Positions 1-64,000 of a DNA stretch of 64,000 bases are shown one piece after another (positions within the stretch are counted from its first letter, which is position 1; every line of letters starts with the position of its first letter). The translations under genes and the position numbers were made by a program. Under the pieces are notes generated by a model. That model was not told the DNA's origin, made no database searches, and saw only the letters and a list, made by a program, of their open reading frames with translations. Source of the DNA: Candidatus Magasanikbacteria bacterium CG11_big_fil_rev_8_21_14_0_20_39_34 (GTDB lineage Bacteria > Patescibacteriota > Patescibacteriia > Magasanikbacterales > UBA922); assembly GCA_002787355.1 (NCBI GenBank), contig PCWN01000007.1, positions 86,517 to 150,516 on the forward strand, in the 5' to 3' direction.

Positions 1-124
1 CATAATTACAAATATGAACTTTGGTCATACTGATCCGCAATTTATTTTACCACTAGGAATAAAAGCAGAAGTTGATTGCCAGAATAAAAAATTCAAATTG
101 ACTGAAAGTATTTTTGAAGAATAA
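1..124 (+). CDS. LD-carboxypeptidase (peptidase S66) C-terminal fragment, 5'-truncated at window edge
   Basis: Frame 2 translation of nt 2-121 gives ...NFGHTDPQFILPLGIKAEVDCQNKKFKLTESIFEE then stop TAA 122-124. The FGHT(D)P...LPLG block is the conserved C-terminus of LdcA-type S66 peptidases. Confidence 0.4.
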   Translation, partial: IITNMNFGHTDPQFILPLGIKAEVDCQNKKFKLTESIFEE

Positions 125-437
125 ATAAAAGGTGTTTTTGACGTTTGTTTTTGGACTTTTTACAGTTAGTGACTTAAAAGAAACATTTTTTCTCAAAGGA
201 GGGAATGCTTTGCGAAAAAAATATTTTCATTGAAGTTCTTAGCAATTTATTCGTTGTCCCTATTGCTGCACAAAAAACAAAACAGGACTTGCTTAAAAAT
301 AGAAAAATAATACCTTAAAAATATGTTCAGTCTAATCGCTATCGTCTGTGGAATAATCGTTGGTACTATGGCTGAGGGATTAGGGTGTGGTTGTGGGTAA
401 AAAAGTGATACATAACATTGTAAAAAAACGAAAAAAT

Positions 438-1364
438 ATGATACAAATCCTCACAATTATAGCTCCTCTGTTTCTAATAATTTTTGCGAGCGCATTGCTG
501 CAAAAATTCAAAAACATTGGAGATGAATGGAGCAAGGTTTTAAATGAATTTGCTCTTAAAATTGGTTTGCCAGTATTAATTTTTGCTGCACTTGCGAAAA
601 CTTCTTTTTCATTCAAGGAAGAATCATCATTGATAATTGCAAATTCATTATTTCTGCTTGTAAGCTTTATACTTGCAGTTATAGTAGGAAAAATTTTGCA
701 CCTCAAAAAACAGATGTTTCTGACATTTTTCATCTGTTTTGTTTTTGGCAACATCGCCTATTTGGGTATACCAGTATTAACATCGGTTTCAGGAGAACAG
801 ATACTTCCAAAGTTGAGTTTGATTATCGCAATCTACCTATTTTGGCTTTTTACGATTGGAATAGGCTATTTGGATTACTCATTAAATAAAAATAAAAAGG
901 ACGTTACCAAAAACATGCTAAAAAATTTCACCCAAAACCCGCTTCTCCTTGCGGTTATTTTCGGTCTTCTTTTTGGTAGCCTAAAAATCACAATACCCTC
1001 AATAATACTTAAATCTTTAGAAATGATTAGCGCTTCAGTAACACCAATTGTCTTGGTGGTAATTGGGCTTTTCATAGGAACATCAAAAATAGGAAAACTT
1101 TCAGAATGGTTCCCTGTCTTATTATTTTCATTATTTACTCTCATCATATTTCCAGCAGGTTTTTATTTTAGTGCAAAATTTTTTGGTCTTGTGCCATCAC
1201 AGTTTATGAGTTCGATAATTGAAGCAGCAATGCCGCTCGCTATTACTCCCTTTGCACTATCTGATAAATATAATCTACACAAAACCTTTATTGCACGCTC
1301 AATTGTGCTAAGTACAATTTTATCGGTTGTTTCTCTTCCTTTTTGGATCTCATTGATAGGTTAA
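438..1364 (+). CDS. AEC-family (auxin efflux carrier / malate permease-like) membrane transporter
   Basis: ORF 387..1364; polytopic membrane protein with the AEC-like N-terminus MIQILTIIAPLFLIIFASALL. ATG at 438 preferred over the upstream GTG at 387. Confidence 0.55.
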   Translation: MIQILTIIAPLFLIIFASALLQKFKNIGDEWSKVLNEFALKIGLPVLIFAALAKTSFSFKEESSLIIANSLFLLVSFILAVIVGKILHLKKQMFLTFFICFVFGNIAYLGIPVLTSVSGEQILPKLSLIIAIYLFWLFTIGIGYLDYSLNKNKKDVTKNMLKNFTQNPLLLAVIFGLLFGSLKITIPSIILKSLEMISASVTPIVLVVIGLFIGTSKIGKLSEWFPVLLFSLFTLIIFPAGFYFSAKFFGLVPSQFMSSIIEAAMPLAITPFALSDKYNLHKTFIARSIVLSTILSVVSLPFWISLIG

Positions 1365-1521
1365 TATATGACGTCCGACAACAAGTACTCTACGATTTCA
1401 CTGCACTCTGTTTGTTCCTCCAATATTCATTGGCGGCAAAGCCCTGCAGGTGATATTATATCGCCAAGGAACATTGCATATGTCGTTCATAACATACGCC
1501 AAGTACAATAAGCTCCATATT

Positions 1522-1887
1522 ATGGAAACAAGCCCAAAACACGACGAAAAAATAGCAAATATGACATTTGCCTCAGTGTACCCTCACTATATAACAAAAG
1601 TTGAAAAGAAGGGGAGAACGAAAGAAGAATTACATCAGGTTATAGAATGGCTAACCGGATTCAACGAAAGAAAGCTCCAAGAACTTATAGATAAAAAAGT
1701 AAATTTTCAAACATTTTTTCAAAAAGCAAAATTAAATCCCAAGGCTTCTCTCGTTAGAGGAGTAATATGCGGATATCGTATAGAAGAAATCAAAAGTCCA
1801 CTAACACAGAAAGTAAGATATTTGGACAAGCTTGTTGATGAATTAGCAAAAGGAAGGGCGATGGAGAAAATTTTACGGAAGGAATAA
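1522..1887 (+). CDS. DUF2200 family protein
   Basis: MTFASVYPHYITKVEKKGRTKEELHQVIEWLTGF matches the conserved DUF2200 N-terminal block. In-frame ATG at 1522 chosen within ORF 1450..1887. Confidence 0.55.
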   Translation: METSPKHDEKIANMTFASVYPHYITKVEKKGRTKEELHQVIEWLTGFNERKLQELIDKKVNFQTFFQKAKLNPKASLVRGVICGYRIEEIKSPLTQKVRYLDKLVDELAKGRAMEKILRKE

Positions 1888-1926
1888 AATAAAATTTGGA
1901 ATCAACATAATTTTTAATAAAAAACT

Positions 1927-2376
1927 ATGTCAACCAATACCGTAACATTACACAGGGTGATCAAAGCAGAACCGGAAAAGATTTTTCGCGCCTTTTCTGA
2001 TCCTATGGCTTATTCATGGTGGATACCACCTTACGGATTTTTGTGTCTGGTTGACCATATGGAGTTTAAAGAGGGAGGAACCTACAAGATGTCATTTGTC
2101 AATTTTTCCACTGGAAACAAACATTCCTTTGGTGGTGAATATTTGGAAATAAAGCTAAATGAATTTATAAAAGCCACAGATAAATTTGATGACCCAAATC
2201 TGCAAGGGGAGATGATTACTTCTGTTTGGATCAAAAAAGTTTCATGTGGTACAGAACTTAAAGTTGTTCAAGAAGGTATTCCTTCAGCAATACCAGTAGA
2301 AATGTGTTATTTAGGTTGGCAGGAATCATTGGACAAATTGAAAAAATTGGTTGAACCCGAAATACCAGATGCGTAA
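1927..2376 (+). CDS. SRPBCC / AHSA1 (activator of Hsp90 ATPase homolog 1-like) domain protein
   Basis: 149 aa; IFRAFSDP...WW...G...K..F motif spacing typical of AHSA1/SRPBCC small proteins. Confidence 0.55.
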   Translation: MSTNTVTLHRVIKAEPEKIFRAFSDPMAYSWWIPPYGFLCLVDHMEFKEGGTYKMSFVNFSTGNKHSFGGEYLEIKLNEFIKATDKFDDPNLQGEMITSVWIKKVSCGTELKVVQEGIPSAIPVEMCYLGWQESLDKLKKLVEPEIPDA

Positions 2377-2416
2377 TGCAGAAATGTTAGCAGACATTCA
2401 AATTTGAACAATTTAT

Positions 2417-2797
2417 ATGAAGATACATCACGTAGCGGTAACAGTTAATGATCTCAAAGAAAGTGTCGATTTTTACACCCAAATTTTGGGATTTGAAATC
2501 GCCAGACAATTTGCTCGTGAAGATATGGGAGCATATGCTGCTTTTGTAAAACTAGAAGACTTTAAAATTGAGTTGTGGCAATTTCAAGACACAAAAGAGG
2601 ACGCCAACTCGTTGGGTGACATAAAAGTAATAGGTATCAGACACATTGCGTTTGAAGTCGAAAATCTAGAAGAAACAATTCAGGAATTGTCAAAAAAAGG
2701 ATTGAAATTTACTAAACCAAAACTTGGGGCAAGTGGACATCACTATTCCTTTAGTTCTGATCCAAACGGTGTTGCGCTTGAATTTTATGAAAAATAA
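2417..2797 (+). CDS. VOC family (glyoxalase/bleomycin-resistance-like) protein
   Basis: MKIHHVAVTVNDLKESVDFYTQILGFE, HIAFEVENLEETIQELSKKGL, and a C-terminal DPNGVALEF: classic paired beta-alpha-beta-beta-beta VOC modules. Confidence 0.65.
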   Translation: MKIHHVAVTVNDLKESVDFYTQILGFEIARQFAREDMGAYAAFVKLEDFKIELWQFQDTKEDANSLGDIKVIGIRHIAFEVENLEETIQELSKKGLKFTKPKLGASGHHYSFSSDPNGVALEFYEK

Positions 2798-3233
2798 GGA
2801 GTGCGTTCAAAGTAGATATGTGGTACGAACAGTTGGTTGTTTTCTCGAGTGGGATGGAAAATTCTTAATCCTTTTAAGACGTCCAGAAAAACATGAAGGG
2901 AATAAATGGGATATTCCTGCTGGTAAAGTTAGGTTAAACGAAACTGATAAGCAGGCGATTTTAAGAGAGCTTGAGGAAGAAACCGGTTATAGGGGGGCAG
3001 AAGAGGAGTTGGAACTCATAAGAGATCATGTATTTTATTTTTCTGACCTTATAGTAGAGTTTCCTACATTTCGTATTACGTTACAACAACCAATTGAGGT
3101 TAGGCACAGCCCACAAGAACATCAGAAATATAAATGGGTTACTGCTGAAGAATGTTATGCAATGCCAGATTTACATGCTGGTTTTCATGATCTTTTGGAA
3201 AAGATAGGTTATATTAACACTGGCGCTTCATAA
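2787..3233 (+). CDS. NUDIX hydrolase
   Basis: Nudix box GKVRLNETDKQAILRELEEETGY (GX5EX7REUXEEXGU-like). Start MKNKEC at 2787 within ORF 2724..3233; 11-nt overlap with the upstream VOC gene. Confidence 0.7.
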   Translation: MKNKECVQSRYVVRTVGCFLEWDGKFLILLRRPEKHEGNKWDIPAGKVRLNETDKQAILRELEEETGYRGAEEELELIRDHVFYFSDLIVEFPTFRITLQQPIEVRHSPQEHQKYKWVTAEECYAMPDLHAGFHDLLEKIGYINTGAS

Positions 3234-3275
3234 CATAAAAGTAGTATTTCCGGTTTGCCTATTTGTAAACATTAG

Positions 3276-3797
3276 GTGAAATTTTTAACCCAAAATACTA
3301 TGACAAAAAATATTGTCAATACAGCGTATATCTACATAGCCATTTTTTCGGTGGTTACAATTGAAATTTTTTGTGCCAAATTAGCTTTTGAGACACTTGC
3401 AGAAATTACATCAGGATTATACTTCTTTGTCATTGCAATAAACATAGTCCCCATAGTTTTGATCCTATTTAATAAACAAAAGCATGTAGCAATGGGCATT
3501 ATTGCAGTTATAGGCTTCATAATTATTCCTTATCAACTCTACCTTGGAAATAAATTAATTAACATTAAAGAAGAGGCTGCCAATATTACCGCTTATGTAT
3601 ATGCGCAAAAAGTTGATAATGGTATGTATCCAAAGGACATTTCTGGATACACATTCACATTTCCGGAGTTAAAGAAAAATTTTAATTATAACCAAGAGTC
3701 TCTTGAGCAATTTACACTGTATTATTATGTTGGCAATGAAGGAACATCTCACTTTTATAATTCAGATACGAAAAAGTGGGGTTACTATCCAGACTGA
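3276..3797 (+). CDS. hypothetical membrane protein
   Basis: 173-aa ORF with 3 predicted TM helices in the N-terminal half; no recognisable family. Confidence 0.4.
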   Translation: MKFLTQNTMTKNIVNTAYIYIAIFSVVTIEIFCAKLAFETLAEITSGLYFFVIAINIVPIVLILFNKQKHVAMGIIAVIGFIIIPYQLYLGNKLINIKEEAANITAYVYAQKVDNGMYPKDISGYTFTFPELKKNFNYNQESLEQFTLYYYVGNEGTSHFYNSDTKKWGYYPD

Positions 3798-4067
3798 CGT
3801 TTAGGTTAAAAACATCGCTTAATCATGAATAACCGTTTTACTCATTTCACTTTTTCCCCTTCATCCAAATTGGATGTGGTAGGGGGGCTAGAGCACTGTA
3901 TTGGAATGCTCTGTAAAATCGAGAAAAAGATTATGGAGACAATACTTGTAATTTTAACTATAGTTCTTCTGTAGGGGAGTAGTATTCCGCTATTATACAA
4001 AGCACAAAATATCTGGCTCAAAAATTTGATGTACTTTAGAATTATAATTTTTAAGAAAGAAGAAATG

Positions 4068-4107
4068 AGTTGATTTCTTCGTGAAAAAAATCAACTGGTT
4101 TTTTTTT
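4068..4107 (+). terminator. rho-independent terminator-like hairpin
   Basis: AGTTGATTT-loop-AAATCAACT followed by a T9 run. Confidence 0.45.
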
Positions 4108-4159
4108 GTGTATGTATAAGGCTGAGATATAACGATTGTATATGCTTACATAGTTTTTT

Positions 4160-4196
4160 TGCTATAATTGCGCAATTTCATTTTGTGGGTTATAAT
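4160..4196 (+). promoter_or_regulatory. tandem sigma70-like promoters (extended -10 TGCTATAAT; TTGCGC-17-TATAAT)
   Basis: TGcTATAAT at ~4160-4168; TTGCGC (4168-4173), 17-nt spacer, TATAAT (4191-4196). About 255 nt upstream of the asparaginase start. Confidence 0.45.
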
Positions 4197-4457
4197 TTCA
4201 ACAAAATTTGCCATATGGTCGTATTTATGGTGCAATATTACAAGTATAGTACTAGGGTACGGATATGAGACAATTTGTTATTTATATACGAAGTAAAGTT
4301 CGTATATAAGCGAGTTAAGTGAAATAAAGATAATCTTTCAAAAGATAGACAAATTTGATTTTTTCTTTATAATAGGAGGAAAAAAATATTGAGTTTTCCT
4401 CCGCTGTTATTCGAGAAAACGATTTATTTATAAACTTTGAAATATTACAGTAATATT

Positions 4458-5555
4458 ATGACTACATACACTAAAAAAAGAGTACTTGTCATTTTTACAG
4501 GAGGAACCGTAGCCGGTAATGTTGCGAAGAGCAAAGTTTCCCAAAATACAAAATCTGATCCAAATAATTTTATAGCTATATTGGAAGATTCCGTAGATAT
4601 TGTAAAAAAGAACTGGCACATCGAGATTAGTCCTTCTATTGTTGAGTTGCTCAATGTTGATAGCTCTAATATGCAACCAGAGAATTGGACTATGATAATT
4701 GAAGAAATCCATAAAAAATATGATGATTATGATTCGTTTATTGTATTACATGGAACAAATACAATGGGATACACGGCAGCAGCTTTAACTTTTTCCCTTG
4801 AAAATATTAACAAGCCTGTAATCTTGACTGGAGCACAGGTCCCTTTGGGTTACTTAGGAACAGATTCCGTGACAAATTTAGTTAATTCTTTAAGAATGGC
4901 AGTTTGGGGCTATCACGAGATCAAAGGAGTAATGGCTGTATTTGGTAGCAAGATAATCACTGGTGCAAGAGTTAAAAAAGGGACTGATTTTGACTACGAT
5001 CCTTTCAAAGCCTTTCAAACAGGATCCTTGGGAGAAATCGGAAGATTTATGAGAATTGATGAAGCCGCAATGAAAAGACATGTCTCTTATTTGTCAAAAT
5101 ATAAAGCCTTAGCAATACAATCTAAGGTTCTAAGTGTAAAGAAAAATTTTGAAACTAAACATATTGCATCGCTTACAGAATTTCCAGGAATGTCCGAAAA
5201 TATTTTTCAATCTTTGGTTGAAAATAATGGGATAAAGGCATTTGTTTTTAGAGCATTTGGGGCTGGTGACCCAAGTAGTCATTTGTTTCCTGCGTTTAAG
5301 TATCTAAAGAAAAAGAAAATTCCAATTGTTATAACTACACAAGCACCAAGTGGTGTTTCAAATTTTCAAGTAAACGAGACAGGACAATATTTAAGAGAAC
5401 ACGATTTGGCAATTCCTGCGTATGATATGAGTATTGAAGCAATGACTGTAAAATTGGCTTGGTTATTGGCTCAAAAAACAAAATACGAAGATATCAAACA
5501 GAAAATGATTGAAGATATGCATGGGGAAATTACCCTTGAACAAGAATTAATTTAG
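4458..5555 (+). CDS. L-asparaginase family protein (type I asparaginase / GatD-like)
   Basis: VLVIFTGGTVAG N-terminal threonine motif, HGTNTMGYTAAAL and GAQVPLG blocks typical of asparaginases. Start ATG 4458 within ORF 4437..5555. Confidence 0.75.
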   Translation: MTTYTKKRVLVIFTGGTVAGNVAKSKVSQNTKSDPNNFIAILEDSVDIVKKNWHIEISPSIVELLNVDSSNMQPENWTMIIEEIHKKYDDYDSFIVLHGTNTMGYTAAALTFSLENINKPVILTGAQVPLGYLGTDSVTNLVNSLRMAVWGYHEIKGVMAVFGSKIITGARVKKGTDFDYDPFKAFQTGSLGEIGRFMRIDEAAMKRHVSYLSKYKALAIQSKVLSVKKNFETKHIASLTEFPGMSENIFQSLVENNGIKAFVFRAFGAGDPSSHLFPAFKYLKKKKIPIVITTQAPSGVSNFQVNETGQYLREHDLAIPAYDMSIEAMTVKLAWLLAQKTKYEDIKQKMIEDMHGEITLEQELI

Positions 5556-5910
5556 AGAGTTTTGAAAAATGAAACTCACTTCTAACCCCTTTTTCATTTT
5601 TCAAGACGGGAAAAATCAAATTTATAAAGATTGAGGAAAGCCTATTATAATGAGTAAGAACAAGAAATATTTGTTGGGCTCATGTCGCTACGCGCTCCGT
5701 GTCACGCTGTATCCTCGTTGGACTGCGTTTCGCTTGTAGTGTATAACAGTGACTAAATGGAAAGCTCGTTGCACTTCGCTTTTTCAAACTTGCCAATTGT
5801 GAGCCTTCGGTATATTATACAATTAGTAAATTTCGTTTGGTTGCAAACGTTAGGCAAATTGTGTTAACTTTTTCCACGATTTTGCCACTTTAATTATTAC
5901 CTACAAACGT

Positions 5911-6780
5911 ATGAAAAAAATAATTATTTGGGTCATCGTAGTCATTATTGTAGTTGCTATTGGTGAAGGTTTTTGGTGGTGGCAAAACAATAATAAATCT
6001 ATAACAGATACATCTCACACAACAGAGAATGCTGAAGAACTAGTATTGAAAAATGTTAATGAACAAGAAAACAAAATCTTTGATAATAAGAAACTTGTAC
6101 CTTCACAGCAAAATGACAATAAAATTATTTCCTATCAAACAGGAAAATACACTATTTTTTATGAATTGAATAATAATCCCTTTGCACAAAAAAAAGTAAC
6201 TGTTTACTTAGATGATGGCAATGAAAAAACTGAACTATTTCAAGAAACGGCTTGGTCAATTGGCGGTAGCAATCCAGAATTTCAAGAGATAAAATCCAAC
6301 AATATAGTCTTGCTTACTTTTACCAATGGAGACATGGGTTGGTTTCAAAAAAATTATCATTATGTAAATGTCACTAATAAAGAGGTTATATCTGTTGAAG
6401 ATATTGATGTTGATGCTGGGTTAATAAAAATTTCTAATCAAAAACAAGATTGGGAAATTTCCACATTCATAAAAAATGAGTGTAAATATTTTGAAGATGG
6501 AAAAGTTAAAATTAGAGACGGAGAAAATTCATATCTAACGGACTTGACTTTAAATGGTAAAAGAGTCAACGTTCTAACACAAGAAAGGGTATTAAAATGT
6601 ATAGATTCAGATGGTTTAGGCACGGGACTTAATCCTGATGTGGATTTGAAATATTCAGGAATAAGTAAAGATCTATCAAAAATTTTCTTTTCTTTGACAA
6701 GTACAGATGGTGTTGAATTTGCTTTTGATATAAATAATCAAACAATATTAGAAAGTGTGCCACAAGATTTGGTGGAATAA
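5911..6780 (+). CDS. hypothetical membrane-anchored/secreted protein
   Basis: N-terminal TM/signal anchor IIIWVIVVIIVVAIG then a Trp-rich soluble domain; no family recognised. Confidence 0.4.
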   Translation: MKKIIIWVIVVIIVVAIGEGFWWWQNNNKSITDTSHTTENAEELVLKNVNEQENKIFDNKKLVPSQQNDNKIISYQTGKYTIFYELNNNPFAQKKVTVYLDDGNEKTELFQETAWSIGGSNPEFQEIKSNNIVLLTFTNGDMGWFQKNYHYVNVTNKEVISVEDIDVDAGLIKISNQKQDWEISTFIKNECKYFEDGKVKIRDGENSYLTDLTLNGKRVNVLTQERVLKCIDSDGLGTGLNPDVDLKYSGISKDLSKIFFSLTSTDGVEFAFDINNQTILESVPQDLVE

Positions 6781-7007
6781 AAAATCAGCGTGGCTGTCGC
6801 CTAACACGGAGTGTTCGATTATACAAAATTGCATTTCACATAAATTACGGTGCGTGATTTTACACTGACCTTATTTTTGCTCTGATTGGTTGCGAAAACT
6901 ACGGATACAATGATACATTGTGTGACATTATGAAAAAAATTAAATCACAGTCATGAAAAAAACATACCTTTTTTTGCAAAACATTTATAATTAGTTAACA
7001 CAATTTT

Positions 7008-7454
7008 ATGGAACCACTTATTGTAGGAATTCTGGGCGCAGTAATAAGCGCTATCATTGGGACACTATGGTATGCTAGATCCACTCCCATGGGGAGATGG
7101 CATATGGAATACCTTGGTTTTGATAAGCTTCCAGAAGAAGAGAGACAAAAAATGATTGCAGAGGCAAAACCAAAAATGTGGAAAAGCTATCTAGCACAAT
7201 TTTTCCTTTCATTTTTAACATCGGTGTTTATTGGTTTTGTCACAAGCTACACCGTTCAAAATGGTGGTCCGGAAAATGCCGTCTATTTTTATGTTTTTTC
7301 CGTTTGGTTTGCGTTTACCGTGCCTATGGTTGGACAAAACATTCTTTGGGGAACTTCCGGGGGCAGCTTAGCGTGGAAAAGGTTCTTTTCAGATATTTTC
7401 ATGAACTTGATTACCTATTTCATTATTGCTTTTGTTGCAACTTTGTTTTTTTAA
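7008..7454 (+). CDS. DUF1761-like membrane protein
   Basis: 148 aa, 4 TM, N-terminal LGAVISAIIGTLWY; resembles DUF1761 small membrane proteins. Confidence 0.4.
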   Translation: MEPLIVGILGAVISAIIGTLWYARSTPMGRWHMEYLGFDKLPEEERQKMIAEAKPKMWKSYLAQFFLSFLTSVFIGFVTSYTVQNGGPENAVYFYVFSVWFAFTVPMVGQNILWGTSGGSLAWKRFFSDIFMNLITYFIIAFVATLFF

Positions 7455-7486
7455 TTTTCAATTTTTAAACGAATTTTTTGTTTAGG

Positions 7487-8017
7487 ATGAAAAAATTACA
7501 TACTATGGGAAAGAAAATTGTTATCGTAAATGATTCAATGCAAAAAAATTATACCTATGAGCTGGTAGAACCCATGGGAAAAAATTTTGATCTTTCCTTC
7601 AAGCCAGAACTTACACCCAAGCAGATGCTTGAGTTGGGAGTATTTGGGGGACATTACATGACTGATTGTAAAAAAGAGTTTCCCAAAGAGTGGTTTGAAA
7701 ATGCAAAAATAAATCCTGATAAACCAGACAACACACTCAATTACTTTCATAAACATGCATCTCAACCGCTCAAAGTTTGGAAGCAAAAAGGATGGATAAA
7801 TGAAAAACATGATCCACGTGGCTGGTTTCAGTGGTACTGTAGATATTATATGGGCAGAAGGCTTCCGGAAGAAGATACAAGACAGATTAAACGCTGGAAA
7901 GCATATCGCAGGCATTTAGCTCAGGTAGTAAAAAATTGTAAAGCGAAAGATTTTTCCTGTCGAGCAAAACAAAGGCAGTCACTCCTTCATTGGGCGTATG
8001 ACTCTCGAAAGATTTAA
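7487..8017 (+). CDS. hypothetical protein with conserved W/Y/R-rich motif (GWFQWYCRYYMGRR)
   Basis: ORF 7478(TTG)..8017; first ATG at 7487. Soluble and basic, with no confident family assignment. Confidence 0.4.
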   Translation: MKKLHTMGKKIVIVNDSMQKNYTYELVEPMGKNFDLSFKPELTPKQMLELGVFGGHYMTDCKKEFPKEWFENAKINPDKPDNTLNYFHKHASQPLKVWKQKGWINEKHDPRGWFQWYCRYYMGRRLPEEDTRQIKRWKAYRRHLAQVVKNCKAKDFSCRAKQRQSLLHWAYDSRKI

Positions 8018-8038
8018 GGTAAGAAACAATAAGCTCTT

Positions 8039-8503
8039 ATGAAACAAAGTGCGTGGTATATATTTTGGGTCGCTCTTATAACATTGATTGGTATACTTTT
8101 GTTTCAACTGGGGAATTGTTTTGGAGAGCATGGAAGTGATATTAAAAATTTTTGTACTAGCAGTAGGCTGGTTTATTATTTGTGGAGATATCCATTGGGT
8201 TCAATTTTTCTTTTTTTTGTGGCACCATTGTTTGCGGTTCTGGCTCAGTTTAAAATATTTCTCATATTTGAGAAAAAAAGATCGCTTATCTTTTCCTATG
8301 TGTTTTCGCCTTTTCCCATCATTCTCTATGGAATCTTGTTTTTAATGCTTGTTTACTACAGAAATAGTCAAAACATGGCACATGAGCTTGACCTCTCTAG
8401 AATATTGTGGTGGATTTGTGGTACATTTGTCATAGGTTTTTTCTCCATAATTGTATATAGACTCCTTTTTTCTCAGAAGAAAAAAATAGTATCTAATAAA
8501 TAG
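8039..8503 (+). CDS. hypothetical membrane protein
   Basis: 154 aa, 4 TM helices. Confidence 0.35.
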   Translation: MKQSAWYIFWVALITLIGILLFQLGNCFGEHGSDIKNFCTSSRLVYYLWRYPLGSIFLFFVAPLFAVLAQFKIFLIFEKKRSLIFSYVFSPFPIILYGILFLMLVYYRNSQNMAHELDLSRILWWICGTFVIGFFSIIVYRLLFSQKKKIVSNK

Positions 8504-8542
8504 ATATCTAAAATAAACTCAATTAAAAAATAAAAAAATTTT

Positions 8543-9049
8543 GTGAGCAAAACATACCTAAAAAACCCAACCTTTTTAATTCCTATTCTTTTTAATGCGT
8601 TTTATATAGTGTGGACCGTTATTCGTATAGCCATGCGTGGTTTTTATTCGGGAACACACATGAACCAAGATTTGATTTTTTTTGGTATTGCTTGGGTCAT
8701 TTTATTCTTTTATAAAGAAAGAGCGTACAAATTCTTTTTTTATACGTTCCTGATCCCTCTGTTTGTAATCCTGTTTCTCGGGGATAAATTTGGGGATCTT
8801 ATTTTAGGAACAAATTTTTCTACATTATATTTTCCTTTTGTAGCCTTGTATTTTTACACTGTGACACAAAAATATATACCAACAAACCTCTTCATAATTA
8901 TTTTGGCTTTTGCAATATTAATAATTGTTCAGGCATTTCATTCAAAGGTGTATGCAGGATATCATGCCGCATTTGGATATTTTATCATTGCTATGATTAT
9001 CCCTTTCGTAACTTCTTACTTGTTTCAACAAAGACAGAAAAAAGTGTAG
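8543..9049 (+). CDS. hypothetical membrane protein
   Basis: 168 aa, GTG start, 5 TM helices. Confidence 0.35.
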   Translation: MSKTYLKNPTFLIPILFNAFYIVWTVIRIAMRGFYSGTHMNQDLIFFGIAWVILFFYKERAYKFFFYTFLIPLFVILFLGDKFGDLILGTNFSTLYFPFVALYFYTVTQKYIPTNLFIIILAFAILIIVQAFHSKVYAGYHAAFGYFIIAMIIPFVTSYLFQQRQKKV

Positions 9050-9082
9050 TTTTAGACAGAATGTTAAGATAAAAAGAATCTT

Positions 9083-9436
9083 ATGGATAAACAAATAGAG
9101 TTAGTAAGGAAGTTCCATGAAAAGTTTCATCAGCCTGTGGCGGATTCTCCTACCCTGATACCAGAGGATAGATCTCAAAATAGATATTCACTTATGAAAA
9201 GTGAAGTTGAAGAATATTTGGAAGGGGTAAAGAATGGGGACTTAGAAAATATAGCAAAAGAATTAGCGGATATTCTCTTTACCGTATATGGAACCATTGT
9301 GGAGCATGGCCTACAAGGTAAAATGGATGAAATTTTTGATGAAGTAACAAAGTCCAATATGAGCAAAGATTATCATAAGTATAAAATGATAAAGGGGGAG
9401 AGTTATAGAGAAGCAGACCTAAGTAAGTTCTTTTAG
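9083..9436 (+). CDS. MazG-like nucleotide pyrophosphohydrolase (all-alpha NTP-PPase)
   Basis: 117 aa; EVEEYLEG...ELADILFTVYG pattern of MazG/NTP-PPase EExxE metal-binding helices. Confidence 0.5.
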   Translation: MDKQIELVRKFHEKFHQPVADSPTLIPEDRSQNRYSLMKSEVEEYLEGVKNGDLENIAKELADILFTVYGTIVEHGLQGKMDEIFDEVTKSNMSKDYHKYKMIKGESYREADLSKFF

Positions 9437-9463
9437 TTTGTACCAAAAAACAATCAATTATCT

Positions 9464-10006
9464 ATGAAGAGTGTAACATTTATAACCGGAAACCAAGATA
9501 AAGCGGATTATTTGGAAAAATATCTTGGTTATCCTGTGGATCATGTAAAGTTAGATTTGGATGAAATTCAATCAATGGATCTGAAAGAAATTGTGGAACA
9601 TAAAATAAAGCAGGCGTATCAGTCAATACAAAAACCGGTTATTGTAGAAGATGTTTCATTGGAGTTTGCAGCGTTGAATGGTTTACCGGGACCATTCATT
9701 CGTTTTTTTGTAGATAAGGTTCCGTTTAAGAGCATTTGTTCAATGATTCCTCCTCAATCACGTGCGGCAACGGCACGTTGTGTTTTTGGGTATTATGATG
9801 GAAATATATTGAAACTTTTTGAGGGATCACTTAATGGAACCATTGCAGAAGAGCCTGCCGGTGAAAATGGTTTTGGTTGGGACAAGATATTTATTCCAGA
9901 TGGATACTCTGTCACTCGTGCATCTCTGAGTGAAGAAGATGACAAAAAAACATATTTGCAAGTTAAACCTTTTGCAAAACTGAAGGAATTTCTTCTATCA
10001 GAATAG
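9464..10006 (+). CDS. rdgB: non-canonical purine NTP pyrophosphatase (Ham1/RdgB/ITPase family)
   Basis: FITGNQDKADYLEKYLG N-terminus and the FGWD/GYS blocks of the Ham1 family. Confidence 0.75.
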   Translation: MKSVTFITGNQDKADYLEKYLGYPVDHVKLDLDEIQSMDLKEIVEHKIKQAYQSIQKPVIVEDVSLEFAALNGLPGPFIRFFVDKVPFKSICSMIPPQSRAATARCVFGYYDGNILKLFEGSLNGTIAEEPAGENGFGWDKIFIPDGYSVTRASLSEEDDKKTYLQVKPFAKLKEFLLSE

Positions 10007-10030
10007 GAAAGGGAAAGCCAATTTTTTTAC

Positions 10031-10933
10031 ATGAAAGAAATAGAGAAGAAAATTCGGGAATATATATGTGCATATGAAGGTCCAAAAAGGATGGCTTTGT
10101 CGAGGCGGTATCCTTTTCTTCGTGGACCTATTATTTTTTTTAGGCATTTTCTACGAAATATCCAAAATTTTTTTGATCAAAATATACAGTATAGAAGGGA
10201 AAAAAGTTTTTTTGAATGTGTGGTTGCCAGACATCAGTCTGTGTTGAGACGTAAACTGGGACAGAGTAACCCAAGGTTGCAGGAGCAAAAAATAACAAAC
10301 TTAAAACATGCTATTGATAAGCTCAATGGTATAGTCATAGAACCTAACCATATTTTTTCCTTTTGGGACATTGTAGGAAAACCAAGATATAAGGACGGAT
10401 ATGTAGATGGGATGTTGCTATCCAATGGGGAAGTGGTAGAAGGCATTGGAGGTGGTCTTTGCCAACTTTCTAACTTTCTGTATTGGATTTTTTTACATAC
10501 TTCTACCGAAATTGTAGAAAGGCATCATCATTCCAAGGATGTATTTCCAGACTCTGGAAGAGTACTTCCATTTGGAGGAGGGGCAACTATCTTGTATAAT
10601 TTTATTGACCTCCAAGTAAGGAATACGTCGAATTATCCGCTCCAGGTAAAAATATGGTTAACAGAGGACCATTTGGAGGGGCAGCTATATTCACCCCATC
10701 AATCGATGGAAAAATTTCATATAGGAGAAAAGAACCATTTTTTTGTAAAAAGAGGAAATCACTACTTCCGTTATAATGAAATCTATAGGGAAAAATTCAA
10801 AGATGGAGTTCTCTTAAAAACAGAAAACATAGTTACCAACTTTGCACCGGTACTCTATGAGGTCACGGAAGATTATATACAAAAAAATCATTTTAAGGTT
10901 TTAGATTTTTCTCATGTAAATTGTGACAAATAA
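10031..10933 (+). CDS. VanW family protein
   Basis: The GGGLCQLSNFLYW motif is diagnostic for the VanW domain; 300 aa. Confidence 0.7.
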   Translation: MKEIEKKIREYICAYEGPKRMALSRRYPFLRGPIIFFRHFLRNIQNFFDQNIQYRREKSFFECVVARHQSVLRRKLGQSNPRLQEQKITNLKHAIDKLNGIVIEPNHIFSFWDIVGKPRYKDGYVDGMLLSNGEVVEGIGGGLCQLSNFLYWIFLHTSTEIVERHHHSKDVFPDSGRVLPFGGGATILYNFIDLQVRNTSNYPLQVKIWLTEDHLEGQLYSPHQSMEKFHIGEKNHFFVKRGNHYFRYNEIYREKFKDGVLLKTENIVTNFAPVLYEVTEDYIQKNHFKVLDFSHVNCDK

Positions 10934-10936
10934 AAT

Positions 10937-11470
10937 ATGAGTATGGATTTAACACAAGTAAAAATAGAAACAGGACGTCTGCTTCTTGTACCTGTTTCCA
11001 CAGAATATACCGAACAGCTTTTTTCTGGTTATCGTGAACCTGTTATTCAATATATGAATCACGGCCCCGCAGAAAGTTTAGAGGTATTAAAAGAAAGAAT
11101 TTTACAGAAAGAGAAAGATACGAAGGATGGATTGCAACTTCCTTTGGTTGTGCTGAATAAGGAAACAAAAGAGTTTCTTGGTTCATTTGTATTGGAGGAT
11201 CTGGACGGAAGAACTCCTGAGATGGGGGGATGGTTAAAAGAGTCTGCACTTGGAAATCACTACGGTCAGGAAGCTACCGCAGCATTGAAAAATTGGGCAG
11301 ATGAAAATCTTGATTTTGACTACATTATATGGCCATGTGTAGCTACGAATGTTCCAAGCAGAAAACTCGCAGAGTCCCTGGGTGGGAGGGTAGAGAAAGA
11401 ATATGAAAAAAAGACGGCAAGGGGAAAGGTCTGGCCATACGTGGAATACTGGATTTCAAAAAAGTTGTAA
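10937..11470 (+). CDS. GNAT family N-acetyltransferase (RimJ/RimL-like)
   Basis: RLLLVPVSTEYTEQLF N-terminus and the HYGQEATAALKNWADENL acetyl-CoA binding region. Confidence 0.6.
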   Translation: MSMDLTQVKIETGRLLLVPVSTEYTEQLFSGYREPVIQYMNHGPAESLEVLKERILQKEKDTKDGLQLPLVVLNKETKEFLGSFVLEDLDGRTPEMGGWLKESALGNHYGQEATAALKNWADENLDFDYIIWPCVATNVPSRKLAESLGGRVEKEYEKKTARGKVWPYVEYWISKKL

Positions 11471-11472
11471 AA

Positions 11473-11880
11473 ATGTTTTGTATGGATGATAAAGATGAAA
11501 TTTTTGTAAAAAATTCAGTCTTAGAAGGGACTGGGGTTTTTGCGGCCAAAAATTTTAAAAAAGGAGAGGCCGTAACGAAATGGAAAATACAAAAAATATT
11601 AACACACAAGCAGGTACAAAATTTGAGTGAGGAGGAATCCAAATATGTTTCTCAAGTAGGAAAAGATGCCTTTATTATTATTGGAGAGCCGGAAAGGTAT
11701 ATCAATCACTCCTGTAGTCCAAATACACAGATACAGGGTAACTCAGATATTGCTATAAGGGATATAAGAAAAGGTGAAGAGATAACATCAGACTATTCAA
11801 AAGAAGAATATCCGGCCCCATTTACTTGTAACTGTGGGGAAATAAATTGCAAAAAAGACATTGGAAAAATTTTTTCTTAA
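11473..11880 (+). CDS. SET-domain protein (putative lysine methyltransferase)
   Basis: GTGVFAAKNFKKGE (GxG), RYINHSCSPN (NHSCxPN), EEITSDY (ELxFDY) and post-SET Cys cluster CNCGEINC. Confidence 0.7.
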   Translation: MFCMDDKDEIFVKNSVLEGTGVFAAKNFKKGEAVTKWKIQKILTHKQVQNLSEEESKYVSQVGKDAFIIIGEPERYINHSCSPNTQIQGNSDIAIRDIRKGEEITSDYSKEEYPAPFTCNCGEINCKKDIGKIFS

Positions 11881-11891
11881 ATTTTATTTCT

Positions 11892-12386
11892 ATGGCGGAC
11901 TTTGATCTTACAAAAAATGCAAAAAAAGTAATAGAAGATATAATCTATATTACTATTGCTACCTGTGATAGCGATGGTCAACCATGGAACTCCCCCGTAT
12001 ATTCTGCATTTGATAAAGAATATCAATTTTATTGGGCATCTTGGAAAGAAAATCAGCATTCAAGAAATATACGAGAAAATAAAAATGTTTTTGTGGTGAT
12101 TTATGATTCTACGGTTCCTGAAAGTACTGGGTTTGGTGTATATATGAGAGGAACGGCATATCAACTTGGGAAAAGAAATATGGTAGAAATCATAAAAGCA
12201 TTGAAACTGTTGTATGTTCGAAAAGAAAAAAAACCAAAAAAACCTGAAGAGTTTTTAGGTATATTACCCAGACGAATTTATAAATTTGTACCAGAACAAA
12301 TATGGGTAAATTCTTGTGGAGATATAAAAGGAAATTTTGTTGACTCAAGAACTGATATCACCTCAGAAATTCTGAATTCGCTATGA
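11892..12386 (+). CDS. pyridoxamine 5'-phosphate oxidase-like FMN-binding split-barrel protein
   Basis: ITIATCDSDGQPWNSPVYSAFD...FYWASW pattern; start ATG 11892 within ORF 11847..12386. Confidence 0.5.
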   Translation: MADFDLTKNAKKVIEDIIYITIATCDSDGQPWNSPVYSAFDKEYQFYWASWKENQHSRNIRENKNVFVVIYDSTVPESTGFGVYMRGTAYQLGKRNMVEIIKALKLLYVRKEKKPKKPEEFLGILPRRIYKFVPEQIWVNSCGDIKGNFVDSRTDITSEILNSL

Positions 12387-12790
12387 AAAAAATATTAGTA
12401 AACATTATTTTTGGAATACACGTTTGTGTTTTTTTATTTTTTCCCCTCGCTTTTTTTATTCCTGCAAGTGTATGGGAAAAAAGGATTGAATTTCATTTTT
12501 GGTATTGTTTTTCGCTTTTCATGCTCTTTTATCTTTGGGGAATGTTATGGACGCTCAGACGAAAAGATAAAATATACTCCATCTGTATACTGGATACACT
12601 AATGCAATATTTGAGAGGATATTCTATGTGGGATCCTAAAAACTATGAGCACTCCTTTGTAGAGGAAATGACTACAAGATTTGGAAGGCTAAGACTGGCA
12701 AATGAACGTATACCATTACTTTTGCTTATTTGTATTATTTTATCGGCTGGACTATACTTGCTTAAACTTGAGGGGGTTATACTCTATTAA
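12383..12790 (+). CDS. hypothetical membrane protein
   Basis: 135 aa, 3-4 TM. Confidence 0.35.
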   Translation: MKKILVNIIFGIHVCVFLFFPLAFFIPASVWEKRIEFHFWYCFSLFMLFYLWGMLWTLRRKDKIYSICILDTLMQYLRGYSMWDPKNYEHSFVEEMTTRFGRLRLANERIPLLLLICIILSAGLYLLKLEGVILY

Positions 12791-12837
12791 CGAAAAAAGT
12801 ACACTTAATTATATAAAAAAATAAGCAGAAGAACCAT

Positions 12838-13239
12838 ATGCATAGTGAAGAACAAAGAAGACAAACATTAGAGATGGCTTTAACAGAATTTGAGCGGGAT
12901 GAATTTGATGCCGGTGCTAGGTTAACCAGAGATGCGTATAATGTGTGGAATAATATAAAATTATGGTTTGAACTTCGAGATGATATGGGGGATGAAATTG
13001 GGGAATTACAGCCTTTAGAGCATTACGAGCAATATTATAGAAGAACAAGAGCGGAAAGACCCGGAAATGTAGATGCATTAATGATGAGAAGTGACGCTAC
13101 TGCGGTTGCAGAATTTGATGCGCTTGTGGATGAATTTAATAACAATTTAGATTCGATTTTAACAGGTGGTATTGAAGAGGCAAAAAAATATATTGGAAGA
13201 GCAAAGGCGCTTATTGATTCAAATAAGTCTGAAAAATAA
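12838..13239 (+). CDS. hypothetical acidic protein
   Basis: 133 aa, helical and acidic, no family recognised. Confidence 0.4.
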   Translation: MHSEEQRRQTLEMALTEFERDEFDAGARLTRDAYNVWNNIKLWFELRDDMGDEIGELQPLEHYEQYYRRTRAERPGNVDALMMRSDATAVAEFDALVDEFNNNLDSILTGGIEEAKKYIGRAKALIDSNKSEK

Positions 13240-13241
13240 TT

Positions 13242-13631
13242 ATGCAAAAAAATTGGAATACACTTACAAAAGTACATGAATTTCGCTTTAAAATGTATCC
13301 CAAAAATTTTGACCTTGTGAAAAATTTTTACAGAGAGATTCTTCAGTTTCCCATTATTGAAGAATGGAATACCGCTTCAGACGATAGAGGGGTTATGTTT
13401 GATACCGGAAGTTGTACTGTGGAGTTATTATCACCGGAAGGGGGGTACTATCCCATACAGGGGTGTAGTCTTTCTTTTGAGGTTAAAGATGTTTGGAAAC
13501 TTTGGGAAAAATTTGAAGGTCAAAGTTATGTAGTTTTCTCTATTCGGCATAATGAATGGGGAGACACTTCGTTTAAAATTTCTGATCCGGAAGGTTTGCC
13601 AATTACTTTTTTTACAAAAGATAACGTGTAA
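13242..13631 (+). CDS. VOC family (glyoxalase-like) protein, second copy
   Basis: Single VOC module fold pattern (KMYPKNFDLVKNFYREIL..., C-terminal DPEGLPITFF). Confidence 0.5.
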   Translation: MQKNWNTLTKVHEFRFKMYPKNFDLVKNFYREILQFPIIEEWNTASDDRGVMFDTGSCTVELLSPEGGYYPIQGCSLSFEVKDVWKLWEKFEGQSYVVFSIRHNEWGDTSFKISDPEGLPITFFTKDNV

Positions 13632-13638
13632 AATTTGT

Positions 13639-14232
13639 ATGGATGAAAAAATGGATAGACTTATTGCAGATATATTAAAATTAAAGCAACCACTCATTAT
13701 AGGCGTGTCTGGTTTTGGCGGATCAGGAAAATCTACTTTTGCAAAATATTTGGCAAAAAAATTAGATGCTCCGGTTGTGGGTGTAGATTCTTTTTGTACC
13801 AGTAATCTTCATCTTGGACATAAGCTTTGGGATATTATGGATTATGAGAGAATGGAAAAGGAAGTACTCATACCGGTACAACAGGGGGAGTCAGATATAA
13901 AATATGGAGAGTATGGTTGGGATAAGAGTGAAGAAACTCATGTGGTTGAGATTCATTTTAAGGGTATTCTCGTGGTAGAAGGTGTTGGTCTTTTTAGACC
14001 GAGTTTGCGAAAATACTTTTCTTTCACCTTTTGGATAGACTGTCCAATTGATGAAGCAATGGAACGAGGAAAAAAAAGAGACAAAGAATTGTATGGCAAT
14101 CCTCAAGATTTCCTTTGGGATGGTATATGGAAAGAACAGGATCAAGAATGTTTTGAAAAATTTTTGCCAAAAGAATATGTAGACCACATTATTGATCATT
14201 CAAAAGTAGGGGAATGGGTTATTGAAAAATAA
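13639..14232 (+). CDS. P-loop kinase of the uridine kinase/phosphoribulokinase family
   Basis: Walker A IIGVSGFGGSGKSTFAKYL; ATG 13639 within ORF 13552..14232. Confidence 0.55.
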   Translation: MDEKMDRLIADILKLKQPLIIGVSGFGGSGKSTFAKYLAKKLDAPVVGVDSFCTSNLHLGHKLWDIMDYERMEKEVLIPVQQGESDIKYGEYGWDKSEETHVVEIHFKGILVVEGVGLFRPSLRKYFSFTFWIDCPIDEAMERGKKRDKELYGNPQDFLWDGIWKEQDQECFEKFLPKEYVDHIIDHSKVGEWVIEK

Positions 14233-14650
14233 ATGTATGAAAAAAACTCTTATCCATGCCGCAGGATGTTTTATGGAATATGATGGAGAATTCATTATTC
14301 TTTTAAGAAATTCAGAAAAACCTGATGGAAATACTTGGGGACTGCCTGCGGGAAAAATAGATTCTGGTGAGACTCCTCTTGGTTGTATTGTCCGTGAAAT
14401 CAAAGAAGAAACTGGATATACGACTGAACCAGAAGAGCTGAAATTTTTGGGGAAATATGAATATTCGTTCCCAGAGTTTAACCTTGTATTTTTTACATAC
14501 AAATTATGTCTCCAAGAACGAATTAAAATCGTATACAGTGAGAGAGAGCATAGAGATTGGATGTATGTATCTGCAGATAATTGTTATAGTATGAAAAATT
14601 TGGTTCGTGGACTTCATGATGTTATAAAGCGGACTGGTTATATAAAATAA
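14222..14650 (+). CDS. NUDIX hydrolase (paralog of 2787..3233)
   Basis: Nudix box GKIDSGETPLGCIVREIKEETGY; N-terminus MKNKC parallels MKNKEC of the first copy. Confidence 0.7.
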   Translation: MKNKCMKKTLIHAAGCFMEYDGEFIILLRNSEKPDGNTWGLPAGKIDSGETPLGCIVREIKEETGYTTEPEELKFLGKYEYSFPEFNLVFFTYKLCLQERIKIVYSEREHRDWMYVSADNCYSMKNLVRGLHDVIKRTGYIK

Positions 14651-14669
14651 AAAAACTCTCATCCGAGAG
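14646..14669 (-). terminator. rho-independent terminator of the GC-rich minus-strand cassette
   Basis: Minus-strand sense CTCTCGGATGAGAG followed by a U-run (plus strand AAAAAAACTCTCATCCGAGAG). Confidence 0.5.
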
Positions 14670-14719
14670 ATTGTGCGACGACCCGAAGAGGTGGGGGATC
14701 CGGGTCGCGGCGAAGGGGG

Positions 14720-14986
14720 CTAGCGGAGGCGTGGCTGCCGCCGAGGAGGAGAGAAGAGGAAGCGGTAGATGGAGTAGATGATCACCACCGTGATGATGAG
14801 GGCGCAGATCTTGGCAGCTTCCTCGGATGGCCACCAGGGGATGAGGTTGAGGCCGAGCCCTGCATCCAGGGTCACCGTCCCCAGGATGAGGTGGCAGAAG
14901 ATAGCAAACACCCGCACGGAGAGCGGGTACTCTTGGGCGGTTTGCTTCCACGTGTTCCCGGTGGTCGTTCTCGCGGTGCCGTGCAT
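14720..14986 (-). CDS. small two-TM membrane protein encoded in a compositionally foreign (GC3-rich) ORF
   Basis: 89 aa, MHGTARTTTGNTWKQ...RQPRLR. Strong GC3 codon periodicity, SD AAGGAGGAG 6 nt before the ATG at 14986, own promoter and terminator. Confidence 0.55.
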   Translation of the reverse strand: MHGTARTTTGNTWKQTAQEYPLSVRVFAIFCHLILGTVTLDAGLGLNLIPWWPSEEAAKICALIITVVIIYSIYRFLFSPPRRQPRLR

Positions 14987-15018
14987 GGGTCTCCTCCTTA
15001 TCATGCGTGGCCGCGCCT

Positions 15019-15047
15019 ATTTTTACAGATTTTTACAAAAAAGTCAA
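15019..15047 (-). promoter_or_regulatory. sigma70-like promoter (TTGACT-16/17-TAAAAAT) driving the GC-rich small ORF
   Basis: Minus-strand TTGACTTTTTTGTAAAAATCTGTAAAAATAGG about 35 nt upstream of the SD. Confidence 0.45.
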
Positions 15048-15120
15048 TTTTTCTTTTAAAACAAGTCTTTTCAAGTAGAAGAAAATTCTATACAATGGAG
15101 ATGGAATAGAAAAATATTTT

Positions 15121-15630
15121 ATGAAACATGCCAAAAAATTTTGGTCACTTATGAAAATATGTTTAGCAATTTTATTTTTTTGCTTTGTTTTGATTCTCAT
15201 GAGTATCTACACACCTAAAGATAAAAAAGAAGACATGCGCTTGCCTATACCTGGAATTTATCTTGGGGATTCGGGCCTGTGTAATGCAACGGAATGTTTT
15301 CCAGAAACAAGTATTTCTATGAAACTTATGAATGGAGCGGAAGTGACACACACATATGTGTGGAACAAAAATTTTCAAGAGGAGGTTCTTTTTTCTACAG
15401 ACTCACCACAGCGGCTTACCGAGGTTGGTTCTCAGGAAGATGACACATTTTTTGCGCCTATTGATAAACGGGATGTCCTCTATCAAGAAAATCCGTTTTT
15501 TATGGATCTTGAGGGAAAATTTTTTTTGAAAGAAAAAGATTATTTAATCTATCCACTTCTCTTTTGGAAAAATTCGGATAATACATGGATTGAGCTTATA
15601 AATAAGAATTTTATCCATCCTATGGACTGA
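15121..15630 (+). CDS. hypothetical secreted/membrane-anchored protein
   Basis: N-terminal signal anchor ICLAILFFCFVLILM; no family. Confidence 0.4.
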   Translation: MKHAKKFWSLMKICLAILFFCFVLILMSIYTPKDKKEDMRLPIPGIYLGDSGLCNATECFPETSISMKLMNGAEVTHTYVWNKNFQEEVLFSTDSPQRLTEVGSQEDDTFFAPIDKRDVLYQENPFFMDLEGKFFLKEKDYLIYPLLFWKNSDNTWIELINKNFIHPMD

Positions 15631-15654
15631 AATATAATTTCTATACCAAAATAT

Positions 15655-16089
15655 ATGCATTATCAACATAAACAAATTGGATACCTCATGATATATATGC
15701 TTTCAGGAATAAGTATTCTTTTTTTGTGGAGTATAAAAATTTCAGGTTTTAACCCTCTCACTTTTATTGGTATGTTTGTTGTTTTTGGTATTGTTTTTTC
15801 TTTTACTTCTCTGAGTGTGACCATTGATCAACAATTTTTAAAGATTCAGTTTGGCTATGGCCTTTATAAAAAAAGTTTTATTTTATCTGAGATTACTTCT
15901 GTGAAGGAAGTAAAAAATCATTGGTATTATGGCTATGGCGTTCGAGTATGGTGGTGGCCATATATGTGGATCTACAATGTATCTGGATTTGATGCCGTGG
16001 AAATTATTCTCAAGAATGGCCGAAGATACCGGGTCGGGACAGATGAACCGCAAAAATTAGCAGAAGCATTAAGAAGGAGTATTTTGTAA
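15655..16089 (+). CDS. hypothetical membrane protein (2 TM + bacterial PH-like C-terminal region)
   Basis: 144 aa; two N-terminal TM helices then a soluble W/Y-rich domain. Confidence 0.35.
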   Translation: MHYQHKQIGYLMIYMLSGISILFLWSIKISGFNPLTFIGMFVVFGIVFSFTSLSVTIDQQFLKIQFGYGLYKKSFILSEITSVKEVKNHWYYGYGVRVWWWPYMWIYNVSGFDAVEIILKNGRRYRVGTDEPQKLAEALRRSIL

Positions 16090-16107
16090 AATGAGATAAA
16101 TCTTCAC

Positions 16108-16656
16108 ATGAATAAAAATATTAAGATTCTCCTTTTGGGAGCAAACATTTGGTTTTTTGGTGAAGGTCTCTTGGGTCCACTTTTTGCGGTATATACCCAA
16201 AAAGTTGGAGGAGATGTTTTAGATATTTCTTGGGCATGGGCAACATATCTTATCCTTGCTGGGTGTCTTTATATTCTTGTTGGAAAGTTAACGGATAAGC
16301 ATAATAATAAAGAAAAGGTGATGGTTATTGGGTATGCATTAAATGCTATAATGACGTTTGGATATCTACTTGTTTCTGTCCCTTGGCATCTTTTTGTGGT
16401 ACAGGCTGGATTGGGAGTCGCTGTTGCTATGTCCACTCCAACGTGGAATGCTTTATATGCGAAGTATAGTGATAAAGAGTATGATGGATTTCTTTGGGGG
16501 CTTGCCGGAGGGATGGCACAAATTTGTACGGGATTAGCCATAATTGTTGGTGGATATATTGTGAGTTATGGTTCTTTCAAAATATTATTTATAACCATGG
16601 GGACACTTCAGACAATATCAACGATATATCAGGCACAAATACTTAAAAATAACTGA
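16108..16656 (+). CDS. half-size (6-TM) MFS-type transporter domain protein
   Basis: 182 aa with 6 TM and a GKLTDKHNNKEK loop resembling the MFS TM8-9 G-x-L-x-D-R/K motif; no partner half nearby. Confidence 0.45.
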   Translation: MNKNIKILLLGANIWFFGEGLLGPLFAVYTQKVGGDVLDISWAWATYLILAGCLYILVGKLTDKHNNKEKVMVIGYALNAIMTFGYLLVSVPWHLFVVQAGLGVAVAMSTPTWNALYAKYSDKEYDGFLWGLAGGMAQICTGLAIIVGGYIVSYGSFKILFITMGTLQTISTIYQAQILKNN

Positions 16657-16685
16657 AACTATCATTTTTTACAAATAAATACAAT

Positions 16686-17024
16686 ATGCCCAATCATAGT
16701 GTAGGGATTCATCATCATATTAAAAGGAAACAAAAAAGAAAAGAATCCTTTTTAGAAAATTCATTTACAAAACAGTTCATTGATCGAGCTATCTATTTTG
16801 TGGGTTTCTTTGGTCCTATCATGACCCTTCCGCAACTTTCCAAAATATGGTTGGAAAAAAATGCAGAGGGAGTTTCTGCGGTTTCTTGGGGGGCCTATAT
16901 TATAGTAGCTATATTTTGGGTTTTATATGGTCTTATTCATAAAGAAAAACCTTTAGTGGTGATATCTTTGGTATGGATAGTTTTAGAATTTATGATTGTT
17001 ACCGGTACATTGATGTATGGCTAG
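16686..17024 (+). CDS. SemiSWEET / PQ-loop family small sugar transporter
   Basis: 112 aa, 3 TM, conserved PQ motif (GPIMTLPQLSKIW). Confidence 0.6.
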   Translation: MPNHSVGIHHHIKRKQKRKESFLENSFTKQFIDRAIYFVGFFGPIMTLPQLSKIWLEKNAEGVSAVSWGAYIIVAIFWVLYGLIHKEKPLVVISLVWIVLEFMIVTGTLMYG

Positions 17025-17118
17025 TCGTATTTTTGTAATATTTCTTATTCTAGGAAAGACTTGAAAAAATATTGAGAAATTGGTATTCTATAAACCGTTA
17101 AATCTTATAGTATTGTGT

Positions 17119-17283
17119 ATGAAATGTATTTGCGTTGAATGCAAAAATGAAGTGGATCTCTCAGATTACACTCATATAAAAGAAGGACAAATCATAGAAT
17201 GTAATACCTGTGGTATAACTCTGTGTGTACTTGCTACCAATGATGGAGTGGTAGATGTAGAGGTTGCAGACGAAGGAAAATAG
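17119..17283 (+). CDS. LysW-like zinc-ribbon small protein
   Basis: 54 aa, MKCICVECKNEV...IIECNTCGITL with CxxC...CxxCG and an acidic tail; same architecture as LysW/ArgW amino-group carrier proteins, but the C-terminal residue is Lys. Confidence 0.4.
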   Translation: MKCICVECKNEVDLSDYTHIKEGQIIECNTCGITLCVLATNDGVVDVEVADEGK

Positions 17284-17289
17284 ACCATA

Positions 17290-17322
17290 AAAAAAGAAAG
17301 GACGTTGCCTTTCTTTTTTTAT
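17290..17322. terminator. bidirectional rho-independent terminator between convergent genes
   Basis: AAAGAAAGGACGTTGCCTTTCTTT flanked by an A-run and a T-run. Confidence 0.6.
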
Positions 17323-17326
17323 TCAT

Positions 17327-17971
17327 CTATATTTTTCCAAAGAGGCGTGCCATGCGAAAGATTTCCAAATATACCGAATCCCAATCCTTGCATGGAATCA
17401 CATTTATGGTGGTATCATGAGGATAGTCCAGATGACTATAGAGAAATACGGTTCCATCATATGTTGGTGGAAGAGAAGCAATGAGACCCGGATTATCATC
17501 TATGATACCCAAGAGTCTATCTTCATATTCTGCCAGAATGGAAGCCTTCCAAGGATTATGATTGGATCTTCCAAGCTCCGTTGGTTTCATAATCAGGGGA
17601 ATTTCTGGAAAGCCATGCTTTTGTAACCACTCTTGTGTAACTTCTCGTGTAGATTCAGGTCTAGCCGTAAGATAACAAGAAATGGGCAAAAATTGGCTTA
17701 TCCGTTCAACGAGGTGATGGGCGTTTTCAATGATAGGCAGGTTCTTATACCCTGCTACATCGTAATACTTTGCAATCTTCCATTGTATGACCTCTTCACT
17801 CTCCCAGTAGGGAACTGCATCCGAATGCGAGTACTTTTTTGCAATTTCCTGTATTGTTAAATTTTCGGGGTTTCCAAAAGTATCCATGAGACCTTGGTAC
17901 CAGCTTACGTGTGTAATGGAAAGAGTATCATCAATATCAAGAGCAATTCCTTTTTGTATGTCTTCAATCAT
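17327..17971 (-). CDS. HAD superfamily hydrolase (5'-nucleotidase-like)
   Basis: DxDxT motif in IALDIDDTLS near the N-terminus; 214 aa. Confidence 0.5.
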   Translation of the reverse strand: MIEDIQKGIALDIDDTLSITHVSWYQGLMDTFGNPENLTIQEIAKKYSHSDAVPYWESEEVIQWKIAKYYDVAGYKNLPIIENAHHLVERISQFLPISCYLTARPESTREVTQEWLQKHGFPEIPLIMKPTELGRSNHNPWKASILAEYEDRLLGIIDDNPGLIASLPPTYDGTVFLYSHLDYPHDTTINVIPCKDWDSVYLEIFRMARLFGKI

Positions 17972-19346
17972 ATTTTTTTATAAGTTCTTCAATCATTCCA
18001 CGGAATCCATGTGATCCCAAAAAGACTATAGTATCATCTTTTTCTGCTTTTGAAAAGAGGTGATCAATTAAAAGTTGATCATTATCAATACAAATAACAT
18101 TATTATGCGAATGAGAAATCACTTCTGTAAGTTTCTTTTCATTCATAGGTGGAGCAGAGGCCGTTTTATCAATCTTAATTTTGGTAAGTTTGGGAATGAT
18201 GACTTCATCTGCTTCTCCAAAGGCATTAGTATATGAGTTTATAGACTCTACTTGTCGGTTACCAGTATTTGGTTCAAAGACTGCAAAAATTTTTCCGTTA
18301 CAAATATTGCGAAGTGTCTGAAGTGTATTTCTTGCCTTTGCTGGAGAATGAGCAATATCATCTATGATGGTAATATCTCCCACATATCTTTTTTCCAGTC
18401 TTCTTTTTATCCCTGGAAAATTTTGTATGGCATGCGTAATAGATTCTGGTTCAAATCCTTGTCTGTTGCAAAGAGCAAAACATGCCGTTATATTGGGAGC
18501 CATATACTCACCAAGCAAGGGGAGTGATATTTTTTGCGTAAAGTTTTTGTGTACAATAGAAAAAGTGAGTCCACTTTTTTCTGCTTGGAGATTGGTGTAG
18601 GTATAGTCCGCATTTTTTGATCCATAGGAAACTTTTACGCCAGAAAAATTTTTGGAAAGTCTCTCTACATTCGGGTCATCTGCATTATATACAAGTGATC
18701 CTTCTTCTGGAAGAAGTGTGATAAGTTGCTCAAAAGCCTCAAAATATGCTTGTTCTGTTTTATATATATCTGCATGATCCCACTCAAGGGCAGTGAGAAC
18801 CAAGTGGGTAGGTTTGTAGTGAAAAAACTTAGCTTTCTCATCCCAACGAGCACTTTTGTATTCATCTCCTTCCATAACAGAAAGGTTCGATTTTCCAATG
18901 TATGCTGAATCAAGTGTATCTACCAGACCTCCAAACATATAGCTTGGATCTGCCCCAAGTTTTTGCAACGTCCAAGATAAAAGTGCAGAAGTAGATGTCT
19001 TTCCATATGTTCCAGAAACCACAATAGAGGTATCCTTGATAAAAAATTCTGAGAGTGCTTCCGGGTAGGAAAGGTAGCGGATACCCTTTATTTGTACATA
19101 CATCCATTCTGGATTGTCTGAGCTGGCAACATTTCCTACAATCACAAGATCCGGATCTCCATCTTCCGTCATTTTTTCAACATGCCATCCCGGGTAATAG
19201 GGAATACCAGTATTTTTAAGATGATCAGAAACAGGAGGATAAAACCCTTTATCTGATCCGGTAACTTTGTATCCTTGTTTATGAAAAGCCGTTGCAAGTG
19301 CACTCATGGCGACTCCGCAGATACCTATAAAATGAATGTGCTTCAT
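17964..19346 (-). CDS. mpl: Mur ligase family: UDP-N-acetylmuramate--L-alanine / tripeptide ligase (Mpl/MurC-like)
   Basis: HIHFIGICGVAMSALA, GTYGKTSTSALL, EGDEYKSARWDEKAKF, LEWDHADIY and DDIAHSP blocks align with Mpl better than with MurC. Confidence 0.75.
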   Translation of the reverse strand: MKHIHFIGICGVAMSALATAFHKQGYKVTGSDKGFYPPVSDHLKNTGIPYYPGWHVEKMTEDGDPDLVIVGNVASSDNPEWMYVQIKGIRYLSYPEALSEFFIKDTSIVVSGTYGKTSTSALLSWTLQKLGADPSYMFGGLVDTLDSAYIGKSNLSVMEGDEYKSARWDEKAKFFHYKPTHLVLTALEWDHADIYKTEQAYFEAFEQLITLLPEEGSLVYNADDPNVERLSKNFSGVKVSYGSKNADYTYTNLQAEKSGLTFSIVHKNFTQKISLPLLGEYMAPNITACFALCNRQGFEPESITHAIQNFPGIKRRLEKRYVGDITIIDDIAHSPAKARNTLQTLRNICNGKIFAVFEPNTGNRQVESINSYTNAFGEADEVIIPKLTKIKIDKTASAPPMNEKKLTEVISHSHNNVICIDNDQLLIDHLFSKAEKDDTIVFLGSHGFRGMIEELIKKYD

Positions 19347-19861
19347 ACGATTTTTGGAGTGAAACGCTTTTTAGCTATGAGTTCATCATCTTGTTCTTTT
19401 GGCTCGTATATACTATCCCAATGAAAGATTTGCATACCTTTTCCTTTTGCCCAGAGAATAAGTTTTTCATGGGAAGTTTGAAGAATATATTCTACAGGTT
19501 TTTGACTCACATTAGCAAGATTTTGAAGGTATTTTGCAAGAGCTCTATAGATTTCAGTTGTATCGTTATCCTTTTTTTCCATGCTACTGTTACTTGATAT
19601 CATTGTCGATACTTCTATCATCTGCTCTAACTCTAATATTGAAAACAAAAGTAATTTATTTCCGTAGGTAAGGAGCACATTCTTTTCACCAGAAAATAGA
19701 GATACAGCACGTGTCTGATGTAATAAGGATTCATCTTCAGTATCGGGAAAATATTTTTCTGCAAATGCTAAAGCTTCTTGCGGAGAAAGGACTTTGGCAT
19801 GCTGAAGTATTTCTTCGGTTAGCATTCGAGCGTCGCGTCCGCTTTCTATTTGTGTACGCAT
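19343..19861 (-). CDS. hypothetical protein (translationally coupled between Bpt-like gene and mpl)
   Basis: 172 aa, no family; 4-nt overlap with mpl start. Confidence 0.4.
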   Translation of the reverse strand: MRTQIESGRDARMLTEEILQHAKVLSPQEALAFAEKYFPDTEDESLLHQTRAVSLFSGEKNVLLTYGNKLLLFSILELEQMIEVSTMISSNSSMEKKDNDTTEIYRALAKYLQNLANVSQKPVEYILQTSHEKLILWAKGKGMQIFHWDSIYEPKEQDDELIAKKRFTPKIV

Positions 19862-19869
19862 AACAAAAT

Positions 19870-20541
19870 CTATTTGAGAATATTTTTCAATTGAGTAAGG
19901 TCAGTTTGCCATGTGTTTCCATCAAACCATTCAAAACCTTTAAATTGCATTTTGTATATGTCCCCGGGGCGTTGTGCACTCCCAAGATAAAAATATTTTT
20001 TGCCTTGCTCCTTGGCATAGGTGAGGGCACGTACCATCATACCCATTCCAGTATTGGGATTCATTTCATCGGAAAGGTTATAGAATGGATAGGAGTAGTG
20101 GAGGATATTTTTGGTTTTTCGGGCAATACAATAGCCTACATTTGATGCTGCAATGGAGTATACAAAGACACAATTAAAATTGTTTTGTTCAGGATTGGTA
20201 AAAAGTTCTTTAACTTTATTAGCACTAAACGTTTTTTCACCAAACTTGGTATCATAAAAATCTTTTGCCATTTTTCCAATGCTCCAATGATACTCTGTAA
20301 AAGGAAGGTCTTCCAGTTTCATCTGAAATTCTTCCGTTTTGCGAAGTATACGTTTATTTTCACTGGAGAGTTCAAAAGCTTCCAGGTCAATACGAACGCT
20401 TCGAGTTTGATCCATCATTCCTTTTCCTTTCCGCGTAAAAACATAGCCATTATGATAATACTTTTCAATAGTATGGTCAGAGAAATCCTCAAGAGCCGTT
20501 TGTTTCCAGAATAGATAAGCCATAGAATGTAAGAAGTGCAA
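19870..20541 (-). CDS. Bpt/Ate1-like aminoacyl-tRNA--protein transferase homolog (GNAT fold), N-terminal Cys cluster absent
   Basis: C-terminal YFYLGSAQRPGDIYKMQFKGFEWFDGNTW resembles Bpt YVYLGYWI...KMAYKARF...DGEW. Central YSYPFYN...NTGMGMM resembles Bpt YTFYDPD...SLGTF. Confidence 0.45.
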   Translation of the reverse strand: MHFLHSMAYLFWKQTALEDFSDHTIEKYYHNGYVFTRKGKGMMDQTRSVRIDLEAFELSSENKRILRKTEEFQMKLEDLPFTEYHWSIGKMAKDFYDTKFGEKTFSANKVKELFTNPEQNNFNCVFVYSIAASNVGYCIARKTKNILHYSYPFYNLSDEMNPNTGMGMMVRALTYAKEQGKKYFYLGSAQRPGDIYKMQFKGFEWFDGNTWQTDLTQLKNILK

Positions 20542-20579
20542 GAAAAAATATTTTAAAAAATTTTTTATACGTCATATCA

Positions 20580-21713
20580 CTAATACAGTGCAATCCAGAG
20601 GCCCAAGATCACAAATGCAGCATGGAGAATCCAGAATCGCATAACTGTTTTTTCTTCACTCCATCCACGCAATTCAAAGTGGTGGTGCAGAGGTGCCATT
20701 TTGAAAATTCTTCTTCCCAAAAGGTATCGTCCACCAATTTGGATAATCACGGACAAAATTTCTACATAGAAGATAAAGGCCAAAAAGGGGAGCAGGAGCA
20801 TCTGATTTATAACAATGGTGTTAATGGCCAGAAGTGCTCCCATACCCAGTGATCCTACATCTCCCATCTGAAAACGTGCTGGCTTAATATTGAAATACGT
20901 ATAGGCAATCAATGCACCGGTTGCCGTAGCATTGAGGTATGCCATAGAGTTGTATCCATACATCCAAGAGAGGAGGGTCAATACGGCAAAGGTAATAATA
21001 AGCGCCCCCCCGGCCAGTCCATCCATACCATCTGCAAAGTTTACCGCATTTGCAGTAAACATAACAAAGAAAATAATAAGCGGAATGATGAGCCAACCAA
21101 TATTGAGGAATCCATCAAAAGGAATATGAATTTGGCGCCAATGTTCCCCAAGTTTGAAATATATCCACCACGCAGCAATTCCTCCTGCTAAAAATTGCAT
21201 GATTAAACGTTCATGCACATGCAATCCTTTCCCCGGATGAGATCCAAGCCAGAGAGATGTGCGTTTAAAAAAAGTCCAAGGTAAAGTAAGGGTGAGCCAA
21301 AGGCGTTGTTTCCAATCTTTGTGTACCCGGATAAGTTTGAGAACATGTTTTATTTTTCGTATGCGTCTCTTTTTTCCAATAAGATTATTCATCACGTCAT
21401 CGAGTCCTCCAAGAAGTGCAGCAAGGGTCATAACGGCAATAGGCATCCAAGTGAATTTTCTTTCCCAGTTGAAAAGAAGGGTAATCACAATGATCGTGAT
21501 AATGATAAGGAGGCCCCCCATGATAGGGACGCCATATTTGGTTCTTCTTGCACCCATGGCAAGCGTAGCATCATATTCGGGATGTCTCTGAATTTTATAC
21601 TTGTAGAGAAATTTTATAAGTAAGGGCGCCCATAAAAATGCGGAAAGCGTAGCGGCAAGCGCAAAGAGAATAGCGGTGCGAAGGATGTCTACGGACATGT
21701 CTGAAATAAGCAT
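20580..21713 (-). CDS. mraY: phospho-N-acetylmuramoyl-pentapeptide transferase
   Basis: NAVNFADGMDGLAGG and APLHHHFEL signature motifs; 10 TM. Confidence 0.95.
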   Translation of the reverse strand: MLISDMSVDILRTAILFALAATLSAFLWAPLLIKFLYKYKIQRHPEYDATLAMGARRTKYGVPIMGGLLIIITIIVITLLFNWERKFTWMPIAVMTLAALLGGLDDVMNNLIGKKRRIRKIKHVLKLIRVHKDWKQRLWLTLTLPWTFFKRTSLWLGSHPGKGLHVHERLIMQFLAGGIAAWWIYFKLGEHWRQIHIPFDGFLNIGWLIIPLIIFFVMFTANAVNFADGMDGLAGGALIITFAVLTLLSWMYGYNSMAYLNATATGALIAYTYFNIKPARFQMGDVGSLGMGALLAINTIVINQMLLLPFLAFIFYVEILSVIIQIGGRYLLGRRIFKMAPLHHHFELRGWSEEKTVMRFWILHAAFVILGLWIALY

Positions 21714-21730
21714 AGAAGGAAGAATAGTTT

Positions 21731-21778
21731 AGGAATAATTCTCTCATGTATGACGAAAAGTCATGAGGAGAAAATATA
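21731..21778 (-). promoter_or_regulatory. perfect 10-bp inverted repeat in the mraY leader
   Basis: CTCTCATGTA-N28-TACATGAGAG with a nested TGAC-GAAAAG-GTCA, lying 18-65 nt upstream of the mraY start codon. Confidence 0.35.
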
Positions 21779-21888
21779 TACATGAGAGCTAATTTTAGCA
21801 AAAAACATAGAAACTATATCAAAAATTTGCTGTATTGACAAGGTTGGAGCAGAAAACCTCGTCTGGACGAGGTTTTCTATCTTTCAAC

Positions 21889-22728
21889 TCAAAGTGCATG
21901 CAATCTTCGTATCTCACATCTTTGTGCGGTTTTTGCTCTCCAAAAGGTTTCATTTTCTTCTCCTGTTTTCTCGTTTTCAGTCCATGTTTGCTCCAAAAGG
22001 GACGTATTGTGGTCTGTTATCTCGATATGTCCTTTTCTTACACCACCACCATATTTTCCATCCCTCTTCCACTGCAGTGCATGGGTGTAGTGGATGATCA
22101 CAGGGGAGAGTGGGTTATATTCTATTGCATGGATAACAAGGATATGGTTGAGATCATGGTCTTTCCCCGTGCCAAGGAGGATAATCATATCTCCGGGGGT
22201 GACTTGAGACAACTGAACAACTTTGGTGTTCATGTCTGAAACCAGTGTTTCAACGCTGCAGTTTTCTGCCGGTCGTAGACGAACAAGAATTTTTCGGAAG
22301 AAGCTTTTTGCATGGGGGTAAAAAAGCTTCAGAGGTTTTGCCTTTGTGGCCCGTACTTCTTGGTGGAGTATATGATAGGCAAGTCCGGAACAATCAATAC
22401 CAAGATTATTGTCCACTAAAAACTCCTTGAGTTTTTCTTGTGGAATACTGGCAAGGTCAAGATGATGTTTTAAAGATATAATTTTTGCTTCTTCTTCAAT
22501 ATCTTCGGGTGTTCCTTTCCCAATCAACACGCCGAGTGCCGCTCGGACCTTTGTTGCCTTATTCAAAAAATAAGGGCATTGAATTTTTTTCCCATCTATT
22601 TGAAGATTCATAAAATGATCAATCAGTCGCAGGGTTGATTCATGGAGAGATTGTGTAGTTTCAGAAGGAATAGGTTTCATGGAAAATGATTTATTCAAAT
22701 ATTTTTTTAATTCTTTCTCCTTCATCAT
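21889..22728 (-). CDS. C40 (NlpC/P60)-like cysteine peptidase/amidase domain protein
   Basis: GIDCSGLAYHIL (catalytic Cys context DCSG) followed by GDMIILLG...NHILVIHAIE (His); 279 aa. Confidence 0.4.
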   Translation of the reverse strand: MMKEKELKKYLNKSFSMKPIPSETTQSLHESTLRLIDHFMNLQIDGKKIQCPYFLNKATKVRAALGVLIGKGTPEDIEEEAKIISLKHHLDLASIPQEKLKEFLVDNNLGIDCSGLAYHILHQEVRATKAKPLKLFYPHAKSFFRKILVRLRPAENCSVETLVSDMNTKVVQLSQVTPGDMIILLGTGKDHDLNHILVIHAIEYNPLSPVIIHYTHALQWKRDGKYGGGVRKGHIEITDHNTSLLEQTWTENEKTGEENETFWRAKTAQRCEIRRLHAL

Positions 22729-23932
22729 TTAATTTTTCCTCATGTGAAATGAAGGATCCATGTTTTGTTCGGATACGCAGGAGTTCAGTTCCGTCTTCTG
22801 TATTGGGAGTATCAATAACCGTGTATCCAAGGGATTCAAGTTGATTTTTCCAAGATAAAAGTTTTTGTGCATCAAAATGAATTTCTGCATCACGAAGAAT
22901 GATTTGCGCTCCCTTAGTCAGGGGAATGATTGATTGGTATGGAATTGAAAAATCCAAAAGACTCATGAGATGAGCTTCAAAAATTGTGAGCGGCATTTCC
23001 AAAGAGGTTTTTTCTTTTTGTAAAAGAGATTCAAAAGGAACGGATGCCGGTTGGCGTGCATTTACCTCCAAGAGATAAAGTTCTTGTGTTTCTTTATCTA
23101 CAATAACGTCAATTCCATAAGCTCCAAGCCAACCATCTTGTTGGAGTTTTTCTCCCACTTTTTTTGCAATATCAAAAAATTTTTGTTTTTGGGTATCCGT
23201 TAAAAAGCGATTTGCAAAATCAAAATCATTTCCAATAGTTGCAAAGGGATTATTGGTAAAAGGAGAGATCCCGGTGATTTGATAACTGATATTTCCCAAA
23301 AAAATATTTTCTTTGGATACCACATTATTACTGGTAAATGTTGGACCAGAAATATACTTGAGAGCACGTACGGGACGCTTCGGGAAGGTTTGTTTGAGTG
23401 CATTGAGCTGCTTGATGTCAGAGATACATTGTGTCCCCGTTCCAGTGTGAGAAGTATTAAACTGCAAAATAAAGGGGATTTCAAAATCAAGATTTTCAAG
23501 CGTATCCACACAATGGGGCGGAAGAAGGTATTCAAGAGGCCCAAGCCAGTCAATTTGTGAAATTTTTTCTTCAATAGTAGAGCTCAAAGAGACGAGAGGG
23601 TTGAGGAGCTTCCATGTATTTTGTGTGCAGATACGTTCAATTTGAGAAGTTGGTTTGAATACTAAAAGAGAGGGATTGGGCCCGTTTGAAGCAATATTTT
23701 TGAGAAAGCTTTCTGTTTCTTCCCTTTGTAAAAGATCAAAGGTAGGGAGGAGGTGTTCAGATTCAATGAGAAGAATATTTTTCCTTCCTTGTGAAATGAA
23801 TTTGGCAAAAGGGGTTGAATTTGAGATAATAAAGTACCCGGGAGTATCAAAAGAGAGGCCCATAGCACGCTCAATATCTCGGGTCACATAAACAACGGGA
23901 TGTTTTTTGAGAAATGTAAGGAATTCCTGCAT
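22691..23932 (-). CDS. ATP-grasp domain protein (carboxylate-amine ligase)
   Basis: C-terminal GWLGAYGIDVIVDKETQELYLLEVNARQPAS is a typical ATP-grasp Mg/ATP-binding block; 413 aa; 38-nt overlap with the downstream C40-like gene. Confidence 0.6.
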   Translation of the reverse strand: MQEFLTFLKKHPVVYVTRDIERAMGLSFDTPGYFIISNSTPFAKFISQGRKNILLIESEHLLPTFDLLQREETESFLKNIASNGPNPSLLVFKPTSQIERICTQNTWKLLNPLVSLSSTIEEKISQIDWLGPLEYLLPPHCVDTLENLDFEIPFILQFNTSHTGTGTQCISDIKQLNALKQTFPKRPVRALKYISGPTFTSNNVVSKENIFLGNISYQITGISPFTNNPFATIGNDFDFANRFLTDTQKQKFFDIAKKVGEKLQQDGWLGAYGIDVIVDKETQELYLLEVNARQPASVPFESLLQKEKTSLEMPLTIFEAHLMSLLDFSIPYQSIIPLTKGAQIILRDAEIHFDAQKLLSWKNQLESLGYTVIDTPNTEDGTELLRIRTKHGSFISHEEKLNDEGERIKKIFE

Positions 23933-24005
23933 AGATACGTCAAGTATACTAGATAAGCCTTTACTCTACAATAATGGACGTGTGAGGAAGGACAAATCTT
24001 ACACT

Positions 24006-24977
24006 ATGTATCAGACACTGAAAAATTTTGGGAAAGCAAAAATTCAAGAACCACTTTGCAAGCATACGACCTTTAAAATAGGAGGACCCGCGGATTTTTT
24101 TGTGACGGTTGAAAAAATAGACAAGTTGCAAGAGTTACTTGCTTTTTTGGATGGTGAAGGACAGGAGTATTTCATTTTGGGAGGTGGGTCAAACATGCTT
24201 GCAAGAGATGAGGGATTTCGTGGAGTTGTCATAGAAGTAAAGGATAAAACCATTGAGCAAGAGGGAGATGAAATGATTGCCTGTGCTGGGGCCGTTACTG
24301 TAGAAGTGGCACAACAGAGTATGAAAGGTGGACTTACTGGATTTGAATGGGGAGTGGGAGTACCGGGAACCATTGGCGGTGCGGTTCGAGGAAATGCTGG
24401 TGCAATGGGGAGTGAAATGAAAGATAATGTAAAAAAAGTTTTGCTCTACAAAGATGGATCTTTACATGAGTATGATAATGATGCTTGTGGTTTTGAATAT
24501 AGAAGCAGTATTTTCAAACGTGAAGGAGGAATTATTTTGAAAGTTTGGTTAAAACTCAAAAAAGGAGAAAATATTGAAGGTAAAAAGAAAATGCTTGAGT
24601 TTTTGCGATATAGAAATACTACACAACCACAAGGGTATGCCTCAACTGGGTGTATCTTTAAAAATGTTGAGTTCAATGAAACAGTACCAAAAGGAGCATA
24701 CAACAGAAAAAAACTTTTGGAGCATTTTGATAAAGAAAATGAAAAAGTTCAACAATTCTTGTCTGTGGGAAAGATTTCTGCTGGTTGGTTGGTTCAAGAG
24801 GCAGGTTGTAAAGGGTATCAAGTGGGACAGGCACAGGTTTCAGAGAAGCATGGAAATTTTATAATCAACTTGGGAGGAGCGACTTCTCATGATGTTTTGA
24901 AAATCATTGAAATGGTAAAGGAAAAGGTGTACAATACCTATGGGATAGAACTTGAAGAAGAAATTCAAATCGTGTAG
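24006..24977 (+). CDS. murB: UDP-N-acetylenolpyruvoylglucosamine reductase
   Basis: TTFKIGGPADFF, ILGGGSNML FAD-binding blocks, C-terminal MurB domain. ATG 24006 chosen within ORF 23907(TTG)..24977. Confidence 0.85.
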   Translation: MYQTLKNFGKAKIQEPLCKHTTFKIGGPADFFVTVEKIDKLQELLAFLDGEGQEYFILGGGSNMLARDEGFRGVVIEVKDKTIEQEGDEMIACAGAVTVEVAQQSMKGGLTGFEWGVGVPGTIGGAVRGNAGAMGSEMKDNVKKVLLYKDGSLHEYDNDACGFEYRSSIFKREGGIILKVWLKLKKGENIEGKKKMLEFLRYRNTTQPQGYASTGCIFKNVEFNETVPKGAYNRKKLLEHFDKENEKVQQFLSVGKISAGWLVQEAGCKGYQVGQAQVSEKHGNFIINLGGATSHDVLKIIEMVKEKVYNTYGIELEEEIQIV

Positions 24978-25056
24978 GTCTTAGTTTAGAAATATTGGGT
25001 CTTTTTGAAAAAATTGGGTTTGCGATATCTCTAATCTAATACCTAACCCATAATAT

Positions 25057-25413
25057 ATGACTATAAATGTCAAAGCTGTTGGTGTAGACATGACAGACGC
25101 GTTGCATACCTATACAAAAGAAAAATTTGAAACACTTACGAAATTTTTTGATAATATTATTAAAGCAGATGTGACCATTGGTAAAAACAGTGACCATCAC
25201 CAAAATGGAGATATATTTTTTGCACATGCTACCCTACAGATACCCAATCATGGGAACTTATACGTTGAAAAAACAGAGCAAGATTTGTACAAGGCCATAG
25301 ACAAAGTAAAGGATCATTTAAAGATTGAACTGGAAAAATTAAAGGGGCATATGCGGGCAAAGGATAAAGATATTATACGAGAGCAAAAGGCCTACCAAAT
25401 GGAGAATGACTAG
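25057..25413 (+). CDS. hpf: ribosome hibernation promoting factor (short HPF/RaiA)
   Basis: 118 aa, INV...GVDMTDALHTYTKEKFETLTKFFD pattern of the sigma-54 modulation/YfiA family; hpf-secA synteny is common. Confidence 0.8.
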   Translation: MTINVKAVGVDMTDALHTYTKEKFETLTKFFDNIIKADVTIGKNSDHHQNGDIFFAHATLQIPNHGNLYVEKTEQDLYKAIDKVKDHLKIELEKLKGHMRAKDKDIIREQKAYQMEND

Positions 25414-25424
25414 CAAAAAATTAA

Positions 25425-25456
25425 GAATTCGCCTCAACATGGCGGATTCTTTTTTC
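25425..25456 (+). terminator. rho-independent terminator after hpf
   Basis: GAATTCGCC-TCAACAT-GGCGGATTC then a T-run. Confidence 0.6.
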
Positions 25457-25574
25457 TGCTAGACAAAAGGACAAAAAAATGTTAGACTGTGGGGGTTATA
25501 ATTCGTGAGTATTTGAAATACGAAATGCACTCTATGAATGGGAATTTTGTGTTTTGAATCGAGAAACTCGTTAT

Positions 25575-28433
25575 ATGGCTTCTACAAAACATTTTTACGA
25601 AAAAATATTTGGGGATCCGAGTAAAAGAAAGTTGAGAGCACTTGAAAAAGATGTTGAGAGAATCAATGCTTTGGAACCTCAGTTTGAAACGCTTTCTGAC
25701 TCTGAGCTGAAAGCAAAGACCACAAAATTTCAAGAAAGACTAAAGGATGGTGAAACCACTGAAGATATTCTTCATGAGGCTTTTGCTGTAGTACGTGAAG
25801 CTGCAAAGAGGACGCTGAAAATGCGTCATTTTGATGTTCAGTTGATTGGTGGAATAACCATGCATCGTGGTCAGATTGCTGAGATGAGAACAGGAGAGGG
25901 AAAAACATTGACCGCCACCCTTCCCGTGTACCTCAATGCACTTGAAGGAAAAGGAGTACACTTAATTACCGTGAATGACTATTTGGCAAGACGTGATGCC
26001 GTTTGGATGGGACAAATTTATGATTTTCTCGGATTATCCATTGGTGTTATTCAAAACCAAAGAGAGACATATGTATATGATGCCAGTATAAAAGGAGAAT
26101 CTCTTGCAGAAGGATCTGAAGGAGATAAAGAAAGGGATGAAGATGGTGCTTTCAAAGTACAATATGATTATCTGCGTACTGCTTCTCGACAGGAAGCGTA
26201 TCGGTGTGATATTACCTACGGAACAAACAATGAATTTGGTTTTGATTATCTTCGTGACAACATGGTCCAGGTGATAGATCAAATGGTTATGCGCCCGGGA
26301 CATGAAATGCATTATGCAATTATTGATGAAGTAGATTCTATTTTGATTGATGAGGCAAGAACTCCATTGATTATTTCAGCACCTGCTGAACAGGCTACTG
26401 AGCAATACTACCATTTTGCAAAGTTAGTACGTCAACTCGATGCTGCAGAAGACTACAATGTAGATGAGAAACTTCGAAGTGCTACACTTACTGAGGAAGG
26501 AATAAATAAATTTGAAAAATGGTTAGGAGTAGAAAATATTTATGTTTCTGCGGGTATACGTACCGTTCATCACATTGAGCAGGCACTCAAGGCAGAACTT
26601 TTATTTAAGCGTGACAAAGAGTATGTGGTTGAATCTGGTGAAGTTATTATTATTGATGAATTTACCGGAAGAAAGATGCCGGGAAGAAGATATTCAGAAG
26701 GTTTACACCAAGCTATAGAAGCCAAAGAAGGAGTAGAAATTCAACGTGAAAGCAGGACACTTGCTACCATTACTTTCCAAAATCTTTTCCGCATGTATGG
26801 AAAGTTATCTGGTATGACAGGAACTGCGGATACGGAAGAAGAAGAATTAAGAAGTATTTATGGTTTGGAAGTACTCGTTATTCCAACCAATAGACCGGAT
26901 GCACGAAAGGATTTGGATGATAGAATTTACAAAACAGAGGAAGCAAAATTTCAAGCCGTAGTGAAAAAAGTTCAAGAATGTAGGGAAAAGGGACAACCAA
27001 TTTTGATTGGTACCATTTCTGTAGAACGCAACGAACTTTTGAGTCAGTACTTGAGCATGAGTGGTATAGAACACCAGGCTTTGAATGCAAAAAATCATGA
27101 ACGTGAAGGAGAAATTGTTGCAGAAGCAGGAAGACCGGGTGCTGTGACCTTGGCAACCAATATGGCGGGTCGTGGTGTAGATATTAAATTAGGAGGACCT
27201 CATCAGGAAGAATATGAAAAGGTGGTACAGGCCGGTGGACTCTTTGTTTTGGGAACGGAAAGACATGAGTCACGTAGAATTGATAATCAGCTTCGTGGAC
27301 GTTCTGCTCGTCAGGGAGATCCGGGTGAAACACAATTTTTTGTTTCAACGGAAGATGATCTCATGCGTGTATTTGGTGGAGACAGACTCAAAACCGTGAT
27401 GACTCGGTTGAATGTTCCAGATGATATGCCAATTGAGCAAAAGGTGATTACCAAAATGCTTGAAACAGCACAGAAAAAGGTAGAAGGACACAATTATGAT
27501 ATCAGAAAACATCTTCTCTCGTATGATGATATTTTAAATCGTCAACGTACTGCAATTTATAGAAAAAGACGAAGAACTCTTGAGCTTTTTGATCAGTCCA
27601 TAAAGGCAGAATTTCAACCTGAAATTGTTGAAGAATCGATTGAGTTAGATGAAGAAAAAGAAGAAAATACCGAAAAAGCAATCCGTTATACTTCAACTAA
27701 GCAAATGATCATGGAAATGGTTGAATCAGAAATTGAATTTGTAGTCTCGTATCATACCCATGGAGGAGAAAGAGATGGTGAAGGAAAGGAAAATTTTTCC
27801 GGTGAAACAACTGAGGAATGGAATATTCAAGAAATTTTTGAAACTATGCGTACTATTTTTCCATTTTCTCCGGAAGAAAAAGCGCATCTCTTTGAACTTG
27901 GTTTGCGAGAACATGAGGGAAGAAAGTTGGATGATATTGAGGCACGAGACAGGATTGTAAACTTTCTGGTGGAAAAAGCACACAAAGAGTATGAAAGCAT
28001 GTGGCAAAAAATTCAAGCAAGCATAAAGCAAGAAGATGAAGCGAAAAAAATAATGAGAAAGGTAGAGAAAGATATTCTCTTGCGTGCTATGGATACGCTT
28101 TGGGTGGATTACTTGGTAGACATTCAATATTTAAGACAAAGTATAGGTCTTCGTGGGTATGGACAACGCGATCCTCTTGTAGAATACAAGAAAGAGGCAT
28201 TTTATATGTTTAATGCACTACAGGACTCTATTCAAAAGGAGGTTGTGTACAGTTTCTTTAAATTGAGTATTGGTATTGAGTTGGCACCAAGTATCATGGC
28301 AGACGATAAGTTAGTTCTTGAAGGGGCACAAAAGACCAGTGATTCGGCAAAAAATGTACTCAAGTCCGGACCCGCTGAGGCAAAGAAGAAAAAAATGAGT
28401 AAGAAGGAGAGAAGGAAGCAAAAAACTTCCTAA
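25575..28433 (+). CDS. secA: preprotein translocase ATPase SecA
   Basis: GEGKTLTATLPVYLNAL Walker A, DEVDSILIDEARTPLIIS DEAD-like box and the full-length SecA domain order. Confidence 0.95.
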   Translation: MASTKHFYEKIFGDPSKRKLRALEKDVERINALEPQFETLSDSELKAKTTKFQERLKDGETTEDILHEAFAVVREAAKRTLKMRHFDVQLIGGITMHRGQIAEMRTGEGKTLTATLPVYLNALEGKGVHLITVNDYLARRDAVWMGQIYDFLGLSIGVIQNQRETYVYDASIKGESLAEGSEGDKERDEDGAFKVQYDYLRTASRQEAYRCDITYGTNNEFGFDYLRDNMVQVIDQMVMRPGHEMHYAIIDEVDSILIDEARTPLIISAPAEQATEQYYHFAKLVRQLDAAEDYNVDEKLRSATLTEEGINKFEKWLGVENIYVSAGIRTVHHIEQALKAELLFKRDKEYVVESGEVIIIDEFTGRKMPGRRYSEGLHQAIEAKEGVEIQRESRTLATITFQNLFRMYGKLSGMTGTADTEEEELRSIYGLEVLVIPTNRPDARKDLDDRIYKTEEAKFQAVVKKVQECREKGQPILIGTISVERNELLSQYLSMSGIEHQALNAKNHEREGEIVAEAGRPGAVTLATNMAGRGVDIKLGGPHQEEYEKVVQAGGLFVLGTERHESRRIDNQLRGRSARQGDPGETQFFVSTEDDLMRVFGGDRLKTVMTRLNVPDDMPIEQKVITKMLETAQKKVEGHNYDIRKHLLSYDDILNRQRTAIYRKRRRTLELFDQSIKAEFQPEIVEESIELDEEKEENTEKAIRYTSTKQMIMEMVESEIEFVVSYHTHGGERDGEGKENFSGETTEEWNIQEIFETMRTIFPFSPEEKAHLFELGLREHEGRKLDDIEARDRIVNFLVEKAHKEYESMWQKIQASIKQEDEAKKIMRKVEKDILLRAMDTLWVDYLVDIQYLRQSIGLRGYGQRDPLVEYKKEAFYMFNALQDSIQKEVVYSFFKLSIGIELAPSIMADDKLVLEGAQKTSDSAKNVLKSGPAEAKKKKMSKKERRKQKTS

Positions 28434-28535
28434 AACTATCCACCGAAGGGACTATTGACCCACAAGAGAAGATGGGGTAGAATGGGGGCACAGTTTTTTG
28501 TAGGAAAGAATATATATTTGTATGGAAAAATTTGT

Positions 28536-30593
28536 ATGGCAAAAGATTTAAGAAAACGTTCACAATCAAAGATTCGATCTAAAATTCGTTGGGGGACAGC
28601 AGTATTGTTACTGCTTCTTGTTATTTGTGGAGCATATGATGCACCTGCATATTATAATTCCCTGGCAGGAAAAATTTCTAAGTCTACAGGAATTGGGATT
28701 CCACAGTTGAGTGAGAACCCATTTCGCTTAGGACTTGATCTCCAAGGAGGAGCACACCTTATCTATCAGGCAGATACTTCAGATATAGCAGAATCTGAGC
28801 AACCAGCAGCCGTAGAAGGTGTTCGAGATGTCATTGAGCGCCGTGTAACTGGTATTGGTGTTGGTGAACCAAATGTTCAGACCAACCGTGTAGGAAGCGA
28901 TTATCGTATTATTGTGGAACTTCCGGGAGTAACGGATATCAAAGAGGCTATTGGTATGATTGGTGAGACCCCAATTTTGGAATTCAAAGAACCAAATAAC
29001 GTTCCACCAAGAGAGTTGACAGCAGAGGAACAAAAGCAGATAGATGAATATAATGGAGATGCCAAACAAAGAGCTGAAACATTATTAAAAAAAATTCAGG
29101 ATGGTGAAAATTTTGAAGATGTGGCAAGAGCTTCATCTGAAGATCGTACAACAAAAGAAAAAGGTGGTTATCTGGGATTTGTTGGAAAAAATTCTCTATA
29201 CTTTCAATACTACATCTGGGGAGCGTCATCTGCGGAAGGGGATATCAGTCAAACTGTTTATGATGGGGAAGACGGATACAATATCCTAAAGCGTGGTTCT
29301 GAGCGTGAAGGTGAAAACGAGGTAGAGGCAAGTCATATCCTTATTTGTTATCTTGGTTCTGCAGGGTGTGAATCTCCACAGTATACAAAGGATGAGGCAC
29401 TTCTAAAGGCAGAAGAGCTTTATAAACAAGCAAATGCTGATAACTTTGCTGAACTTGCGAAAGAAAACTCGGAAGATACTGGATCTGCAAGTATTGGCGG
29501 AAAACTTCCTCCTGTTACCAAAGGGATGATGGTTCCAGCATTTGAAGAAGCTCTTATGCAGGCAAAAGTTGGAGAAATTATTGGTCCGGTAGAAACTCAA
29601 TTTGGATACCACATTATTTACAAAGAATCAGAGGCTCCATCAAAAGAATATGAACTTTGGAGAATTTTGGTAAAAAAAGAAACAGAATTCGATATTTTGG
29701 GTCCACAAGATCAATGGATGAAGACGGATCTTTCTGGAAAACAACTTGATAGATCTGAAGTAGTAACAGATCCAAAGACAGGAGCAGCAGAGGTTGCATT
29801 AAACTTTGATAAAGAAGGTACAGAACTTTTCCGTGATATAACAGAACGAAATGTAGGAAAACCTGTTGCAATTTATCTTGACGGACAGCCAATCAGTACT
29901 CCAACAGTGAATCAGCCAATCCGAGATGGAAAAGCCGTCATTAGTGGAAATTTTAACATTCAAGAAGCAAAACTTCTTTCACAAAGATTGAATGCTGGTG
30001 CATTGCCAGTCCCAATTGATTTAATTTCACAACAGGCAATTGGTGCAACACTTGGAGCACAATCTTTGGCAAAGAGTTTGAAGGCTGGTGTCATAGCTGT
30101 GATTATTGTGATGTTGTTTATGATTTTGTACTACAGACTTCCAGGAGTGTTATCAGTGGTTGCTCTACTCCTTTACATCGCACTAACTTTATCTCTCTTT
30201 AAGATTATTGGCGTGACTCTTACATTGGCAGGTATTGCAGGTTTGGTACTGTCTATTGGTATGGCAGTTGACGCCAATGTGTTGATCTTTGAAAGAATTA
30301 AAGAAGAACTCAATGAAGGAAAGACACTCAAAACGTCTATTGAAGAAGGATTTATTCGTGCATGGAGCTCAATTCGCGATGGAAATGTTTCAACCTTGCT
30401 TACTTGTTTCATCCTTATGGGATTTGGAACCAGTTTCGTAAAAGGTTTTGCTATTACTCTTTCACTGGGAGTATTAGTAAGTATGTTTTCTGCCATTACG
30501 GTGACAAAAACCTTCTTGCGATTTATAAACCCTTGGTTTAAAGAAGAAGCAAATTGGTTGTTCTTAGGTAGCAAAAAAAATAAAAACGTATGA
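28536..30593 (+). CDS. secD: protein-export membrane protein SecD with an embedded parvulin (PpiC-type) PPIase domain
   Basis: SecD P1-head and TM blocks (GLDLQGG, SLGVLVSMFSAITVTKTF). Between them, ASHILICY...GGKLPPVTKGMMVPAFEEA...TQFGYHIIYKE matches the PpiC/parvulin fold. Confidence 0.85.
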   Translation: MAKDLRKRSQSKIRSKIRWGTAVLLLLLVICGAYDAPAYYNSLAGKISKSTGIGIPQLSENPFRLGLDLQGGAHLIYQADTSDIAESEQPAAVEGVRDVIERRVTGIGVGEPNVQTNRVGSDYRIIVELPGVTDIKEAIGMIGETPILEFKEPNNVPPRELTAEEQKQIDEYNGDAKQRAETLLKKIQDGENFEDVARASSEDRTTKEKGGYLGFVGKNSLYFQYYIWGASSAEGDISQTVYDGEDGYNILKRGSEREGENEVEASHILICYLGSAGCESPQYTKDEALLKAEELYKQANADNFAELAKENSEDTGSASIGGKLPPVTKGMMVPAFEEALMQAKVGEIIGPVETQFGYHIIYKESEAPSKEYELWRILVKKETEFDILGPQDQWMKTDLSGKQLDRSEVVTDPKTGAAEVALNFDKEGTELFRDITERNVGKPVAIYLDGQPISTPTVNQPIRDGKAVISGNFNIQEAKLLSQRLNAGALPVPIDLISQQAIGATLGAQSLAKSLKAGVIAVIIVMLFMILYYRLPGVLSVVALLLYIALTLSLFKIIGVTLTLAGIAGLVLSIGMAVDANVLIFERIKEELNEGKTLKTSIEEGFIRAWSSIRDGNVSTLLTCFILMGFGTSFVKGFAITLSLGVLVSMFSAITVTKTFLRFINPWFKEEANWLFLGSKKNKNV

Positions 30594-31633
30594 TAGATGT
30601 AATCAACAATAGAAAAATTCCTTTTTGGATTTCAGGTGCTTTTTTTGTAGTAAGTGTTGCACTTCTCTTGTTTGTAGGACTTAAACCAGGAATGGATTTT
30701 ACCGGGGGTTCACTAATTGAGGTAACCTTCGCGGAACACAGACCAACTATTACAGAAGTTCAAGATGCTTTGCAAAGTATAGATCTGGGGAACGTTGTTG
30801 TTCAGCCAACCAATGAAATGGGAATGATCCTCAAAACACGTTTCGTAAGTGAAGAAGAACACCAACAGATTCTTGAGAATCTTCAGAAGGCTTTCGAAGT
30901 AGTGGGCAATGATGTCCCAACAGAGGAACAATTGACGCAAGAAGGATATTCTGGTGTTGTTTTAACCAATAAAGAAGGTGAGGAACAAACTTTGGTAAAG
31001 GATAAAGATGGAAACTTTATTTCACCTGAGGACTTGGTAACCAAGAATAAAATCACCGAAGAGCGAGTTGAGACTATTGGTCCAGCTATTAGTTCTCATC
31101 TTCGAACACGTGCGGTAAAGGCAGTCATTATTGTCATGGTAGTTATCATTTTGTATGTGGCATACGCATTTCGAAGAGTATCAAAGCCAGTATCTTCTTG
31201 GAAGTATGGTATGACAGCAATCATTGCTCTTATACATGATGTGGTTATAACCATGGGAGTATTTGTTATCTTGGGAAAATACTTTGATGTTGAAGTAGAT
31301 ATTCCTTTCATTGTGGCACTCCTTACCATATTGGGGTATTCTGTAAATGATACTATCGTGGTGTTTGATAGAATCCGTGAAAATTTGATTCGATTTGGTT
31401 CAAATAAATTCATTGAAAATATCAACAAAGGTATTAATCAAACCTTTGTACGTTCTATCAACACGTCATTGACGACATTGGTAGTATTGGTAGCCCTTTT
31501 CCTTTTTGGAGGAGATTCTATTCATTACTTCTCTTTAGCACTGATTATAGGTATTTTACTTGGTACATACTCTTCCATCTTTTTGGCAAGTCCATTGCTA
31601 GTAGTTTGGCAGAATTGGTCACAGAAGAGATAA
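30590..31633 (+). CDS. secF: protein-export membrane protein SecF
   Basis: MDFTGGSLIEV and TILGYSVNDTIVVFDRIREN SecF blocks; 4-nt overlap with secD. Confidence 0.9.
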   Translation: MIDVINNRKIPFWISGAFFVVSVALLLFVGLKPGMDFTGGSLIEVTFAEHRPTITEVQDALQSIDLGNVVVQPTNEMGMILKTRFVSEEEHQQILENLQKAFEVVGNDVPTEEQLTQEGYSGVVLTNKEGEEQTLVKDKDGNFISPEDLVTKNKITEERVETIGPAISSHLRTRAVKAVIIVMVVIILYVAYAFRRVSKPVSSWKYGMTAIIALIHDVVITMGVFVILGKYFDVEVDIPFIVALLTILGYSVNDTIVVFDRIRENLIRFGSNKFIENINKGINQTFVRSINTSLTTLVVLVALFLFGGDSIHYFSLALIIGILLGTYSSIFLASPLLVVWQNWSQKR

Positions 31634-31654
31634 AAAAAACAAACAGCAAAAAAA

Positions 31655-31678
31655 AACCGGAACTTCCGGTTTTTTTGT
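31655..31678 (+). terminator. rho-independent terminator after secF
   Basis: AACCGGAA-CT-TCCGGTT followed by T7. Confidence 0.65.
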
Positions 31679-31715
31679 TGTTATGGTATACTAGAGACAG
31701 AGTGTCTTTTTTCGT

Positions 31716-31913
31716 TTGGCGTTCATTTTTAAGAAAATATCCTATATGACCGAGGGCTTTATTCGTCACTTTATTTCATTTTTAGGAATGCTTATTTTGG
31801 CTGTGGTATTTTTTGCTGGGTACAAATCCGGGATGTTGGGATGGTGGTGGGCTGCTTTTTTTCTTATTATTACATATTTTATAATATACAAGCTCCTTGG
31901 TGTAGAGGAATAA
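31716..31913 (+). CDS. small hypothetical membrane protein
   Basis: 65 aa, 2 TM, Trp-rich (GWWWAAFFLIITYFIIY); alternative start 31746. Confidence 0.35.
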   Translation: MAFIFKKISYMTEGFIRHFISFLGMLILAVVFFAGYKSGMLGWWWAAFFLIITYFIIYKLLGVEE

Positions 31914-31916
31914 TCT

Positions 31917-33371
31917 ATGGATCAGATTTTACTTTTTGTAACTCAAAGCCCGATTGAAGCTATTTTGCAGATTTTTGTATTGGGAGGGTGGCTTGTGTTT
32001 TTTTGGGCCATGCTGCATGCAGGATTATTATTGCTGGGTGCGTACAAGTCTATACTTTATACCAAAGGTTGGAATTGGACGCTTCTTGCTATTGATATAC
32101 CGGCAATAAATATTCAGACTCCAAAGGCCGTCGAGCAGCTTTTTTCGCATATCTATTCTGTCATGGAACCGCCCAGTATTGCCACTGTTTTTGGAAGAGG
32201 GTTTACACAGTTTAGCTATAGCTTTGAAATTGTGAGTATTGAAGGATATATTCAGTTTATTATACGTACTCTTGATATTTATCGTGATGTTGTGGAGGCG
32301 GCCGTTTATGCGCAATATCCGGAGGCGGAAATTACAGAAATTGAAGACTACACACAAGAAATGCCAACTCAATATCCCAATGATACGTATAATATGTGGG
32401 CAACAGAATTTGGTCTCACACAGGATTATGCCTTTCCCATTCGTTCATACCATGATTTTGAACATAGCATATCCAAAGATACGGTCTTAAAAGATCCTAT
32501 GGGAACGTTTTTGGAAAGCTTTAGTCGTATTGGACCGGGAGAACAGATGTGGTATCAGATGATTATTGAGCCAACTCCTGAGAGTGCATGGAAACCAAAA
32601 TGTATAAAAAAGATTAAGGAAGTTATTGGAGAAAAATCAAAATCAAGTGGAGGTTTCCTATCCGGTGCGCTTGGCGATGTATTGGGAGGACCCTTAAAGT
32701 TTTTGGAAACTGCAGGGGATCAAATTCTTGGAAGAGTAGACGGAGGGTCTGCTGGATCTTCTGGGGGAGACGATGGCCCTCCAAACCAAATTCTTTTTTT
32801 GACCCCAGGAAAGAAAAAAATATTGGAGGCTATGGAAGATAAAATTAGTAAAATTGGTTTTAAAACAAAGCTTCGGGCAGTTTATGTTGCTCGCAAGGAA
32901 GTGTACAACCCAGCTCGAGGTGTAAATTCTTTGGTGGGAGCCGTAAATCAGTTTAACAACCCTTACTCAAACATGTTACTTCCAAAGTATCTCACGAGTA
33001 CTCGATATTTTTTTGCAGAAAAGAGAAAAAATTACAGAAGAAGAATACTCATGAGTGCATATAAGAGTAGGGACATGTATATGGGTGGAAAACAACCTTA
33101 TGTTTTGAATCTTGAAGAATTGGCAACTATTTGGCATTTTCCAATGTCACATGTAAAAACTCCTTTGATACAGAAGTCGGAAACAAAACGTTCTGAACCC
33201 CCCTCTGGACTCCCTCTAGAGCAGATTGGTTTGGGAGGAAATATGTTTGATGGGGAAGGAGAAAAAAGCATATCTTCCCAAAAGAATGGTGATACCAACC
33301 CCACAGAACAGAAGAAGCCATATATTACTGATTCCGGCTATGTTTTTGATGATGATGTAAGATTTGGCTAA
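31917..33371 (+). CDS. hypothetical membrane-anchored protein with Gly-rich linker
   Basis: 484 aa; 2 N-terminal TM, a large soluble region, low-complexity GGSAGSSGGDDGPP segment; no family recognised. Confidence 0.4.
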   Translation: MDQILLFVTQSPIEAILQIFVLGGWLVFFWAMLHAGLLLLGAYKSILYTKGWNWTLLAIDIPAINIQTPKAVEQLFSHIYSVMEPPSIATVFGRGFTQFSYSFEIVSIEGYIQFIIRTLDIYRDVVEAAVYAQYPEAEITEIEDYTQEMPTQYPNDTYNMWATEFGLTQDYAFPIRSYHDFEHSISKDTVLKDPMGTFLESFSRIGPGEQMWYQMIIEPTPESAWKPKCIKKIKEVIGEKSKSSGGFLSGALGDVLGGPLKFLETAGDQILGRVDGGSAGSSGGDDGPPNQILFLTPGKKKILEAMEDKISKIGFKTKLRAVYVARKEVYNPARGVNSLVGAVNQFNNPYSNMLLPKYLTSTRYFFAEKRKNYRRRILMSAYKSRDMYMGGKQPYVLNLEELATIWHFPMSHVKTPLIQKSETKRSEPPSGLPLEQIGLGGNMFDGEGEKSISSQKNGDTNPTEQKKPYITDSGYVFDDDVRFG

Positions 33372-33474
33372 TTATAGAGTATTTTTATAAAAATAGTCTC
33401 GATAGGTGAGACTTTTTTTATTGACAATAGATGGAAAGAGTGGTATTCTGGCTTTTCTTGGATCAAAAACTCCT

Positions 33475-34458
33475 ATGTGGATTGAAAATATCTTATCAAA
33501 AAACAAAAAAATTTTGGCACTTTCCCCTATGGCTGATATGACAGATTCTTCATTCTGTCAAATTGTTCGGAAGATAGGTGGAGCAGATATTGTATTTCGG
33601 GAAATGGTTTCAAGTGAGGCTATTATTCGAAATAGTGAAAAAACATTGGGGATGACAGATTTTGTGGAGGAAGAAAGACCTATTGTACAGCAAATTTTTG
33701 GTGCGGACCCTTCTGTAATGGCACAAGCCGCTGCAGTTGTTATGCAACATGCAAATCCTGAAGGAATCGATATCAATATGGGCTGTCCTGTCTATAAATT
33801 GACCAGTAATTTCAATGGTGCGGCACTCATGAAAGATGCAGACCTAGCTTGTAGAATTATACGGGAAATAAAAAAGGAAATTGGAGAAACTCCACTTTCT
33901 GTAAAAATTCGTTTGGGATGGGACGATCCAGATACTTTCAAAACCTTCATCCCAAAAATTGAAGAAGCGGGGGCAGAACTTATCACCATCCATGGAAGAA
34001 CAAAAAAACAAGGTTACAGTGGAAAAAGTGATTGGGAGAGGATACGGCAGGCAAAAGAAATTGCGAGTGTTCCACTTTTGGCAAATGGAGATATTCACAA
34101 ACCCAAACAGGTTTCTGAAGTATTAGAACAGACACAGGCAGATGGTGTACTTATTGCACGGGGTGCACTGGGTAATCCTTGGTTTTTTTATCAATACATA
34201 AATGACATCGAAAATATCCCATTGGAAGAACGTGTAGAAACTATTTTAGATCATCTTCGTAGGCATATTGTGCAGTATGGGGAACGGGGAGTGGTAACAT
34301 TCCGTAAACACCTGTCTTGGTATTTAAAAACAGATAAACTTGGAAAGGAAATTCCAGGAATAAAGGAATTTCGCTCACAGCTTGTGCGGATAAATACGTA
34401 TGAAGAAACAGAAAAAATCTTGAAAGATTTTATTCAATATGCAAAAAGTTTTTCCTAA
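33475..34458 (+). CDS. tRNA-dihydrouridine synthase (Dus family)
   Basis: ALSPMADMTDSSFCQI, QIFGADP, DINMGCPV (catalytic Cys) and TIHGRT blocks; ATG 33475 within ORF 33406(GTG)..34458. Confidence 0.85.
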   Translation: MWIENILSKNKKILALSPMADMTDSSFCQIVRKIGGADIVFREMVSSEAIIRNSEKTLGMTDFVEEERPIVQQIFGADPSVMAQAAAVVMQHANPEGIDINMGCPVYKLTSNFNGAALMKDADLACRIIREIKKEIGETPLSVKIRLGWDDPDTFKTFIPKIEEAGAELITIHGRTKKQGYSGKSDWERIRQAKEIASVPLLANGDIHKPKQVSEVLEQTQADGVLIARGALGNPWFFYQYINDIENIPLEERVETILDHLRRHIVQYGERGVVTFRKHLSWYLKTDKLGKEIPGIKEFRSQLVRINTYEETEKILKDFIQYAKSFS

Positions 34459-34460
34459 AG

Positions 34461-35147
34461 TTATGCACGATTGTATATCTTTGCTAACTTTTCTGGAGAA
34501 GTGTGAAAAAAGAAAAGAATTTTTATATAAAAGTATCGGAAGATACTTTTTATAATTCCATAGGATTCAATACGTCTTGGAGAGGTGGTACTTAGGGAAG
34601 AAATTTGGACTACAGGACCAAAGGCTTTCATTTTTTTGGAGAGGACAACATCTTCCATGAGTGGAATATCTGGAAAGCCTCCAATTTTATCAAAAACTTC
34701 TTTTTTGATAAATTGTGTTTGGTCGCCATGATAGATATGAAAAAGTTTTGCTCTACAGTTTGAATAAAAACTTATGAAGGAATAGATAATTTTTGATGTC
34801 TGAAAGTGTAATGTGAATGCCCCTCCAATATAGCCCTCGAGTATTTTTTTTGATATGGCGTTGAGTGCATTTTTTTCAAGTGTAGTATCTGCATGGAGAA
34901 AGAGAAGAATCTTTCCATTTGCATTTTTTGCCCCTATATTCATTTGGTTTGCTCGTCCGGGATATGTGGCATCAAATATTTTGGGGATAATATTTCCAGA
35001 ATAGGTATATATTTTTTCTTTTGTATATGAATCTACATTACTGTCTACAATAATAACTTCAAATTCCCCCTCGAGTTTTTCTAAATTTTGAAGCGTATAA
35101 TAGATACTCTCTTCTTCATTGTGTGTAGGGATAATAATAGAAAACAT
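34461..35147 (-). CDS. family-2 glycosyltransferase (TIGR04283-like)
   Basis: FSIIIPTHNEEESI and FLHADT, DxD-type GT-A signatures; paired with the downstream DUF2064 gene. Confidence 0.6.
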   Translation of the reverse strand: MFSIIIPTHNEEESIYYTLQNLEKLEGEFEVIIVDSNVDSYTKEKIYTYSGNIIPKIFDATYPGRANQMNIGAKNANGKILLFLHADTTLEKNALNAISKKILEGYIGGAFTLHFQTSKIIYSFISFYSNCRAKLFHIYHGDQTQFIKKEVFDKIGGFPDIPLMEDVVLSKKMKAFGPVVQISSLSTTSPRRIESYGIIKSIFRYFYIKILFFFHTSPEKLAKIYNRA

Positions 35148-35149
35148 AA

Positions 35150-35884
35150 TTAAAAAAGTTTATATATTTTTCCATTATTAAGAAGATGCATATAGGTAAG
35201 TGGAAGATAAGAATATTTCTTTTCCAACTCATTCTTATATGTGATCGTCTTCCAAAGGTTTTGAACATCTTCAAGTAAATCTATATCATATATTTTCTTC
35301 AAAGAATATATTTTGAGTCCTAGGGAGTTGATAATTTCAAGGGTCTGTTCGAATAAGTGATAACCTTCGGTATGTGAGTTCCAGTTAGTGATGGATGAAT
35401 AAATATCATGAGGCTCTTTCATACCTACGAGGCAATAGCCACCATCTTCTACTGGATTGAAGACCATATCATAGTGATCCAACTTCTTAAAGGCCTTACA
35501 AATCCTTTTGGGATGAAGGAGCGGAATATCTGAACCCACAATGATGACTTTTTTATAGTCGTTGAGCATTTGTTCTTGGATAAACTGCATATTGATAGGA
35601 AGAGTGTCTTCAATCTGGGGTATAAATTTTTCAACTTTACAGTTTTTGGGTGGTACAAAATTTCCACGGTGTCCCTTATGGAAAAATATGAGATCATAAT
35701 TTCGTTGGGGGAATGTACCATAGAGGGTTAACATATCTAAAATAAGCGAACGTGCCAGTTCGTTTGCTATGGTCTGGTTTTCTATAATTTTTCCAATGCG
35801 TGTTTTTCCCTCCAAATGTATATCTGGAATTCGAGAATAAAAAACAAGAGCATTGTTTAGTGTGTTTTGCATAGTGTTATGCAT
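35150..35884 (-). CDS. DUF2064 (TIGR04282-like) nucleotidyl/glycosyl-transferase fold protein
   Basis: VIIVGSDIPLLHPKRI...VFNPVEDGGYCLVGMKEP is the DUF2064 core. Start set at 35884 to limit overlap with the upstream gene. Confidence 0.55.
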   Translation of the reverse strand: MHNTMQNTLNNALVFYSRIPDIHLEGKTRIGKIIENQTIANELARSLILDMLTLYGTFPQRNYDLIFFHKGHRGNFVPPKNCKVEKFIPQIEDTLPINMQFIQEQMLNDYKKVIIVGSDIPLLHPKRICKAFKKLDHYDMVFNPVEDGGYCLVGMKEPHDIYSSITNWNSHTEGYHLFEQTLEIINSLGLKIYSLKKIYDIDLLEDVQNLWKTITYKNELEKKYSYLPLTYMHLLNNGKIYKLF

Positions 35885-37359
35885 TTTTTTCGAAAATAAC
35901 AGTAGATACTCAAGAGAATGGGGGGAATCCACACCAAAATTTGGTGAGAAAAAATTTGTCCATTCTCTATATATTTATACGTGTAATGTTCAATATTGTC
36001 AAAGTAAATCAAAAGATATTGAAATATAATAGTGAAAGAGAGGGCAAGTGCAAAGATGCGATTACGGACAAAAGGGATAAAGGCAAGTATCCACAGTACA
36101 TACCATGAGGCAACAATGGATGAAAAGAGGAGCAGAAAGGTAAATGATAGGGAACTCATAAAAATAAGATAAGAGGCATCTATTTTTTTGGATCTGAAAA
36201 AAATGCCATAGAGAGAAATAATACTCAGAAGGGTCAAGAGTGCGGAAAGTTTTTTTGCTAACACAAATGGATCGGATACATGCAAAAATTGTAAAAATGA
36301 AAAAAGAATTTGAAAAATACCAGGACTGAGAATCCATTCCTTACTAAAGTTTCGTAGAGATTCATACAGGAGCGGTGTTTGTATATGGAAAAAAAATGGA
36401 AAGTACATGAGTAGAAGAGAAAAAAATGTGGTTCCAAAAAACACAAAAAAATTCTTTAAAGGATATTTCATTTTGTACAAATAAATGAAAAAAAATGGGG
36501 CGAGTATTATGGGAAAAAACTTTGTGAGAATAAGAGCCGAAAAAAATATTCCAGCAAAGAAATAACGTTTTTTTAAGAAAAAATAAAGGGTAGAAAGAAG
36601 ACAAAAAATGATGATGGATTCTGTATGTGTGGTACTCAGGGTCTCAAAGAGAAAAAGGGGATTTATGATTAAAAAAGCAATAAAGAGTATATTGAGTTTA
36701 AGATGTTGTAGGAGCTTTATTCCAAAGTAAATGCTCAATGAATTAAATATCCAAAAAATGGATTTGAGTACAAAAGCACTATCTTCCTTTACTAGGTTAG
36801 ATATGGCAAAAATGTATTGGAGAAATGGAGGATAAATGGTGTGTGTCCATTTAAAATACATTATATCCCAATACCAGACCTGACTCAGATTGTGAAGCTC
36901 TGGAGTATCATGTATGGCCCAGGGGAAGTAGGCGAAGGGGTTTATTCCATGAATAAAAATTTTTCCATCCCAAAGATAGCGAAAAAAATCATTAAAATAT
37001 GCTGGCATATGAAAAAATATTCCTTGTGCCACTAAACTTAATGTAAGAGTCAGAAAAAAATAAAAGTTAAGTTGAGATTGAAATATTTTTCGACCGGTGT
37101 GAAAGTGGAGAAAATGTTTGAGTTTGGTTTCACTCTCAGAAGTATAAAATTTTTTTTGTGAAAGAGAAGAAAAGACAAAAAAGATATATAAAAGGGTTGT
37201 GTAGCAGGCAAACATGATGGATAAGTATTGCACAAGAGAAATGGTATGGTCAAGAGGATTGTGAAGTTCAGATATCTTCCAAGTTGCAAACAAAAAAATA
37301 GCTCCTACAATAATACTAAAGGATCGTAAAATTTTTTCTCGGTTAGTCAGAACTTTCAT
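35857..37359 (-). CDS. polytopic membrane protein, probable GT-C fold glycosyltransferase
   Basis: 500 aa, more than 12 TM, Phe-rich, no soluble domain; sits beside the GT2/DUF2064 pair. Confidence 0.35.
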   Translation of the reverse strand: MKVLTNREKILRSFSIIVGAIFLFATWKISELHNPLDHTISLVQYLSIMFACYTTLLYIFFVFSSLSQKKFYTSESETKLKHFLHFHTGRKIFQSQLNFYFFLTLTLSLVAQGIFFHMPAYFNDFFRYLWDGKIFIHGINPFAYFPWAIHDTPELHNLSQVWYWDIMYFKWTHTIYPPFLQYIFAISNLVKEDSAFVLKSIFWIFNSLSIYFGIKLLQHLKLNILFIAFLIINPLFLFETLSTTHTESIIIFCLLSTLYFFLKKRYFFAGIFFSALILTKFFPIILAPFFFIYLYKMKYPLKNFFVFFGTTFFSLLLMYFPFFFHIQTPLLYESLRNFSKEWILSPGIFQILFSFLQFLHVSDPFVLAKKLSALLTLLSIISLYGIFFRSKKIDASYLIFMSSLSFTFLLLFSSIVASWYVLWILAFIPFVRNRIFALALSFTIIFQYLLIYFDNIEHYTYKYIENGQIFSHQILVWIPPILLSIYCYFRKKCITLCKTH

Positions 37360-37813
37360 AGATATAATTCTCTACATCTTGCAAAAGTCTTTTTGCTCCT
37401 TCATGGGTGAGTTTTTCTTTTGCATCAGAAAAAGAAAGCCATTCAAAATCGGAAAGTTCTTTTTCCAGAAGTGTAACTTTCTGGCTTTGAACAAAACCAA
37501 TATAGTAAATTACCGTTTTATCACGTTTTTGATTTTCTATAAAGTACGTGTAGGTATCAGTAAATGTTGGATGTGGTAGTACCATAACATCGAGATCTAC
37601 TTCCTCCTTCATCTCGCGTTTGGCACAAGCTATAGCCGTTTGATCAATACTCTCCAAAGGATTTTTTGGGTCAGATGCTTGTATATCTATTTCTTCTACA
37701 TGTCCTTTGGGGAATCCCCAGTATTGCTCTTTGGCTTGTTGTATGACAAGAACTTCATAGGTTTGATCCGCTTTTTTGAAGAGTGGGATTATTCCATAAG
37801 ATTGTTCTTTCAT
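37343..37813 (-). CDS. NUDIX hydrolase (third copy, Ap4A hydrolase-like)
   Basis: GFPKGHVEE...AKREMKEEVDL Nudix-box-like segment; 156 aa. Confidence 0.55.
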   Translation of the reverse strand: MKEQSYGIIPLFKKADQTYEVLVIQQAKEQYWGFPKGHVEEIDIQASDPKNPLESIDQTAIACAKREMKEEVDLDVMVLPHPTFTDTYTYFIENQKRDKTVIYYIGFVQSQKVTLLEKELSDFEWLSFSDAKEKLTHEGAKRLLQDVENYIYESSD

Positions 37814-37823
37814 AGGCTTTTAT

Positions 37824-40178
37824 TTATTTTTTCCAAATTTTTTTGTATCTACCAAAACTGAGAACTCCGGTAGGACATACATTGACACAGGCACTACAGT
37901 TTACACACTCAACATCGTCCAGAGGATTTCCTTGTTGAGCGTAGGCCATAACATCAATTCCCATATGACAATTCTTTGTACACAGGCCACAGCTAATACA
38001 TTTTTTCTTATCAGAAAGTATATGCCATGAAGAAAATTTGTTGTAGATATGCATCAATGCTGCAAGAGGACATGCAAATCTACACCAAACACGTCCACCA
38101 AAAAAGAAGTACAAACCAACTCCAATAATTCCTGCAATGAAGGTGTCTACGATGATTTTGTACCCTGAAAGAAGCATTGCGTTGATTCCTTCAAGTGAAT
38201 GAGAGAGGGAAGGATTCCAACCAAGAATGTGGAGAATGGAAATAACAAATATGGAAAAGAGGATGATTTGTCCAAGATTTTCCCATTTTTTTGCACGTGG
38301 ACCATGGGAAGCGAGGGTACGGTATTCGTCTCCAAGAGTTTCTGCCATAGCTCCACAAGAGCATATCCAGCCACAATAGGCACCTTTTCCCCAACGTATG
38401 ACAATAAAGGGGATAATGACAAAGGTTTGTATGAGGCTTACGATAAGCCAGAACATACTTGGGTTGTCTGTAAAAACATTCCAAATAAAAAGTGGCCAGG
38501 CCAAAACAAAACCAACAAACCGCCACCATTCACCACCCAAAAATACTACATCCCTCCACCAACTATTGATAAGGCCATGGGCATCCATCCAGGGAAGGAG
38601 AAAGTTTGGAATCAAAAAGAGCGGGATGGCTTGGATAAAAAAGAGGAGGAGGGTTTGTTGTGTCACGTAGCGCTTTTTTGCAACGGCAATTCGCCTTGCC
38701 CCAAAAAGTGCTATGGTTACCGTATAGGAAAAACTATACCAGAAATAGGGGTCTTTTCCTCCGAGATAAAAATGAAAGTACTTACTGCCAAAAAAAGCAA
38801 AGAAGAAAAGAATCAGAACAAGAAAAAAGTACGTATTTTTTATGTAGGACCATTTGGTGGCGAAATATCTTTTCCAGTTTGCGATGAGATCATAGGCACA
38901 CACCAATCCCGAAACAAAAAGAACCAGTACAGATATCCATGCAATGCATTTGAAGATAATAGCTTCAAGAGACCCGGAAAAAAGTTCTGAAATAAAACTT
39001 CCACTGTCGGAAGAAAAAATTGCCTCGGAACTCTTTCCAAAGTAGACAATTCCCATAAAGGAAAGAGAAAATGCCATCCACCATTTTGTCATTTTGGTTT
39101 TTGCATTTTCAATTCGAATTCCCACTTTTTGAAAAAACTCGTAAGGAAGTTGTGTTCCTATCATTACAAATATAATATCAAAGGGAAGTGTTTCCTTTTT
39201 CCCGTTATTATCCATATCTACTTGAGATTCGGTAATTTTCAGTACATTTGAGTTCAGTAACACTGTAATCTTTTTTTCTTCTGCAAGTTTTTGAATCAAA
39301 AGAATATTGTCGGGTTTTGGCCGGGTAAGCGCTGCGCCCCGATAGGAGAGCGTAACTTGGTTTCCGGATTTTTCCAAAAGTTGGACGGATTCCATAGCAT
39401 TATCTCCACCCCCGATAACCAAAATTCTTTTATTTTTAAATTCACCAGGATCAAAGAGTTTATTATACACATGGGGAAGATTTTCTCCTTCTATATTGAG
39501 TCTTCTATGGTTTCCACTCTTTCCAATGGAGAGAATAATTTTTTGGGATGTGTATTCTGCTCCGGATTGTGTTTTTACAGTATGTCCATTTGGACCCAAC
39601 ACGGCAATATCTTCTACTTTTTCATTAAAGGCAATATTGAGATCATGTTTTTGTGCAATCGTTTTCAGATGAGAGAGAAGATCTTCTTTGGTGGAACCCT
39701 GCATGGTAAGTTCACTGGTTTCTTCCATGTCCTTTGGCTCATAAAACATGGGTTTTCCCTTTGGAAAGTCCTCAATGGTATTAAAGAGTCTATCCGTTGC
39801 TTCAAGTATGATATATTTGTATCCACGTTTTTTCGCTTCAATTCCTGCAGAAATTCCAGCCGGACCGGCACCTACGATAACTAAATCATAGGTATTTTCA
39901 TCTTTTTTTGAGTTTTTTGATGTTTGCATCTTGTGGTCTGCATCCATCTCATTGAAAATCTGCTTATTCTTTTTCCACATCTCAAAAATAGGGGAACGAA
40001 TAAGATCTGCCGCCTTTTGGGTAGCAAATTTAAGAAGGGGGATACCTGTGAGATCACCTACTATATAAATGCCCTTTACGGAGGTTTCACCATCTTCGGT
40101 GAGTTCTGGGTAGTTTACGACAAAACCCGTTGGGTTATCCTTTTGGATCCATTGAAAATAACGTTGGATAATGTTCAT
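37824..40178 (-). CDS. multidomain redox protein: FAD/NAD(P)-dependent oxidoreductase + NapH/CcoG-like CxxxCP membrane domain + 2x[4Fe-4S] ferredoxin domain
   Basis: YDLVIVGAGPAGISAGIEA and ILVIGGGDNAMES Rossmann motifs; about 9 TM with GWICSCGAMAE and WCRFACPLAAL; C-terminal CISCGLCTKNC...CVNCSACVNVCP. Confidence 0.6.
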   Translation of the reverse strand: MNIIQRYFQWIQKDNPTGFVVNYPELTEDGETSVKGIYIVGDLTGIPLLKFATQKAADLIRSPIFEMWKKNKQIFNEMDADHKMQTSKNSKKDENTYDLVIVGAGPAGISAGIEAKKRGYKYIILEATDRLFNTIEDFPKGKPMFYEPKDMEETSELTMQGSTKEDLLSHLKTIAQKHDLNIAFNEKVEDIAVLGPNGHTVKTQSGAEYTSQKIILSIGKSGNHRRLNIEGENLPHVYNKLFDPGEFKNKRILVIGGGDNAMESVQLLEKSGNQVTLSYRGAALTRPKPDNILLIQKLAEEKKITVLLNSNVLKITESQVDMDNNGKKETLPFDIIFVMIGTQLPYEFFQKVGIRIENAKTKMTKWWMAFSLSFMGIVYFGKSSEAIFSSDSGSFISELFSGSLEAIIFKCIAWISVLVLFVSGLVCAYDLIANWKRYFATKWSYIKNTYFFLVLILFFFAFFGSKYFHFYLGGKDPYFWYSFSYTVTIALFGARRIAVAKKRYVTQQTLLLFFIQAIPLFLIPNFLLPWMDAHGLINSWWRDVVFLGGEWWRFVGFVLAWPLFIWNVFTDNPSMFWLIVSLIQTFVIIPFIVIRWGKGAYCGWICSCGAMAETLGDEYRTLASHGPRAKKWENLGQIILFSIFVISILHILGWNPSLSHSLEGINAMLLSGYKIIVDTFIAGIIGVGLYFFFGGRVWCRFACPLAALMHIYNKFSSWHILSDKKKCISCGLCTKNCHMGIDVMAYAQQGNPLDDVECVNCSACVNVCPTGVLSFGRYKKIWKK

Positions 40179-40356
40179 ATTTGGCTCAATTAAGATAATT
40201 TTATTATAGTTGAAAAGGACAGGAAGTGCAAGTGGGGATCAATGGAATGGTCTCTTTTTTTGAATATATCCACTTTTTTCGTTCCTTGATTTTTTCTCTT
40301 TCCCATGGTATATTAACCTCAACTTAATGAAGCTCATTTAACGTTTTTTTTTGCAT

Positions 40357-41463
40357 ATGAAAATACTTGTTTGTGGAGGTGCTGGGTTTATCGGATCAAA
40401 TTTTGTCCATCATATTTTGGAAAAATATCCGCATTATGAAGTGGTAAACTATGATAAGCTTACCTATGCGGGGAATTTAGATAACCTCTCGGATATTGAG
40501 AATAATTTAGAATATCGCTCTCGATATACCTTTGTAAAGGGAGATATTTGTGATGCTGCTCGCTTGGAGGAAGTGATGCAAATGCATCGAATTACCCATA
40601 TCATCAACTTTGCTGCAGAGACACATGTGGACCGTTCTATACATGGAGATTGTTCTGATTTTGTAATGACCAATACATATGGGGTTCTCATGCTTTTGAA
40701 TATTGTTCGTAAATATCAAATAGAAAAATTTGTAAATGTGTCCACAGATGAAGTTTACGGATCTCTTGATTTGGATGATGGAAAAAGGTTTACGGAAAGT
40801 ACTCCGATTGAGCCAAACATGCCCTATGCTGCGGCAAAAGCCGGTGGAGATCTTATGTGCAGGAGTTATAGTGTTTGTCATAATATTCCGGTTGTTGTAA
40901 CCCATTGTTCAAATAACTATGGTCCATATCAATTTCCAGAAAAACTTATTCCTATTTCAGTCTTTCGTTTATTAAAAAATAAGCCCATTACCATTCATGG
41001 AACTGGAAAAAATATCCGTGATTGGATTTATGTTCGGGATCATTGCGAGGCACTTGATCTAATGCTTCATAAAGGAGTTCCAGGTGAAGTCTATAACGTG
41101 GGAGTAGACAATGAACGTTCAAATTTGGATATTGCAAAACTTGTTTTGCAGGCGATGAATAAGCCAGATGATATGATTGAATTTGTTGCAGATCGTCCAG
41201 GAAATGATCTTCGTTATGCCATTGATTCGAGTAAAATGGAGAGTTTGGGATGGAAACCAAAATATGGCAGAGATAAATTTGAAATGGGACTCGCAGAAAC
41301 CATAAACTGGTATTTGACCAACAAGGATTGGGTTGAATCACTTTGGAAAAAACATGAACAGGCCTATGATATAAACCACACCCCAACTCGAAAGAGTAGC
41401 GGGAAGTCAGACGTTGTTCGTGAACCAAAAACCACCCCAAGACTGGCACAAGAAAATCAATAA
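40357..41463 (+). CDS. rfbB: dTDP-glucose 4,6-dehydratase
   Basis: KILVCGGAGFIGSNFV, YDKLTYAGN, NVSTDEVYG and the PYAAAK YxxxK catalytic motif. Confidence 0.9.
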   Translation: MKILVCGGAGFIGSNFVHHILEKYPHYEVVNYDKLTYAGNLDNLSDIENNLEYRSRYTFVKGDICDAARLEEVMQMHRITHIINFAAETHVDRSIHGDCSDFVMTNTYGVLMLLNIVRKYQIEKFVNVSTDEVYGSLDLDDGKRFTESTPIEPNMPYAAAKAGGDLMCRSYSVCHNIPVVVTHCSNNYGPYQFPEKLIPISVFRLLKNKPITIHGTGKNIRDWIYVRDHCEALDLMLHKGVPGEVYNVGVDNERSNLDIAKLVLQAMNKPDDMIEFVADRPGNDLRYAIDSSKMESLGWKPKYGRDKFEMGLAETINWYLTNKDWVESLWKKHEQAYDINHTPTRKSSGKSDVVREPKTTPRLAQENQ

Positions 41464-41483
41464 TTCTATTTACAAAAAAATAT

Positions 41484-41894
41484 ATGCTAAAGTTTGAGCA
41501 AACACAGTTAAAAGTAGTAGATGACCCAAAAGGGCTATATACTTTTTGTGAAGTAAAGAATTATATAGATTGGGAAATTAAAAGGGTATACTTTATTCAA
41601 AACTGTAAAGGAACCGGTCAGCACTGTCATTTTGTAGAAAATGAATTTTTTACTTTGGTAAAAGGAACCTGTACTGCTATTATTGATCGTGGAAATGGTA
41701 AGGAAGATATTCCTATGAAGGGGCCGGGAGACGGTATCCACGTAGGAAATCATGTTTGGCATGGATTTAAAGACATGAGTGAAGATTGTATTTTGCTTGC
41801 TTTTTCTTCTACAAACTATAGTCCTGATAGGTCAGACTATTGTGAGGACTATGATGAGTACCAAAAGATTTTAAAAGAAAAAATGGGGGCATAG
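41484..41894 (+). CDS. WxcM/FdtA-like cupin (dTDP-4-keto-6-deoxyhexose 3,4-isomerase-like)
   Basis: 136-aa cupin between rfbB and rfbD; size and His-containing beta-barrel pattern resemble FdtA/QdtA. Confidence 0.4.
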   Translation: MLKFEQTQLKVVDDPKGLYTFCEVKNYIDWEIKRVYFIQNCKGTGQHCHFVENEFFTLVKGTCTAIIDRGNGKEDIPMKGPGDGIHVGNHVWHGFKDMSEDCILLAFSSTNYSPDRSDYCEDYDEYQKILKEKMGA

Positions 41895-41906
41895 GAGAAG
41901 ATATAT

Positions 41907-42221
41907 ATGATATTTGATGTTACTTTCAATCAAGCGCGAGAACTTGAGGGAATACACAAAGATGTGTTTTTTGTAGATGTTCGTGAAAAAGATGAATGGC
42001 AAACGGGCCATATAAAAGATGCACAACATATTCCTTTTTCACTTTTTGATCATCTTTTTAAAGAGCGACTTCCAGACAAAAAAGCAGCCTACATAGTGTA
42101 CTGTGCAAGTGGCGGGAGAAGCAGAAGAGTCTGTGATTTTTTGGAGTATGAGGGATATGAAAATATCTATAATCTTTTAGGAGGAATTTCCGGGGTCCCG
42201 GAAAGTGAAGTTGAGGTATAA
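41907..42221 (+). CDS. rhodanese-like single-domain sulfurtransferase
   Basis: Active-site loop CASGGRS (CxxGxR) near the C-terminus; 104 aa. Confidence 0.7.
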   Translation: MIFDVTFNQARELEGIHKDVFFVDVREKDEWQTGHIKDAQHIPFSLFDHLFKERLPDKKAAYIVYCASGGRSRRVCDFLEYEGYENIYNLLGGISGVPESEVEV

Positions 42222-42222
42222 T

Positions 42223-43491
42223 ATGAGTCAAAAAATAATTGAAATTATGGCCCCTGCGGGGTCATTTGAGTCTTTACAGGCGGCACTCTTTGCAGGAGCA
42301 AATTCTGTCTACTTTGGTATAGAACAGCTCAATATGCGTGCCCATGCTGCCAACAATTTTCAAATTTCTGACCTGCCAGAAATTGTTCGTCTTTGTGAAG
42401 AAAAAAATTGTAAAACCTATCTCACACTGAATACCATACTGTATAACCATGATATTGTCCTCATGAAAAAAATTATTGATGAGGTAAAAAAAGTTGGTGT
42501 GACTGCGATTATTGCAAGTGATATTGCTGCTATCTCCTATGCAAATGAAGTAGGGGTAGAAGTACATATTTCTACACAGGCCAATGTTTCCAATATTGAA
42601 GCAGTAAAATTTTTTGCAAAATTTGCAGATGTGATTGTGCTTGCTCGTGAGCTTCCTCTTACACACATAAAAAGCATTTGTGAGACTATTGAAAAAGAAC
42701 ACATTTGTGGTCCGAAAGGGAATCTTGTAGAAATTGAAATTTTTGCGCATGGTGCACTGTGTGTTGCTATCTCTGGGAAGTGTTATATGAGTTTGGCTAC
42801 ACAAAATTCTTCAGCAAATCGTGGAGCATGTTTACAAAATTGTAGAAGGTCCTATCGGGTGATAGATGAAGAAACAGGAGAGGAACTGGTTTTGGATAAC
42901 AAATATGTTATGTCTCCAAAGGATTTATGTACCATTGGCTTTATTGATAAAATTTTGGATGCCGGTGTAACGGTACTCAAGCTGGAAGGACGTGGGAGAC
43001 CTGCAGATTATGTACATACGGTAACCAAGACATATCGCGATGCTGCAAATGCCTATCTTGAAGGAACCTACACTCCGGAAAAAATTGAGTCTTGGACGCA
43101 TGATTTGGAAACGGTATTTAACAGAGGATTTTGGCATGGTGGATACTACATGGGCAAACAGCTTGGTGAATGGAGCGGGTTGTATGGATCCAAGGCCAGT
43201 GAGGAAAAAATATATCTTGGAAAAGGACTTCATTATTATGAAAAACCACAGATTGGTGAGTTTACTTTGGAAAGTGGGGAACTTTCTTTGGAGGATGAAG
43301 TATATATTATTGGTCCGACAACGGGAGTCCTCAGACAAAAAGTAACAGCATTGCGCGTAGACGAAGGGGATGTAACGGTCGCAAAAAAAGGGCAAATTTT
43401 TACCATGCCGGTAGAAAAAAAAGTACGATCAAGTGATAAACTGTTTGTGATCAAAAAAAGGAATACAGAATATGCCAAAGGTAACGCATGA
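42223..43491 (+). CDS. peptidase U32 family protein
   Basis: N-terminal TIM-barrel portion IEIMAPAGSFE...E. coli YhbU-like blocks and GALCVAISGKCYMS; ATG 42223. Confidence 0.75.
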   Translation: MSQKIIEIMAPAGSFESLQAALFAGANSVYFGIEQLNMRAHAANNFQISDLPEIVRLCEEKNCKTYLTLNTILYNHDIVLMKKIIDEVKKVGVTAIIASDIAAISYANEVGVEVHISTQANVSNIEAVKFFAKFADVIVLARELPLTHIKSICETIEKEHICGPKGNLVEIEIFAHGALCVAISGKCYMSLATQNSSANRGACLQNCRRSYRVIDEETGEELVLDNKYVMSPKDLCTIGFIDKILDAGVTVLKLEGRGRPADYVHTVTKTYRDAANAYLEGTYTPEKIESWTHDLETVFNRGFWHGGYYMGKQLGEWSGLYGSKASEEKIYLGKGLHYYEKPQIGEFTLESGELSLEDEVYIIGPTTGVLRQKVTALRVDEGDVTVAKKGQIFTMPVEKKVRSSDKLFVIKKRNTEYAKGNA

Positions 43492-43723
43492 TAAGGGAGA
43501 GTGTATTGGTTGTGGCTCTTGTACACTGTATGCAGAGCATTATTTTGAGATAGATAAAGAAGATGATGCCAAAGCGCATTTAATACGTTCTACACAAAAA
43601 GGAAACATGGAAATTTTGGATATAGAAGACTTTGAAATGGAGGTAAATATTGATGCGGCAAGAGGATGTCCCATGAGCTGTATCAAGGTATTGGGAGATG
43701 ATGGAAGAATTTTGGGGGAATAA
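43472..43723 (+). CDS. small ferredoxin-like protein (Cys-x2-Cys-x2-Cys ... Cys-P)
   Basis: ECIGCGSCTLYAE ... ARGCPMSCI; 83 aa; overlaps the U32 stop by 20 nt. Confidence 0.55.
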   Translation: MPKVTHDKGECIGCGSCTLYAEHYFEIDKEDDAKAHLIRSTQKGNMEILDIEDFEMEVNIDAARGCPMSCIKVLGDDGRILGE

Positions 43724-43729
43724 ACGATC

Positions 43730-43758
43730 TTGACAAAAGATGAGGAAAATGGTAAAGT
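43730..43758 (+). promoter_or_regulatory. sigma70-like promoter TTGACA-17-TAAAGT driving the GC-rich ORF
   Basis: TTGACA at 43730-43735, 17-nt spacer, TAAAGT at 43753-43758; directly after the ferredoxin stop. Confidence 0.5.
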
Positions 43759-43872
43759 TTGGTGCTTGCCATTTTTGTTTTTGGGTTCAGAGAAAAGCAA
43801 CAAAGGTTGTTTTTCCCTGGACCCAGTGGTGGTCCGTGTATCCGTGCCGTTGGCACACAGGAAAATGGGGGC

Positions 43873-44586
43873 ATGATGCGAATCAAGCCTTGGAGTGAGC
43901 GCTCGGCGCTCACTCGCCTCCTCGTGATCGAGGGGGAGGTGAATTCGGTTGAGGAACTCGCGACGCGACTGGCCGCGGAGGGACTGCTGGAGTGGGCCAG
44001 CAACAACTCCCTCCGGGCTGTCGTTTCCGAGATCGTCGGTGAGGGCGGCTACAAGGAAGCCGCCCGATGCCGGCAGATCCAGGGAGGCGTCAACCTCGGT
44101 GAGGAGAGCATCGAGATGTTCCGCGCGTGCGCGGAGCGTCTCATCCGGATCGGGGGGGATGAGAACCTCCCCACGATCACCCGAGCGCTCGCTCTGCACA
44201 ACGCCGCTTCCTGCCTCGCGGCGTGGAACGGCGTGGATCTCGATCGCCAGGAGTCACTCAACGAGCGGTCGGTCGAGTTGCTGGAGCAGGTCCCCGAGGC
44301 GAACCGAGGCGACGACTGGTGGGAGGCCTACAGGAAGCCTGTCGTCGGCCTCTTCGAGGCCGGCGTGAAGGCTTGGGATCCCTTCATGTACTTCCAGATT
44401 ATCCGGCGGATGATCGAGAACGGTTCCAAGGACTCAGCGGGTCGTCTCGAGTACTTCATCCGGCGAATGGCCTCCGATCTGGGGGCCATGGCTGGGGTGG
44501 TCCTCGACGAGGAGCTCGGAGCTCACAACCAGCGAGATCGTTTGCTGGCCCTCATGGGGCACCTGCAGGCACTCGTCGCCGCCTGA
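43873..44586 (+). CDS. hypothetical alpha-helical protein encoded in a compositionally foreign (GC-rich) ORF
   Basis: 238 aa (MMRIKPWSERSALTRL...LQALVAA). GC3-rich codons (ctc/atc/ggc/gag) unlike every other gene here. About 107-nt structured GC-rich leader; strong terminator downstream. Confidence 0.55.
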   Translation: MMRIKPWSERSALTRLLVIEGEVNSVEELATRLAAEGLLEWASNNSLRAVVSEIVGEGGYKEAARCRQIQGGVNLGEESIEMFRACAERLIRIGGDENLPTITRALALHNAASCLAAWNGVDLDRQESLNERSVELLEQVPEANRGDDWWEAYRKPVVGLFEAGVKAWDPFMYFQIIRRMIENGSKDSAGRLEYFIRRMASDLGAMAGVVLDEELGAHNQRDRLLALMGHLQALVAA

Positions 44587-44644
44587 TTCACCCCCCACCT
44601 ACGACCTTACCTTCGGCGGCCAGCACCCACATTGGCCGCAAAAA

Positions 44645-44696
44645 ACACCTGAGTTTGTATGTATGCCATATAGCTTCAGGTGTTTTTTTATTTTTG
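44645..44696 (+). terminator. rho-independent terminator after the GC-rich ORF
   Basis: ACACCTGA-(23 nt)-TCAGGTGT followed by TTTTTTTATTTTT. Confidence 0.6.
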
Positions 44697-44956
44697 GATA
44701 AATTCATTGTCATTGCGAGCTGAGTATACAGCGTGGCAATCCACCCACCTGAATATACGCCAATTATGGAATTTCCTCTTCCTAACAAGGAGATTGCCGC
44801 GTCGTCGTGGCGGACTCCTTGTAATGACAAAGTGAAGGATATTCAAAAGTATTATACAACTGGATTACCTGTATATATAGATAATTTTTTGTTTGCAAAA
44901 AAAAGGAAAAGAAGATAGAATAAGGGAAAAAGCTAAGATATATATTTTGTGGGTTT

Positions 44957-45817
44957 ATGAAAAAAATTCTTATTTTAGGTGCAAAGGGGACACTTGGGGG
45001 AGCTCTAGTAGAGGAGTTTTCAGGGGATGCTACCGTCATTGCCTGGGACAAGGAAGATTTGGATCTGGCTCATATGGGTGATGCAAAAGAAAAGATTCAG
45101 GGGGTTCAACCAGATATTATCATCAATGCCGTTGCAATAAATGCCGTGGATGCCATAGAGGAAGATGAGGAAGTTTACGAAGTTGCCAAACAAGTGAATG
45201 GTCATGCCCCGGGGGAATTGGCAAAGATTGCAAAAGAACTTTCTATTCCATTTGTCCACTATTCAACGGATTATGTTTTTGATGGAGAAAATACATCTGG
45301 ATATCAGGAAGACGATATTCCGCATCCACTCAGTCGTTATGGGTATATTAAAAGACTTGGCGAACAAGAAGTAGAAAATGCCGGTGGAGAGTATTTTATT
45401 ATTCGTTTATCCAGATTATTTGGGAAACCAGGTATAAGTGAACATTCCAAGCGAAGTTTTGTTGATACCATGATTTTTTTGGCAACAGAAGGTGGAAAAA
45501 CTGAACTCAATGTGGTGGAGGATCAGTTTGGATCACCAACCTACGCACCGGATCTTGCAAAATTTACGCGACATCTTTTGGAAAGTGGAAAAGAACCAGG
45601 GATATATCATGGCGCAAATGATGGATCATGCAGTTGGTATCAATGGTGTAAAAAAGTTTTTGAGATAAAGGGGATTACTATCCCAGTTCATAAAGTACCC
45701 CATACAGATTTTCCACGTCCGGCACCGGTACCACAATGTTCAACACTCAAAAATACAAAGTTTCAAAAACAAAGGACTTGGCAAGAAGCATTAGAAGCAT
45801 ATTTGGCAGGTAAATAA
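44957..45817 (+). CDS. rfbD: dTDP-4-dehydrorhamnose reductase
   Basis: MKKILILGAKGTLGGALV Rossmann N-terminus, the YSTDYVFDG block and the overall RmlD pattern. Confidence 0.8.
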   Translation: MKKILILGAKGTLGGALVEEFSGDATVIAWDKEDLDLAHMGDAKEKIQGVQPDIIINAVAINAVDAIEEDEEVYEVAKQVNGHAPGELAKIAKELSIPFVHYSTDYVFDGENTSGYQEDDIPHPLSRYGYIKRLGEQEVENAGGEYFIIRLSRLFGKPGISEHSKRSFVDTMIFLATEGGKTELNVVEDQFGSPTYAPDLAKFTRHLLESGKEPGIYHGANDGSCSWYQWCKKVFEIKGITIPVHKVPHTDFPRPAPVPQCSTLKNTKFQKQRTWQEALEAYLAGK

Positions 45818-45822
45818 AATAT

Positions 45823-46695
45823 ATGAAAATGGATTTGAGTATTATCACTGTCTGCACCAATGATAAAGAACGTATTTTGGAAGTACTCCAGTCTGTTTTT
45901 GATGGTACAAAAGGTATCTCTTTTGAATACATTGTTTCAGATAATGGATCAACGGATGGCTCTGTAGAAACTATACGAAAAGAGTTCCCACAAGTAAAGA
46001 TTGTAGAAAATGGAAAAAATGTGGGTTTTGGTGCTGCAAATAATGCTGCGCTCCAGCTGGCAACAGGGGAATATATTCTTCTTCTAAATCCTGATATGAG
46101 GATTCATCCAGGAAGTTTGGAAAAAATTCTTGAATGGGCAAGAAATCACGATAACGTTGGGATTGTGAGTCCAAAACTGGTAGATCAAAACGGAAAATTT
46201 CAACAAAATGCAAAGCCCAGACGTTTCCCCGAATTTTGGGATCAAGCCGCAATTTTGCTAAAATTACCACATATTTTCCCAAAAATATTGGATAGATATA
46301 TGTATATGGGGTTTGATCCAGAAAAAGAACAGAAAGTGGACTCCGTGCGTGGTTCGTTTATGTTGATTCGTAAGGATATTCTTGATACACTAGGATGGGC
46401 TTTTGATCCAAGGTATTTTATTTGGTTTGAAGATGTGGATACCTGCCGTGAGGTGCAGAGGTTAGGATATGCTGTCATGTATTCTCCAGTGATTGAATGT
46501 GTGGATTATGTAGGTCAAACATTCAAACGCCTTCCAACCCTTCAGAAGCAAAAGTGGTTTACGACATCTATGGTTCAATACTTTAAAAAGTGGGAACCGT
46601 GGTATAAGTGGATGCCACTTGTGTTTCTCAAATACATTGGTATATTTCTTGCCTGGATTTACGATACTTTTTTTCTTAAAAAAATAAAAAAATAA
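45823..46695 (+). CDS. family-2 glycosyltransferase
   Basis: SIITVCTND, DNGSTDGS and LLNPDMRI: GT-A DxD-type motifs. Confidence 0.7.
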   Translation: MKMDLSIITVCTNDKERILEVLQSVFDGTKGISFEYIVSDNGSTDGSVETIRKEFPQVKIVENGKNVGFGAANNAALQLATGEYILLLNPDMRIHPGSLEKILEWARNHDNVGIVSPKLVDQNGKFQQNAKPRRFPEFWDQAAILLKLPHIFPKILDRYMYMGFDPEKEQKVDSVRGSFMLIRKDILDTLGWAFDPRYFIWFEDVDTCREVQRLGYAVMYSPVIECVDYVGQTFKRLPTLQKQKWFTTSMVQYFKKWEPWYKWMPLVFLKYIGIFLAWIYDTFFLKKIKK

Positions 46696-46715
46696 TTTTT
46701 TCTCATTGCTTTGAT

Positions 46716-47810
46716 ATGCCAAAACTTTCCATAAACATGGTGGTATTTCATGAAAAGGAAATGAAATATATTGCCTATCTTTTTGATTCTCTAAAAAAGC
46801 AAACTTTTCAAGATTTTGAAATGCTTCTTGTAGATAACAGCGACGCAGGAAGTAGTATTATAAAAATGGTAGAAGAAAAGGCAAAAGAATTGGGAAATCC
46901 ATACAAGATAATCAAAAGCAATGGAAATGTAGGATTTGCAGCAGGACACAACAGCGGGTATAAAGAAGCAAAAACTCCTTTTGTACTCCTTTTGAACCCA
47001 GACATGTACTTGCTTCCGGATGTTCTCTCACGAATGGTAGATGTTTTGGAAAGTAACAGTAAGGCGGCTTCAGTTTCTACAAGACTCATGCGTTGGGATT
47101 TTGAAAAAGTAGAAAAAAGTAGTAAGGACAGTGTAGAAGAACAGGCACGGGAAGGGTTTACCAATCAAGTGGATGCAATAGGTATTCGTTTACTGAGAAA
47201 TCGTCGTGCGGTAGAATGGTTTGCACAAGAATTGTGGGATAAAGGAGAAGAAACGCCTCCTATGTTAGGCAATATTTTAGATAAACAAATTTTAGAAGTT
47301 TTCGGAGTTTCTGGTGCTTTGGCTATGTACAGAAAGGAAGTTGCAGATACAATACTTCTTCCGGGTGATAATCTGTTTGATCCTACGTATCACAGTTATA
47401 AAGAAGATTTAGATTTAGCATATAGACTTCGTAATGCTGGGTATACATCATATGTTGTCCTTGATTCCATTGCTTACCACGATAGAACGGCAGCAGCACC
47501 AAAAGGTTTATCCGATTTGAAGGCGGCAATGAATAAGGGAAAACAATCCGAATATGTAAAATTTCATTCCTACAAAAATCACCTTCGTACACTGTATAAA
47601 AATGAATATTGGCAAAATTTTTTTTGGGATTTTCCTTGGATTGTTTGGTTTGAACTAAAAAAATTTGCGTATATGTTGTTCATTCACCCCGTCATTTTGT
47701 GGAAAAGTGTACGAGAAATTGTAAAAGACTGGAAGTATACAAGATCTGCGCGTCGGCAAATTGTAGAAGATAGGAAACTTTATTGGAAAGGACTAAGAAG
47801 ATGGTTTTAA
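46716..47810 (+). CDS. family-2 glycosyltransferase
   Basis: LLVDNSDAGS, LLLNPDMYL GT2 blocks. Confidence 0.65.
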   Translation: MPKLSINMVVFHEKEMKYIAYLFDSLKKQTFQDFEMLLVDNSDAGSSIIKMVEEKAKELGNPYKIIKSNGNVGFAAGHNSGYKEAKTPFVLLLNPDMYLLPDVLSRMVDVLESNSKAASVSTRLMRWDFEKVEKSSKDSVEEQAREGFTNQVDAIGIRLLRNRRAVEWFAQELWDKGEETPPMLGNILDKQILEVFGVSGALAMYRKEVADTILLPGDNLFDPTYHSYKEDLDLAYRLRNAGYTSYVVLDSIAYHDRTAAAPKGLSDLKAAMNKGKQSEYVKFHSYKNHLRTLYKNEYWQNFFWDFPWIVWFELKKFAYMLFIHPVILWKSVREIVKDWKYTRSARRQIVEDRKLYWKGLRRWF

Positions 47811-47814
47811 TCCT

Positions 47815-48666
47815 ATGCAGTTTGATATTGTAGTTACAATGGTAAATACCAATGAGAAGGAACTTATAAAGGGATGCCTTACTTCTTTGTGGGTGGATAC
47901 CAAGGATGACAACCTTAAAGTTGCTATTGTAATTGTAGATAATAACTCTACAGAAGATATAGAACCCATGCTCAACGAGCAGTTCAAAGACAGCTTTGCT
48001 TTTGTGCGTTTGATTCGTCAGGAAAAAAATGAAGGATTTGGAAAATCTCATAACAAGGCTATGAGTGCTGTAGAGGGAAAATATTATTTTATTCTCAATC
48101 CAGATACGCATTTTAAAGCAGGACAGCATATGCTCAAAAAGATGTATGCGTTTATGGAGGAGAATGAGAATATTGGTATGATTGGGCCAAGAATTATATA
48201 TCCGGATGGAAATATACAGTATTCTTGTTATCGGTTTCCAACATTTTTGCAACCACTCTATAGCAGAACAAAGCTTGGAAGATCCGGGAATGGGAAAAAA
48301 ATTGCGGATCATTTTTTGATGAAAGATTTTGAACACAATGCCACTATCCCGGTTGATTGGATCATGGGATCTGCCATGTTTACACGAAAAAAAGTAATAG
48401 ATGAAGTTGGGGGATTTGATGATAGGTTTTGGATGTATGCAGAAGACAGTGACTGGTGCAGAAGGCTCTGGGAGCATAATTGGCCGGTATATTATTTTCA
48501 TGAAGTAACAATAGAACATATCCATAGACGTGCCTCTGCAGATGTTCCGGGTGTTATAAAAGCAATGTTAAAAAATAAATTTGCAAGACAACACTTAAGA
48601 AGTTGGATAAAATATTTTTGGAAATGGCGTGGTAATCATAAGTACTACCAATCAAAGCTCAAATAG
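47815..48666 (+). CDS. family-2 glycosyltransferase
   Basis: IVIVDNNSTED, ILNPDTHF, YAEDSDWCRR GT2 blocks. Confidence 0.7.
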   Translation: MQFDIVVTMVNTNEKELIKGCLTSLWVDTKDDNLKVAIVIVDNNSTEDIEPMLNEQFKDSFAFVRLIRQEKNEGFGKSHNKAMSAVEGKYYFILNPDTHFKAGQHMLKKMYAFMEENENIGMIGPRIIYPDGNIQYSCYRFPTFLQPLYSRTKLGRSGNGKKIADHFLMKDFEHNATIPVDWIMGSAMFTRKKVIDEVGGFDDRFWMYAEDSDWCRRLWEHNWPVYYFHEVTIEHIHRRASADVPGVIKAMLKNKFARQHLRSWIKYFWKWRGNHKYYQSKLK

Positions 48667-48690
48667 CAAATTTCATTTTAGTTCTTCACT

Positions 48691-49818
48691 ATGATAGAGA
48701 CAGTACACAACAATTCAATTCTCCCAAAGGTGGTTATCATGTATTTGGTATGGGACCAGGAGCCATTTCTTTATATGGATGATGTTATAATGGGGGTAGA
48801 AGCACAAACGTATGATAAAGACGCTTTAGAGTTTCTTATTGTTTATAATCACTTTAAAGAGGGAAATACATCTGCGTGCAGTCACATTCGTGAACAGATA
48901 GAAAAACATAAAGAGCGTCTTCCTCATGTAACTATTCTAGAACAGACGGAAAACCTTGGTTTTTCAGGAGGAAATAACCTTGGTATGCAATGGGCAATGG
49001 ATCATGGGTATCAGTATGTTTTTTTGCATAATGCGGATGCATATATGGGAGCCAGCTGTATCCAGGAGTTAGTAACAGCAATGGAGAATGACAAAATGAT
49101 TGGGGCTGCGCAGTCATTGGTTATGCTACATCCAGAAACCAATAAAATTAATACCTCTGGGAATGTGCTTCACTACCTTATGATAGGTTACTGTGATGAT
49201 TATAAAAAAACAAAAGAAGAAGTACATCTTCCAAAAATAAAAAAAGTTGGATATATCAGTGGAGCTGCGGTGATGATGAGAACGGATCTCCTAAAACAGT
49301 ATGGTTTTTGGGATGATGACTACTTTATGTACCATGAAGATACGGATTATTCTCTTCGATTACAGATGCAAGGGTATAAGACGGTAATGATACGCGATTC
49401 AGAATTTTTTCATAAGTATCAATTCAAAAAAAGTATCGAAAAGTATTTTTGGATAGAGAGAAATAGATATGTGCTCATTTTACTCTTTTATAAGTGGCCT
49501 ACTATTATATTTCTTCTTCCCATGCTTTTTGTATTTGAGGTTGGGCTTATCATCTTTTCATTGCGAGGAGGTTGGTTTGATAAGCGTGTGGAGGTATATC
49601 AGTACTTTCTAAAAAAAGAGAATTGGAATATTTGGCTTAAAAAAAGAACTGAAATCCAAAAAAACAGAAAAATAAGTGATAGAAGTTTACTGAAAAATGC
49701 AGGTACGGGAGTCTACTTTCAAGAAGATGAAATGCGTAACCCACTTCTTCTATATGTGGGAAATCCCTTAATGTGGGCCTATTATGTAGTAGTTGTCAAA
49801 CTCTTTATCTGGTGGTAG
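48691..49818 (+). CDS. family-2 glycosyltransferase with C-terminal TM segments
   Basis: NLGFSGGNNLG, LHNADAY, YHEDTDYSLR GT2 blocks; hydrophobic C-terminal third. Confidence 0.65.
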   Translation: MIETVHNNSILPKVVIMYLVWDQEPFLYMDDVIMGVEAQTYDKDALEFLIVYNHFKEGNTSACSHIREQIEKHKERLPHVTILEQTENLGFSGGNNLGMQWAMDHGYQYVFLHNADAYMGASCIQELVTAMENDKMIGAAQSLVMLHPETNKINTSGNVLHYLMIGYCDDYKKTKEEVHLPKIKKVGYISGAAVMMRTDLLKQYGFWDDDYFMYHEDTDYSLRLQMQGYKTVMIRDSEFFHKYQFKKSIEKYFWIERNRYVLILLFYKWPTIIFLLPMLFVFEVGLIIFSLRGGWFDKRVEVYQYFLKKENWNIWLKKRTEIQKNRKISDRSLLKNAGTGVYFQEDEMRNPLLLYVGNPLMWAYYVVVVKLFIWW

Positions 49819-49825
49819 TAAAAAT

Positions 49826-49866
49826 AAAAAAGACATCTCTAAAAGGGATGTCTTTTTCGTTTTTAA
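49826..49866. terminator. bidirectional terminator between convergent GT2 and PEGA-domain genes
   Basis: AGACATC-TCTAAAAGG-GATGTCT flanked by an A-run and a T-run. Confidence 0.6.
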
Positions 49867-51185
49867 AAAGAAAGTTTGTAGATATCGCCAGAATAAGAAA
49901 ATAAAATCAAATGATTTTTTTCATCAAGTGCTACTTTTTCCATATTGTCATTGGAGAGAAGCTCCTGTTGTGTGTTGTAACCGGGATTGAAGGCAATGAG
50001 CGAGTGGCGATTTTTAATGAGAAAAGAATTGCTTTCCTGGAGGAGAAATACATCATCTATGCTTTCTCCACTACGATTGAGAAGATCTATTTTTCCCGCC
50101 TCATCGATAGAGTATATTTCCCAAGCAGACCAGAAAACATATCGTGATTGTGCTGCCGAATAGAAATAACGAGTAAAGTCAAAACTTTTGTTGAGGGCAT
50201 AAGCAGAATTTTTTTGAGAAAATACCAGAGCTTTTCCACGATATGTTCCTAGAAGAAAATTTTCATTTGCATCTATTATTTTATCTATATTCTGTGGAAG
50301 GTGGAATGAGGTAGTTTGTTTGAAAGTATCAATGAGTAAGATTGTTTCGTTGGAAGAGGCAGATTGCGTCCAGAGTCTTTGGTTTGAATCTACGTACCAA
50401 ATTGGAGAATTGGTATGTGCTATAAGCAAATGGGGGGACTTCCCAAAGTCTATGGCATTGATATTTGTGCCCTCCTGAACATAAATACGATTCAAATTTT
50501 TCTTATCCCATTGAAAACTTAAAGTTGGAGAAACTACTTCTGTTTTAAAGGTGACTCGATTGGTAGGATTGTAAAAAACAAGATCCTGGGCATCGCCGTT
50601 TTGTGAAACTACTAAAAGCAGGTTTGTGTGTGGTGACCAAAAAATTTGTGGTGAAATGGAACTCGTAGTATGAAATATATTTGTTTCAGTATTATCCAAA
50701 AGATTTTTCAAAGAAATAGATTGCCCTTCAGAATCGTTTTGGAGCATGGCAACAAAATGACCATCTGAAGAAAAGGATATGTTTGTTCCGGTTGAAGAAG
50801 AAAGAATCTTTTCGGGAGTTGCTTCCTTGTATAAAGAAATGTCTTTTATATATGTAGTTTTTTTGGTTTCAACACTAATATCTTGTACCCAGTCGTGATA
50901 ACCCTCTTTTTGTATACGGAGATGATAAACTCCAGGAAGATAATTTGCCAGTCGTATAGGAAGTTTTGCATTAATAAAAATATTATTGAGGTATACCTTC
51001 GCATCATTTGGTGTAACATCTATACTTATGACTCCGGTCTGTTCTATATGGAAAGTTGAGAAGTTAAAAGTATATCCAGCGGTATAGAGGATTATAAGTG
51101 GTGAAAGAATAAAAAAGCTCAGAAAAAGGCAGAGCATGATAGCGATTCGGATGGGTCGTGTCAGAAAAACTCCCGGATAATGCAT
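49863..51185 (-). CDS. PEGA-domain secreted protein with beta-propeller-like C-terminal region
   Basis: N-terminal TM anchor, the PEGA-like motif AKVYLNNIFINAKLPIRLANYLPGVYHLRIQKEGYHDW, and a long repetitive beta-rich region. Confidence 0.45.
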   Translation of the reverse strand: MHYPGVFLTRPIRIAIMLCLFLSFFILSPLIILYTAGYTFNFSTFHIEQTGVISIDVTPNDAKVYLNNIFINAKLPIRLANYLPGVYHLRIQKEGYHDWVQDISVETKKTTYIKDISLYKEATPEKILSSSTGTNISFSSDGHFVAMLQNDSEGQSISLKNLLDNTETNIFHTTSSISPQIFWSPHTNLLLVVSQNGDAQDLVFYNPTNRVTFKTEVVSPTLSFQWDKKNLNRIYVQEGTNINAIDFGKSPHLLIAHTNSPIWYVDSNQRLWTQSASSNETILLIDTFKQTTSFHLPQNIDKIIDANENFLLGTYRGKALVFSQKNSAYALNKSFDFTRYFYSAAQSRYVFWSAWEIYSIDEAGKIDLLNRSGESIDDVFLLQESNSFLIKNRHSLIAFNPGYNTQQELLSNDNMEKVALDEKNHLILFSYSGDIYKLSF

Positions 51186-51247
51186 AAATTTGAATAAAAG
51201 GGGTAAATACGCTACAATAGTATCACATTTATACCAAAAATCAATTT

Positions 51248-52546
51248 ATGTCATCATATATCATCCAGGGGGGAAAGCCTCTAAAGGGTACAATTACTGT
51301 AAATACAGCCAAAAATTCTGCTGTTGCGCTTTTGTGTGCGGCAACTATGGTCCAAGGTGTGGTGGTTCTCAGAGATATGCCACGAATTCAAGAGGTTGAG
51401 CGAATCTTAGAACTCCTTGCAAGCATTGGAGTGAAATTTTCATGGAAAGATAAAAAAACTTTGCAACTTAATTGCTCAGGGAAATTGCATATGGAAACTA
51501 TTGATAAACGGGCATGTCGCAATACCCGTGCATCTCTACTGCTTTTGGGGGCATTATCAGCACGTGTAAAAGAGTTTAAGCTATACAAGTCTGGTGGTTG
51601 TAAACTTGGAAAAAGAACGGTGAAGCCACACCTGTTTGCGTTGGAAAAATTTGGTGTTGAGGTAGCCTCAAAACCAGGCTACTACGAAGTAAAAAACAAA
51701 AGACAGCGTGCTGGTACTGTGATCATGTATGAAGCGGGAGATACGCCAACAGAAAATGCGATTATGGCTGCGGTTCTCACACCTGGGAGAACAACTATTA
51801 AATTTGCATCTGCAAATTATATGGTTCAGGATCTTTGTCATTTTCTCATTTCTGCAGGAGCAAAAATTTCGGGTATTGGAACAACAACACTTCAAATTGA
51901 TGGTGTAAAAAAATTGAAAAAAACAGAATATAATATCATGCCTGATCCTATTGAAGCGTTTGCTTTTGTTGCGTTGGGAGTGACAACAAATTCTGAGATT
52001 ACCATAAAAAATTGTCCGCTTGATTTTTTAGAGTTGGAGTTGGAAAAGATAAAAATAATGGGGCAGAAATTTCATTTATCAAAAGAAAGAAAATCAAAAA
52101 ACGGAAATTTTAGAATTGCTGATATAACTTTGAAGAAAAGTCAGTTAGTGGCACTTCCAGATAAAATATCTTGTCAGCCATTTCCAGGTCTTAATATAGA
52201 TAACCTTCCTTTTTTTATTCCTATCCTCACTCAAGCAAAAGGGAGAACTTTGGTTCATGATTGGGTTTATGAAAATCGTGCCATCTATGGTTTAGAATTA
52301 CAAAAACTTGGTGCAGAAATTTATCTGATAGATCCACATAGACTTTTTGTAGAGGGGAAGTCAAAAATGATGGGAGCGGAATTGATGTGTCCTCCGGCTA
52401 TTCGTCCGGCGGTTGCGGTGCTTATTGCTATGATTGCTGCAAAAGGGAAATCTCTTTTGCGCAATTGTTATCCCATTGAGCGCGGTTATGAAAATATTGT
52501 TTCTCGTCTTCACGATATAGGTGTAGATATAGAACAGGTAAACTAA
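51248..52546 (+). CDS. murA: UDP-N-acetylglucosamine 1-carboxyvinyltransferase
   Basis: Start IQGGKPLKGTITVNTAKNSAVALL, full EPSP-synthase-like MurA fold, C-terminal IERGYENIVSRL. Confidence 0.9.
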   Translation: MSSYIIQGGKPLKGTITVNTAKNSAVALLCAATMVQGVVVLRDMPRIQEVERILELLASIGVKFSWKDKKTLQLNCSGKLHMETIDKRACRNTRASLLLLGALSARVKEFKLYKSGGCKLGKRTVKPHLFALEKFGVEVASKPGYYEVKNKRQRAGTVIMYEAGDTPTENAIMAAVLTPGRTTIKFASANYMVQDLCHFLISAGAKISGIGTTTLQIDGVKKLKKTEYNIMPDPIEAFAFVALGVTTNSEITIKNCPLDFLELELEKIKIMGQKFHLSKERKSKNGNFRIADITLKKSQLVALPDKISCQPFPGLNIDNLPFFIPILTQAKGRTLVHDWVYENRAIYGLELQKLGAEIYLIDPHRLFVEGKSKMMGAELMCPPAIRPAVAVLIAMIAAKGKSLLRNCYPIERGYENIVSRLHDIGVDIEQVN

Positions 52547-52551
52547 GAGTT

Positions 52552-53817
52552 ATGTTCAAAAACAAACACATTCAAAGAAGGTTTCTTTTCGGTCTGCTTT
52601 TTTTGGTCATCTTTTTTCTTGGGTTTTTTTCTGGTACTACGTTCAGTATAAAAAAATCTGTTTTAAATGAAGATGGAGAAGTGGAAATTACAAAAGTAAT
52701 GGATCTCTATAGTAAGACACGGTCAGATAAAGTAAGTTTTGATCAATTTTGGAAACTTTGGGATGAAATTCATGAAAAGTATGTTATTCAACCGGTGGAT
52801 GATGTAAAACTTTTTTATGGGGCGATGCAGGGGCTTGTAGCGGGTATTGGGGATCAACATTCTGTATTTTTTCCACCAGAACAAGCAAAACAGTTTGCAG
52901 AGGATCTTTCAGGAAAGTTCAGTGGCATTGGCGCAGAGATTGGTGAAAAGGAGGACAGACTCGTAGTAATTGCACCACTTGCGGGGTCACCTTCTGAAAA
53001 AGCGGGAATTCGTACGGGCGATACTATCCTTACCATAGATGGAAAGGAAACATATGGATTGACTGTGGGCGAGGCAGTAGAAAAAATTCGAGGAGAAAAA
53101 GGAACGAAGGTCGTTTTGGGGGTATCAAGAAATGATGGAGCGGTTACGAAAGATATTACAGTAATTCGTGCGGATATTGATGTGCCTACCGTTACATTGG
53201 ATTTTCTGGACGGGAATATAGCGCTTTTGAAAATTGCCTATTTTAATGGGAATACAGTAAAACAGTTTAATGAAAAGGTTTTAGAAATTGAAAAGAAAAA
53301 TCCTCAGGGGATTGTACTTGATATGAGAAGTAACCCGGGTGGATATCTTGATGCTGCCATTGTTGTTGCCAGTGAATGGATCCCCGATGGAGAAGTACTT
53401 AAAGAAAAATTTAAAGATGGAGAAGCAAAAGTGTATAGAAGTAGTGGGAGTCATAAACTCACTGGTATTCCAACCGTAATTTTGGTAGACGAAGGCACAG
53501 CCTCTGGATCAGAAATTGTAGCAGGAGCGTTACAAGATTATCAAATTGCAAAACTAGTAGGAAAAAAGACATATGGAAAGGGATCAGTGCAAGATTTTGA
53601 AATTTTAGATGATGGATCAGCAGTAAAACTTACTGTTGCGCTTTGGTATACACCGGCAGATCGTGCTATCAATGGGGAAGGTTTAAAACCAGATGTTGAA
53701 GTAGAAAAGATGTTTGTAGAAAAACCTGGGGTGGAAGAAGGAAAAGGGGAGACCCGGGATGATTTTGTTGATATGGGATTGAAAAAGGGACTCGAAGTTC
53801 TCAAAGAAAAATTATGA
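52552..53817 (+). CDS. S41 family C-terminal processing peptidase with PDZ domain
   Basis: PDZ (GIRTGDTILTIDGK), S41 catalytic region VLDMRSNPGGYL ... GTASGSEIVAGAL, catalytic Lys in the YGKGSVQ context. Confidence 0.8.
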   Translation: MFKNKHIQRRFLFGLLFLVIFFLGFFSGTTFSIKKSVLNEDGEVEITKVMDLYSKTRSDKVSFDQFWKLWDEIHEKYVIQPVDDVKLFYGAMQGLVAGIGDQHSVFFPPEQAKQFAEDLSGKFSGIGAEIGEKEDRLVVIAPLAGSPSEKAGIRTGDTILTIDGKETYGLTVGEAVEKIRGEKGTKVVLGVSRNDGAVTKDITVIRADIDVPTVTLDFLDGNIALLKIAYFNGNTVKQFNEKVLEIEKKNPQGIVLDMRSNPGGYLDAAIVVASEWIPDGEVLKEKFKDGEAKVYRSSGSHKLTGIPTVILVDEGTASGSEIVAGALQDYQIAKLVGKKTYGKGSVQDFEILDDGSAVKLTVALWYTPADRAINGEGLKPDVEVEKMFVEKPGVEEGKGETRDDFVDMGLKKGLEVLKEKL

Positions 53818-54176
53818 AATTAACCTCAGAGGTGATTCACGGAGATAAGATTGGGAGGACCGTTGGCTACCCTACAGCAAATATAGATATAGATTTTTTT
53901 GAATGCACATTGGTCTCTGGAGTGTATGTTTCTCACATTCTTTTGAAAGGGGGACAATATAACGGTTTACTCGTAGTACAAAAGGAGATGCAAAAAGCTG
54001 AAGTACATCTTCTTGATTACCTTGGTGAAGATTTTTATTCACAAGTAATTGAGATTGATGTCTTTGACAAAATAAGCGAAATAGAACGGTTTACAGATGT
54101 ACCTTCTTTAAAGAAAAAAATTCAACATGATATAGATAAGGCAAGAAAATGGTTGGAGAAAAATAGTTCAGAATAA
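53814..54176 (+). CDS. riboflavin kinase domain protein (RibF C-terminal domain-like)
   Basis: GRTVGYPTANI flavokinase motif; 120 aa, stand-alone kinase domain. Confidence 0.65.
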   Translation: MKLTSEVIHGDKIGRTVGYPTANIDIDFFECTLVSGVYVSHILLKGGQYNGLLVVQKEMQKAEVHLLDYLGEDFYSQVIEIDVFDKISEIERFTDVPSLKKKIQHDIDKARKWLEKNSSE

Positions 54177-54210
54177 AAAAAACCCGGTAGAAACCGGGTT
54201 TTTTTTTATT
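54172..54210. terminator. bidirectional rho-independent terminator (ribF-like / rpmA convergent)
   Basis: AACCCGGT-AGA-AACCGGGTT flanked by A8 and T9. Confidence 0.7.
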
Positions 54211-54484
54211 CTGGTAAAACGTGAACGTAAGTAGATGTCTTTAAGGTTCTGTCAAAGCGTACTCGCTTTTTCTTTTGAAACTTTACAACACCTTTTGTCA
54301 TTGCATATAAGGTGTCATCCTTACCGCGTTTTACATTTTTTCCTGGGTGAATCTTTGTTCCTCGCTGGCGAACGATGATCATTCCCGTTTTCACGGTTTG
54401 TCCATCAGCAACTTTTGTACCAAGGTACTGTGGATTTGAATCTCGTCCCAGCCGGGTAGAACCACCCGCCTTTTTATGTGCCAT
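54206..54484 (-). CDS. rpmA: 50S ribosomal protein L27
   Basis: [24 protein letters not shown]...[13 protein letters not shown] is the L27 signature. Confidence 0.95.
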
Positions 54485-54602
54485 AGGGAGTTTATTGTAA
54501 AATATAGATTCTTTCCAGTGGTCCTTTGTCTACCAACTTGGGACGCGAATGATACGAGGGATATAGCCCATATCAGCTGAGAAATTGCAGGTATTATAGT
54601 AT

Positions 54603-54631
54603 ATATAGGTTTTTTTGTCAAGAAAACCTGG
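54603..54631 (-). promoter_or_regulatory. consensus sigma70 promoter TTGACA-17-TATAAT for rpmA
   Basis: Minus strand TTGACAAAAAAACCTATATATACTATAAT; leader about 110 nt. Confidence 0.6.
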
Positions 54632-54667
54632 CATAGGAGGGAAAATGTATATATATCTTGATATTTC

Positions 54668-54696
54668 GCTTTTTTTAGCATATACTAAGAAGGAAT
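54668..54696 (+). promoter_or_regulatory. divergent sigma70-like promoter TTGATA-17-TATACT toward the membrane protein/ftsW
   Basis: TTGATA at 54668-54673, 17-nt spacer, TATACT at 54691-54696. Confidence 0.45.
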
Positions 54697-54730
54697 TGGA
54701 CGTTCTATTTATGTTTTTTAATCGTAGTTC

Positions 54731-55081
54731 ATGTATCCACTTAAACTCTATTTCAAGAATTCCTTAAATATTGTTTTTCTTTCTTTAGCACTTTTGATGA
54801 ACATATCTTTATGGGTATGGCTCTTTTTGGATATTGGGCCAAGGGAAGAACAAATTTTTTTACACTATAATATACTGTACGGAGTAGACCTGATTGGGAC
54901 CTGGGGAAAGGTACTCTATCTTCCGATTATTGGTTTATGTATCCTTATTATCAATGCCTTTTTGGGTTGGCTTTTATTTGAAAGAAGTAAAGTGCCTGCA
55001 TATCTTTTGTCCTTATCTTCAGTAGTTTGCCATATATTTTTGTTGTTGGCAGCATACTTGCTTGTTTTCCTCAACGTATAG
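54731..55081 (+). CDS. hypothetical membrane protein
   Basis: 116 aa, 3-4 TM. Confidence 0.35.
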   Translation: MYPLKLYFKNSLNIVFLSLALLMNISLWVWLFLDIGPREEQIFLHYNILYGVDLIGTWGKVLYLPIIGLCILIINAFLGWLLFERSKVPAYLLSLSSVVCHIFLLLAAYLLVFLNV

Positions 55082-55089
55082 AAAACTTT

Positions 55090-56199
55090 ATGACAAATTC
55101 AAAACAACATAAGGCGGATCATATTTTACTTCTGTATTTTGTTATCCTTTTGGTTGTTGGGCTTATTCTTTTGACTTCAGCTGGTTCTGCCATTGGTTTT
55201 GCAAGGTTTGGCGATAATTACTTTTTCATAAAACGACAACTTCTCTACGGTGTATTGCCAGGACTTGTTGCCTTTTTTACACTCAGTAAAATTGAGTATA
55301 CGTATTTTCGGAAAGTCATGTGGGTCATCTTTGGTCTCATGGTACTCAGTTTGTTACTTGTTTTTATACCTGGATTGGGTGCCAACTTTAGTAAAGGTGC
55401 AAAAAGTTGGCTCCAAGTTGGATCAATTTCACTTCAGCCTTCAGAATTTGCAAAATTGGGATTGATACTTTTTATGTCAGCCTTTTTAGAAAAGCAGGGG
55501 AGGAAAATAGAAAATTTTACACATGGTTTTTTAGTTTCCTTGGGAATTGGAATGGTACCTATTGTACTCATCGTACTGCAACCGGATGTAGGAACCGTTT
55601 TTATTATCTTCTCGATTTTATTTGGTTTGCTTTATGTTGGGGGGGCGAAAATTTCCCATATGGTTGCTTTGGCAGCGGCTGGAGTAGGTGGGTTTATAAC
55701 TATGATACTGATAGCTCCATATCGTGCTGCTCGTCTTACCACTTTTTTGCATCCGGAACTTGACCCTTTGGGAATTGGTTATCATATGAATCAGGCGCTT
55801 CTTGCCGTGGGGTCTGGTGGGCTTTTTGGTTTGGGACTTGGACAGTCAAGACAAAAATTTCAATATCTTCCAGAGGTTCATGCAGATAGTATTTTTGCAA
55901 TTTTTGCAGAAGAAATGGGTTTTATATTTGCGGTAGCCTTTTTGGTACTTCTGTGTGTTATTTGTTTTCGAGGTCTTATGATTGCCAAACATGCCAAGGA
56001 TGATTATGGAAAATTGGTAGTGGCAGGTATCGTGATATGGTTTATGGTACAATCATTGTTGAATATTGGAGCCATGGTAAATCTTCTGCCACTTACGGGT
56101 GTGCCACTTCCGTTTGTCAGCCACGGAGGGACAGCGCTTATGATGGGGATGGGAGCTTTAGGTATTATTATGAATATTAGTAAATATACTCATAAGTAG
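55090..56199 (+). CDS. ftsW: SEDS-family peptidoglycan polymerase FtsW/RodA
   Basis: 10 TM, GLGANFSKGAKSWLQVGS, QPSEFAKL and PLPFVSHGGTA SEDS blocks; ATG 55090. Confidence 0.85.
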   Translation: MTNSKQHKADHILLLYFVILLVVGLILLTSAGSAIGFARFGDNYFFIKRQLLYGVLPGLVAFFTLSKIEYTYFRKVMWVIFGLMVLSLLLVFIPGLGANFSKGAKSWLQVGSISLQPSEFAKLGLILFMSAFLEKQGRKIENFTHGFLVSLGIGMVPIVLIVLQPDVGTVFIIFSILFGLLYVGGAKISHMVALAAAGVGGFITMILIAPYRAARLTTFLHPELDPLGIGYHMNQALLAVGSGGLFGLGLGQSRQKFQYLPEVHADSIFAIFAEEMGFIFAVAFLVLLCVICFRGLMIAKHAKDDYGKLVVAGIVIWFMVQSLLNIGAMVNLLPLTGVPLPFVSHGGTALMMGMGALGIIMNISKYTHK

Positions 56200-56210
56200 C
56201 TTTATATATT

Positions 56211-56795
56211 ATGATCCCAAATCTAAAAAAACGACCAATTTTCCCCATTCTCAACTTTATTGTAAATATCTTTCTTTTTGTTATGGTAATTTGTTTATTA
56301 CAGGAAGTATCAACATTAAATGATCTTATTTCACAGAATTCATTATTTGATTCTCAATCTTTAAACAAGACTTTGCACAAAGATACGGGTGAGAATAGTT
56401 TTACTTCCAAAGAGGGGGATTTTCATTTCATTGTTCCAGATGGGTATAAGGTAACTGGTTCTGAAGGCGAATATTTGGTTATCCATCAAGATGCAGAACA
56501 ATATAGTATGATTCCAGAGATGAGCATACACAAATATGAAATTTCAAGGGAAGAATACTTGACTGGTATAAAAAAGATTCATAACAATGTAGTGGTTGAA
56601 AAATTTATAACGGGTAAAGACACAATTGGATGGAAAATAGTATATACCTATAAATACCCTGGTATGGAAATTGAAGCATATGCCACAGTCTATATTTTTG
56701 AGAAGGATGGACAAGTTATCGAACTTTCTACATGGGAAAATTTACAATGGGATTATTTTGATAGTGTGGCAGAGTCCTTCACTTTAATAAAGTAG
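56211..56795 (+). CDS. hypothetical membrane-anchored protein inserted between ftsW and murG
   Basis: 194 aa, one N-terminal TM then a soluble domain; no family. Confidence 0.4.
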   Translation: MIPNLKKRPIFPILNFIVNIFLFVMVICLLQEVSTLNDLISQNSLFDSQSLNKTLHKDTGENSFTSKEGDFHFIVPDGYKVTGSEGEYLVIHQDAEQYSMIPEMSIHKYEISREEYLTGIKKIHNNVVVEKFITGKDTIGWKIVYTYKYPGMEIEAYATVYIFEKDGQVIELSTWENLQWDYFDSVAESFTLIK

Positions 56796-56800
56796 AAGAT

Positions 56801-57874
56801 ATGAAAATATTACTTTCTGGGGGAGGAACACTCGGTCCTGTAACACCACTCCTTGCTATTGCAGATATTGTATTGGAACATACCCCAGATGCGCAGTTTG
56901 TGTTTGTTGGAACAAAAGGTGGACCCGAGAGGGATATTGTTCAAGAAAAAGGAATCCCTTTTTATTCAATTACCTCAGGAAAGCTACGGAGGTATTTTTC
57001 TTTACTCAATTTTATAGATCTCTTTAAATTTTTAAAGGGATTTTTGGATTCCATAAAAATTATTTGGCTTGAAAAACCAGATCTTTGCATATCCGCCGGT
57101 GGATATAATTCTGTACCATTGCATATTGTTTCTTGGTTTTTTGGAATTCCCACATGGATTCACCAACAAGATCTACGGGTGGGACTTTCCAATAAAATTA
57201 TGGCCCCTTTTTCCAAGTGCATTACGGTTGCTTTGCAGGAGAATGTAAAGAAATTTTCCAACCGGAAAACGATTCTTTTGGGGAATCCAGTTCGGCAAGA
57301 TATTTTAAATGGAGATAAATCTTTAGCGAGAAAACGATTTGGATTGAAAAACAATATGCCAGTTGTTTTTTGTATGGGAGGGGGAACGGGCTCTCAACGT
57401 ATAAATGAAATAATTCTTCAAGCACTTCCACATCTTCAGGATTCTGTACAGATAGTGCACGTTGTTGGAAAAGACAGGGGTGTACAAATTGCAAAAAAAG
57501 CAAGCACCATTTATAAAAATTATCATCCCTATGCACTCTTTACCAGTGAAATGAAAGATGCTTATGCTGTGAGCGATATCATTATAAGTAGAGGAGGATT
57601 TGGGAGCCTTACAGAAATTGCTGCCGTTAAAAAGCCAGCAATTATTATTCCCAAGTCCGGACACCAGGTAGAAAATGTGGCCTTTTTGGCGGAGAGGAAA
57701 GCCGTTTTACTCTGTAATGAGGATGCTTTGGATGGAAATATTTTAAGTGGGCGGATCAAAAATCTTTTACTTTCGCCAGATGAGGGGAAAAGAATGGTTG
57801 AAAATCTAGAAAAAAATTTTCGTATTGCCAATACCTTTGAAGTTGAATTGATCGTAAATAGATTAACTCGATAA
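56801..57874 (+). CDS. murG: UDP-N-acetylglucosamine--N-acetylmuramyl-(pentapeptide) pyrophosphoryl-undecaprenol GlcNAc transferase
   Basis: ILLSGGGTLGPVTPLLAI N-terminus, GT-B fold (GT28), C-terminal SRGGFGSLTEIAAVKKPAIIIP. Confidence 0.85.
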   Translation: MKILLSGGGTLGPVTPLLAIADIVLEHTPDAQFVFVGTKGGPERDIVQEKGIPFYSITSGKLRRYFSLLNFIDLFKFLKGFLDSIKIIWLEKPDLCISAGGYNSVPLHIVSWFFGIPTWIHQQDLRVGLSNKIMAPFSKCITVALQENVKKFSNRKTILLGNPVRQDILNGDKSLARKRFGLKNNMPVVFCMGGGTGSQRINEIILQALPHLQDSVQIVHVVGKDRGVQIAKKASTIYKNYHPYALFTSEMKDAYAVSDIIISRGGFGSLTEIAAVKKPAIIIPKSGHQVENVAFLAERKAVLLCNEDALDGNILSGRIKNLLLSPDEGKRMVENLEKNFRIANTFEVELIVNRLTR

Positions 57875-57877
57875 ATA

Positions 57878-57912
57878 AAAAAGCACCGATGTTTAGTCAG
57901 TGCTTTTTTTAG
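57878..57912 (+). terminator. rho-independent terminator after murG
   Basis: AAGCAC-CGATGTTTAGTCA-GTGCTT then T7. Confidence 0.65.
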
Positions 57913-58141
57913 TCGTTATAGGATCCAGTTACACCGAGTACAGTCGTGCCTCTGTTGATATCCTACCTCATCCTGTACTCGAGTGAACCAGAATGCGAAA
58001 GAGCTATACGGTCTAGCATAAATTGGTTTTAAAAATTACTCTTTCTACTTCTACAGTAGCATGAAGTATGAAAAGAAGTCAAGAAAAAATACATAAGAAA
58101 ATGGAGCTAAATTAAGCTGTTGAGATTGAAGTTATGCACAG

Positions 58142-58615
58142 GTGTATATAGGCCTTGATTTTTTTGAAAAAATGTGCTACAATTACCGTGATATGTTTAG
58201 TATTAAAGCAAAAAATTTACGGGTACTCACCTTTCTGGTATTGGCTTCTTTGCTGTTTTTCTGTAAAGGGGCGTCTTTGAATATGGCTTTTGGATCACTT
58301 GCACCGTTTGGCTCACACTCCATGCATTCTATGAGTCATTCAACAGATACCCAGGAAGGAATGGACTGTTGCGGTGTCGTTGGAAGTAACTATAATATAG
58401 ATTTTGTTTCTCCAGCAGCTTTGTCTGTATTAGCTTCAGTCGTACTCCTTGGGATTGTTTTTATTGCTCTTGTAAGAATATTTTTTGAAAATGGCTATGC
58501 GGAAATTTTGAAGGTTAAATTGAGATCTCGGTCGGTGTTGTTTGGACAGGGGATACTTCCAAAGTATATAGCTTTACTGTTTCAGAGAGGAATTTTGCAT
58601 CCAAAAACATACTAG
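58142..58615 (+). CDS. membrane-anchored His/Met-rich putative metal-binding protein
   Basis: HSMHSMSHS plus MDCCG cluster between two TM helices; immediately upstream of the MFP/HME-RND efflux genes. Possible start 58196. Confidence 0.45.
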   Translation: MYIGLDFFEKMCYNYRDMFSIKAKNLRVLTFLVLASLLFFCKGASLNMAFGSLAPFGSHSMHSMSHSTDTQEGMDCCGVVGSNYNIDFVSPAALSVLASVVLLGIVFIALVRIFFENGYAEILKVKLRSRSVLFGQGILPKYIALLFQRGILHPKTY

Positions 58616-58624
58616 TTTGATATA

Positions 58625-58672
58625 AACTCCGTTTTTTCGTACATGAATTGTATGGATACGGAGTTTTTTTGT
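58625..58672 (+). terminator. terminator/attenuator-like hairpin between metal-binding gene and efflux genes
   Basis: AAACTCCGT-(24 nt)-ACGGAGTTT followed by T7. Confidence 0.45.
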
Positions 58673-58694
58673 ATCATATTTAAATCAAACTCGT

Positions 58695-60605
58695 ATGAAA
58701 AAAATGAATTTTATAGCAGATATACACCAAAAGCGAATAAAGGAGATTCTTCTTACAAAAAAATATGTAATTGGAGGTATTATATGCGTCCTTCTGATAG
58801 GTGGAGTATCCTTTGGAAAGGTTTCCGGTGTATCTAAAGAAAATGAAAATACGGATATTCAAACTCCCCAAAAAACAGCATATAACTTCATATATCCAGA
58901 AAAGATTCATGATGAAGAGATTCAGCTCATTGGTCGTGTTTTGTCGCACGAAACAGCAAGTGTATTTCCAAGAAGATCTGGTATTGTAGGTGATATTTTA
59001 GCTGACATTGGTGACTCGGTAAAAAAAGGTGATGTTTTGGCCTATCTTCTTCCAGAAGGTGTGGAAAATGAATCATCTTTGGAGGTAGAGACACAAAGAA
59101 ATGCCATGCAAAAAGCAAAGGATGAATATGAAAATACGCAGCTTTTAGAACAGGCTGGTATTGATAGAATGGAACAAAAAGTTGAAGAAAAATTTGTGAA
59201 TTTAAGAACAATAAAAAACGACAACTATAGTTCTCAGGATAATGGACTGCGTATGGAGAATGAAGAAATTAATCTTGCAGAAGCAAAATTATCTGTTTTG
59301 GAAACTCAATTGAATAAAGCAGAGAATAATCGTGATGCAAAGTTGCAAGAAAGTAAAAACTCTATAGAAAATGCACAGGATACGGTATATGTTGCCCTAC
59401 AGCATACATATCAGACCGCTCTTGATGTGATGGGGGGTGGAAGTGGCCGATTTGATGAAGGAAGTAATCGTGTAATATCTGAGAATGATCTTAACCCAAG
59501 TTTGGGTATACTTGACGTAAATGTGAGAAATGAAGTGGTAGCAAATTTTAATAACTATCGAAAAGCTTTATACGTCTACGGGATAACCACTGATGAAGAT
59601 TATTTTACTGCCATAGAGGGTGGAAAAGAACTTCTCATGACATTGCAGAGACTTATTGATGCCTCTTCGTCAAGTGGAAAACTTTCTTCATCTATGATAA
59701 ATGATCTTTCCAATAAGATCCATCTCAGTCAAGATAAAATTGATAGTGCAAGTGAAAAGCTACAAAAGGCCAAGGACAGCTATACGGTTATACAAGCAGA
59801 TGTAGTTGATGCAGTTTCTATTCTTAAAAGACAATGGGAGGAGCAAAAACAAAATATTGCACTATTACAAAGTAAGTGGCAAAAAAGTAAAAGTCAGGTT
59901 GAATCACAAATTTCTCTTACTGAATCAGGCATTGAACAAATGCAAAAGGAACTTGAGTATACTCGTGCTATGGCGCAAAAAAATATTGATGCAGCAAAGA
60001 ATCAGTATAATATTGCCAATACGGCATATCTAAAAGTTGCAGCACAAAAGGGTCATACAGCACTTATTTCTCCATTTTCTGGTATTGTATCAAAACGAAG
60101 TATTGAGGTTGGACAAAATATTATGATGTCTCAATCTGCATTTGAATTGGTAGATGTAGATACGAGCCTATCCCAGAAAGCAAAGAATGAAATTCAATTT
60201 GGTCTTCCAGAGGATCTCCAAACTATTTTATCTCTTGATGATGAAATTACTTTCTTTTTGCCAGAACAGGAGACAAAGTTATATAGAGCACGGGTAACAA
60301 GAATCAGTCCACAAGTTGATTCGGAACTTCATACCTTTACGGTACAGGCTAAGTTATTGGATGATATTTCGTTGCCACACCACACAAGTGTCCAGGTAAA
60401 AATTTCAACAGGAGAAAAGAAAAGTTATAGAGTTGATTCTTCTGTACTCAAACGTGAAAACAATCAAAATTATGTATGGATACTTAAAACAGACGAACCG
60501 GAGCGTTTGTACGTAGATGTTATAGAAGAAGATGGAGAGTTTGCAGAAATCACAGGAGATATCAATGAGCAAACAAAGATTGTTCTTAACTATTATGGAA
60601 AATAG
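58695..60605 (+). CDS. efflux RND periplasmic adaptor (membrane fusion protein, HlyD family) with unusually long coiled-coil
   Basis: N-terminal TM, biotinyl-lipoyl-like GDILADIGDSVKKGDVLAYL, about 300 aa of coiled coil, C-terminal beta-barrel ALISPFSGIVSKRSIEVGQNI. Confidence 0.75.
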   Translation: MKKMNFIADIHQKRIKEILLTKKYVIGGIICVLLIGGVSFGKVSGVSKENENTDIQTPQKTAYNFIYPEKIHDEEIQLIGRVLSHETASVFPRRSGIVGDILADIGDSVKKGDVLAYLLPEGVENESSLEVETQRNAMQKAKDEYENTQLLEQAGIDRMEQKVEEKFVNLRTIKNDNYSSQDNGLRMENEEINLAEAKLSVLETQLNKAENNRDAKLQESKNSIENAQDTVYVALQHTYQTALDVMGGGSGRFDEGSNRVISENDLNPSLGILDVNVRNEVVANFNNYRKALYVYGITTDEDYFTAIEGGKELLMTLQRLIDASSSSGKLSSSMINDLSNKIHLSQDKIDSASEKLQKAKDSYTVIQADVVDAVSILKRQWEEQKQNIALLQSKWQKSKSQVESQISLTESGIEQMQKELEYTRAMAQKNIDAAKNQYNIANTAYLKVAAQKGHTALISPFSGIVSKRSIEVGQNIMMSQSAFELVDVDTSLSQKAKNEIQFGLPEDLQTILSLDDEITFFLPEQETKLYRARVTRISPQVDSELHTFTVQAKLLDDISLPHHTSVQVKISTGEKKSYRVDSSVLKRENNQNYVWILKTDEPERLYVDVIEEDGEFAEITGDINEQTKIVLNYYGK

Positions 60606-60606
60606 T

Positions 60607-63600
60607 ATGATAAATAAACTTATCAGATGGTCTTTCCATAATCGGTTCATTACCATACTCCTTTTTGTGGTTATTACAGGACTTGGTATTTGGGTTTTGT
60701 ATAAAACACCTATTGATGCGCTTCCGGATCTCTCAGAAAATCAAGTTATTATTATGACTGAGTGGTCTGGACAAAGTCCTCAAAATATTGAGGATCAGGT
60801 GACATATCCACTTACGGTAGCAATGCAGGGGCTTGCCGGTGTAAAAGATATCCGAGCAATGTCACAACTTGGAGTTTCAATGGTTACGGTTATTTTCAAT
60901 GATGATGTTGATCTCTATTTTGCAAGAGATAGAGTATCGGAAAGATTAAATACCGTAAGAAAAATTCTTCCGTCCAGTGTTATGCCGATACTTGGTCCAG
61001 ATGCAACAGGACTGGGGCAAATATTTATGTATACCTTAGAAAGTAAGGATCTTTCTTTGACTCAATTACGTTCACTTCAGGATTTTCAAGTGCAATATGC
61101 ACTGCAGAGTGTGGATGGAGTGGCAGAGGTTGCATCAGTTGGTGGATATGTAAAAACGTATCAAGTTGTTCTTGATCCTATAAAGTTGGATCAATATTCA
61201 CTAAAAATTCAAGACGTTATTTCTCAAATTCAAATGGGAAATAATAATGTATCAGGAAAAGTAGTGGACACAGGAGAGAGAGAAATATCCGTTCAGGGGA
61301 TTGGTTTTTTTCAGAATAAACAAGATATTGCAAGCCTGGTAGTAAAAGTTAAGGGTGATGGTACGGCGCTTACTATAGAGGATATTGGTGATGTACGTGA
61401 ATCAGGATCTTTTCGTAGGTCTATTCTTGCAGATGATACATCTGAAAAAATTGGTGGGGTGATTGTCATGCGTTATGGAGGTAATCCGCTAGAAGTGATA
61501 AAGAGAGTAAAAGAAAAAATAGCAGAGCTTGAAAAATCGTTGCCACAAGGTGTAAAAATTGTTCCCTTTTATGATAGAACAAAATTGATTGAATCTGCCG
61601 TAGAAACTATGCAAGGCGTTCTTGTACAAGAATTAATTATCACAGCATTCATTCTTGCGCTTTTTCTAATGAGCTTTGGGGCAACAATTATAACGGCTAT
61701 TTCTCTTGTTATTGGAGTCTTGATTGCCTTTATCATAATGTATTTTGGTAAAATTCCATCAAATATTATGAGTTTGGGAGGAATCGCAATTGCTGTTGGA
61801 ACAATGGTAGATTCGGCAATTGTTATCATTGAAAACATATACAGAAAGTTATTGGAAAGCAATGTAAAAACACAAAAAGAAAGATTGGAAAAAATACTTG
61901 AGGCTACTCTTGAAGTTGGAAAACCTATTGTTTTTGCAATATTTATCATTATTCTTTCATTTATCCCGATTTTTAGTTTGGAAGGAATGGAAGGAAAACT
62001 CTTTTCACCACTTGCATATACGAATATGTTTGCAATGCTTGGTGCATTAATAACGGCACTGTTTTTAGTTCCGGCATTAGCTGTTTTCTTTCTCAAGGGG
62101 CGTTTAAGAAATGATGAGGAAATACGTATTGTACATTTCTGCAAAAAAATATACGAACCAATTCTCAAAAAGGCGCTTGAATATCGAAAAATGACCATTC
62201 TCTTGATGGTTGGTCTCCTGGGAATAGGTGGAATTATTATGACTCAAATTGGAAGTGAGTTTATGCCACCACTTGATGAAGGGGCTATTATGTACATGCC
62301 CATGACGGTTCCTAATGTTTCAGAGCGTCGTGCACAAGAACTTTTATTGCAAACCAATGCAATTATTGCCCAAATTCCAGAAGTAGAAAATGTAGTTGGA
62401 AAGTCAGGACGCGCGAGTACGGCAACAGACCCAGCTCCTCTGTCTATGATTGAAACATTTATTACGCTCAAACCAAAGTCTGAATGGAGAAAGGGAATAA
62501 AGAAGGAAGATATCATAGTGGAACTCAATCGAAAAATTAAAATTGATAAACTTTGGAATGGATTCACACAGCCAATTATAGGTCGTGTGGACATGCTTTC
62601 TACTGGAATTCGTGCGCAGGTAGGAATAAAAATATTTGGAGATGATACGGCTAAACTTGAAGAAATTGCGGTTGAAGTTGAAAAATATATGAATCAAATC
62701 CCTGGTGCCTCTGGGGTCGCTGCAATTCGTACGAGTGGTCTAAAATATCTCAATATTGATCTGGATGAAGGAAGGCTAGCACAATTTGGAATACCAAAAA
62801 TGGATGCACTTACGTTAATTTCTTCAGGAGTAGGTGGAAACATAGTAAGTTATACCATTGAAGGTCGAGAAAGGTATGGAGTAGAAGTACGTCTTAAACA
62901 AGATTTTCGACAGGATACCGATGATATAAAGTCACTCCAGTTAACAGGAAAGGGAGGAAATAAAGTACCATTATCAAGTGTTGCAGATATTCGTTTGGAA
63001 AATGGACCGGCTACCATAAATAGTGAGGATGGACGTATTAGGAGTGCTGTTCAGATGAATGTTGTCGGAACAGATCTGGCTTCATTTGTTAAAGAGGGAC
63101 AAAAATTTCTTTCGCAAAATCTTGAGCTTCCCGAGGGATATTCTATCCAGTGGAGTGGACAATATGAAAATCAGCTTCGCGCAAAGAAGCGGTTATCCAT
63201 TATTGTTCCCATTGTAATCTTTATTATATTCCTTATCTTATACCTTACATACAAGGATTTTGGGCTGGTATCTATTGTGATGCTCTCGATTCCTATTTCT
63301 ATGGTGGGAGGAATTATATCACTCTACATTGCGCATTTTAATTTTTCGGTTGCTGTCTGGGTAGGATTCATTTCTCTATTTGGAAATGCCGTTGAGACGG
63401 GAGTTGTTATTGTGGTATATTTGGAAAATGCATATAGAAAGAAATTTGGTATGAGTCTCATAGATGATGATAAAGAGGAAAAAGATATATCAAAGCTCCC
63501 AATAACAAAGGAAGGAATCCATGAGGCTATTCTTGAAGGAGCTACTTTGAGGTTGAGGCCAGTCTTGATGACTGCATTTACATCAGTAATAGGGCTCTTT

Positions 63601-63756
63601 CCTATGCTTTATGCAGCTGGAGTTGGTGCGGAAGTTCAGAAACCCTTGGCTATCGTGGTTGTTGGTGGTCTGACAACATCTGTTATTCTTACACTTATTG
63701 TTATACCGGTACTTTTCAGTGGCCTCAGGGAAAGAAAAATTAAAAATAATTCATAA
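60607..63756 (+). CDS. heavy-metal efflux RND transporter (CusA/CzcA family)
   Basis: IDALPDLSENQVIIMTEWSGQSPQNIEDQVTYPLT and GPDATGLGQIFMYTL match the HME-RND N-terminal signature; 12 TM and two large periplasmic loops; ATG 60607. Confidence 0.9.
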   Translation: MINKLIRWSFHNRFITILLFVVITGLGIWVLYKTPIDALPDLSENQVIIMTEWSGQSPQNIEDQVTYPLTVAMQGLAGVKDIRAMSQLGVSMVTVIFNDDVDLYFARDRVSERLNTVRKILPSSVMPILGPDATGLGQIFMYTLESKDLSLTQLRSLQDFQVQYALQSVDGVAEVASVGGYVKTYQVVLDPIKLDQYSLKIQDVISQIQMGNNNVSGKVVDTGEREISVQGIGFFQNKQDIASLVVKVKGDGTALTIEDIGDVRESGSFRRSILADDTSEKIGGVIVMRYGGNPLEVIKRVKEKIAELEKSLPQGVKIVPFYDRTKLIESAVETMQGVLVQELIITAFILALFLMSFGATIITAISLVIGVLIAFIIMYFGKIPSNIMSLGGIAIAVGTMVDSAIVIIENIYRKLLESNVKTQKERLEKILEATLEVGKPIVFAIFIIILSFIPIFSLEGMEGKLFSPLAYTNMFAMLGALITALFLVPALAVFFLKGRLRNDEEIRIVHFCKKIYEPILKKALEYRKMTILLMVGLLGIGGIIMTQIGSEFMPPLDEGAIMYMPMTVPNVSERRAQELLLQTNAIIAQIPEVENVVGKSGRASTATDPAPLSMIETFITLKPKSEWRKGIKKEDIIVELNRKIKIDKLWNGFTQPIIGRVDMLSTGIRAQVGIKIFGDDTAKLEEIAVEVEKYMNQIPGASGVAAIRTSGLKYLNIDLDEGRLAQFGIPKMDALTLISSGVGGNIVSYTIEGRERYGVEVRLKQDFRQDTDDIKSLQLTGKGGNKVPLSSVADIRLENGPATINSEDGRIRSAVQMNVVGTDLASFVKEGQKFLSQNLELPEGYSIQWSGQYENQLRAKKRLSIIVPIVIFIIFLILYLTYKDFGLVSIVMLSIPISMVGGIISLYIAHFNFSVAVWVGFISLFGNAVETGVVIVVYLENAYRKKFGMSLIDDDKEEKDISKLPITKEGIHEAILEGATLRLRPVLMTAFTSVIGLFPMLYAAGVGAEVQKPLAIVVVGGLTTSVILTLIVIPVLFSGLRERKIKNNS

Positions 63757-63815
63757 TAAAATGCCTATGTAAAAATTTTATTTTTGTATAATCATTAATA
63801 TTATCAGTAAAAATA

Positions 63816-64000
63816 TGAAGAATAAAAAATTGTTATCACTTACTACTGTATCATTTTTAGGACTTCTCTTGTTCATGGGGGCAGGATGTTCAAAAGATCA
63901 ACCACTTACAGAAGAACAGCAGGCAAAAAAGTATAATGTGAGTTTAGAAGAATATCGTCAAATGAAGGATACTGCGGCGAGAATGAACATGACAGTTGAA
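63816..64000 (+). CDS. lipoprotein, 3'-truncated at window edge
   Basis: Signal peptide with lipobox LLFMGAGCS; preceded by the extended -10 TGTATAAT at about 63784. Confidence 0.5.

Follow-up and report, generated by a model that had tools for sequence, protein, structure and literature searches.

Phage morons, known from lambdoid phage genomics, are autonomous promoter–ORF–terminator units that lie between genes and have a deviant base composition. Small membrane proteins of the kind described here are often the products of such morons and of small accessory genes. Integron cassettes are gene-sized, trimmed units with a frequently orphan ORF, a deviant GC content and a hairpin after the ORF. 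Class II holins and pinholins have two transmembrane (TM) helices with both termini inside (N-in/C-in) and a strongly basic C-terminal tail, and type I toxins (hok/Sok, AapA1/IsoA1) are small hydrophobic peptides that are typically shorter than 60 aa and have one TM helix. The mRNA of the type I toxin aapA1 has a 5′–3′ lock that hides its Shine-Dalgarno (SD) sequence, and such SD-hiding fold-backs are typical of genes with a harmful product (PMC5416894, PMC6733600). Horizontal gene transfer is frequent and well documented in Patescibacteria (PMC12455944), and the anti-SD motif of 16S rRNA was missing in about half of the Parcubacteria in a published survey (PMC9297842).

The window analysed here is a 64-kb stretch of DNA from an AT-rich CPR (Patescibacteria) bacterium, a metagenome-assembled genome (MAG) of Candidatus Magasanikbacteria from Crystal Geyser groundwater. 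It contains a GC-rich block (14670..15018, minus strand, ~63% GC) that consists of a 5′UTR, an ORF and a 3′UTR hairpin and is very probably a laterally acquired coding gene. The phage moron appears to be its closest analogue. Like a moron, the block has a single ORF with a σ70-like promoter and an intrinsic terminator, forms an independent unit of deviant composition between two unrelated genes, and encodes what is predicted to be a small orphan membrane protein. In contrast to a moron, it lies among housekeeping genes in the chromosome of a CPR bacterium and not in a (pro)phage, its promoter and terminator are apparently recycled host DNA outside the mobile unit, and there is no related genome without the insert for comparison at the same site, the criterion by which a moron is recognised. 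The explanation that we consider probable is that the block is a recent, still un-ameliorated single-gene insert from an unsampled, GC-rich, SD-using donor, which would form a moron-like unit encoding a membrane peptide under fold-back control. A laterally acquired orphan gene is a known category, and the gene by itself is mostly an ordinary gene-transfer orphan.

Composition and coding character of the GC-rich block

The GC content of the whole window is 36.8%. When computed over 200 nt at a time, it rises to 0.635–0.645 in the block versus 0.26–0.40 in the flanks. In 300-nt bins across the 64 kb, only 14701–15000 (0.63) and 43801–44700 (0.57–0.65) exceed 0.45, and the block is one of only two GC outliers in the window. 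The block edges at ~14670 and ~15018 are sharper than 20 nt in the GC profile. The ORF (14720..14986, minus strand) has GC1/GC2/GC3 values of 0.54/0.48/0.84, with a clear three-base periodicity in exactly the frame that is led by the SD, whereas GC3 of the host is 0.299 ± 0.039 with a maximum of 0.419 (45 ORFs). Under host usage, the synonymous codons of the ORF score −2.29 bits/codon, compared with −1.63 to −1.22 for host genes. The compositional outlier status of the block is highly significant, far beyond chance. Because of the periodicity in the SD-led frame, the GC3 value and the misfit to host codons, the block is protein-coding DNA of foreign style, and the periodicity is what a gene that evolved in a GC-rich genome typically shows. 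The original prediction had proposed a GC-rich cassette with foreign codons, and the GC, GC3 and codon-usage statistics confirm it as an un-ameliorated coding sequence. The ORF, SD, promoter, terminator and GC block that it named are all present where it placed them; the ORF coordinates hold, but the product given as 89 aa is encoded by 88 codons plus a stop codon.

The GC-rich 5′UTR of 32 nt (14987..15018, minus strand) carries the SD AAGGAGGAG (core AGGAGGAGA at 14990–14998) a few nucleotides 5′ of the ATG of the ORF. The SD duplex with the canonical anti-SD ACCUCCUUU has an energy of −11.1 kcal/mol, whereas host genes paired with the canonical anti-SD give a mean of −0.6 ± 2.3 and at best −5.6 kcal/mol, the 3′ end of the host's own 16S rRNA lying outside the window in both cases. 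Even a 4-mer of the SD core is found in only one of the 29 neighbouring host genes (JGI-called). Because host genes hardly use SD sequences, the SD is part of the foreign DNA; that is, the strong SD is a foreign trait, a translation signal brought by the insert. The textbook strength ascribed to this SD is real, but it is not a signal in the native style. The SD may be useless in this host, and the question is raised of how, and whether, a foreign, SD-dependent, GC-rich mRNA is expressed with ribosomes that possibly lack SD recognition. The peptide may hardly be translated, given a GC-rich structured leader and a host seemingly without SD-led initiation, and this observation counts against the best explanation.

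The block and both junctions are present at 100% identity in more than 10 contigs from at least seven samples. The contigs that are identical across the block are L007–L009, L015, L016 and L018–L024, of which L015, L016 and L018–L023 span both junctions and L024 the right-hand one, and they come from several samples and assemblers (JGI 3300004210, 3300004106, 3300005237 and 3300025005; several ENA assemblies; Logan SRR5487652 and SRR6240790). Only two SNPs were seen, both outside the block (15471 and 16243), and no empty site or presence/absence polymorphism was found among 19 contigs. The protein-cluster "variants" of the peptide are distinguished by nothing but the start that was called, and no variation occurs in the insert in this clonal population. 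The insert is fixed and invariant in the population.

Two other readings of the block find little favour. One is that it is a structured non-coding RNA gene in which the ORF is incidental. In AT-rich genomes, RNA genes typically form GC-rich islands, long ORFs arise by chance in several frames of GC-rich DNA, and the GC-rich stretch starts right after the −10 box and stops at the terminator. However, Rfam gave no match to the block at the gathering threshold and no meaningful one when relaxed to E ≤ 10, the folding of either strand does not stand out from that of its shuffles (z = −0.95 and −1.32), and there is strong codon periodicity, with its high GC3, in the SD-led frame. This reading is effectively refuted, and we regard it as very improbable. 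It is scarcely conceivable that the block stems from chimeric assembly or contamination, or is what remains of a mobile element that targets terminators, such as a degenerate group IIC intron. The three short contigs that end at 14665–14727, near the block edge, might suggest a break, but they enter the block at 100% identity and simply stop, and both junctions are spanned by the contigs listed above; the chimera that the original prediction had named as a refuting result is rejected on this ground. A plus-strand GTGCG at 14673–14677, right after the terminator hairpin, recalls a group IIC intron, but group II domains were not found at E ≤ 10, the codon periodicity runs along the other strand, and there are no inverted repeats, target-site duplications or attC cores. 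The group IIC intron was rejected on the first two of these grounds.

The proposed point of insertion and the flanking signals

Around the block lie a NUDIX gene, a kinase-like gene, an unknown gene whose product has a hydrophobic segment at its N-terminus, and housekeeping mur genes. The NUDIX protein has an identical counterpart in the NCBI MAG Candidatus Magasanikbacteria bacterium CG11_big_fil_rev, which places the host in the Patescibacteria. A promoter-like site, TTGACT-N17-(TG)AAAAAT (15019..15047, minus strand; 9/12 matches, TG-extended), lies in AT-rich, host-type DNA, and a host-type terminator, the CUCUC-GGAU-GAGAG hairpin CTCTCGGATGAGAG followed by U7 (14649..14669, minus strand), lies at the other end, where its U-run overlaps the NUDIX stop codon. 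In 1.1 kb, the scans return four promoter-like sites versus 2.7 ± 1.6 expected and three terminator-like sites versus 0.9 ± 0.9 expected. The promoter and terminator matches are modestly above chance, the promoter barely so. Between the ORF and the terminator, the 3′UTR of 50 nt is C-rich and contains a GC-rich hairpin of 37 nt without a U-tail (14675..14711, minus strand), which is possibly the donor's own terminator. The foreign DNA consists of the 32-nt 5′UTR with its strong SD, the 88-codon ORF and this 3′UTR with its GC hairpin, and nothing else.

When 14670–15018 is deleted from the plus strand, the reconstructed empty site reads TAA-A6-CTCTC-ATCC-GAGAG-ATTTTTACAGATTTTT, and its shape (A-run, hairpin, T-run) is that of other bidirectional terminators of this genome. 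The empty allele would join GAGAG directly to ATTTTTACAG. The insert would have entered the bidirectional terminator of the NUDIX gene between its hairpin and its T-run, a placement on which we are evenly divided. Upon such an insertion, the former T-run, read on the minus strand, would supply the −10 box (TAAAAT) beside the TTGACT −35 box, and the former hairpin and A-run would serve as the terminator of the peptide gene. The outcome would be an autonomous, moron-like transcription unit. The cassette had been credited with its own promoter and terminator; the sites exist, but they are probably not parts of the cassette and would have been recycled from the NUDIX bidirectional terminator. The NUDIX gene would thus have lost its T-run, and its transcripts may extend across the insert in antisense. 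An antisense sRNA on the plus strand, which had also been suggested, gained no support: no promoter-like site was found on that strand in the scan of 14640–15060, and only read-through from the NUDIX gene could supply an antisense transcript.

The nearest other genomes, with a NUDIX identity of only 57%, are too distant for an empty-site comparison, and for this reason we infer the point and the timing of the insertion. The MurC-like neighbour shares 69% identity with a "Nomurabacteria" MAG and ~55% with Magasanikbacteria MAGs. No direct or inverted repeats or target-site duplications flank the island. The trinucleotide ATT occurs at both junctions; a match of 3 nt carries no weight.

The predicted membrane peptide and its mRNA

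The 88-aa product is predicted to be a two-helix N-in/C-in membrane peptide. Hydropathy gives two hydrophobic segments at residues ~22–46 and 57–79, and a single-sequence AF2 model (pLDDT 66) gives helices at residues 22–43 and 54–78. The charges are distributed as the positive-inside rule predicts for a hairpin with both termini inside, with a mildly basic N-terminal segment, a short, acidic, Trp-rich loop (NLIPWWPSEE) that is predicted to be outside, and five Arg in the C-terminal tail RFLFSPPRRQPRLR. The two hydrophobic helices and the basic tail that had been read from the sequence are borne out by hydropathy, the AF2 helices and the charges, and the topology prediction based on these three gives the hairpin. 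Two in-frame ATGs, at 15004 and 14986, are six codons apart, and the longer form has three extra Arg. No SD precedes the upstream ATG (15002–15004), which is ~8 nt away from the predicted start of transcription. The peptide is listed in JGI, MetaClust and ENA sources and under no NCBI record of the protein collection, and therefore it is probably not annotated in the GenBank MAG. If translated, the peptide would most likely insert into the membrane as an N-in/C-in hairpin and perturb or gate it, as a toxin, holin or exclusion protein. We hold a membrane-active role of the toxin or holin type to be doubtful.

The predicted mRNA contains a perfect 9-nt complement of the SD near the 3′ end of the ORF, the internal anti-SD UCUCCUCCU (14744..14752, minus strand; codons 79–81, TCT CCT CCT). 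The ORF has only seven T-ending codons, and three of them are the consecutive TCT-CCT-CCT that form this anti-SD. For the predicted 364-nt transcript, the partition function gives a probability of ~0.7 that the SD pairs with the anti-SD, which ranges from 0.54 to 0.97 with other choices of the transcript end. The SD is unpaired with a probability of 0.116, versus 0.347 ± 0.143 in 300 synonymous recodings, of which two are as low; this is a post hoc test. In a nascent transcript of 113 nt, the SD is unpaired with a probability of 0.82. The full-length mRNA would hide the SD through a 5′–3′ fold-back onto the anti-SD, and translation would then be confined to nascent or processed transcripts. 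As to SD occlusion elsewhere, the values are 0.057 versus 0.172 in the second GC-rich island of the window (I2) and 0.145 versus 0.344 in an island of a relative (L002i), with no effect in L003b. An occluded SD is in part a general trait of GC-rich mRNAs. We hold a functional control by the predicted fold-back to be possible rather than probable.

The peptide resembles type I toxins in being small, hydrophobic, orphan-like and apparently uncalled in the GenBank MAG, in an SD that is hidden in silico by a long-range 5′–3′ interaction as in aapA1 (PMC5416894, PMC6733600), and in possible antisense transcription through NUDIX read-through. It differs from them in its length of 88 aa and its two TM helices, in having no homology to them and no antisense promoter in or beside the block, and in a host that may not use SD-dependent initiation. 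Membership in the type I toxins was rejected on the missing antisense promoter, the length and the two helices; the SD-hiding fold-back would be one point favouring a toxin-like regulatory design. The size range, the two TM helices in N-in/C-in topology, the strongly basic C-terminal tail and the two in-frame ATGs are shared with class II holins and pinholins. In contrast to these, the locus has no endolysin, spanin or prophage context, its upstream ATG has no SD, and Pfam and PHROGs give no holin match. Holin membership was rejected because there is no lysis partner, no prophage context and no family match. The architecture of a type I toxin or holin-like peptide had been put forward originally; neither membership holds.

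A membrane-active peptide under fold-back control would be the favoured reading, and its strongest rival is barely expressed passenger DNA. The block could be a neutral passenger that was dead on arrival, a real foreign unit that is barely translated, has no function and is kept by recency and clonality. This would suit a host without SD usage, anti-SD motifs being often absent in Parcubacteria (PMC9297842), as well as the GC-rich, occluded leader and the extreme codon mismatch quantified above (−2.29 bits/codon versus the host range of −1.63 to −1.22). The population is invariant and gives no sign of purifying selection, and each relative has different, unique islands, which suggests rapid turnover. 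However, the ORF, the start codon, the SD and the anti-SD are all intact, the promoter-like and terminator-like sites are where such a unit needs them, and the insert has become fixed, as seen in at least seven samples, despite the streamlined, deletion-prone genomes of CPR bacteria. We judge a mere passenger to be rather unlikely. It is improbable that the product is a benign, non-toxic accessory membrane protein of lateral origin, for instance a factor for immunity or superinfection exclusion or a small protein that regulates a membrane complex. The predicted topology, two TM helices with both termini inside, a short, acidic, Trp-rich loop outside and a basic tail, would suit such a protein, and small membrane proteins have been reviewed (PMC12648545), but the peptide has no homology to any family, the island has no partner gene, and SD-hiding fold-backs are typical of harmful products (PMC5416894, PMC6733600). 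Should the peptide of the favoured reading prove toxic to membranes and be gated through the fold-back, it would resemble the type I toxins, of which none are described in this phylum, but with two TM helices and an unusually large size.

Searches for relatives and comparable islands

The large protein collections were searched with two queries only, the peptide ORF (I1) and the 237-aa ORF of the second island (I2). A word-indexed search of 5.8 billion clustered proteins returned matches in the same organism only, and so did JGI metagenome contigs. An exhaustive HMMER search of 1.84 billion representatives, run with the peptide only, returned the same organism and, as its sole other match, a 25-residue patch in a repetitive protein of 1,722 aa. 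The peptide has no family match in Pfam, PHROGs or PADLOC, and nothing in Pfam or PHROGs, holin families included, matches it better than E = 0.03. No homologue was found by tblastn against phages and plasmids or in IMG/VR, and Foldseek of the AF2 model against the PDB returned generic helical hairpins only and no match. The peptide thus appears to be an orphan without detectable relatives in the collections searched. By composition, codon usage, translation signals and sharp boundaries, the gene has the marks of an acquired one; by phylogeny, no donor lineage or homologue turned up in any collection searched. A missing donor and a missing homologue are odd for an un-ameliorated and hence recent transfer, and this counts against the best explanation.

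The sister island I2 (43815..44639, plus strand), delimited by the GC profile, carries an ORF at 43873–44586 that encodes 237 aa and is followed by a terminator at 44640–44689. Its product is PIR04017.1 in the NCBI MAG, an orphan annotated as "hypothetical", and its AF2 model, of poor quality (pLDDT 52), is all-helical. The ORF has GC1/GC2/GC3 values of 0.69/0.43/0.82. The likeness that had been seen between the two cassettes is sustained by this GC3, the orphan protein, a promoter-like site and the terminator. A location of I2 between the ferredoxin stop codon and the ferredoxin terminator was considered and rejected, because that terminator lies upstream of the island.

A common donor of the two islands had also been suggested. 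The codons of the peptide ORF score −1.36 bits/codon under the usage of the 237-aa ORF versus −2.29 under host usage, and host genes score −1.38 under host usage. Both ORFs favour CTC, ATC and GAG. The dinucleotide distance δ* is 90 between the islands, with an intra-island range of 66–187, and 196 and 245 from the islands to the host. The codon and δ* values fit a shared donor; however, a generic GC3-rich model fits the peptide ORF equally well (−1.39 bits/codon), and a comparison of the GC islands within this genome and with those of its relatives yielded composition noise only and no homology. A common donor is thus unproven, though compatible with the data: the generic model does equally well, and no homology links the two islands.

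Relatives have GC-rich islands of their own, at 7590–7930 in L002, 6250–7740 in L003 and 1–760 in L006, with coding-type periodicity where it is measurable. These islands are unrelated to those of this genome, and each relative has its own. The scanned ORFs (I1, I2, L002i and L003i) have no family in Pfam, PHROGs or PADLOC. A further stretch at 1350–1850 in L003 closely repeats the anatomy of the peptide cassette: it has TTGACA-17-TACATT, becomes GC-rich just after the −10 box, and continues with AAGGAGG, ORFs, a GC hairpin and a host-type terminator. Its two small ORFs lie in different frames, one encodes a zinc ribbon, and periodicity is not seen over the whole block. In all four cassettes examined, a GC hairpin without a U-tail is followed by a terminator composed of an A-run, a hairpin and a T-run. 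These four cassettes, in three genomes, share their anatomy, and none contains fragments of neighbouring donor genes. Such gene-sized, trimmed units with an orphan ORF, deviant GC content and a hairpin after the ORF resemble integron cassettes. Unlike integron cassettes, the present locus has no attC cores and no array, and its hairpin has only 37 nt. A regular-expression search for attC core pairs (RYYYAAC...GTTRRRY) on both strands found none in the four cassettes, and membership in the integron cassettes was rejected.

Magasanikbacteria-type CPR genomes might repeatedly capture transcript-sized units from a GC-rich, SD-using and essentially unsampled pool, possibly an unknown host or its mobile elements, and the trimmed units might be delivered next to intrinsic terminators by RNA-mediated retro-transfer or by an undescribed cassette system. 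The captured unit as envisaged would comprise a 5′UTR with an SD, one or more ORFs and a terminator hairpin without a U-tail. We regard this scheme as a long shot. The recurrence of trimmed, family-less GC-rich units in this CPR clade is a more intriguing lead than the gene itself, and GC-rich, SD-using units could record what episymbiotic CPR bacteria take up and perhaps from whom. A minor observation is that the 9-mer CCCCCACCT is common to the 3′UTRs of both islands of this genome (p ~0.05 given 50% C).

Shine-Dalgarno use in the host and GC-rich islands in related genomes

Host genes almost entirely lack Shine-Dalgarno (SD) sequences. Among the JGI-called genes of L001, the contig that covers 4720-24986 of the window, the 4-mer core is present in only 1 of 29, and the gene leaders are A/T-rich. 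The anti-SD motif of 16S rRNA has been reported to be missing in many Parcubacteria (PMC9297842), and the near-absence of SD sequences in the host is consistent with this loss.

GC-rich islands are also found in contigs of related CPR genomes. A GC-rich cassette at 1301-1900 of L003 has the same anatomy as the island 1 cassette: TTGACA-17-TACATT is followed by AAGGAGG and two small ORFs, one of 59 aa and one for a CxxC...CxxC zinc ribbon of 63 aa; beyond these lie a GC hairpin and, last, a terminator of the host type. Furthermore, GC-rich orphan ORFs of 93 aa (7585-7950 of L002) and 398 aa (6200-7740 of L003) both lie directly upstream of mraY. Because these two ORFs are mutually unrelated and yet occupy an identical syntenic position, this spot is suggested to be an insertion hotspot. 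The source genome has no island at this position.

Boundary of the GC block

Three short contigs of the same organism (L007-L009), each from a short-read assembly, stop at the GC block's edge or inside it (14665-14727). Because other contigs cross this region with identical sequence, these ends probably reflect low coverage or GC bias rather than polymorphism.

On the plus strand, the block starts with GTGCG (14673-14677), 3 nt past the terminator hairpin. GTGCG is the 5' consensus of group II introns, and a terminator hairpin is the classic target of IIC introns. Since intron domains were not detected for the GC block, this resemblance to a group IIC intron is most likely coincidental.

Island 2 and the adjacent folded stretch

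The second GC-rich island of the window (43815-44689) carries an ORF (43873-44586; GC3 0.82) for an all-helical orphan protein of 237 aa, which is labelled 'hypothetical' in the NCBI MAG (PIR04017.1) and was found in no organism besides the source itself in the collections searched. The ORF is followed by a C-rich 3'UTR with a hairpin, leading to an A6-hairpin-T7 terminator.

The 3'UTRs of both islands are about 50% C and share a 9-mer, CCCCCACCT, shortly past the stop codon (14689-14697 and 44592-44600). Apart from these two sites, the 8-mer CCCCACCT is absent from the 64 kb. With 3'UTRs this rich in C, the sharing of the 9-mer is of marginal significance (p ~0.05).

Immediately downstream of island 2, the intergenic stretch at 44695-44860 folds very significantly (z -4.4; 0 of 200 shuffles) into a multi-branch structure closed by terminal inverted repeats of ~14 nt (TTGTCATTGCGAG / CTTGTAATGACAA). 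This stretch has no Rfam match and is present in one copy within the window; it could represent either a small RNA or a MITE-like element.

Follow-up and report, generated by a model that had tools for sequence, protein, structure and literature searches.

Gene organization of the locus

The window, i.e., the whole stretch of 64,000 nucleotides from a Candidatus Magasanikbacteria contig (PCWN01000007.1) that we analyzed, carries a cluster of genes for cell-wall synthesis and, directly downstream of mraY, the gene of a protein resembling aminoacyl-tRNA transferases that we call BptL (Table 1). Its maximal open reading frame encodes 223 amino acids from a TTG start codon in the list of reading frames of the window, and both peptides that the initial annotation had cited lie inside it. 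Because homologues begin at the equivalent of Met7 when aligned, the start is probably the ATG at position 20523, and the protein would then be 217 amino acids long. The minus-strand stack that had been described, from MraY over BptL, a 172-aa open reading frame and a Mur ligase to a HAD-type protein, is present in the window, where the 172-aa frame overlaps the ligase gene by 4 nt and the ligase gene overlaps the HAD gene by 8 nt. Judging from its pattern, the hairpin behind the HAD gene likely marks the end of the operon. At the other end, a candidate promoter precedes mraY, though sigma-70-like matches were barely enriched in the pattern scan compared to shuffled sequences. Scanning the window for Rfam families and tRNA genes gave no match.

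Table 1. Features of the cell-wall gene cluster around bptL (positions are those of the window).
Feature	Coordinates	Strand	Evidence
Terminator-like hairpin, 15-bp stem and T-run, directly past the HAD stop codon	17287..17322	-	Pattern scan only
Phosphatase-like protein of the HAD superfamily (final operon gene)	17327..17971	-	Pfam APP1_cat, E 5e-6
MurC/Mpl-family ligase with Mpl-specific insertion EGDEYKSARWDEKAKFFHYKP and GSDxxxYPPxS motif	17964..19346	-	NCBIfam, PDB matches
172-aa hypothetical protein between BptL and ligase; variable, non-core	19343..19861	-	ORF
BptL, Bpt/ATE-like aminoacyl-tRNA transferase without Cys cluster	19870..20541	-	ORF, NCBIfam, hhalign, AF2, Foldseek
MraY, phospho-MurNAc-pentapeptide translocase, directly upstream of BptL	20580..21713	-	Glycos_transf_4, E 6e-26; TIGR00445, 180.6 bits
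Sigma-70-like promoter match (10/12), 5' of mraY	21813..21841	-	Pattern scan only
279-aa NlpC/P60-like protein with GIDCSG motif, without signal peptide	21889..22728	-	Faint Pfam NLPC_P60 match, E 0.1; motif from translation
413-aa ATP-grasp ligase	22691..23932	-	Pfam ATP-grasp_3, E 4.5e-6; NCBIfam PRK06524-like, E 3e-15
MurB, divergent to the cluster	23907..24977	+	NF010480, 292 bits, above cut-off

BptL is a divergent relative of Bpt and ATE1

The initial annotation had proposed kinship with the C-terminal GNAT-fold blocks of Bpt and ATE1, and BptL is indeed a true but very divergent relative of these enzymes, a relationship that is weak for the single sequence and solid at the level of the family. 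On its own, the window protein matches the Pfam domain ATE_C (PF04377) with E = 0.022 and 15.8 bits (gathering score 25) and the NCBIfam arginyltransferase model NF002346 with E = 1.1e-10 and 41.3 bits (cut-off 170), which leaves it below the cut-offs of all NCBIfam arginyltransferase families (170-358 bits). Among 26 diverse family members, 25 match ATE_C with a best E-value of 1.4e-8, and hhalign aligns the family with the true Bpt of Pseudomonas over residues 25-213 at 97.4% probability and E = 1e-11. None of the 26 members matched ATE_N (PF04376), and none matched FemAB (PF02388) at E <= 1. The comparison of profiles suggested initially places BptL on the Bpt/ATE branch and not in an unrelated GNAT family. 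When the PDB was searched with a sequence profile from the BptL alignment, the only match was a marginal one to a generic GNAT protein (8osp, E = 0.005), and neither a transferase nor a Fem protein came up.

The predicted structure agrees with this placement. The AlphaFold2 model (pLDDT 93.4, pTM 0.90) has the two-lobed ATE fold, and in Foldseek searches of the PDB its top match is human ATE1 (E = 5e-9, TM 0.71), with Kluyveromyces lactis Ate1 (klAte1) reaching a TMq of 0.67-0.69. The best matches are all aminoacyl-tRNA transferases, i.e., ATE1 (TM 0.55-0.71), aminoacyl-phosphatidylglycerol (aa-PG) synthases including MprF, FemX, L/F-transferase and Sba18, and human ATE1 comes out ahead of FemX (TM about 0.49). 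As modeled, BptL is a soluble two-lobed GNAT-fold protein of Bpt/ATE1 descent.

Catalytic residues and substrate pockets

An N-terminal CxxC...CC cluster had been reported as missing from BptL, and this holds across the family: the window protein contains only C124 and C138, no cysteine is conserved across the 26 diverse members, and hhalign places a 7-residue deletion exactly over the CxxCxxC of Bpt (C61-C67). By contrast with this loss, Y196-K197 is invariant in all 26 members and aligns with Y216-K217 of Bpt. The corresponding pair of klAte1, Y303/K304, has been equated with F304/K305 of FemX in a study that also addressed the role of this catalytic pair (PMC9351520), while the link from klAte1 Y303/K304 to Bpt Y216-K217 is a correspondence of motifs that we made here (MNYK in Bpt, M(N/K)YK in ATE1). 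Through the ATE1 equivalence, Y196-K197 of BptL would correspond to F304-K305 of FemX. By alignment, BptL keeps the peptide-bond-forming Tyr-Lys pair and a basic helix for tRNA binding, whereas its zinc/Fe-S cysteine cluster has been lost.

Donor-pocket positions, which we took from the same study (PMC9351520), map by profile alignment, not by superposed structures, to Y149 and M168, both invariant in the BptL family. These positions are Ala/Ala in Bpt and Ser/Ser in ATE1, and the replacement of the two Bpt alanines by Tyr149/Met168 suggests that the donor is neither Leu nor Arg; it is probably a small amino acid, i.e., Gly, Ala or Ser. On the acceptor side, we defined the pocket of ATE enzymes for an acidic N-terminal residue by klAte1 Arg80 in the motif G(W/F)RRSG, Tyr25 and Tyr87. 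In a low-confidence part of the hhalign alignment, GFRRSG of Bpt becomes G(Y/F)(V/L)xTR in BptL with loss of the first Arg, and the nearly invariant R37 of BptL is paired with the second (Bpt R51); the segment with klAte1 Tyr25 is deleted. One Arg of this acidic-substrate motif may therefore be kept as R37, and an N-terminal Asp or Glu might still serve as acceptor. Residues that are invariant across the whole family cover the catalytic and donor side of BptL; the remainder of the protein differs from clade to clade.

Conservation of the gene neighborhood

Relatives of BptL occur in at least 411 GTDB species, and across these species-level genomes the family is unannotated. We counted gene order in the best 80 species-representative loci of these at least 411 species, with flanks of 8-10 kb per locus. 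Among the Magasanikbacteria-type loci in this set, an Mpl-like ligase follows BptL in 66 of 69 and MraY precedes it in 65 of 71. In distant CPR clades, whose BptL proteins are 31-44% identical, bptL is part of a complete dcw-type operon with the order RsmH-PBP-MurE*-BptL-ligase-MurB-MurA-(Ddl)-MurF-MraY-...-FtsW, where MurE* is an N-terminally truncated MurE. There, the ligase directly follows BptL in 14/15 loci with a median gap of -4 nt, and MurE* directly precedes it in 15/18. The gene order is thus conserved over 80 species representatives as well as in more distant clades, and the association with cell-wall genes that had been inferred from MraY and the Mur ligase in the window stands. 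However, the constant partner of BptL is the downstream Mpl-like ligase and not MraY.

Additional genes belong to this cluster, i.e., the ATP-grasp protein, the NlpC/P60-like protein and a PLP enzyme related to ThrC (PALP). Homologues of the ATP-grasp protein are present in 57/86 Magasanik-type loci, those of the NlpC/P60-like protein in 62/86 Magasanik-type and 13/31 distant CPR loci, and the PALP enzyme in 67/86 and 10/31, respectively; single-sequence searches of PDB sequences with the NlpC/P60-like and ATP-grasp proteins gave no match. The divergent MurB arrangement recurs in 51/86 Magasanik-type loci. We had considered the conserved ATP-grasp protein as the Ddl of the cluster but rejected this assignment, since a canonical Ddl (344 bits) lies beside it in one locus (L106). 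The 172-aa protein matches no Pfam or NCBIfam family and has homologues only in a few related loci (L001-L003, L014, L020, L033 and L077). A HAD homologue was found in only two related loci, and most relatives carry a NUDIX protein or a PLP enzyme at this place.

In a third, non-CPR sister clade (56 loci on high-GC contigs), no Mur gene lies closer than 10 kb to BptL; directly upstream and on the same strand, these loci encode a GARS-like ATP-grasp protein (16 loci) and an alanine racemase (11 loci). In addition, one CPR member adjoins only a LysRS gene. The link to the cell wall is thus not a rule for the whole family, and the acceptor of BptL need not be peptidoglycan everywhere. None of the N-degron genes aat, clpS and clpA is among the called neighbors in the 12 gene-called loci.

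An Mpl-type partner ligase and truncated Mur enzymes

The partner ligase had been annotated as mpl/murC-like, and its membership in the MurC/Mpl family is borne out, but it is not a plain MurC because it carries the Mpl-specific insertion. Its NCBIfam scores are 284 bits for murC (TIGR01082) and 255.6 bits for mpl (TIGR01081, cut-off 388.7), both below the respective cut-off, and its best PDB match is the Mpl of P. arcticus (3hn7, 172.8 bits, compared to 138 for HiMurC). Over EGDEYKSARWDEKAKF, it aligns without gaps to the Mpl structures 3hn7 and 3eag, whereas a 7-residue gap opens against HiMurC; its C-terminal domain aligns only weakly with Mpl (33.8 bits). Previous work described the segment Y-x-(S/T)AFFDKRSK as specific to Mpl and absent from MurC-F, and the substrates of Mpl as free tri-, tetra- and pentapeptides (PMC3060825). 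A regular expression found the insertion in 75/87 partner ligases, and it is visible in ligases of the distant clades, too.

Other Mur proteins of the BptL operons are unusual as well. MurE* matches its model only from position ~87-94 and has no space for more sequence upstream; we rejected a gene-calling artefact because there are stop codons in the upstream frames and because the reading frame in L107 starts 4 nt past the PBP stop codon. The MurF of these operons matches its model from position 65, so that MurE* and, apparently, also MurF would be without the N-terminal UDP-binding domain. MurE* retains the D(N)PR arginine, in the form EDPR, in 24/28 loci, which suggests a DAP-type residue. 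In L097, a full-length MurE lies beside the truncated one, and in L106 a gene for a muramoyl-L-alanine amidase sits between MurE* and BptL.

Neither MurC nor MurD is encoded in the long dcw-type operons within the 8-10 kb flanks. As a query for the flanks, E. coli MurD lacked sensitivity (43 bits for the gene described below), and a CPR MurD query matched only in L056. There, a MurD-like ligase (TIGR01087, 133 bits; MurD N-terminal domain PF21799), whose homologues are common in Paceibacteria, is encoded 3 kb from BptL. Given this divergent MurD-like gene, a strong form of the idea that BptL replaces MurD is unsupported.

Proposed function of BptL

On balance, we lean toward BptL being a tRNA-dependent aminoacyl transferase that acts on a peptide precursor of peptidoglycan, i.e., an enzyme of Bpt/ATE descent that would have been recruited to a Fem-like function. 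Going by the gene context, Fem-like modification of the stem peptide by such an addition needs the fewest assumptions. BptL would be a dedicated enzyme of peptidoglycan precursors in these Patescibacteria, co-transcribed and often translationally coupled with the Mpl-type UDP-MurNAc ligase as well as with MraY or truncated MurE, and would use a charged tRNA to aminoacylate a free amine of the stem peptide. Aminoacyl-tRNA transferases acylate amines, and the sole free amine of the stem peptide is that of the diamino acid at position 3. The likeliest site would therefore be this amine on a UDP-MurNAc-peptide or a lipid intermediate, and the outcome would be a branch or bridge residue like those made by FemX, MurM or VanK elsewhere. 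Fem-type enzymes such as VanK are known to put Gly branches on DAP, but DAP-type peptidoglycan is seldom branched, which counts against this model. It also counts against a role in peptidoglycan synthesis that dcw clusters are large and ancient, so that an unrelated gene may ride along by synteny. Beyond the fold and the catalytic residues, the assignments of acceptor and donor are candidates suggested by the gene neighborhood.

Alternatively, BptL could act on another acceptor, i.e., an amine-bearing small molecule or envelope component, in a module with the ATP-grasp and PLP enzymes that makes a short D-amino-acid peptide or an aminoacylated metabolite, used for the wall in CPR bacteria and differently elsewhere. 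We consider this unlikely, though each of the three classes of gene context contains a triad of BptL with an ATP-grasp protein and a PLP enzyme, with the ThrC-like PALP in the CPR loci and with the GARS-like protein and alanine racemase in the others. The concentration of invariant residues on the catalytic and donor side would also fit. However, the ATP-grasp and PLP families differ between CPR and non-CPR loci, so the parallel may be superficial, and in CPR genomes the coupling of BptL is tightest to the Mur ligases and not to the ATP-grasp gene.

Another reading, to which we give a rather small chance, invokes a stem peptide that is assembled or salvaged off the nucleotide. BptL would use Ala-tRNA to place L-Ala, the first residue, on the free alpha-amine of a peptide containing D-Glu, which, though not a protein, would mimic the N-terminal Glu/Asp recognized by Bpt/ATE enzymes. 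MurE*, the ATP-grasp protein and the NlpC/P60-like protein would make or trim this peptide, and the Mpl-type ligase would then load it onto UDP-MurNAc. Such a pathway would make sense of a partner ligase with an Mpl-only insertion from an enzyme type that takes free peptides, of MurE and apparently MurF proteins without their UDP-binding domain, of long dcw-type operons without MurC or MurD, and of the position of BptL behind MraY, the usual place of murD. The conserved cytoplasmic NlpC/P60-like gene, the amidase gene in L106 and the acid-recognizing Arg that may persist in BptL point the same way. Against it stand the MurD-like ligase in at least one BptL genome (L056), the full-length MurE in L097 and the possibility that MurC and MurD sit elsewhere in these genomes, outside the flanks covered. 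Furthermore, the ligase scores at least as high for murC as for mpl in all scored cases but L097 and may simply be the MurC of this lineage, perhaps its sole enzyme of that type. We also know of no Bpt/ATE enzyme that takes a D-amino acid as acceptor.

In a more far-reaching version of this reading, which seems improbable to us, UDP-MurNAc is not the carrier on which the stem peptide grows residue by residue. Instead, the MurE and MurF proteins without domain 1, the ATP-grasp protein and BptL would assemble or repair a free cytoplasmic peptide, with BptL making the L-Ala-D-Glu bond from Ala-tRNA in the direction reverse to MurD, before the Mpl-type ligase loads it.

An ordinary N-degron enzyme, i.e., a minimal Bpt that puts a destabilizing residue on N-terminal Asp/Glu of proteins and is found in a cell-wall operon through inherited synteny, is similarly doubtful: Bpt and ATE1 are the nearest relatives in sequence and fold, the catalytic residues and possibly one GFRRSG Arg are kept, and certain databases give members such names, but the sub-cut-off scores, the undetected ATE_N domain, the deletion of the Cys ligands and the Tyr25 segment, a donor pocket unlike those of both Bpt and ATE1, the lack of clpS, clpA and aat neighbors, and a Mur linkage with overlapping stop and start codons that is kept over the distant CPR clades all speak against it.

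If BptL is a Fem-like enzyme, as we favor, a lineage of N-degron transferases was independently recruited to cell-wall synthesis, and this function would be the first handle on an otherwise unannotated family. To our knowledge, no enzymes other than FemXAB/MurM are known to add amino acids from tRNA to peptidoglycan precursors, and the wall chemistry of Patescibacteria is essentially unstudied; our literature search found no paper on the BptL family, on this wall chemistry or on tRNA-dependent steps in it. The combination of an Mpl-type ligase, MurE/MurF without UDP-binding domain, an additional ATP-grasp ligase, a cytoplasmic NlpC/P60-like protein and a PLP enzyme points to an unusual precursor pathway in these bacteria. 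Should the version with assembly of a free peptide be true, a tRNA-dependent step would be part of core peptidoglycan synthesis, beyond the decoration of bridges. For the biology of ATE1 and Bpt, BptL offers a naturally reduced enzyme that does without the metal cluster. Its small size, solubility and confidently predicted structure make the hypothesis directly accessible to in vitro assays.

Comparison with known transferases and ligases

Bpt, the bacterial aspartate/glutamate leucyltransferase, and eukaryotic ATE1, an arginyltransferase, pass Leu or Arg to N-terminal Asp/Glu of proteins and feed a ClpS/ClpAP or Arg/N-degron pathway. These closest relatives of BptL share with it a colinear two-lobe fold and a series of motifs, i.e., the basic helix RxxL..F..S.(E/Q)NRR, (Y/F)xFYD, YLG, the catalytic YK and ExxxxxxW. 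They differ by their Cys4 metal cluster, which BptL lacks, by their ATE_N domain, which was not detected in BptL, by Ala/Ala or Ser/Ser in the donor pocket in place of Tyr149/Met168, and by their genomic context, which is one of N-degron genes and not of Mur/dcw genes.

FemX, FemABX, MurM and VanK add Gly, Ala or Ser from tRNA to the position-3 amine of peptidoglycan precursors. BptL has the superfamily fold in common with them (FemX in Foldseek: E about 8e-7 to 3e-6, TMq about 0.47-0.49), as well as the aromatic-Lys catalytic pair of FemX, the proposed type of reaction and the linkage to genes of peptidoglycan synthesis. Fem proteins are larger, with about 335-420 aa compared to about 220 aa, and BptL comes from the Bpt/ATE branch outside PF02388, so that a Fem-like function would reflect independent recruitment.

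The aa-PG synthases (C-terminal domain of MprF, LysX) and Aat have the same tandem-GNAT fold (Foldseek E 1e-7 to 4e-6), though the overlap covers one lobe only (TM about 0.45-0.49) and there is no sequence match. Unlike the aa-PG synthases, BptL has no membrane domain; the member beside LysRS recalls the LysX fusion.

The partner ligase, finally, shares with Mpl the segment behind DEY ((S/T)AFFDKRSK in Mpl, SARWDEKAK in the ligase), Tyr182 and YPPxS, but it stays below the mpl cut-off (256 versus 389 bits) with a slightly higher score for murC, and its C-terminal domain, which chooses the substrate, is divergent.

A conserved neighbourhood of cell wall genes

The strongest evidence on BptL, a Bpt/ATE-like aminoacyl-tRNA transferase without Cys cluster, comes from its gene neighbourhood. 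Its maximal ORF, which contains both peptides quoted in the initial annotation, encodes 223 aa from a TTG start, but homologues in the family alignment begin at Met7, which coincides with an ATG at 20523, so that the protein is probably 217 aa long. The ORF coordinates bear out the described minus-strand stack of MraY, BptL, a 172-aa ORF, a Mur ligase and a HAD-like protein (see table). BptL and the 172-aa ORF are 8 nt apart, the 172-aa ORF overlaps the ligase gene by 4 nt and the latter overlaps the HAD gene by 8 nt, with a strong terminator-like hairpin 3' of the HAD gene. MurB lies upstream and is divergent from the stack, while MurA, FtsW and MurG are also encoded further along in the window.

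When one genome per GTDB species was scanned, 411 species proved to encode a BptL relative. In the best 80 loci, which belong mainly to Magasanikbacteria and show no less than 51% identity, an Mpl-like ligase is encoded 3' of BptL and on its strand in 66 of the 69 loci with room for it and MraY directly 5' in 65/71. The commonest full order in this set is MurB (-) followed by ATP-grasp, NlpC/P60-like protein, MraY, BptL, ligase and a PLP enzyme. Neither the HAD gene nor the 172-aa ORF of the window is conserved. More divergent members, which share only 31-44% identity with the BptL of the window, carry greater weight: the genes of P0147, P0163, P0175 and P0184 again directly precede the same type of ligase. 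A metagenome scan seeded with the P0184 subfamily yielded 24 distant CPR (Patescibacteria) loci, L100-L123, where BptL is part of a single long dcw-type operon with the order RsmH, PBP, MurE* (an N-terminally truncated MurE), BptL, ligase, MurB, MurA, (Ddl), MurF, MraY, NlpC/P60-like protein, PLP enzyme, ATP-grasp and FtsW. There, the ligase is directly 3' of BptL in 14/15 cases at a median distance of -4 nt, i.e., overlapping, and MurE* is directly 5' in 15/18. The gene order on which the initial annotation had built is therefore conserved, and a linkage to Mur genes that has outlasted divergence to 31-44% identity as well as several rearrangements points to a pathway common to BptL and the Mur enzymes, not to an accident.

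Several side observations concern these loci. One distant locus carries an N-acetylmuramoyl-L-alanine amidase gene (Amidase_3, E 4e-40) between MurE* and BptL, and in 11 distant CPR loci GlyRS is found a few genes 5' of the dcw operon, which may be mere synteny. Many database records behind L007-L086 bear the label "uncultured Gammaproteobacteria", and a single one reads "Candidatus Udaeobacter", although their cluster is the same Patescibacteria-type one at 51-63% protein identity; these labels look like placeholders or mis-binning. The window itself has a GC content of mostly 0.33-0.41, and tRNA and Rfam scans of its 64 kb gave zero matches, including at 43500-46000, where GC rises locally to 0.47 and several overlapping ORFs occupy both strands (43540-44723). 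It also encodes a SecD-like protein in which the SecDF P1 head is preceded by inserted peptidyl-prolyl isomerase (rotamase) domains of PPIC type, an unusual fusion, and a VanW-like protein (E 7e-40) whose gene is ca. 9 kb away from the cluster.

Coordinates of BptL, its neighbours and other features mentioned in the text
Feature	Position	Strand	Remark
BptL	window 19870-20541	-	maximal ORF
MraY	window 20580-21713	-	stack, 5' neighbour of BptL
172-aa ORF	window 19343-19861	-	stack, between BptL and ligase
Mur ligase	window 17964-19346	-	stack
HAD-like protein	window 17327-17971	-	last gene of stack
NlpC/P60-like protein	window 21889-22728	-	upstream of MraY
ATP-grasp protein	window 22691-23932	-	upstream of stack
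SecD-like protein	window 28455-30593	+	
VanW-like protein	window 10031-10933	+	
MurE*	L097 6739-8004; L096 58-1377; L095 2033-3301; L093 2-1081; L107 8769-10001		directly 5' of BptL, several CPR clades
MurF	L107 14410-15663; L095 3-1229		
PALP enzyme	L001 12976-13857; L004 11037-12011; L021 10223-11125; L107 17694-18638		
Amidase_3	L106 9366-10001		between MurE* and BptL
GlyRS	L107 3269-4570		5' of dcw operon
LysRS	L087 7018-8568		downstream of P0156
Alanine racemase or GARS-like ATP-grasp gene	L179 8819-9988		sister clade, upstream of BptL
GARS-like ATP-grasp	L173 3271-4605		sister clade, upstream of BptL

BptL is a Bpt/ATE-branch protein without the metal site

By descent, BptL is a protein of the Bpt/ATE branch, in agreement with the homology initially claimed. 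Pfam ATE_C scores below threshold against the window protein alone (E 0.022) and was found in 25/26 family members, of which none (0/26) matched ATE_N or FemAB (PF02388). Seven NCBIfam arginyltransferase models match (best E 1.1e-10), all far under their cut-offs, and profile-profile comparison using a diverse alignment aligned BptL with genuine Pseudomonas Bpt over nearly its full length (97.4% probability, E 1e-11). The best PDB matches of a confident AlphaFold model (pLDDT 93.4, pTM 0.90) are exclusively aminoacyl-tRNA transferases, with human ATE1 at the top (E 5e-9, TM 0.71) and, further down, aminoacyl-phosphatidylglycerol synthases/MprF, FemX, the ATE1 proteins of yeast and K. lactis, L/F-transferase and the peptide synthase Sba18.

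An invariant Tyr-Lys pair, Y196-K197, aligns with Y216-K217 of Bpt; the equivalent pairs of ATE1 (Y303/K304) and FemX (F304/K305) are essential and stabilize the tetrahedral intermediate (PMC9351520). The N-terminal Cys cluster is indeed absent: the family has no conserved Cys at any position, all four zinc/Fe-S ligands of ATE_N are lost, a 7-residue deletion takes out the CxxCxxC stretch, and the segment with klAte1 Tyr25 is missing as well. R37 aligns, in a weakly aligned part, with Bpt R51, and one Arg of the GFRRSG motif for acidic N-terminus recognition may thus be retained. Y149 and M168 are among the only invariant residues that are family-specific rather than common to Bpt. They align with two of four donor side-chain pocket positions, where Leu-specific Bpt carries Ala/Ala and Arg-specific ATE1 carries Ser/Ser along with a Glu (PMC9351520). 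This alignment suggests that the donor amino acid is neither Leu nor Arg and probably small.

The family is large and well conserved. At 90% identity, it comprises upwards of 1,040 clusters, typically 55-65% identical and nearly all from Patescibacteria, and an exhaustive profile search gave 546 clusters at 50% identity. Most members are unnamed; databases list them as hypothetical or under automatic N-end-rule names, and we found no publication on the family in the literature. Some carry extra domains (P0256, 809 aa; P0258, 373 aa; P0034, 379 aa): as judged by eye, P0256 has a long C-terminal fusion with a terminal motif like the mobile domain of PEP-utilising enzymes (TDEGGTLCHAAIHAREL), and P0034 has additional GNAT acetyltransferase domains.

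Unusual partner proteins

The ligase had been called mpl/murC-like; it scores about equally on both models and falls under both curated cut-offs, and its substrate may be either L-Ala or a preformed peptide. Its closest solved relative is Mpl of Psychrobacter arcticus (3hn7), with which it aligns gap-free over the Y-x-(S/T)AFFDKRSK segment, whereas H. influenzae MurC requires a 7-residue gap there. This segment of Mpl is absent from MurC-F (PMC3060825). The window protein has the Mpl-only insertion as SARWDEKAK after DEY, plus a YPPxS motif, and partner ligases of all clades share the insertion. MurE* matches MurE models strongly, though only from position ca. 87-94 onward and with no coding room upstream, and thus has no N-terminal UDP-binding domain. 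Its DAP-specifying motif, present as EDPR, retains the Arg. The MurF encoded in these operons likewise lacks its N-terminal part and begins around model position 65.

Two further conserved cluster members have no detectable relatives among PDB sequences. The ATP-grasp protein is weakly PRK06524-like, and we rejected its identification as Ddl because a canonical Ddl coexists with it. The NlpC/P60-like protein has a GIDCSG motif and no signal peptide and is considered cytoplasmic. In other clades, both genes lie between MraY and FtsW, the normal position of murD. The PLP enzyme is of fold-type II and threonine-synthase-like (PALP), present in 67/86 Magasanik-type and 10/31 distant loci and absent from the window, where the HAD-like gene ends the operon.

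Proposed function and alternatives

Transferases that use aminoacyl-tRNA acylate amines, and a stem peptide has a single free amine, on its position-3 diamino acid; VanK, for example, adds Gly on LL-DAP. The simplest model, which we favour by a modest degree, is therefore a Fem-like reaction, in which BptL would add a branch or bridge residue from aminoacyl-tRNA to the position-3 amine of a DAP-type stem peptide. The fold, the superfamily branch, the retained catalytic pair, the lost metal site, the changed residues of the donor pocket and the conserved operon linkage to peptidoglycan genes were observed, and the reaction is the step that we infer.

Not all members are wall-linked. The CPR protein P0156 has only LysRS as neighbour, immediately downstream, and 56 loci of a non-CPR sister clade (L124-L179; 33-40% identical to P0184) on high-GC contigs of large genomes have no Mur genes within 10 kb. 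Directly 5' on the same strand, these encode a GARS (PurD)-like ATP-grasp (16 loci) and an alanine racemase (11 loci), possibly as a three-gene peptide-building operon. That BptL works in a separate peptide module with the ATP-grasp and PLP enzymes is unlikely. Also quite unlikely is assembly or repair of the peptide off the nucleotide, with BptL placing the first residue on the D-Glu amine and the Mpl-type ligase loading the peptide: this ligase would fit, as would MurE and MurF without domain 1, but in L056 a MurD-like gene is close to BptL, and in L097 the truncated MurE is adjoined by a full-length one. Least probable is a plain N-degron enzyme. A role more fundamental than the modification of wall peptides is a remote possibility.

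If the Fem-like model is true, a different transferase lineage would carry out tRNA-dependent wall-peptide modification. BptL resembles Bpt and ATE1 in descent, fold and the Tyr-Lys pair, but it lacks ATE_N with its Cys cluster and stays below the curated score thresholds, and we therefore do not file it as Bpt. To FemX, MurM and VanK it would be similar by its proposed function, although it is not a member of PF02388.

What the first reader, a model, noticed from the sequence alone, without database searches (positions are those of the whole stretch)
37824..40178. 784-aa fusion of FAD-dependent pyridine-nucleotide oxidoreductase, NapH/CcoG-type CxxxCP membrane polyferredoxin domain and 2x[4Fe-4S] ferredoxin
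One minus-strand ORF combines two Rossmann-type dinucleotide-binding motifs (YDLVIVGAGPAGISAGIEA; ILVIGGGDNAMES), about 9 TM helices carrying two Cys-x3-Cys-Pro-like motifs (GWICSCGAMAE; WCRFACPLAAL), and a C-terminal CISCGLCTKNC...CVNCSACVNVCP ferredoxin domain. NapH/CcoG/NosR-type CxxxCP membrane ferredoxins normally partner with separate soluble reductases. A covalent fusion to a thioredoxin-reductase-like flavoenzyme suggests a self-contained transmembrane electron conduit from NAD(P)H to an extracytoplasmic acceptor, which is unusual for a reduced genome.
Basis: partly seen in the sequence, partly recalled or inferred. Interest (0 to 1): 0.55.

Follow-up and report, generated by a model that had tools for sequence, protein, structure and literature searches.

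The report
NADPH flavoprotein fused to NapH-like membrane ferredoxin
This is a real, widely conserved but uncharacterised membrane enzyme that most likely takes electrons from NADPH through FAD and iron-sulfur clusters into a NapH-type membrane module, and its gene travels with a cell-envelope sugar-transfer gene set rather than with respiration genes.

Summary
It is not a frameshift artefact. The identical protein is on record from a Candidatus Magasanikbacteria (CPR) genome. Full-length homologs occur in at least 578 species genomes across many phyla, and relatives at only 33-39% identity keep the same architecture.

Anatomy:
- A YpdA/thioredoxin-reductase-fold FAD/NAD(P)H domain with no cysteine, circularly permuted so that the FAD "GD" segment lies at residues ~22-63.
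- Four extra TM helices, then a NapH-type 4-TM core. The first Cys motif is C-x3-C-x-C and the second is C-x3-C-P.
- A C-terminal 2x[4Fe-4S] ferredoxin.

Loop charges and the NapH alignment place the flavoprotein and all Fe-S cysteines in the cytoplasm. No conserved redox site is visible on the outer face.

Where the membrane ferredoxin is stand-alone, a different flavoprotein gene abuts it. The gene recurrently neighbours DUF2064 (TIGR04282), a TIGR04283 GT2, a GT-C glycosyltransferase and exported DUF547. This is the "arsenosugar-associated" module. The window carries that module as a five-gene block but has no ArsS.

Best reading: an NADPH-driven membrane Fe-S reductase serving that envelope pathway, with the acceptor unresolved. 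It is a new variant of a known kind.

The parts
37824..40178 (-). Whole gene: 784-aa flavoprotein / NapH-like membrane / 2x[4Fe-4S] ferredoxin fusion
   Evidence: ORF. Domains. The identical protein P0001 and more than 100 full-length homologs.
39990..40115 (-). Residues ~22-63: relocated C-terminal FAD-binding 'GD' segment (GIYIVGDLTGIPLLK), showing the flavoprotein fold is circularly permuted
   Evidence: A family profile of residues 1-65 hits only the GD-motif segment of GR (5u1o 290-333, E 1.6e-3), AhpF (1hyu 472-498, E 5e-3), LipDH and similar enzymes. G41, D42, L43, T44, G45, P47 and L48 are invariant.
39093..39890 (-). Residues 97-362: FAD (GAGPAG) plus NAD(P)H (GGGDNA) two-dinucleotide-binding domain of YpdA/TrxR/TrxR-type-FNR fold, with no cysteine
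   Evidence: Pyr_redox_3, E 9e-41. YpdA 7a7b, E 4e-30. Foldseek hits to 7a7b, 3ab1 and 6gar. Cys list.
38691..39095 (-). Residues 362-496: four additional TM helices (H1-H4) that precede the NapH-type core
   Evidence: Helices in the AF2 model. Hydropathy and K+R loop counts over 39 homologs.
38013..38666 (-). Residues 505-722: NapH-type core. H5, H7, H8 and H9 correspond to NapH TM1-4. H6 (551-569) is a Trp-rich interfacial helix that aligns with NapH's periplasmic loop.
   Evidence: NCBIfam NapH/MauN over 557-775. Alignment with E. coli NapH. Loop charges.
38355..38375 (-). Cys motif 1, C602-x3-C606-S-C608 (YCGWICSCG): clade-specific C-x3-C-x-C in place of NapH's C-x3-C-P, predicted cytoplasmic
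   Evidence: All three Cys are invariant in 39 homologs, and the motif is also present in the stand-alone relatives P0171 and P0182.
38067..38084 (-). Cys motif 2, C699-x3-C703-P704 (WCRFACP), predicted cytoplasmic
37851..38012 (-). Residues 723-776: 2x[4Fe-4S] ferredoxin domain (CISCGLCTKNC ... CVNCSACVNVCP)
   Evidence: Fer4_9, Fer4_21 and Fer4_7. PDB ferredoxin-type hits. All eight Cys invariant.
37343..37813 (-). Nudix hydrolase, 10 bp downstream on the same strand (a partner specific to the CPR loci)
   Evidence: Pfam NUDIX, E 4e-14. Also present in CPR loci L003, L004 and L007.
35857..37359 (-). GT-C-fold membrane glycosyltransferase (MptA_B/GT87-like), overlapping the Nudix stop
   Evidence: Weak GT87 hit. 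PIG-M 9wno, E 0.004. Orthologs carry PF26314. Found in 23/85 target loci against 2/38 ArsS-anchored loci.
35150..35881 (-). DUF2064 / CofC-like nucleotide-diphospho-sugar-transferase-fold protein (TIGR04282-like)
   Evidence: ORF. tblastn. TIGR04282 100 bits, below the 134 cutoff. PDB 3cgx, E 2e-11.
34461..35147 (-). Family-2 glycosyltransferase, a member of TIGR04283 ('arsenosugar biosynthesis glycosyltransferase')
   Evidence: TIGR04283 208 bits, above the 182 cutoff.

Best explanation
The gene encodes a self-contained, membrane-anchored NAD(P)H:iron-sulfur oxidoreductase.

Proposed electron path:
1. NADPH (preference inferred from the GGGDNA motif and invariant R280/R286) reduces FAD. The FAD sits in a circularly permuted YpdA/thioredoxin-reductase-fold domain that has no redox-active cysteine.
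2. FAD reduces the C-terminal 2x[4Fe-4S] ferredoxin. That domain returns to the cytoplasmic face after eight TM helices.
3. Electrons pass to the five invariant cysteines (C-x3-C-x-C plus C-x3-C-P) at the cytoplasmic mouth of a NapH-type 4-TM core.
4. They are delivered to an acceptor bound in or at the membrane domain.

Gene neighbourhood says the enzyme is an accessory of an envelope glycoconjugate pathway. That pathway is built from a CofC-like DUF2064, a TIGR04283 family-2 glycosyltransferase, a GT-C lipid-linked-sugar transferase and an exported DUF547 protein. In some bacteria this module is joined to ArsS/ArsM arsenosugar genes. It is not part of a nitrate, N2O or oxygen respiratory system.

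Status of the steps: steps 1-2 are strongly supported by the architecture, step 3 is inferred, and step 4 (the identity and side of the acceptor) is unresolved. My preferred acceptor is a lipid-phase, polyprenyl-phosphate-linked intermediate or another lipid-soluble substrate of the co-encoded pathway.
For: Architecture and conservation.

No Cys in residues 1-410, and GAGPAG in place of YpdA's Cys-containing motif. This rules out thiol-disulfide chemistry and matches TrxR-type ferredoxin-NADP reductases (3ab1, 6gar).

Circular permutation.

Cytoplasmic placement of the flavodomain, both Cys motifs and the ferredoxin:
- K+R counts over 39 homologs.
- Alignment to E. coli NapH.

Flavoprotein and membrane ferredoxin form one functional unit:
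- The fusion is kept down to 33% identity.
- In stand-alone forms a different, ferredoxin-NAD+-reductase-type flavoprotein gene overlaps the start of the membrane ferredoxin gene (L088, L154, L159).

Linkage to the glycoconjugate module:
- The window block is target-Nudix-GT-C-DUF2064-GT2, with gaps or overlaps of 17 bp or less.
- Over the 85 target loci the counts are DUF2064 30, TIGR04283-type GT2 28 (median gap 5-8 bp, co-directional), GT-C 23 and DUF547 35. These come from CPR, Ignavibacteriota, Fibrobacterota, Chrysiogenota, Acidobacteriota, Verrucomicrobiota and others.
- All CPR loci have GT-C and DUF2064.
- Stand-alone relatives at 33-36% identity sit in the same context.
Against: - No biochemical data exist for any member, and no paper was found in seven literature searches.
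- About 40% of the loci, including all Leptospira loci, show none of the partner genes within 10 kb.
- Anchoring on ArsS, the membrane ferredoxin appears in only 2 of 38 loci, while DUF2064 and GT2 appear in 12-14. The enzyme is therefore dispensable for the module in most lineages.
- Whether the five cysteines bind a cluster or form a redox disulfide is unknown, even for NapH and NosR (PMC5928378).
- The loci are not phylogenetically independent, so the counts overstate independence.
Confidence: 0.5

Rival explanations
1. Transmembrane electron export. The protein carries NAD(P)H electrons across the membrane to extracytoplasmic acceptors, such as the exported Cys-pair protein DUF547 or exported methionine sulfoxide reductase. 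This would be a quinone-independent, flavin-independent counterpart of DsbD/CcdA or MsrQ.
For: - PF12801 NapH-like modules are regarded as a modular transmembrane electron-transfer apparatus (PMC8238504).
- 53 of 85 loci carry at least one exported or outward-acting partner.
- Nearly all DUF547 partners have a signal peptide, lipobox or TM anchor, and a ~97%-conserved NCA..SCP Cys pair.
- Exported MsrA lies divergently next to the gene in 13 loci from several phyla.
- In plants DUF547 is fused to a glutaredoxin-like domain (PMC13621322).
Against: - There is no conserved Cys, His pair or FMN_bind domain on the predicted outer face. C411 and C427 are not conserved.
- All Fe-S motifs are predicted to be cytoplasmic, so nothing visible bridges the bilayer.
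- The window itself has neither DUF547 nor MsrA.
- The DUF547 cysteines could simply form a structural disulfide.
Confidence: 0.25
2. NAD(P)H:quinone oxidoreductase. The NapH-type core is a quinone/quinol site as proposed for NapH, and the enzyme feeds or drains the quinone pool.
For: - NapH membrane segments were proposed to be the quinol-oxidising domain (PMC5928378).
- Homology to NapH over residues 557-775.
- Invariant polar residues lie inside TM helices: Q508, T509, Q516, Q584 (≥90% conserved), D678, Y481 and Y485.
Against: - The family is conserved in CPR lineages (Magasanikbacteria, Nomurabacteria, Peregrinibacteria). By general knowledge these lack quinone biosynthesis and respiratory chains. 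This could not be tested beyond the 64-kb window.
- No respiratory genes are recurrent neighbours.
- D678 and Q584 are not shared with NapH.
Confidence: 0.12
3. Dedicated reductase that primes the radical-SAM enzyme ArsS (arsenosugar synthesis) with low-potential electrons.
For: - ArsS (TIGR04167, above cutoff) is in the same cluster in 21 of 85 loci, and in L086.
- An ArsM-like radical-SAM fusion sits next to the split form in L088.
- A flavoprotein plus ferredoxin is the classic way to activate radical-SAM enzymes.
Against: - Reverse test: only 2 of 38 ArsS loci of 8 kb or more carry the membrane ferredoxin, and none carries the fused form. The positive control recovered 84/84.
- There is no ArsS or ArsM in the window.
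- The idea does not explain the conserved 8-TM domain.
Confidence: 0.04
4. An ordinary thioredoxin/bacillithiol-type disulfide reductase as annotated in databases, or an assembly/frameshift artefact that joins two genes.
For: - Database names include 'pyridine nucleotide-disulfide oxidoreductase' and 'Thioredoxin reductase'.
- The best NCBIfam hit is YpdA.
Against: - All NCBIfam scores are far below cutoff: YpdA 147 against 340, and TrxR 93 against 343.
- There is no CxxC and no YpdA-type Cys in the flavodomain.
- The fusion is reproduced in hundreds of independent genomes.
Confidence: 0.02

Closest known systems
NapH (quinol dehydrogenase ferredoxin subunit of periplasmic nitrate reductase; TIGR02163 / NF007013)
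   Same: - A 4-TM core with a Cys motif right after the 2nd and 4th helix.
- A C-terminal cytoplasmic 2x[4Fe-4S] domain.
- 24% identity over the aligned C-terminal 290 residues (495-784), with all 12 shared cysteines aligned.
   Different: - Scores 60 and 47 bits against cutoffs of 213 and 234.
- The first motif is C-x3-C-x-C rather than C-x3-C-P.
- Four extra N-terminal TM helices and a fused NAD(P)H flavoprotein.
- No nap genes nearby.
- Present in organisms without nitrate respiration.
NosR / NirI and RdhC (PceC) NapH-like membrane proteins
   Same: They share the membrane module of four TM segments plus two CX3CP motifs. NosR also shares the C-terminal 2x[4Fe-4S] domain (PMC5928378). They are viewed as modular electron-transfer devices (PMC8238504).
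   Different: - NosR and PceC carry an extracytoplasmic, ApbE-flavinylated FMN_bind domain. This protein has none.
- This protein instead has a cytoplasmic FAD/NAD(P)H domain.
- NosR model score is 46 against 1000.
- No nos, rdh or ApbE genes in the context.
YpdA/Bdr bacillithiol disulfide reductase and TrxR-type ferredoxin-NADP+ reductases (PDB 7a7b, 3ab1, 6gar)
   Same: Two-dinucleotide-binding fold, 23-28% identity, Foldseek E 1e-13 to 3e-18. Like the FNRs, it lacks the CxxC disulfide.
   Different: - Circularly permuted: the GD FAD segment has moved to the N-terminus.
- It lacks YpdA's active-site Cys, with GAGPAG instead.
- It is covalently tied to its ferredoxin and to a membrane domain.
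NQR/RNF-like single-polypeptide systems described by Meheust et al. 2021 (membrane NqrB/RnfD-like domain fused to a cytosolic NqrF-like NAD-binding domain)
   Same: The concept is the same: one polypeptide couples a cytosolic NAD(P)H-binding module to a membrane electron-transfer module (PMC8238504).
   Different: The folds of both modules are unrelated. Those systems are defined by an associated flavinylated extracytosolic protein, which is absent here.
ArsS-associated 'arsenosugar biosynthesis' gene neighbourhood (TIGR04167, TIGR04169, TIGR04282, TIGR04283)
   Same: - The window's GT2 is a TIGR04283 member, and its DUF2064 is TIGR04282-like.
- In Ignavibacterium and other genomes the fusion gene lies inside complete ArsS clusters.
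   Different: - The window has no ArsS, ArsM or TIGR04169 gene.
- The membrane ferredoxin is rare in ArsS-anchored loci, at 2 of 38.
- GT-C is enriched with the fusion gene rather than with ArsS: 23/85 against 2/38.

Membership tests
NapH/MauN (TIGR02163; NapH equivalog NF007013) | Curated model score at or above the family cutoff | tested here: not met
   60.3 bits against 213.05, and 46.7 against 234.
NapH/MauN (TIGR02163; NapH equivalog NF007013) | 4-TM core with two C-x3-C-P motifs following TM2 and TM4 | tested here: inconclusive
   The core and the second motif are present. The first motif is C-x3-C-S-C, with no Pro and an extra invariant Cys.
NapH/MauN (TIGR02163; NapH equivalog NF007013) | C-terminal 2x[4Fe-4S] ferredoxin domain | tested here: met
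   Fer4_9, Fer4_21 and Fer4_7 hits. Eight invariant Cys that align with NapH.
NapH/MauN (TIGR02163; NapH equivalog NF007013) | nap operon context (napG, napA and others) | tested here: not met
   No nap genes among the neighbours in the window or in 85 related loci.
NosR/NirI (NF046105) and RdhC/PceC | Extracytoplasmic FMN_bind domain with a flavinylated Thr | tested here: not met
   No FMN_bind hit in Pfam at E up to 1. NosR model score 46 against 1000.
CcoG/FixG/RdxA | Fer4_18-type cluster domain and a C-terminal Ig-like FixG_C domain | tested here: not met
   Fer4_18 scores 16.6 bits against a cutoff of 27. No FixG_C hit appears among the 25 best Pfam families listed, and the protein ends 8 residues after the ferredoxin.
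Thioredoxin reductase (TIGR01292) | Redox-active CxxC in the NADPH domain, and a score above cutoff | tested here: not met
   No Cys in residues 1-410. Score 93 against 343.
YpdA/Bdr bacillithiol disulfide reductase (TIGR04018) | Score above cutoff, and the active-site Cys in the N-terminal GGGPCG motif (the latter from my own knowledge of the Bdr literature) | tested here: not met
   Score 147 against 340. The motif here is GAGPAG, conserved across the family.
TrxR-type ferredoxin-NADP+ reductase | Two-dinucleotide-binding TrxR fold without CxxC, reducing an Fe-S protein | tested here: inconclusive
   The fold and the lack of Cys are met. A ferredoxin partner is fused. Activity was not testable. 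The fold is permuted, so it is not an orthodox member.
TIGR04283/TIGR04282 'arsenosugar biosynthesis' gene set (neighbourhood membership) | Neighbouring GT2 passes TIGR04283 | tested here: met
   208 bits against 182.
TIGR04283/TIGR04282 'arsenosugar biosynthesis' gene set (neighbourhood membership) | Neighbouring DUF2064 passes TIGR04282 | tested here: not met
   100 bits against a cutoff of 134. It is the best and only hit.
TIGR04283/TIGR04282 'arsenosugar biosynthesis' gene set (neighbourhood membership) | ArsS radical SAM (TIGR04167) and/or ArsM in the cluster | tested here: not met
   No tblastn hit in the 64-kb window. The rest of the genome could not be searched.

The most novel reading that the evidence does not exclude
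The protein is the engine of a previously unrecognised way of powering redox chemistry outside the cytoplasmic membrane. In this reading a single polypeptide takes NADPH electrons through FAD, two [4Fe-4S] clusters and a five-cysteine site, then across a NapH-type membrane module. It uses no quinone, haem or extracytoplasmic flavin. The electrons go to exported partners: the Cys-pair protein DUF547, exported MsrA, or a lipid-linked sugar handled by the GT-C enzyme. That would make it a third route, beside DsbD/CcdA and MsrPQ, for supplying reducing power to the envelope. It would also explain why quinone-less CPR bacteria keep it.
Probability: 0.2. Interest if true: 0.8.

Novelty: new variant of a known kind. 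Interest (0 to 1): 0.5.

Why it matters
How NapH/NosR/PceC-type membrane modules move electrons, and what their CX3CP cysteines do, has been open for two decades. One reason is that their donors and acceptors are separate and hard to reconstitute.

This family has the donor built in, so the module's chemistry could be followed by NADPH oxidation in one purified protein.

The family also adds an unannotated redox component to the poorly understood TIGR04282/TIGR04283/GT-C/DUF547 ('arsenosugar-associated') gene set. It shows that this set exists without ArsS in CPR bacteria, which suggests the module makes or modifies an envelope glycoconjugate more generally.

For CPR biology, it is one of very few membrane redox enzymes kept in these reduced genomes.

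Tried and rejected
1. Frameshift or mis-assembly fusion. Rejected: the identical protein is on 7 contigs and there are hundreds of full-length homologs.
2. Disulfide reductase (TrxR/YpdA). Rejected: there are no cysteines in the flavodomain, and scores are far below the cutoffs.
3. Dedicated ArsS reductase. Rejected by the reverse co-occurrence test.
4. My first neighbour clustering merged GT-C with DUF2064 through fusion proteins. The 'GT-C 36 loci, median gap 13.5 bp' figure is therefore wrong. It was recounted with seed-anchored profiles: GT-C 23, DUF2064 30, GT2 28.
5. Fold comparison of the membrane half led nowhere. The model has pLDDT 63 only, and Foldseek against the PDB found nothing at E<1. 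Sequence and profile searches of the PDB found only generic ferredoxin domains.
7. Promoter and terminator scans over the block were at or near shuffle expectation.
8. Rfam found nothing in the window.
9. DUF547 has no solved relative.
10. Seven literature searches found no paper on this family.
11. The Leptospira, Scalindua and Myxococcota neighbourhoods gave no further consistent partner beyond DUF547 and a Crp-type regulator.
Full report
**Observation.** The window holds a 784-aa ORF at 37824..40178 on the minus strand, starting with ATG.
- Pfam finds Pyr_redox_3 (residues 100-361, E 9e-41) and Pyr_redox_2.
- It also finds two Fer4_5 (PF12801) stretches and a dicluster ferredoxin at 726-772.
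- NCBIfam aligns the NapH/MauN model to residues 557-775. YpdA and TrxR models align to 97-366, all far below their cutoffs.
- The closest solved flavoprotein is YpdA/Bdr 7a7b, E 4e-30.
- The protein has 15 cysteines. None lies in residues 1-410, five are in the two membrane motifs (C602, C606, C608, C699, C703) and eight are in the ferredoxin.

The only corrections are that motif 1 is C-x3-C-S-C, and that one of the nine helices is probably not membrane-spanning.

**Origin and reality of the fusion.**
- The identical protein (P0001) is recorded as 'pyridine nucleotide-disulfide oxidoreductase' from a Candidatus Magasanikbacteria (CPR) metagenome-assembled genome, on 7 contigs.
- More than 100 homologs cover 99% of its length at 43-65% identity. 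They include Ignavibacterium album ('Thioredoxin reductase'), Myxococcales, Chitinivibrionales and Bacteroidetes.
These include cultured Leptospira, Scalindua, Fibrobacterota, Acidobacteriota, Verrucomicrobiota and several CPR lineages.
- The membrane half alone was searched against 1.84 billion cluster representatives. It has 163 hits at E<=1e-30.
- All seven 600-1000 aa hits tested, at 33-39% identity where that was reported, keep the flavoprotein-membrane-ferredoxin order.

The fusion is therefore old and stable, and is not an artefact.

**Anatomy.** Thirty-nine homologs were aligned. Invariant features are:
- the FAD motif G103xG105xxG108;
- the NAD(P)H motif G256-G257-G258-D259-x-A261 with R280;
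- all 13 motif cysteines;
- many residues inside TM helices (Y481, Y485, R495, R496, Q508, T509, Q516, W552, W561, W577, D678).

The N-terminal 65 residues are also strongly conserved (GIYIVGDLTGIPLLK). A profile of that segment hits essentially only the C-terminal FAD-binding 'GD' segment of two-dinucleotide-binding flavoenzymes: GR 290-333 at E 1.6e-3, AhpF 472-498 at E 5e-3, and dozens more at the equivalent position. The YpdA alignment stops at residue 359, just before the first TM helix. Together these show that the flavoprotein fold is circularly permuted, with its last FAD-binding element moved to the N-terminus. The chain can then leave the flavodomain straight into the membrane.

**Topology.** The AlphaFold2 model (pLDDT 77, pTM 0.69) shows nine long helices between residues 362 and 695.
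- K+R counts averaged over 39 homologs mark these loops as inside: 427-446, 497-506, 597-630 (motif 1) and 696-722 (motif 2 plus ferredoxin).
- They mark these loops as outside: 384-403, 469-477, 530-550 and 653-672.
- That pattern requires the weakly hydrophobic, Trp-rich helix 551-569 to be interfacial.
- In the alignment with E. coli NapH this helix falls on NapH's periplasmic TM1-TM2 loop. H5, H7, H8 and H9 match NapH TM1-4.

The result is 8 TM helices, with the flavodomain, both Cys motifs and the ferredoxin all cytoplasmic, as established for NapH. No conserved Cys, His pair or FMN_bind domain is predicted on the outer face.

**The flavoprotein and the membrane ferredoxin are one functional unit.** Stand-alone membrane ferredoxins of this clade exist (P0171, P0182, P0221).
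- In L088 a 448-aa flavoprotein gene of a different subfamily overlaps the start of the membrane ferredoxin gene. Its best matches are ferredoxin-NAD+ reductases.
- The same arrangement occurs in L154 and L159.

A non-orthologous NAD(P)H flavoprotein in the same position argues that the flavodomain's job is to feed electrons to the Fe-S module.

**Gene neighbourhood in the window.** The gene heads a co-directional block with gaps or overlaps of 17 bp or less:
- target;
- Nudix (37343-37813);
- a GT-C-fold membrane glycosyltransferase (35857-37359);
- DUF2064 (35150-35881);
- a family-2 glycosyltransferase (34461-35147) that passes the TIGR04283 cutoff, named by NCBI 'arsenosugar biosynthesis glycosyltransferase'.

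**Gene neighbourhood elsewhere.**
- In Ignavibacterium album the ortholog is followed by a TIGR04283+TIGR04282 fusion, DUF547, TIGR04169, ArsS (TIGR04167), an AglJ-like GT2 and a GT-C.
- Over 85 loci, seed-anchored profiles give DUF2064 30 and TIGR04283-type GT2 28, with median gaps of 5-8 bp and 26-28 co-directional. They give GT-C 23 and AglJ-like GT2 14.
- Cluster-profile (HMM) searches give DUF547 35, ArsS 21, TIGR04169-like 15 and exported MsrA 13.
- Fifty of 85 loci have at least one of these module or ArsS-associated genes. They come from many phyla, and every CPR locus has GT-C and DUF2064.
- Stand-alone relatives at 33-36% identity lie in the same context.
- Leptospira copies are not linked to these genes.

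**Reverse test.** Eighty metagenome loci were anchored on ArsS, 38 of them 8 kb or longer.
- TIGR04169-like is in 34, DUF2064 in 14, the GT2 in 12 and DUF547 in 9.
- GT-C is in only 2.
- The membrane ferredoxin is in only 2, both split forms.
- The positive control recovered 84/84.

GT-C is thus enriched with the fusion gene relative to ArsS (23/85 against 2/38, Fisher p about 0.007). DUF2064 and GT2 are shared equally. The loci are not phylogenetically independent, so the p-value is only indicative. The enzyme is therefore an optional accessory of the DUF2064/GT2/GT-C/DUF547 module, and is not a general ArsS partner.

**Partners and sidedness.**
- Nearly all DUF547 partners carry a signal peptide, lipobox or (in CPR) a TM anchor. 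They also keep an NCA..SCP cysteine pair at about 97% conservation.
- The linked MsrA proteins are also exported.
- DUF547 is uncharacterised. In plants it is fused to a glutaredoxin-like domain (PMC13621322).
- GT-C enzymes act on lipid-linked sugars at the outer face (established knowledge). The window's GT-C weakly resembles PIG-M.

**Comparison with known systems.**
- PF12801 NapH-like proteins are described as a modular transmembrane electron-transfer apparatus. They usually carry, or sit next to, an ApbE-flavinylated extracytosolic FMN domain (PMC8238504).
- NapH, NosR and RdhC share four TM segments and two CX3CP motifs. Whether those motifs bind a cluster or form a disulfide is unsettled (PMC5928378).
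- The present protein shares that core and the two [4Fe-4S] sites. It fails every curated model cutoff, lacks the FMN domain, and has a variant first motif, four extra helices and a fused, permuted NAD(P)H flavoprotein.
- No solved structure resembles the membrane half.
- No paper on the family was found.

**Verdict.** The best-supported mechanism is NADPH -> FAD -> 2x[4Fe-4S] -> five-Cys site at the cytoplasmic mouth of a NapH-type membrane module -> an acceptor in or at the membrane. The enzyme serves the co-encoded envelope glycoconjugate module. The first two transfers are strongly implied by the architecture. The last two are inferred, and the acceptor and its side are unknown. This is a new variant of a known kind, of moderate interest. 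Its main value is as a self-contained model for NapH-type modules and as an unannotated redox component of the TIGR04282/TIGR04283/GT-C/DUF547 gene set in CPR and other bacteria.

Noticed in passing
window 41907-43723: A rhodanese (41907-42221), a peptidase-U32 family protein (42205-43491) and an overlapping 83-aa single-cluster ferredoxin (43472-43723) lie in a row on the + strand. U32 proteins with a dedicated ferredoxin recall O2-independent RNA or quinone hydroxylases. The function here was not examined.
   Followed up: no
window 44001-46000: G+C jumps to 0.47 against about 0.36 for the rest of the window. The stretch holds odd-looking ORFs at 43759-44586 (+) and 44588-44830 (-). Rfam finds no RNA there. 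It could be foreign DNA or an unrecognised RNA.
   Followed up: no
window 1-64000: No Rfam family reaches its gathering score anywhere in the 64 kb. GC skew is positive in almost every 2-kb bin, and most genes are on the + strand. The five-gene block studied here is one of the few minus-strand stretches, with skew about 0 at 38001-40000.
   Followed up: no
L004 14122-15516 (CPR locus): A second flavoprotein closes the same cluster after a TM-anchored DUF547. It is a class-I pyridine nucleotide-disulfide oxidoreductase resembling dihydrolipoyl dehydrogenase (569 bits against a cutoff of 619). This is another hint of thiol/disulfide chemistry in the module.
   Followed up: partly
L011, L017, L020, L025, L036-L039, L052, L064, L066, L072, L076: Exported methionine sulfoxide reductase (MsrA, some MsrAB-length) genes lie close to the fusion gene in 13 loci from several phyla, always on the opposite strand.
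   Followed up: partly
L088 1620-4658: A 1012-aa protein combines a radical-SAM/SPASM domain, an ArsM-like arsenite methyltransferase domain (228 bits against a cutoff of 263) and an MbdU-like metal-binding domain. It sits next to the split flavoprotein and membrane-ferredoxin pair.
   Followed up: partly
L086 3339-5287 and 6724-7563: Two tandem NapH-like membrane ferredoxin genes with no flavoprotein gene in the 7.6-kb contig lie between DUF2064/GT-C and ArsS. A multihaem cytochrome c gene follows ArsS. This may be a variant with a different electron donor.
   Followed up: no
L006 (contig CAZEYK010000009.1): A MAG labelled 'uncultured Gammaproteobacteria' carries a homolog at 64% identity with CPR-type synteny (GT-C, DUF2064, GT2). 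The contig may be mis-binned.
   Followed up: no
window 40351-41894 and 44957-49818: The block is flanked by sugar-nucleotide and glycosyltransferase genes. A dTDP-glucose 4,6-dehydratase-like gene and an FdtA-like isomerase were identified by Pfam. ORFs at 44957-49818 were listed but not annotated, and they looked like an RmlD-like reductase and several GT2-type genes. This fits an envelope-glycan region.
   Followed up: partly
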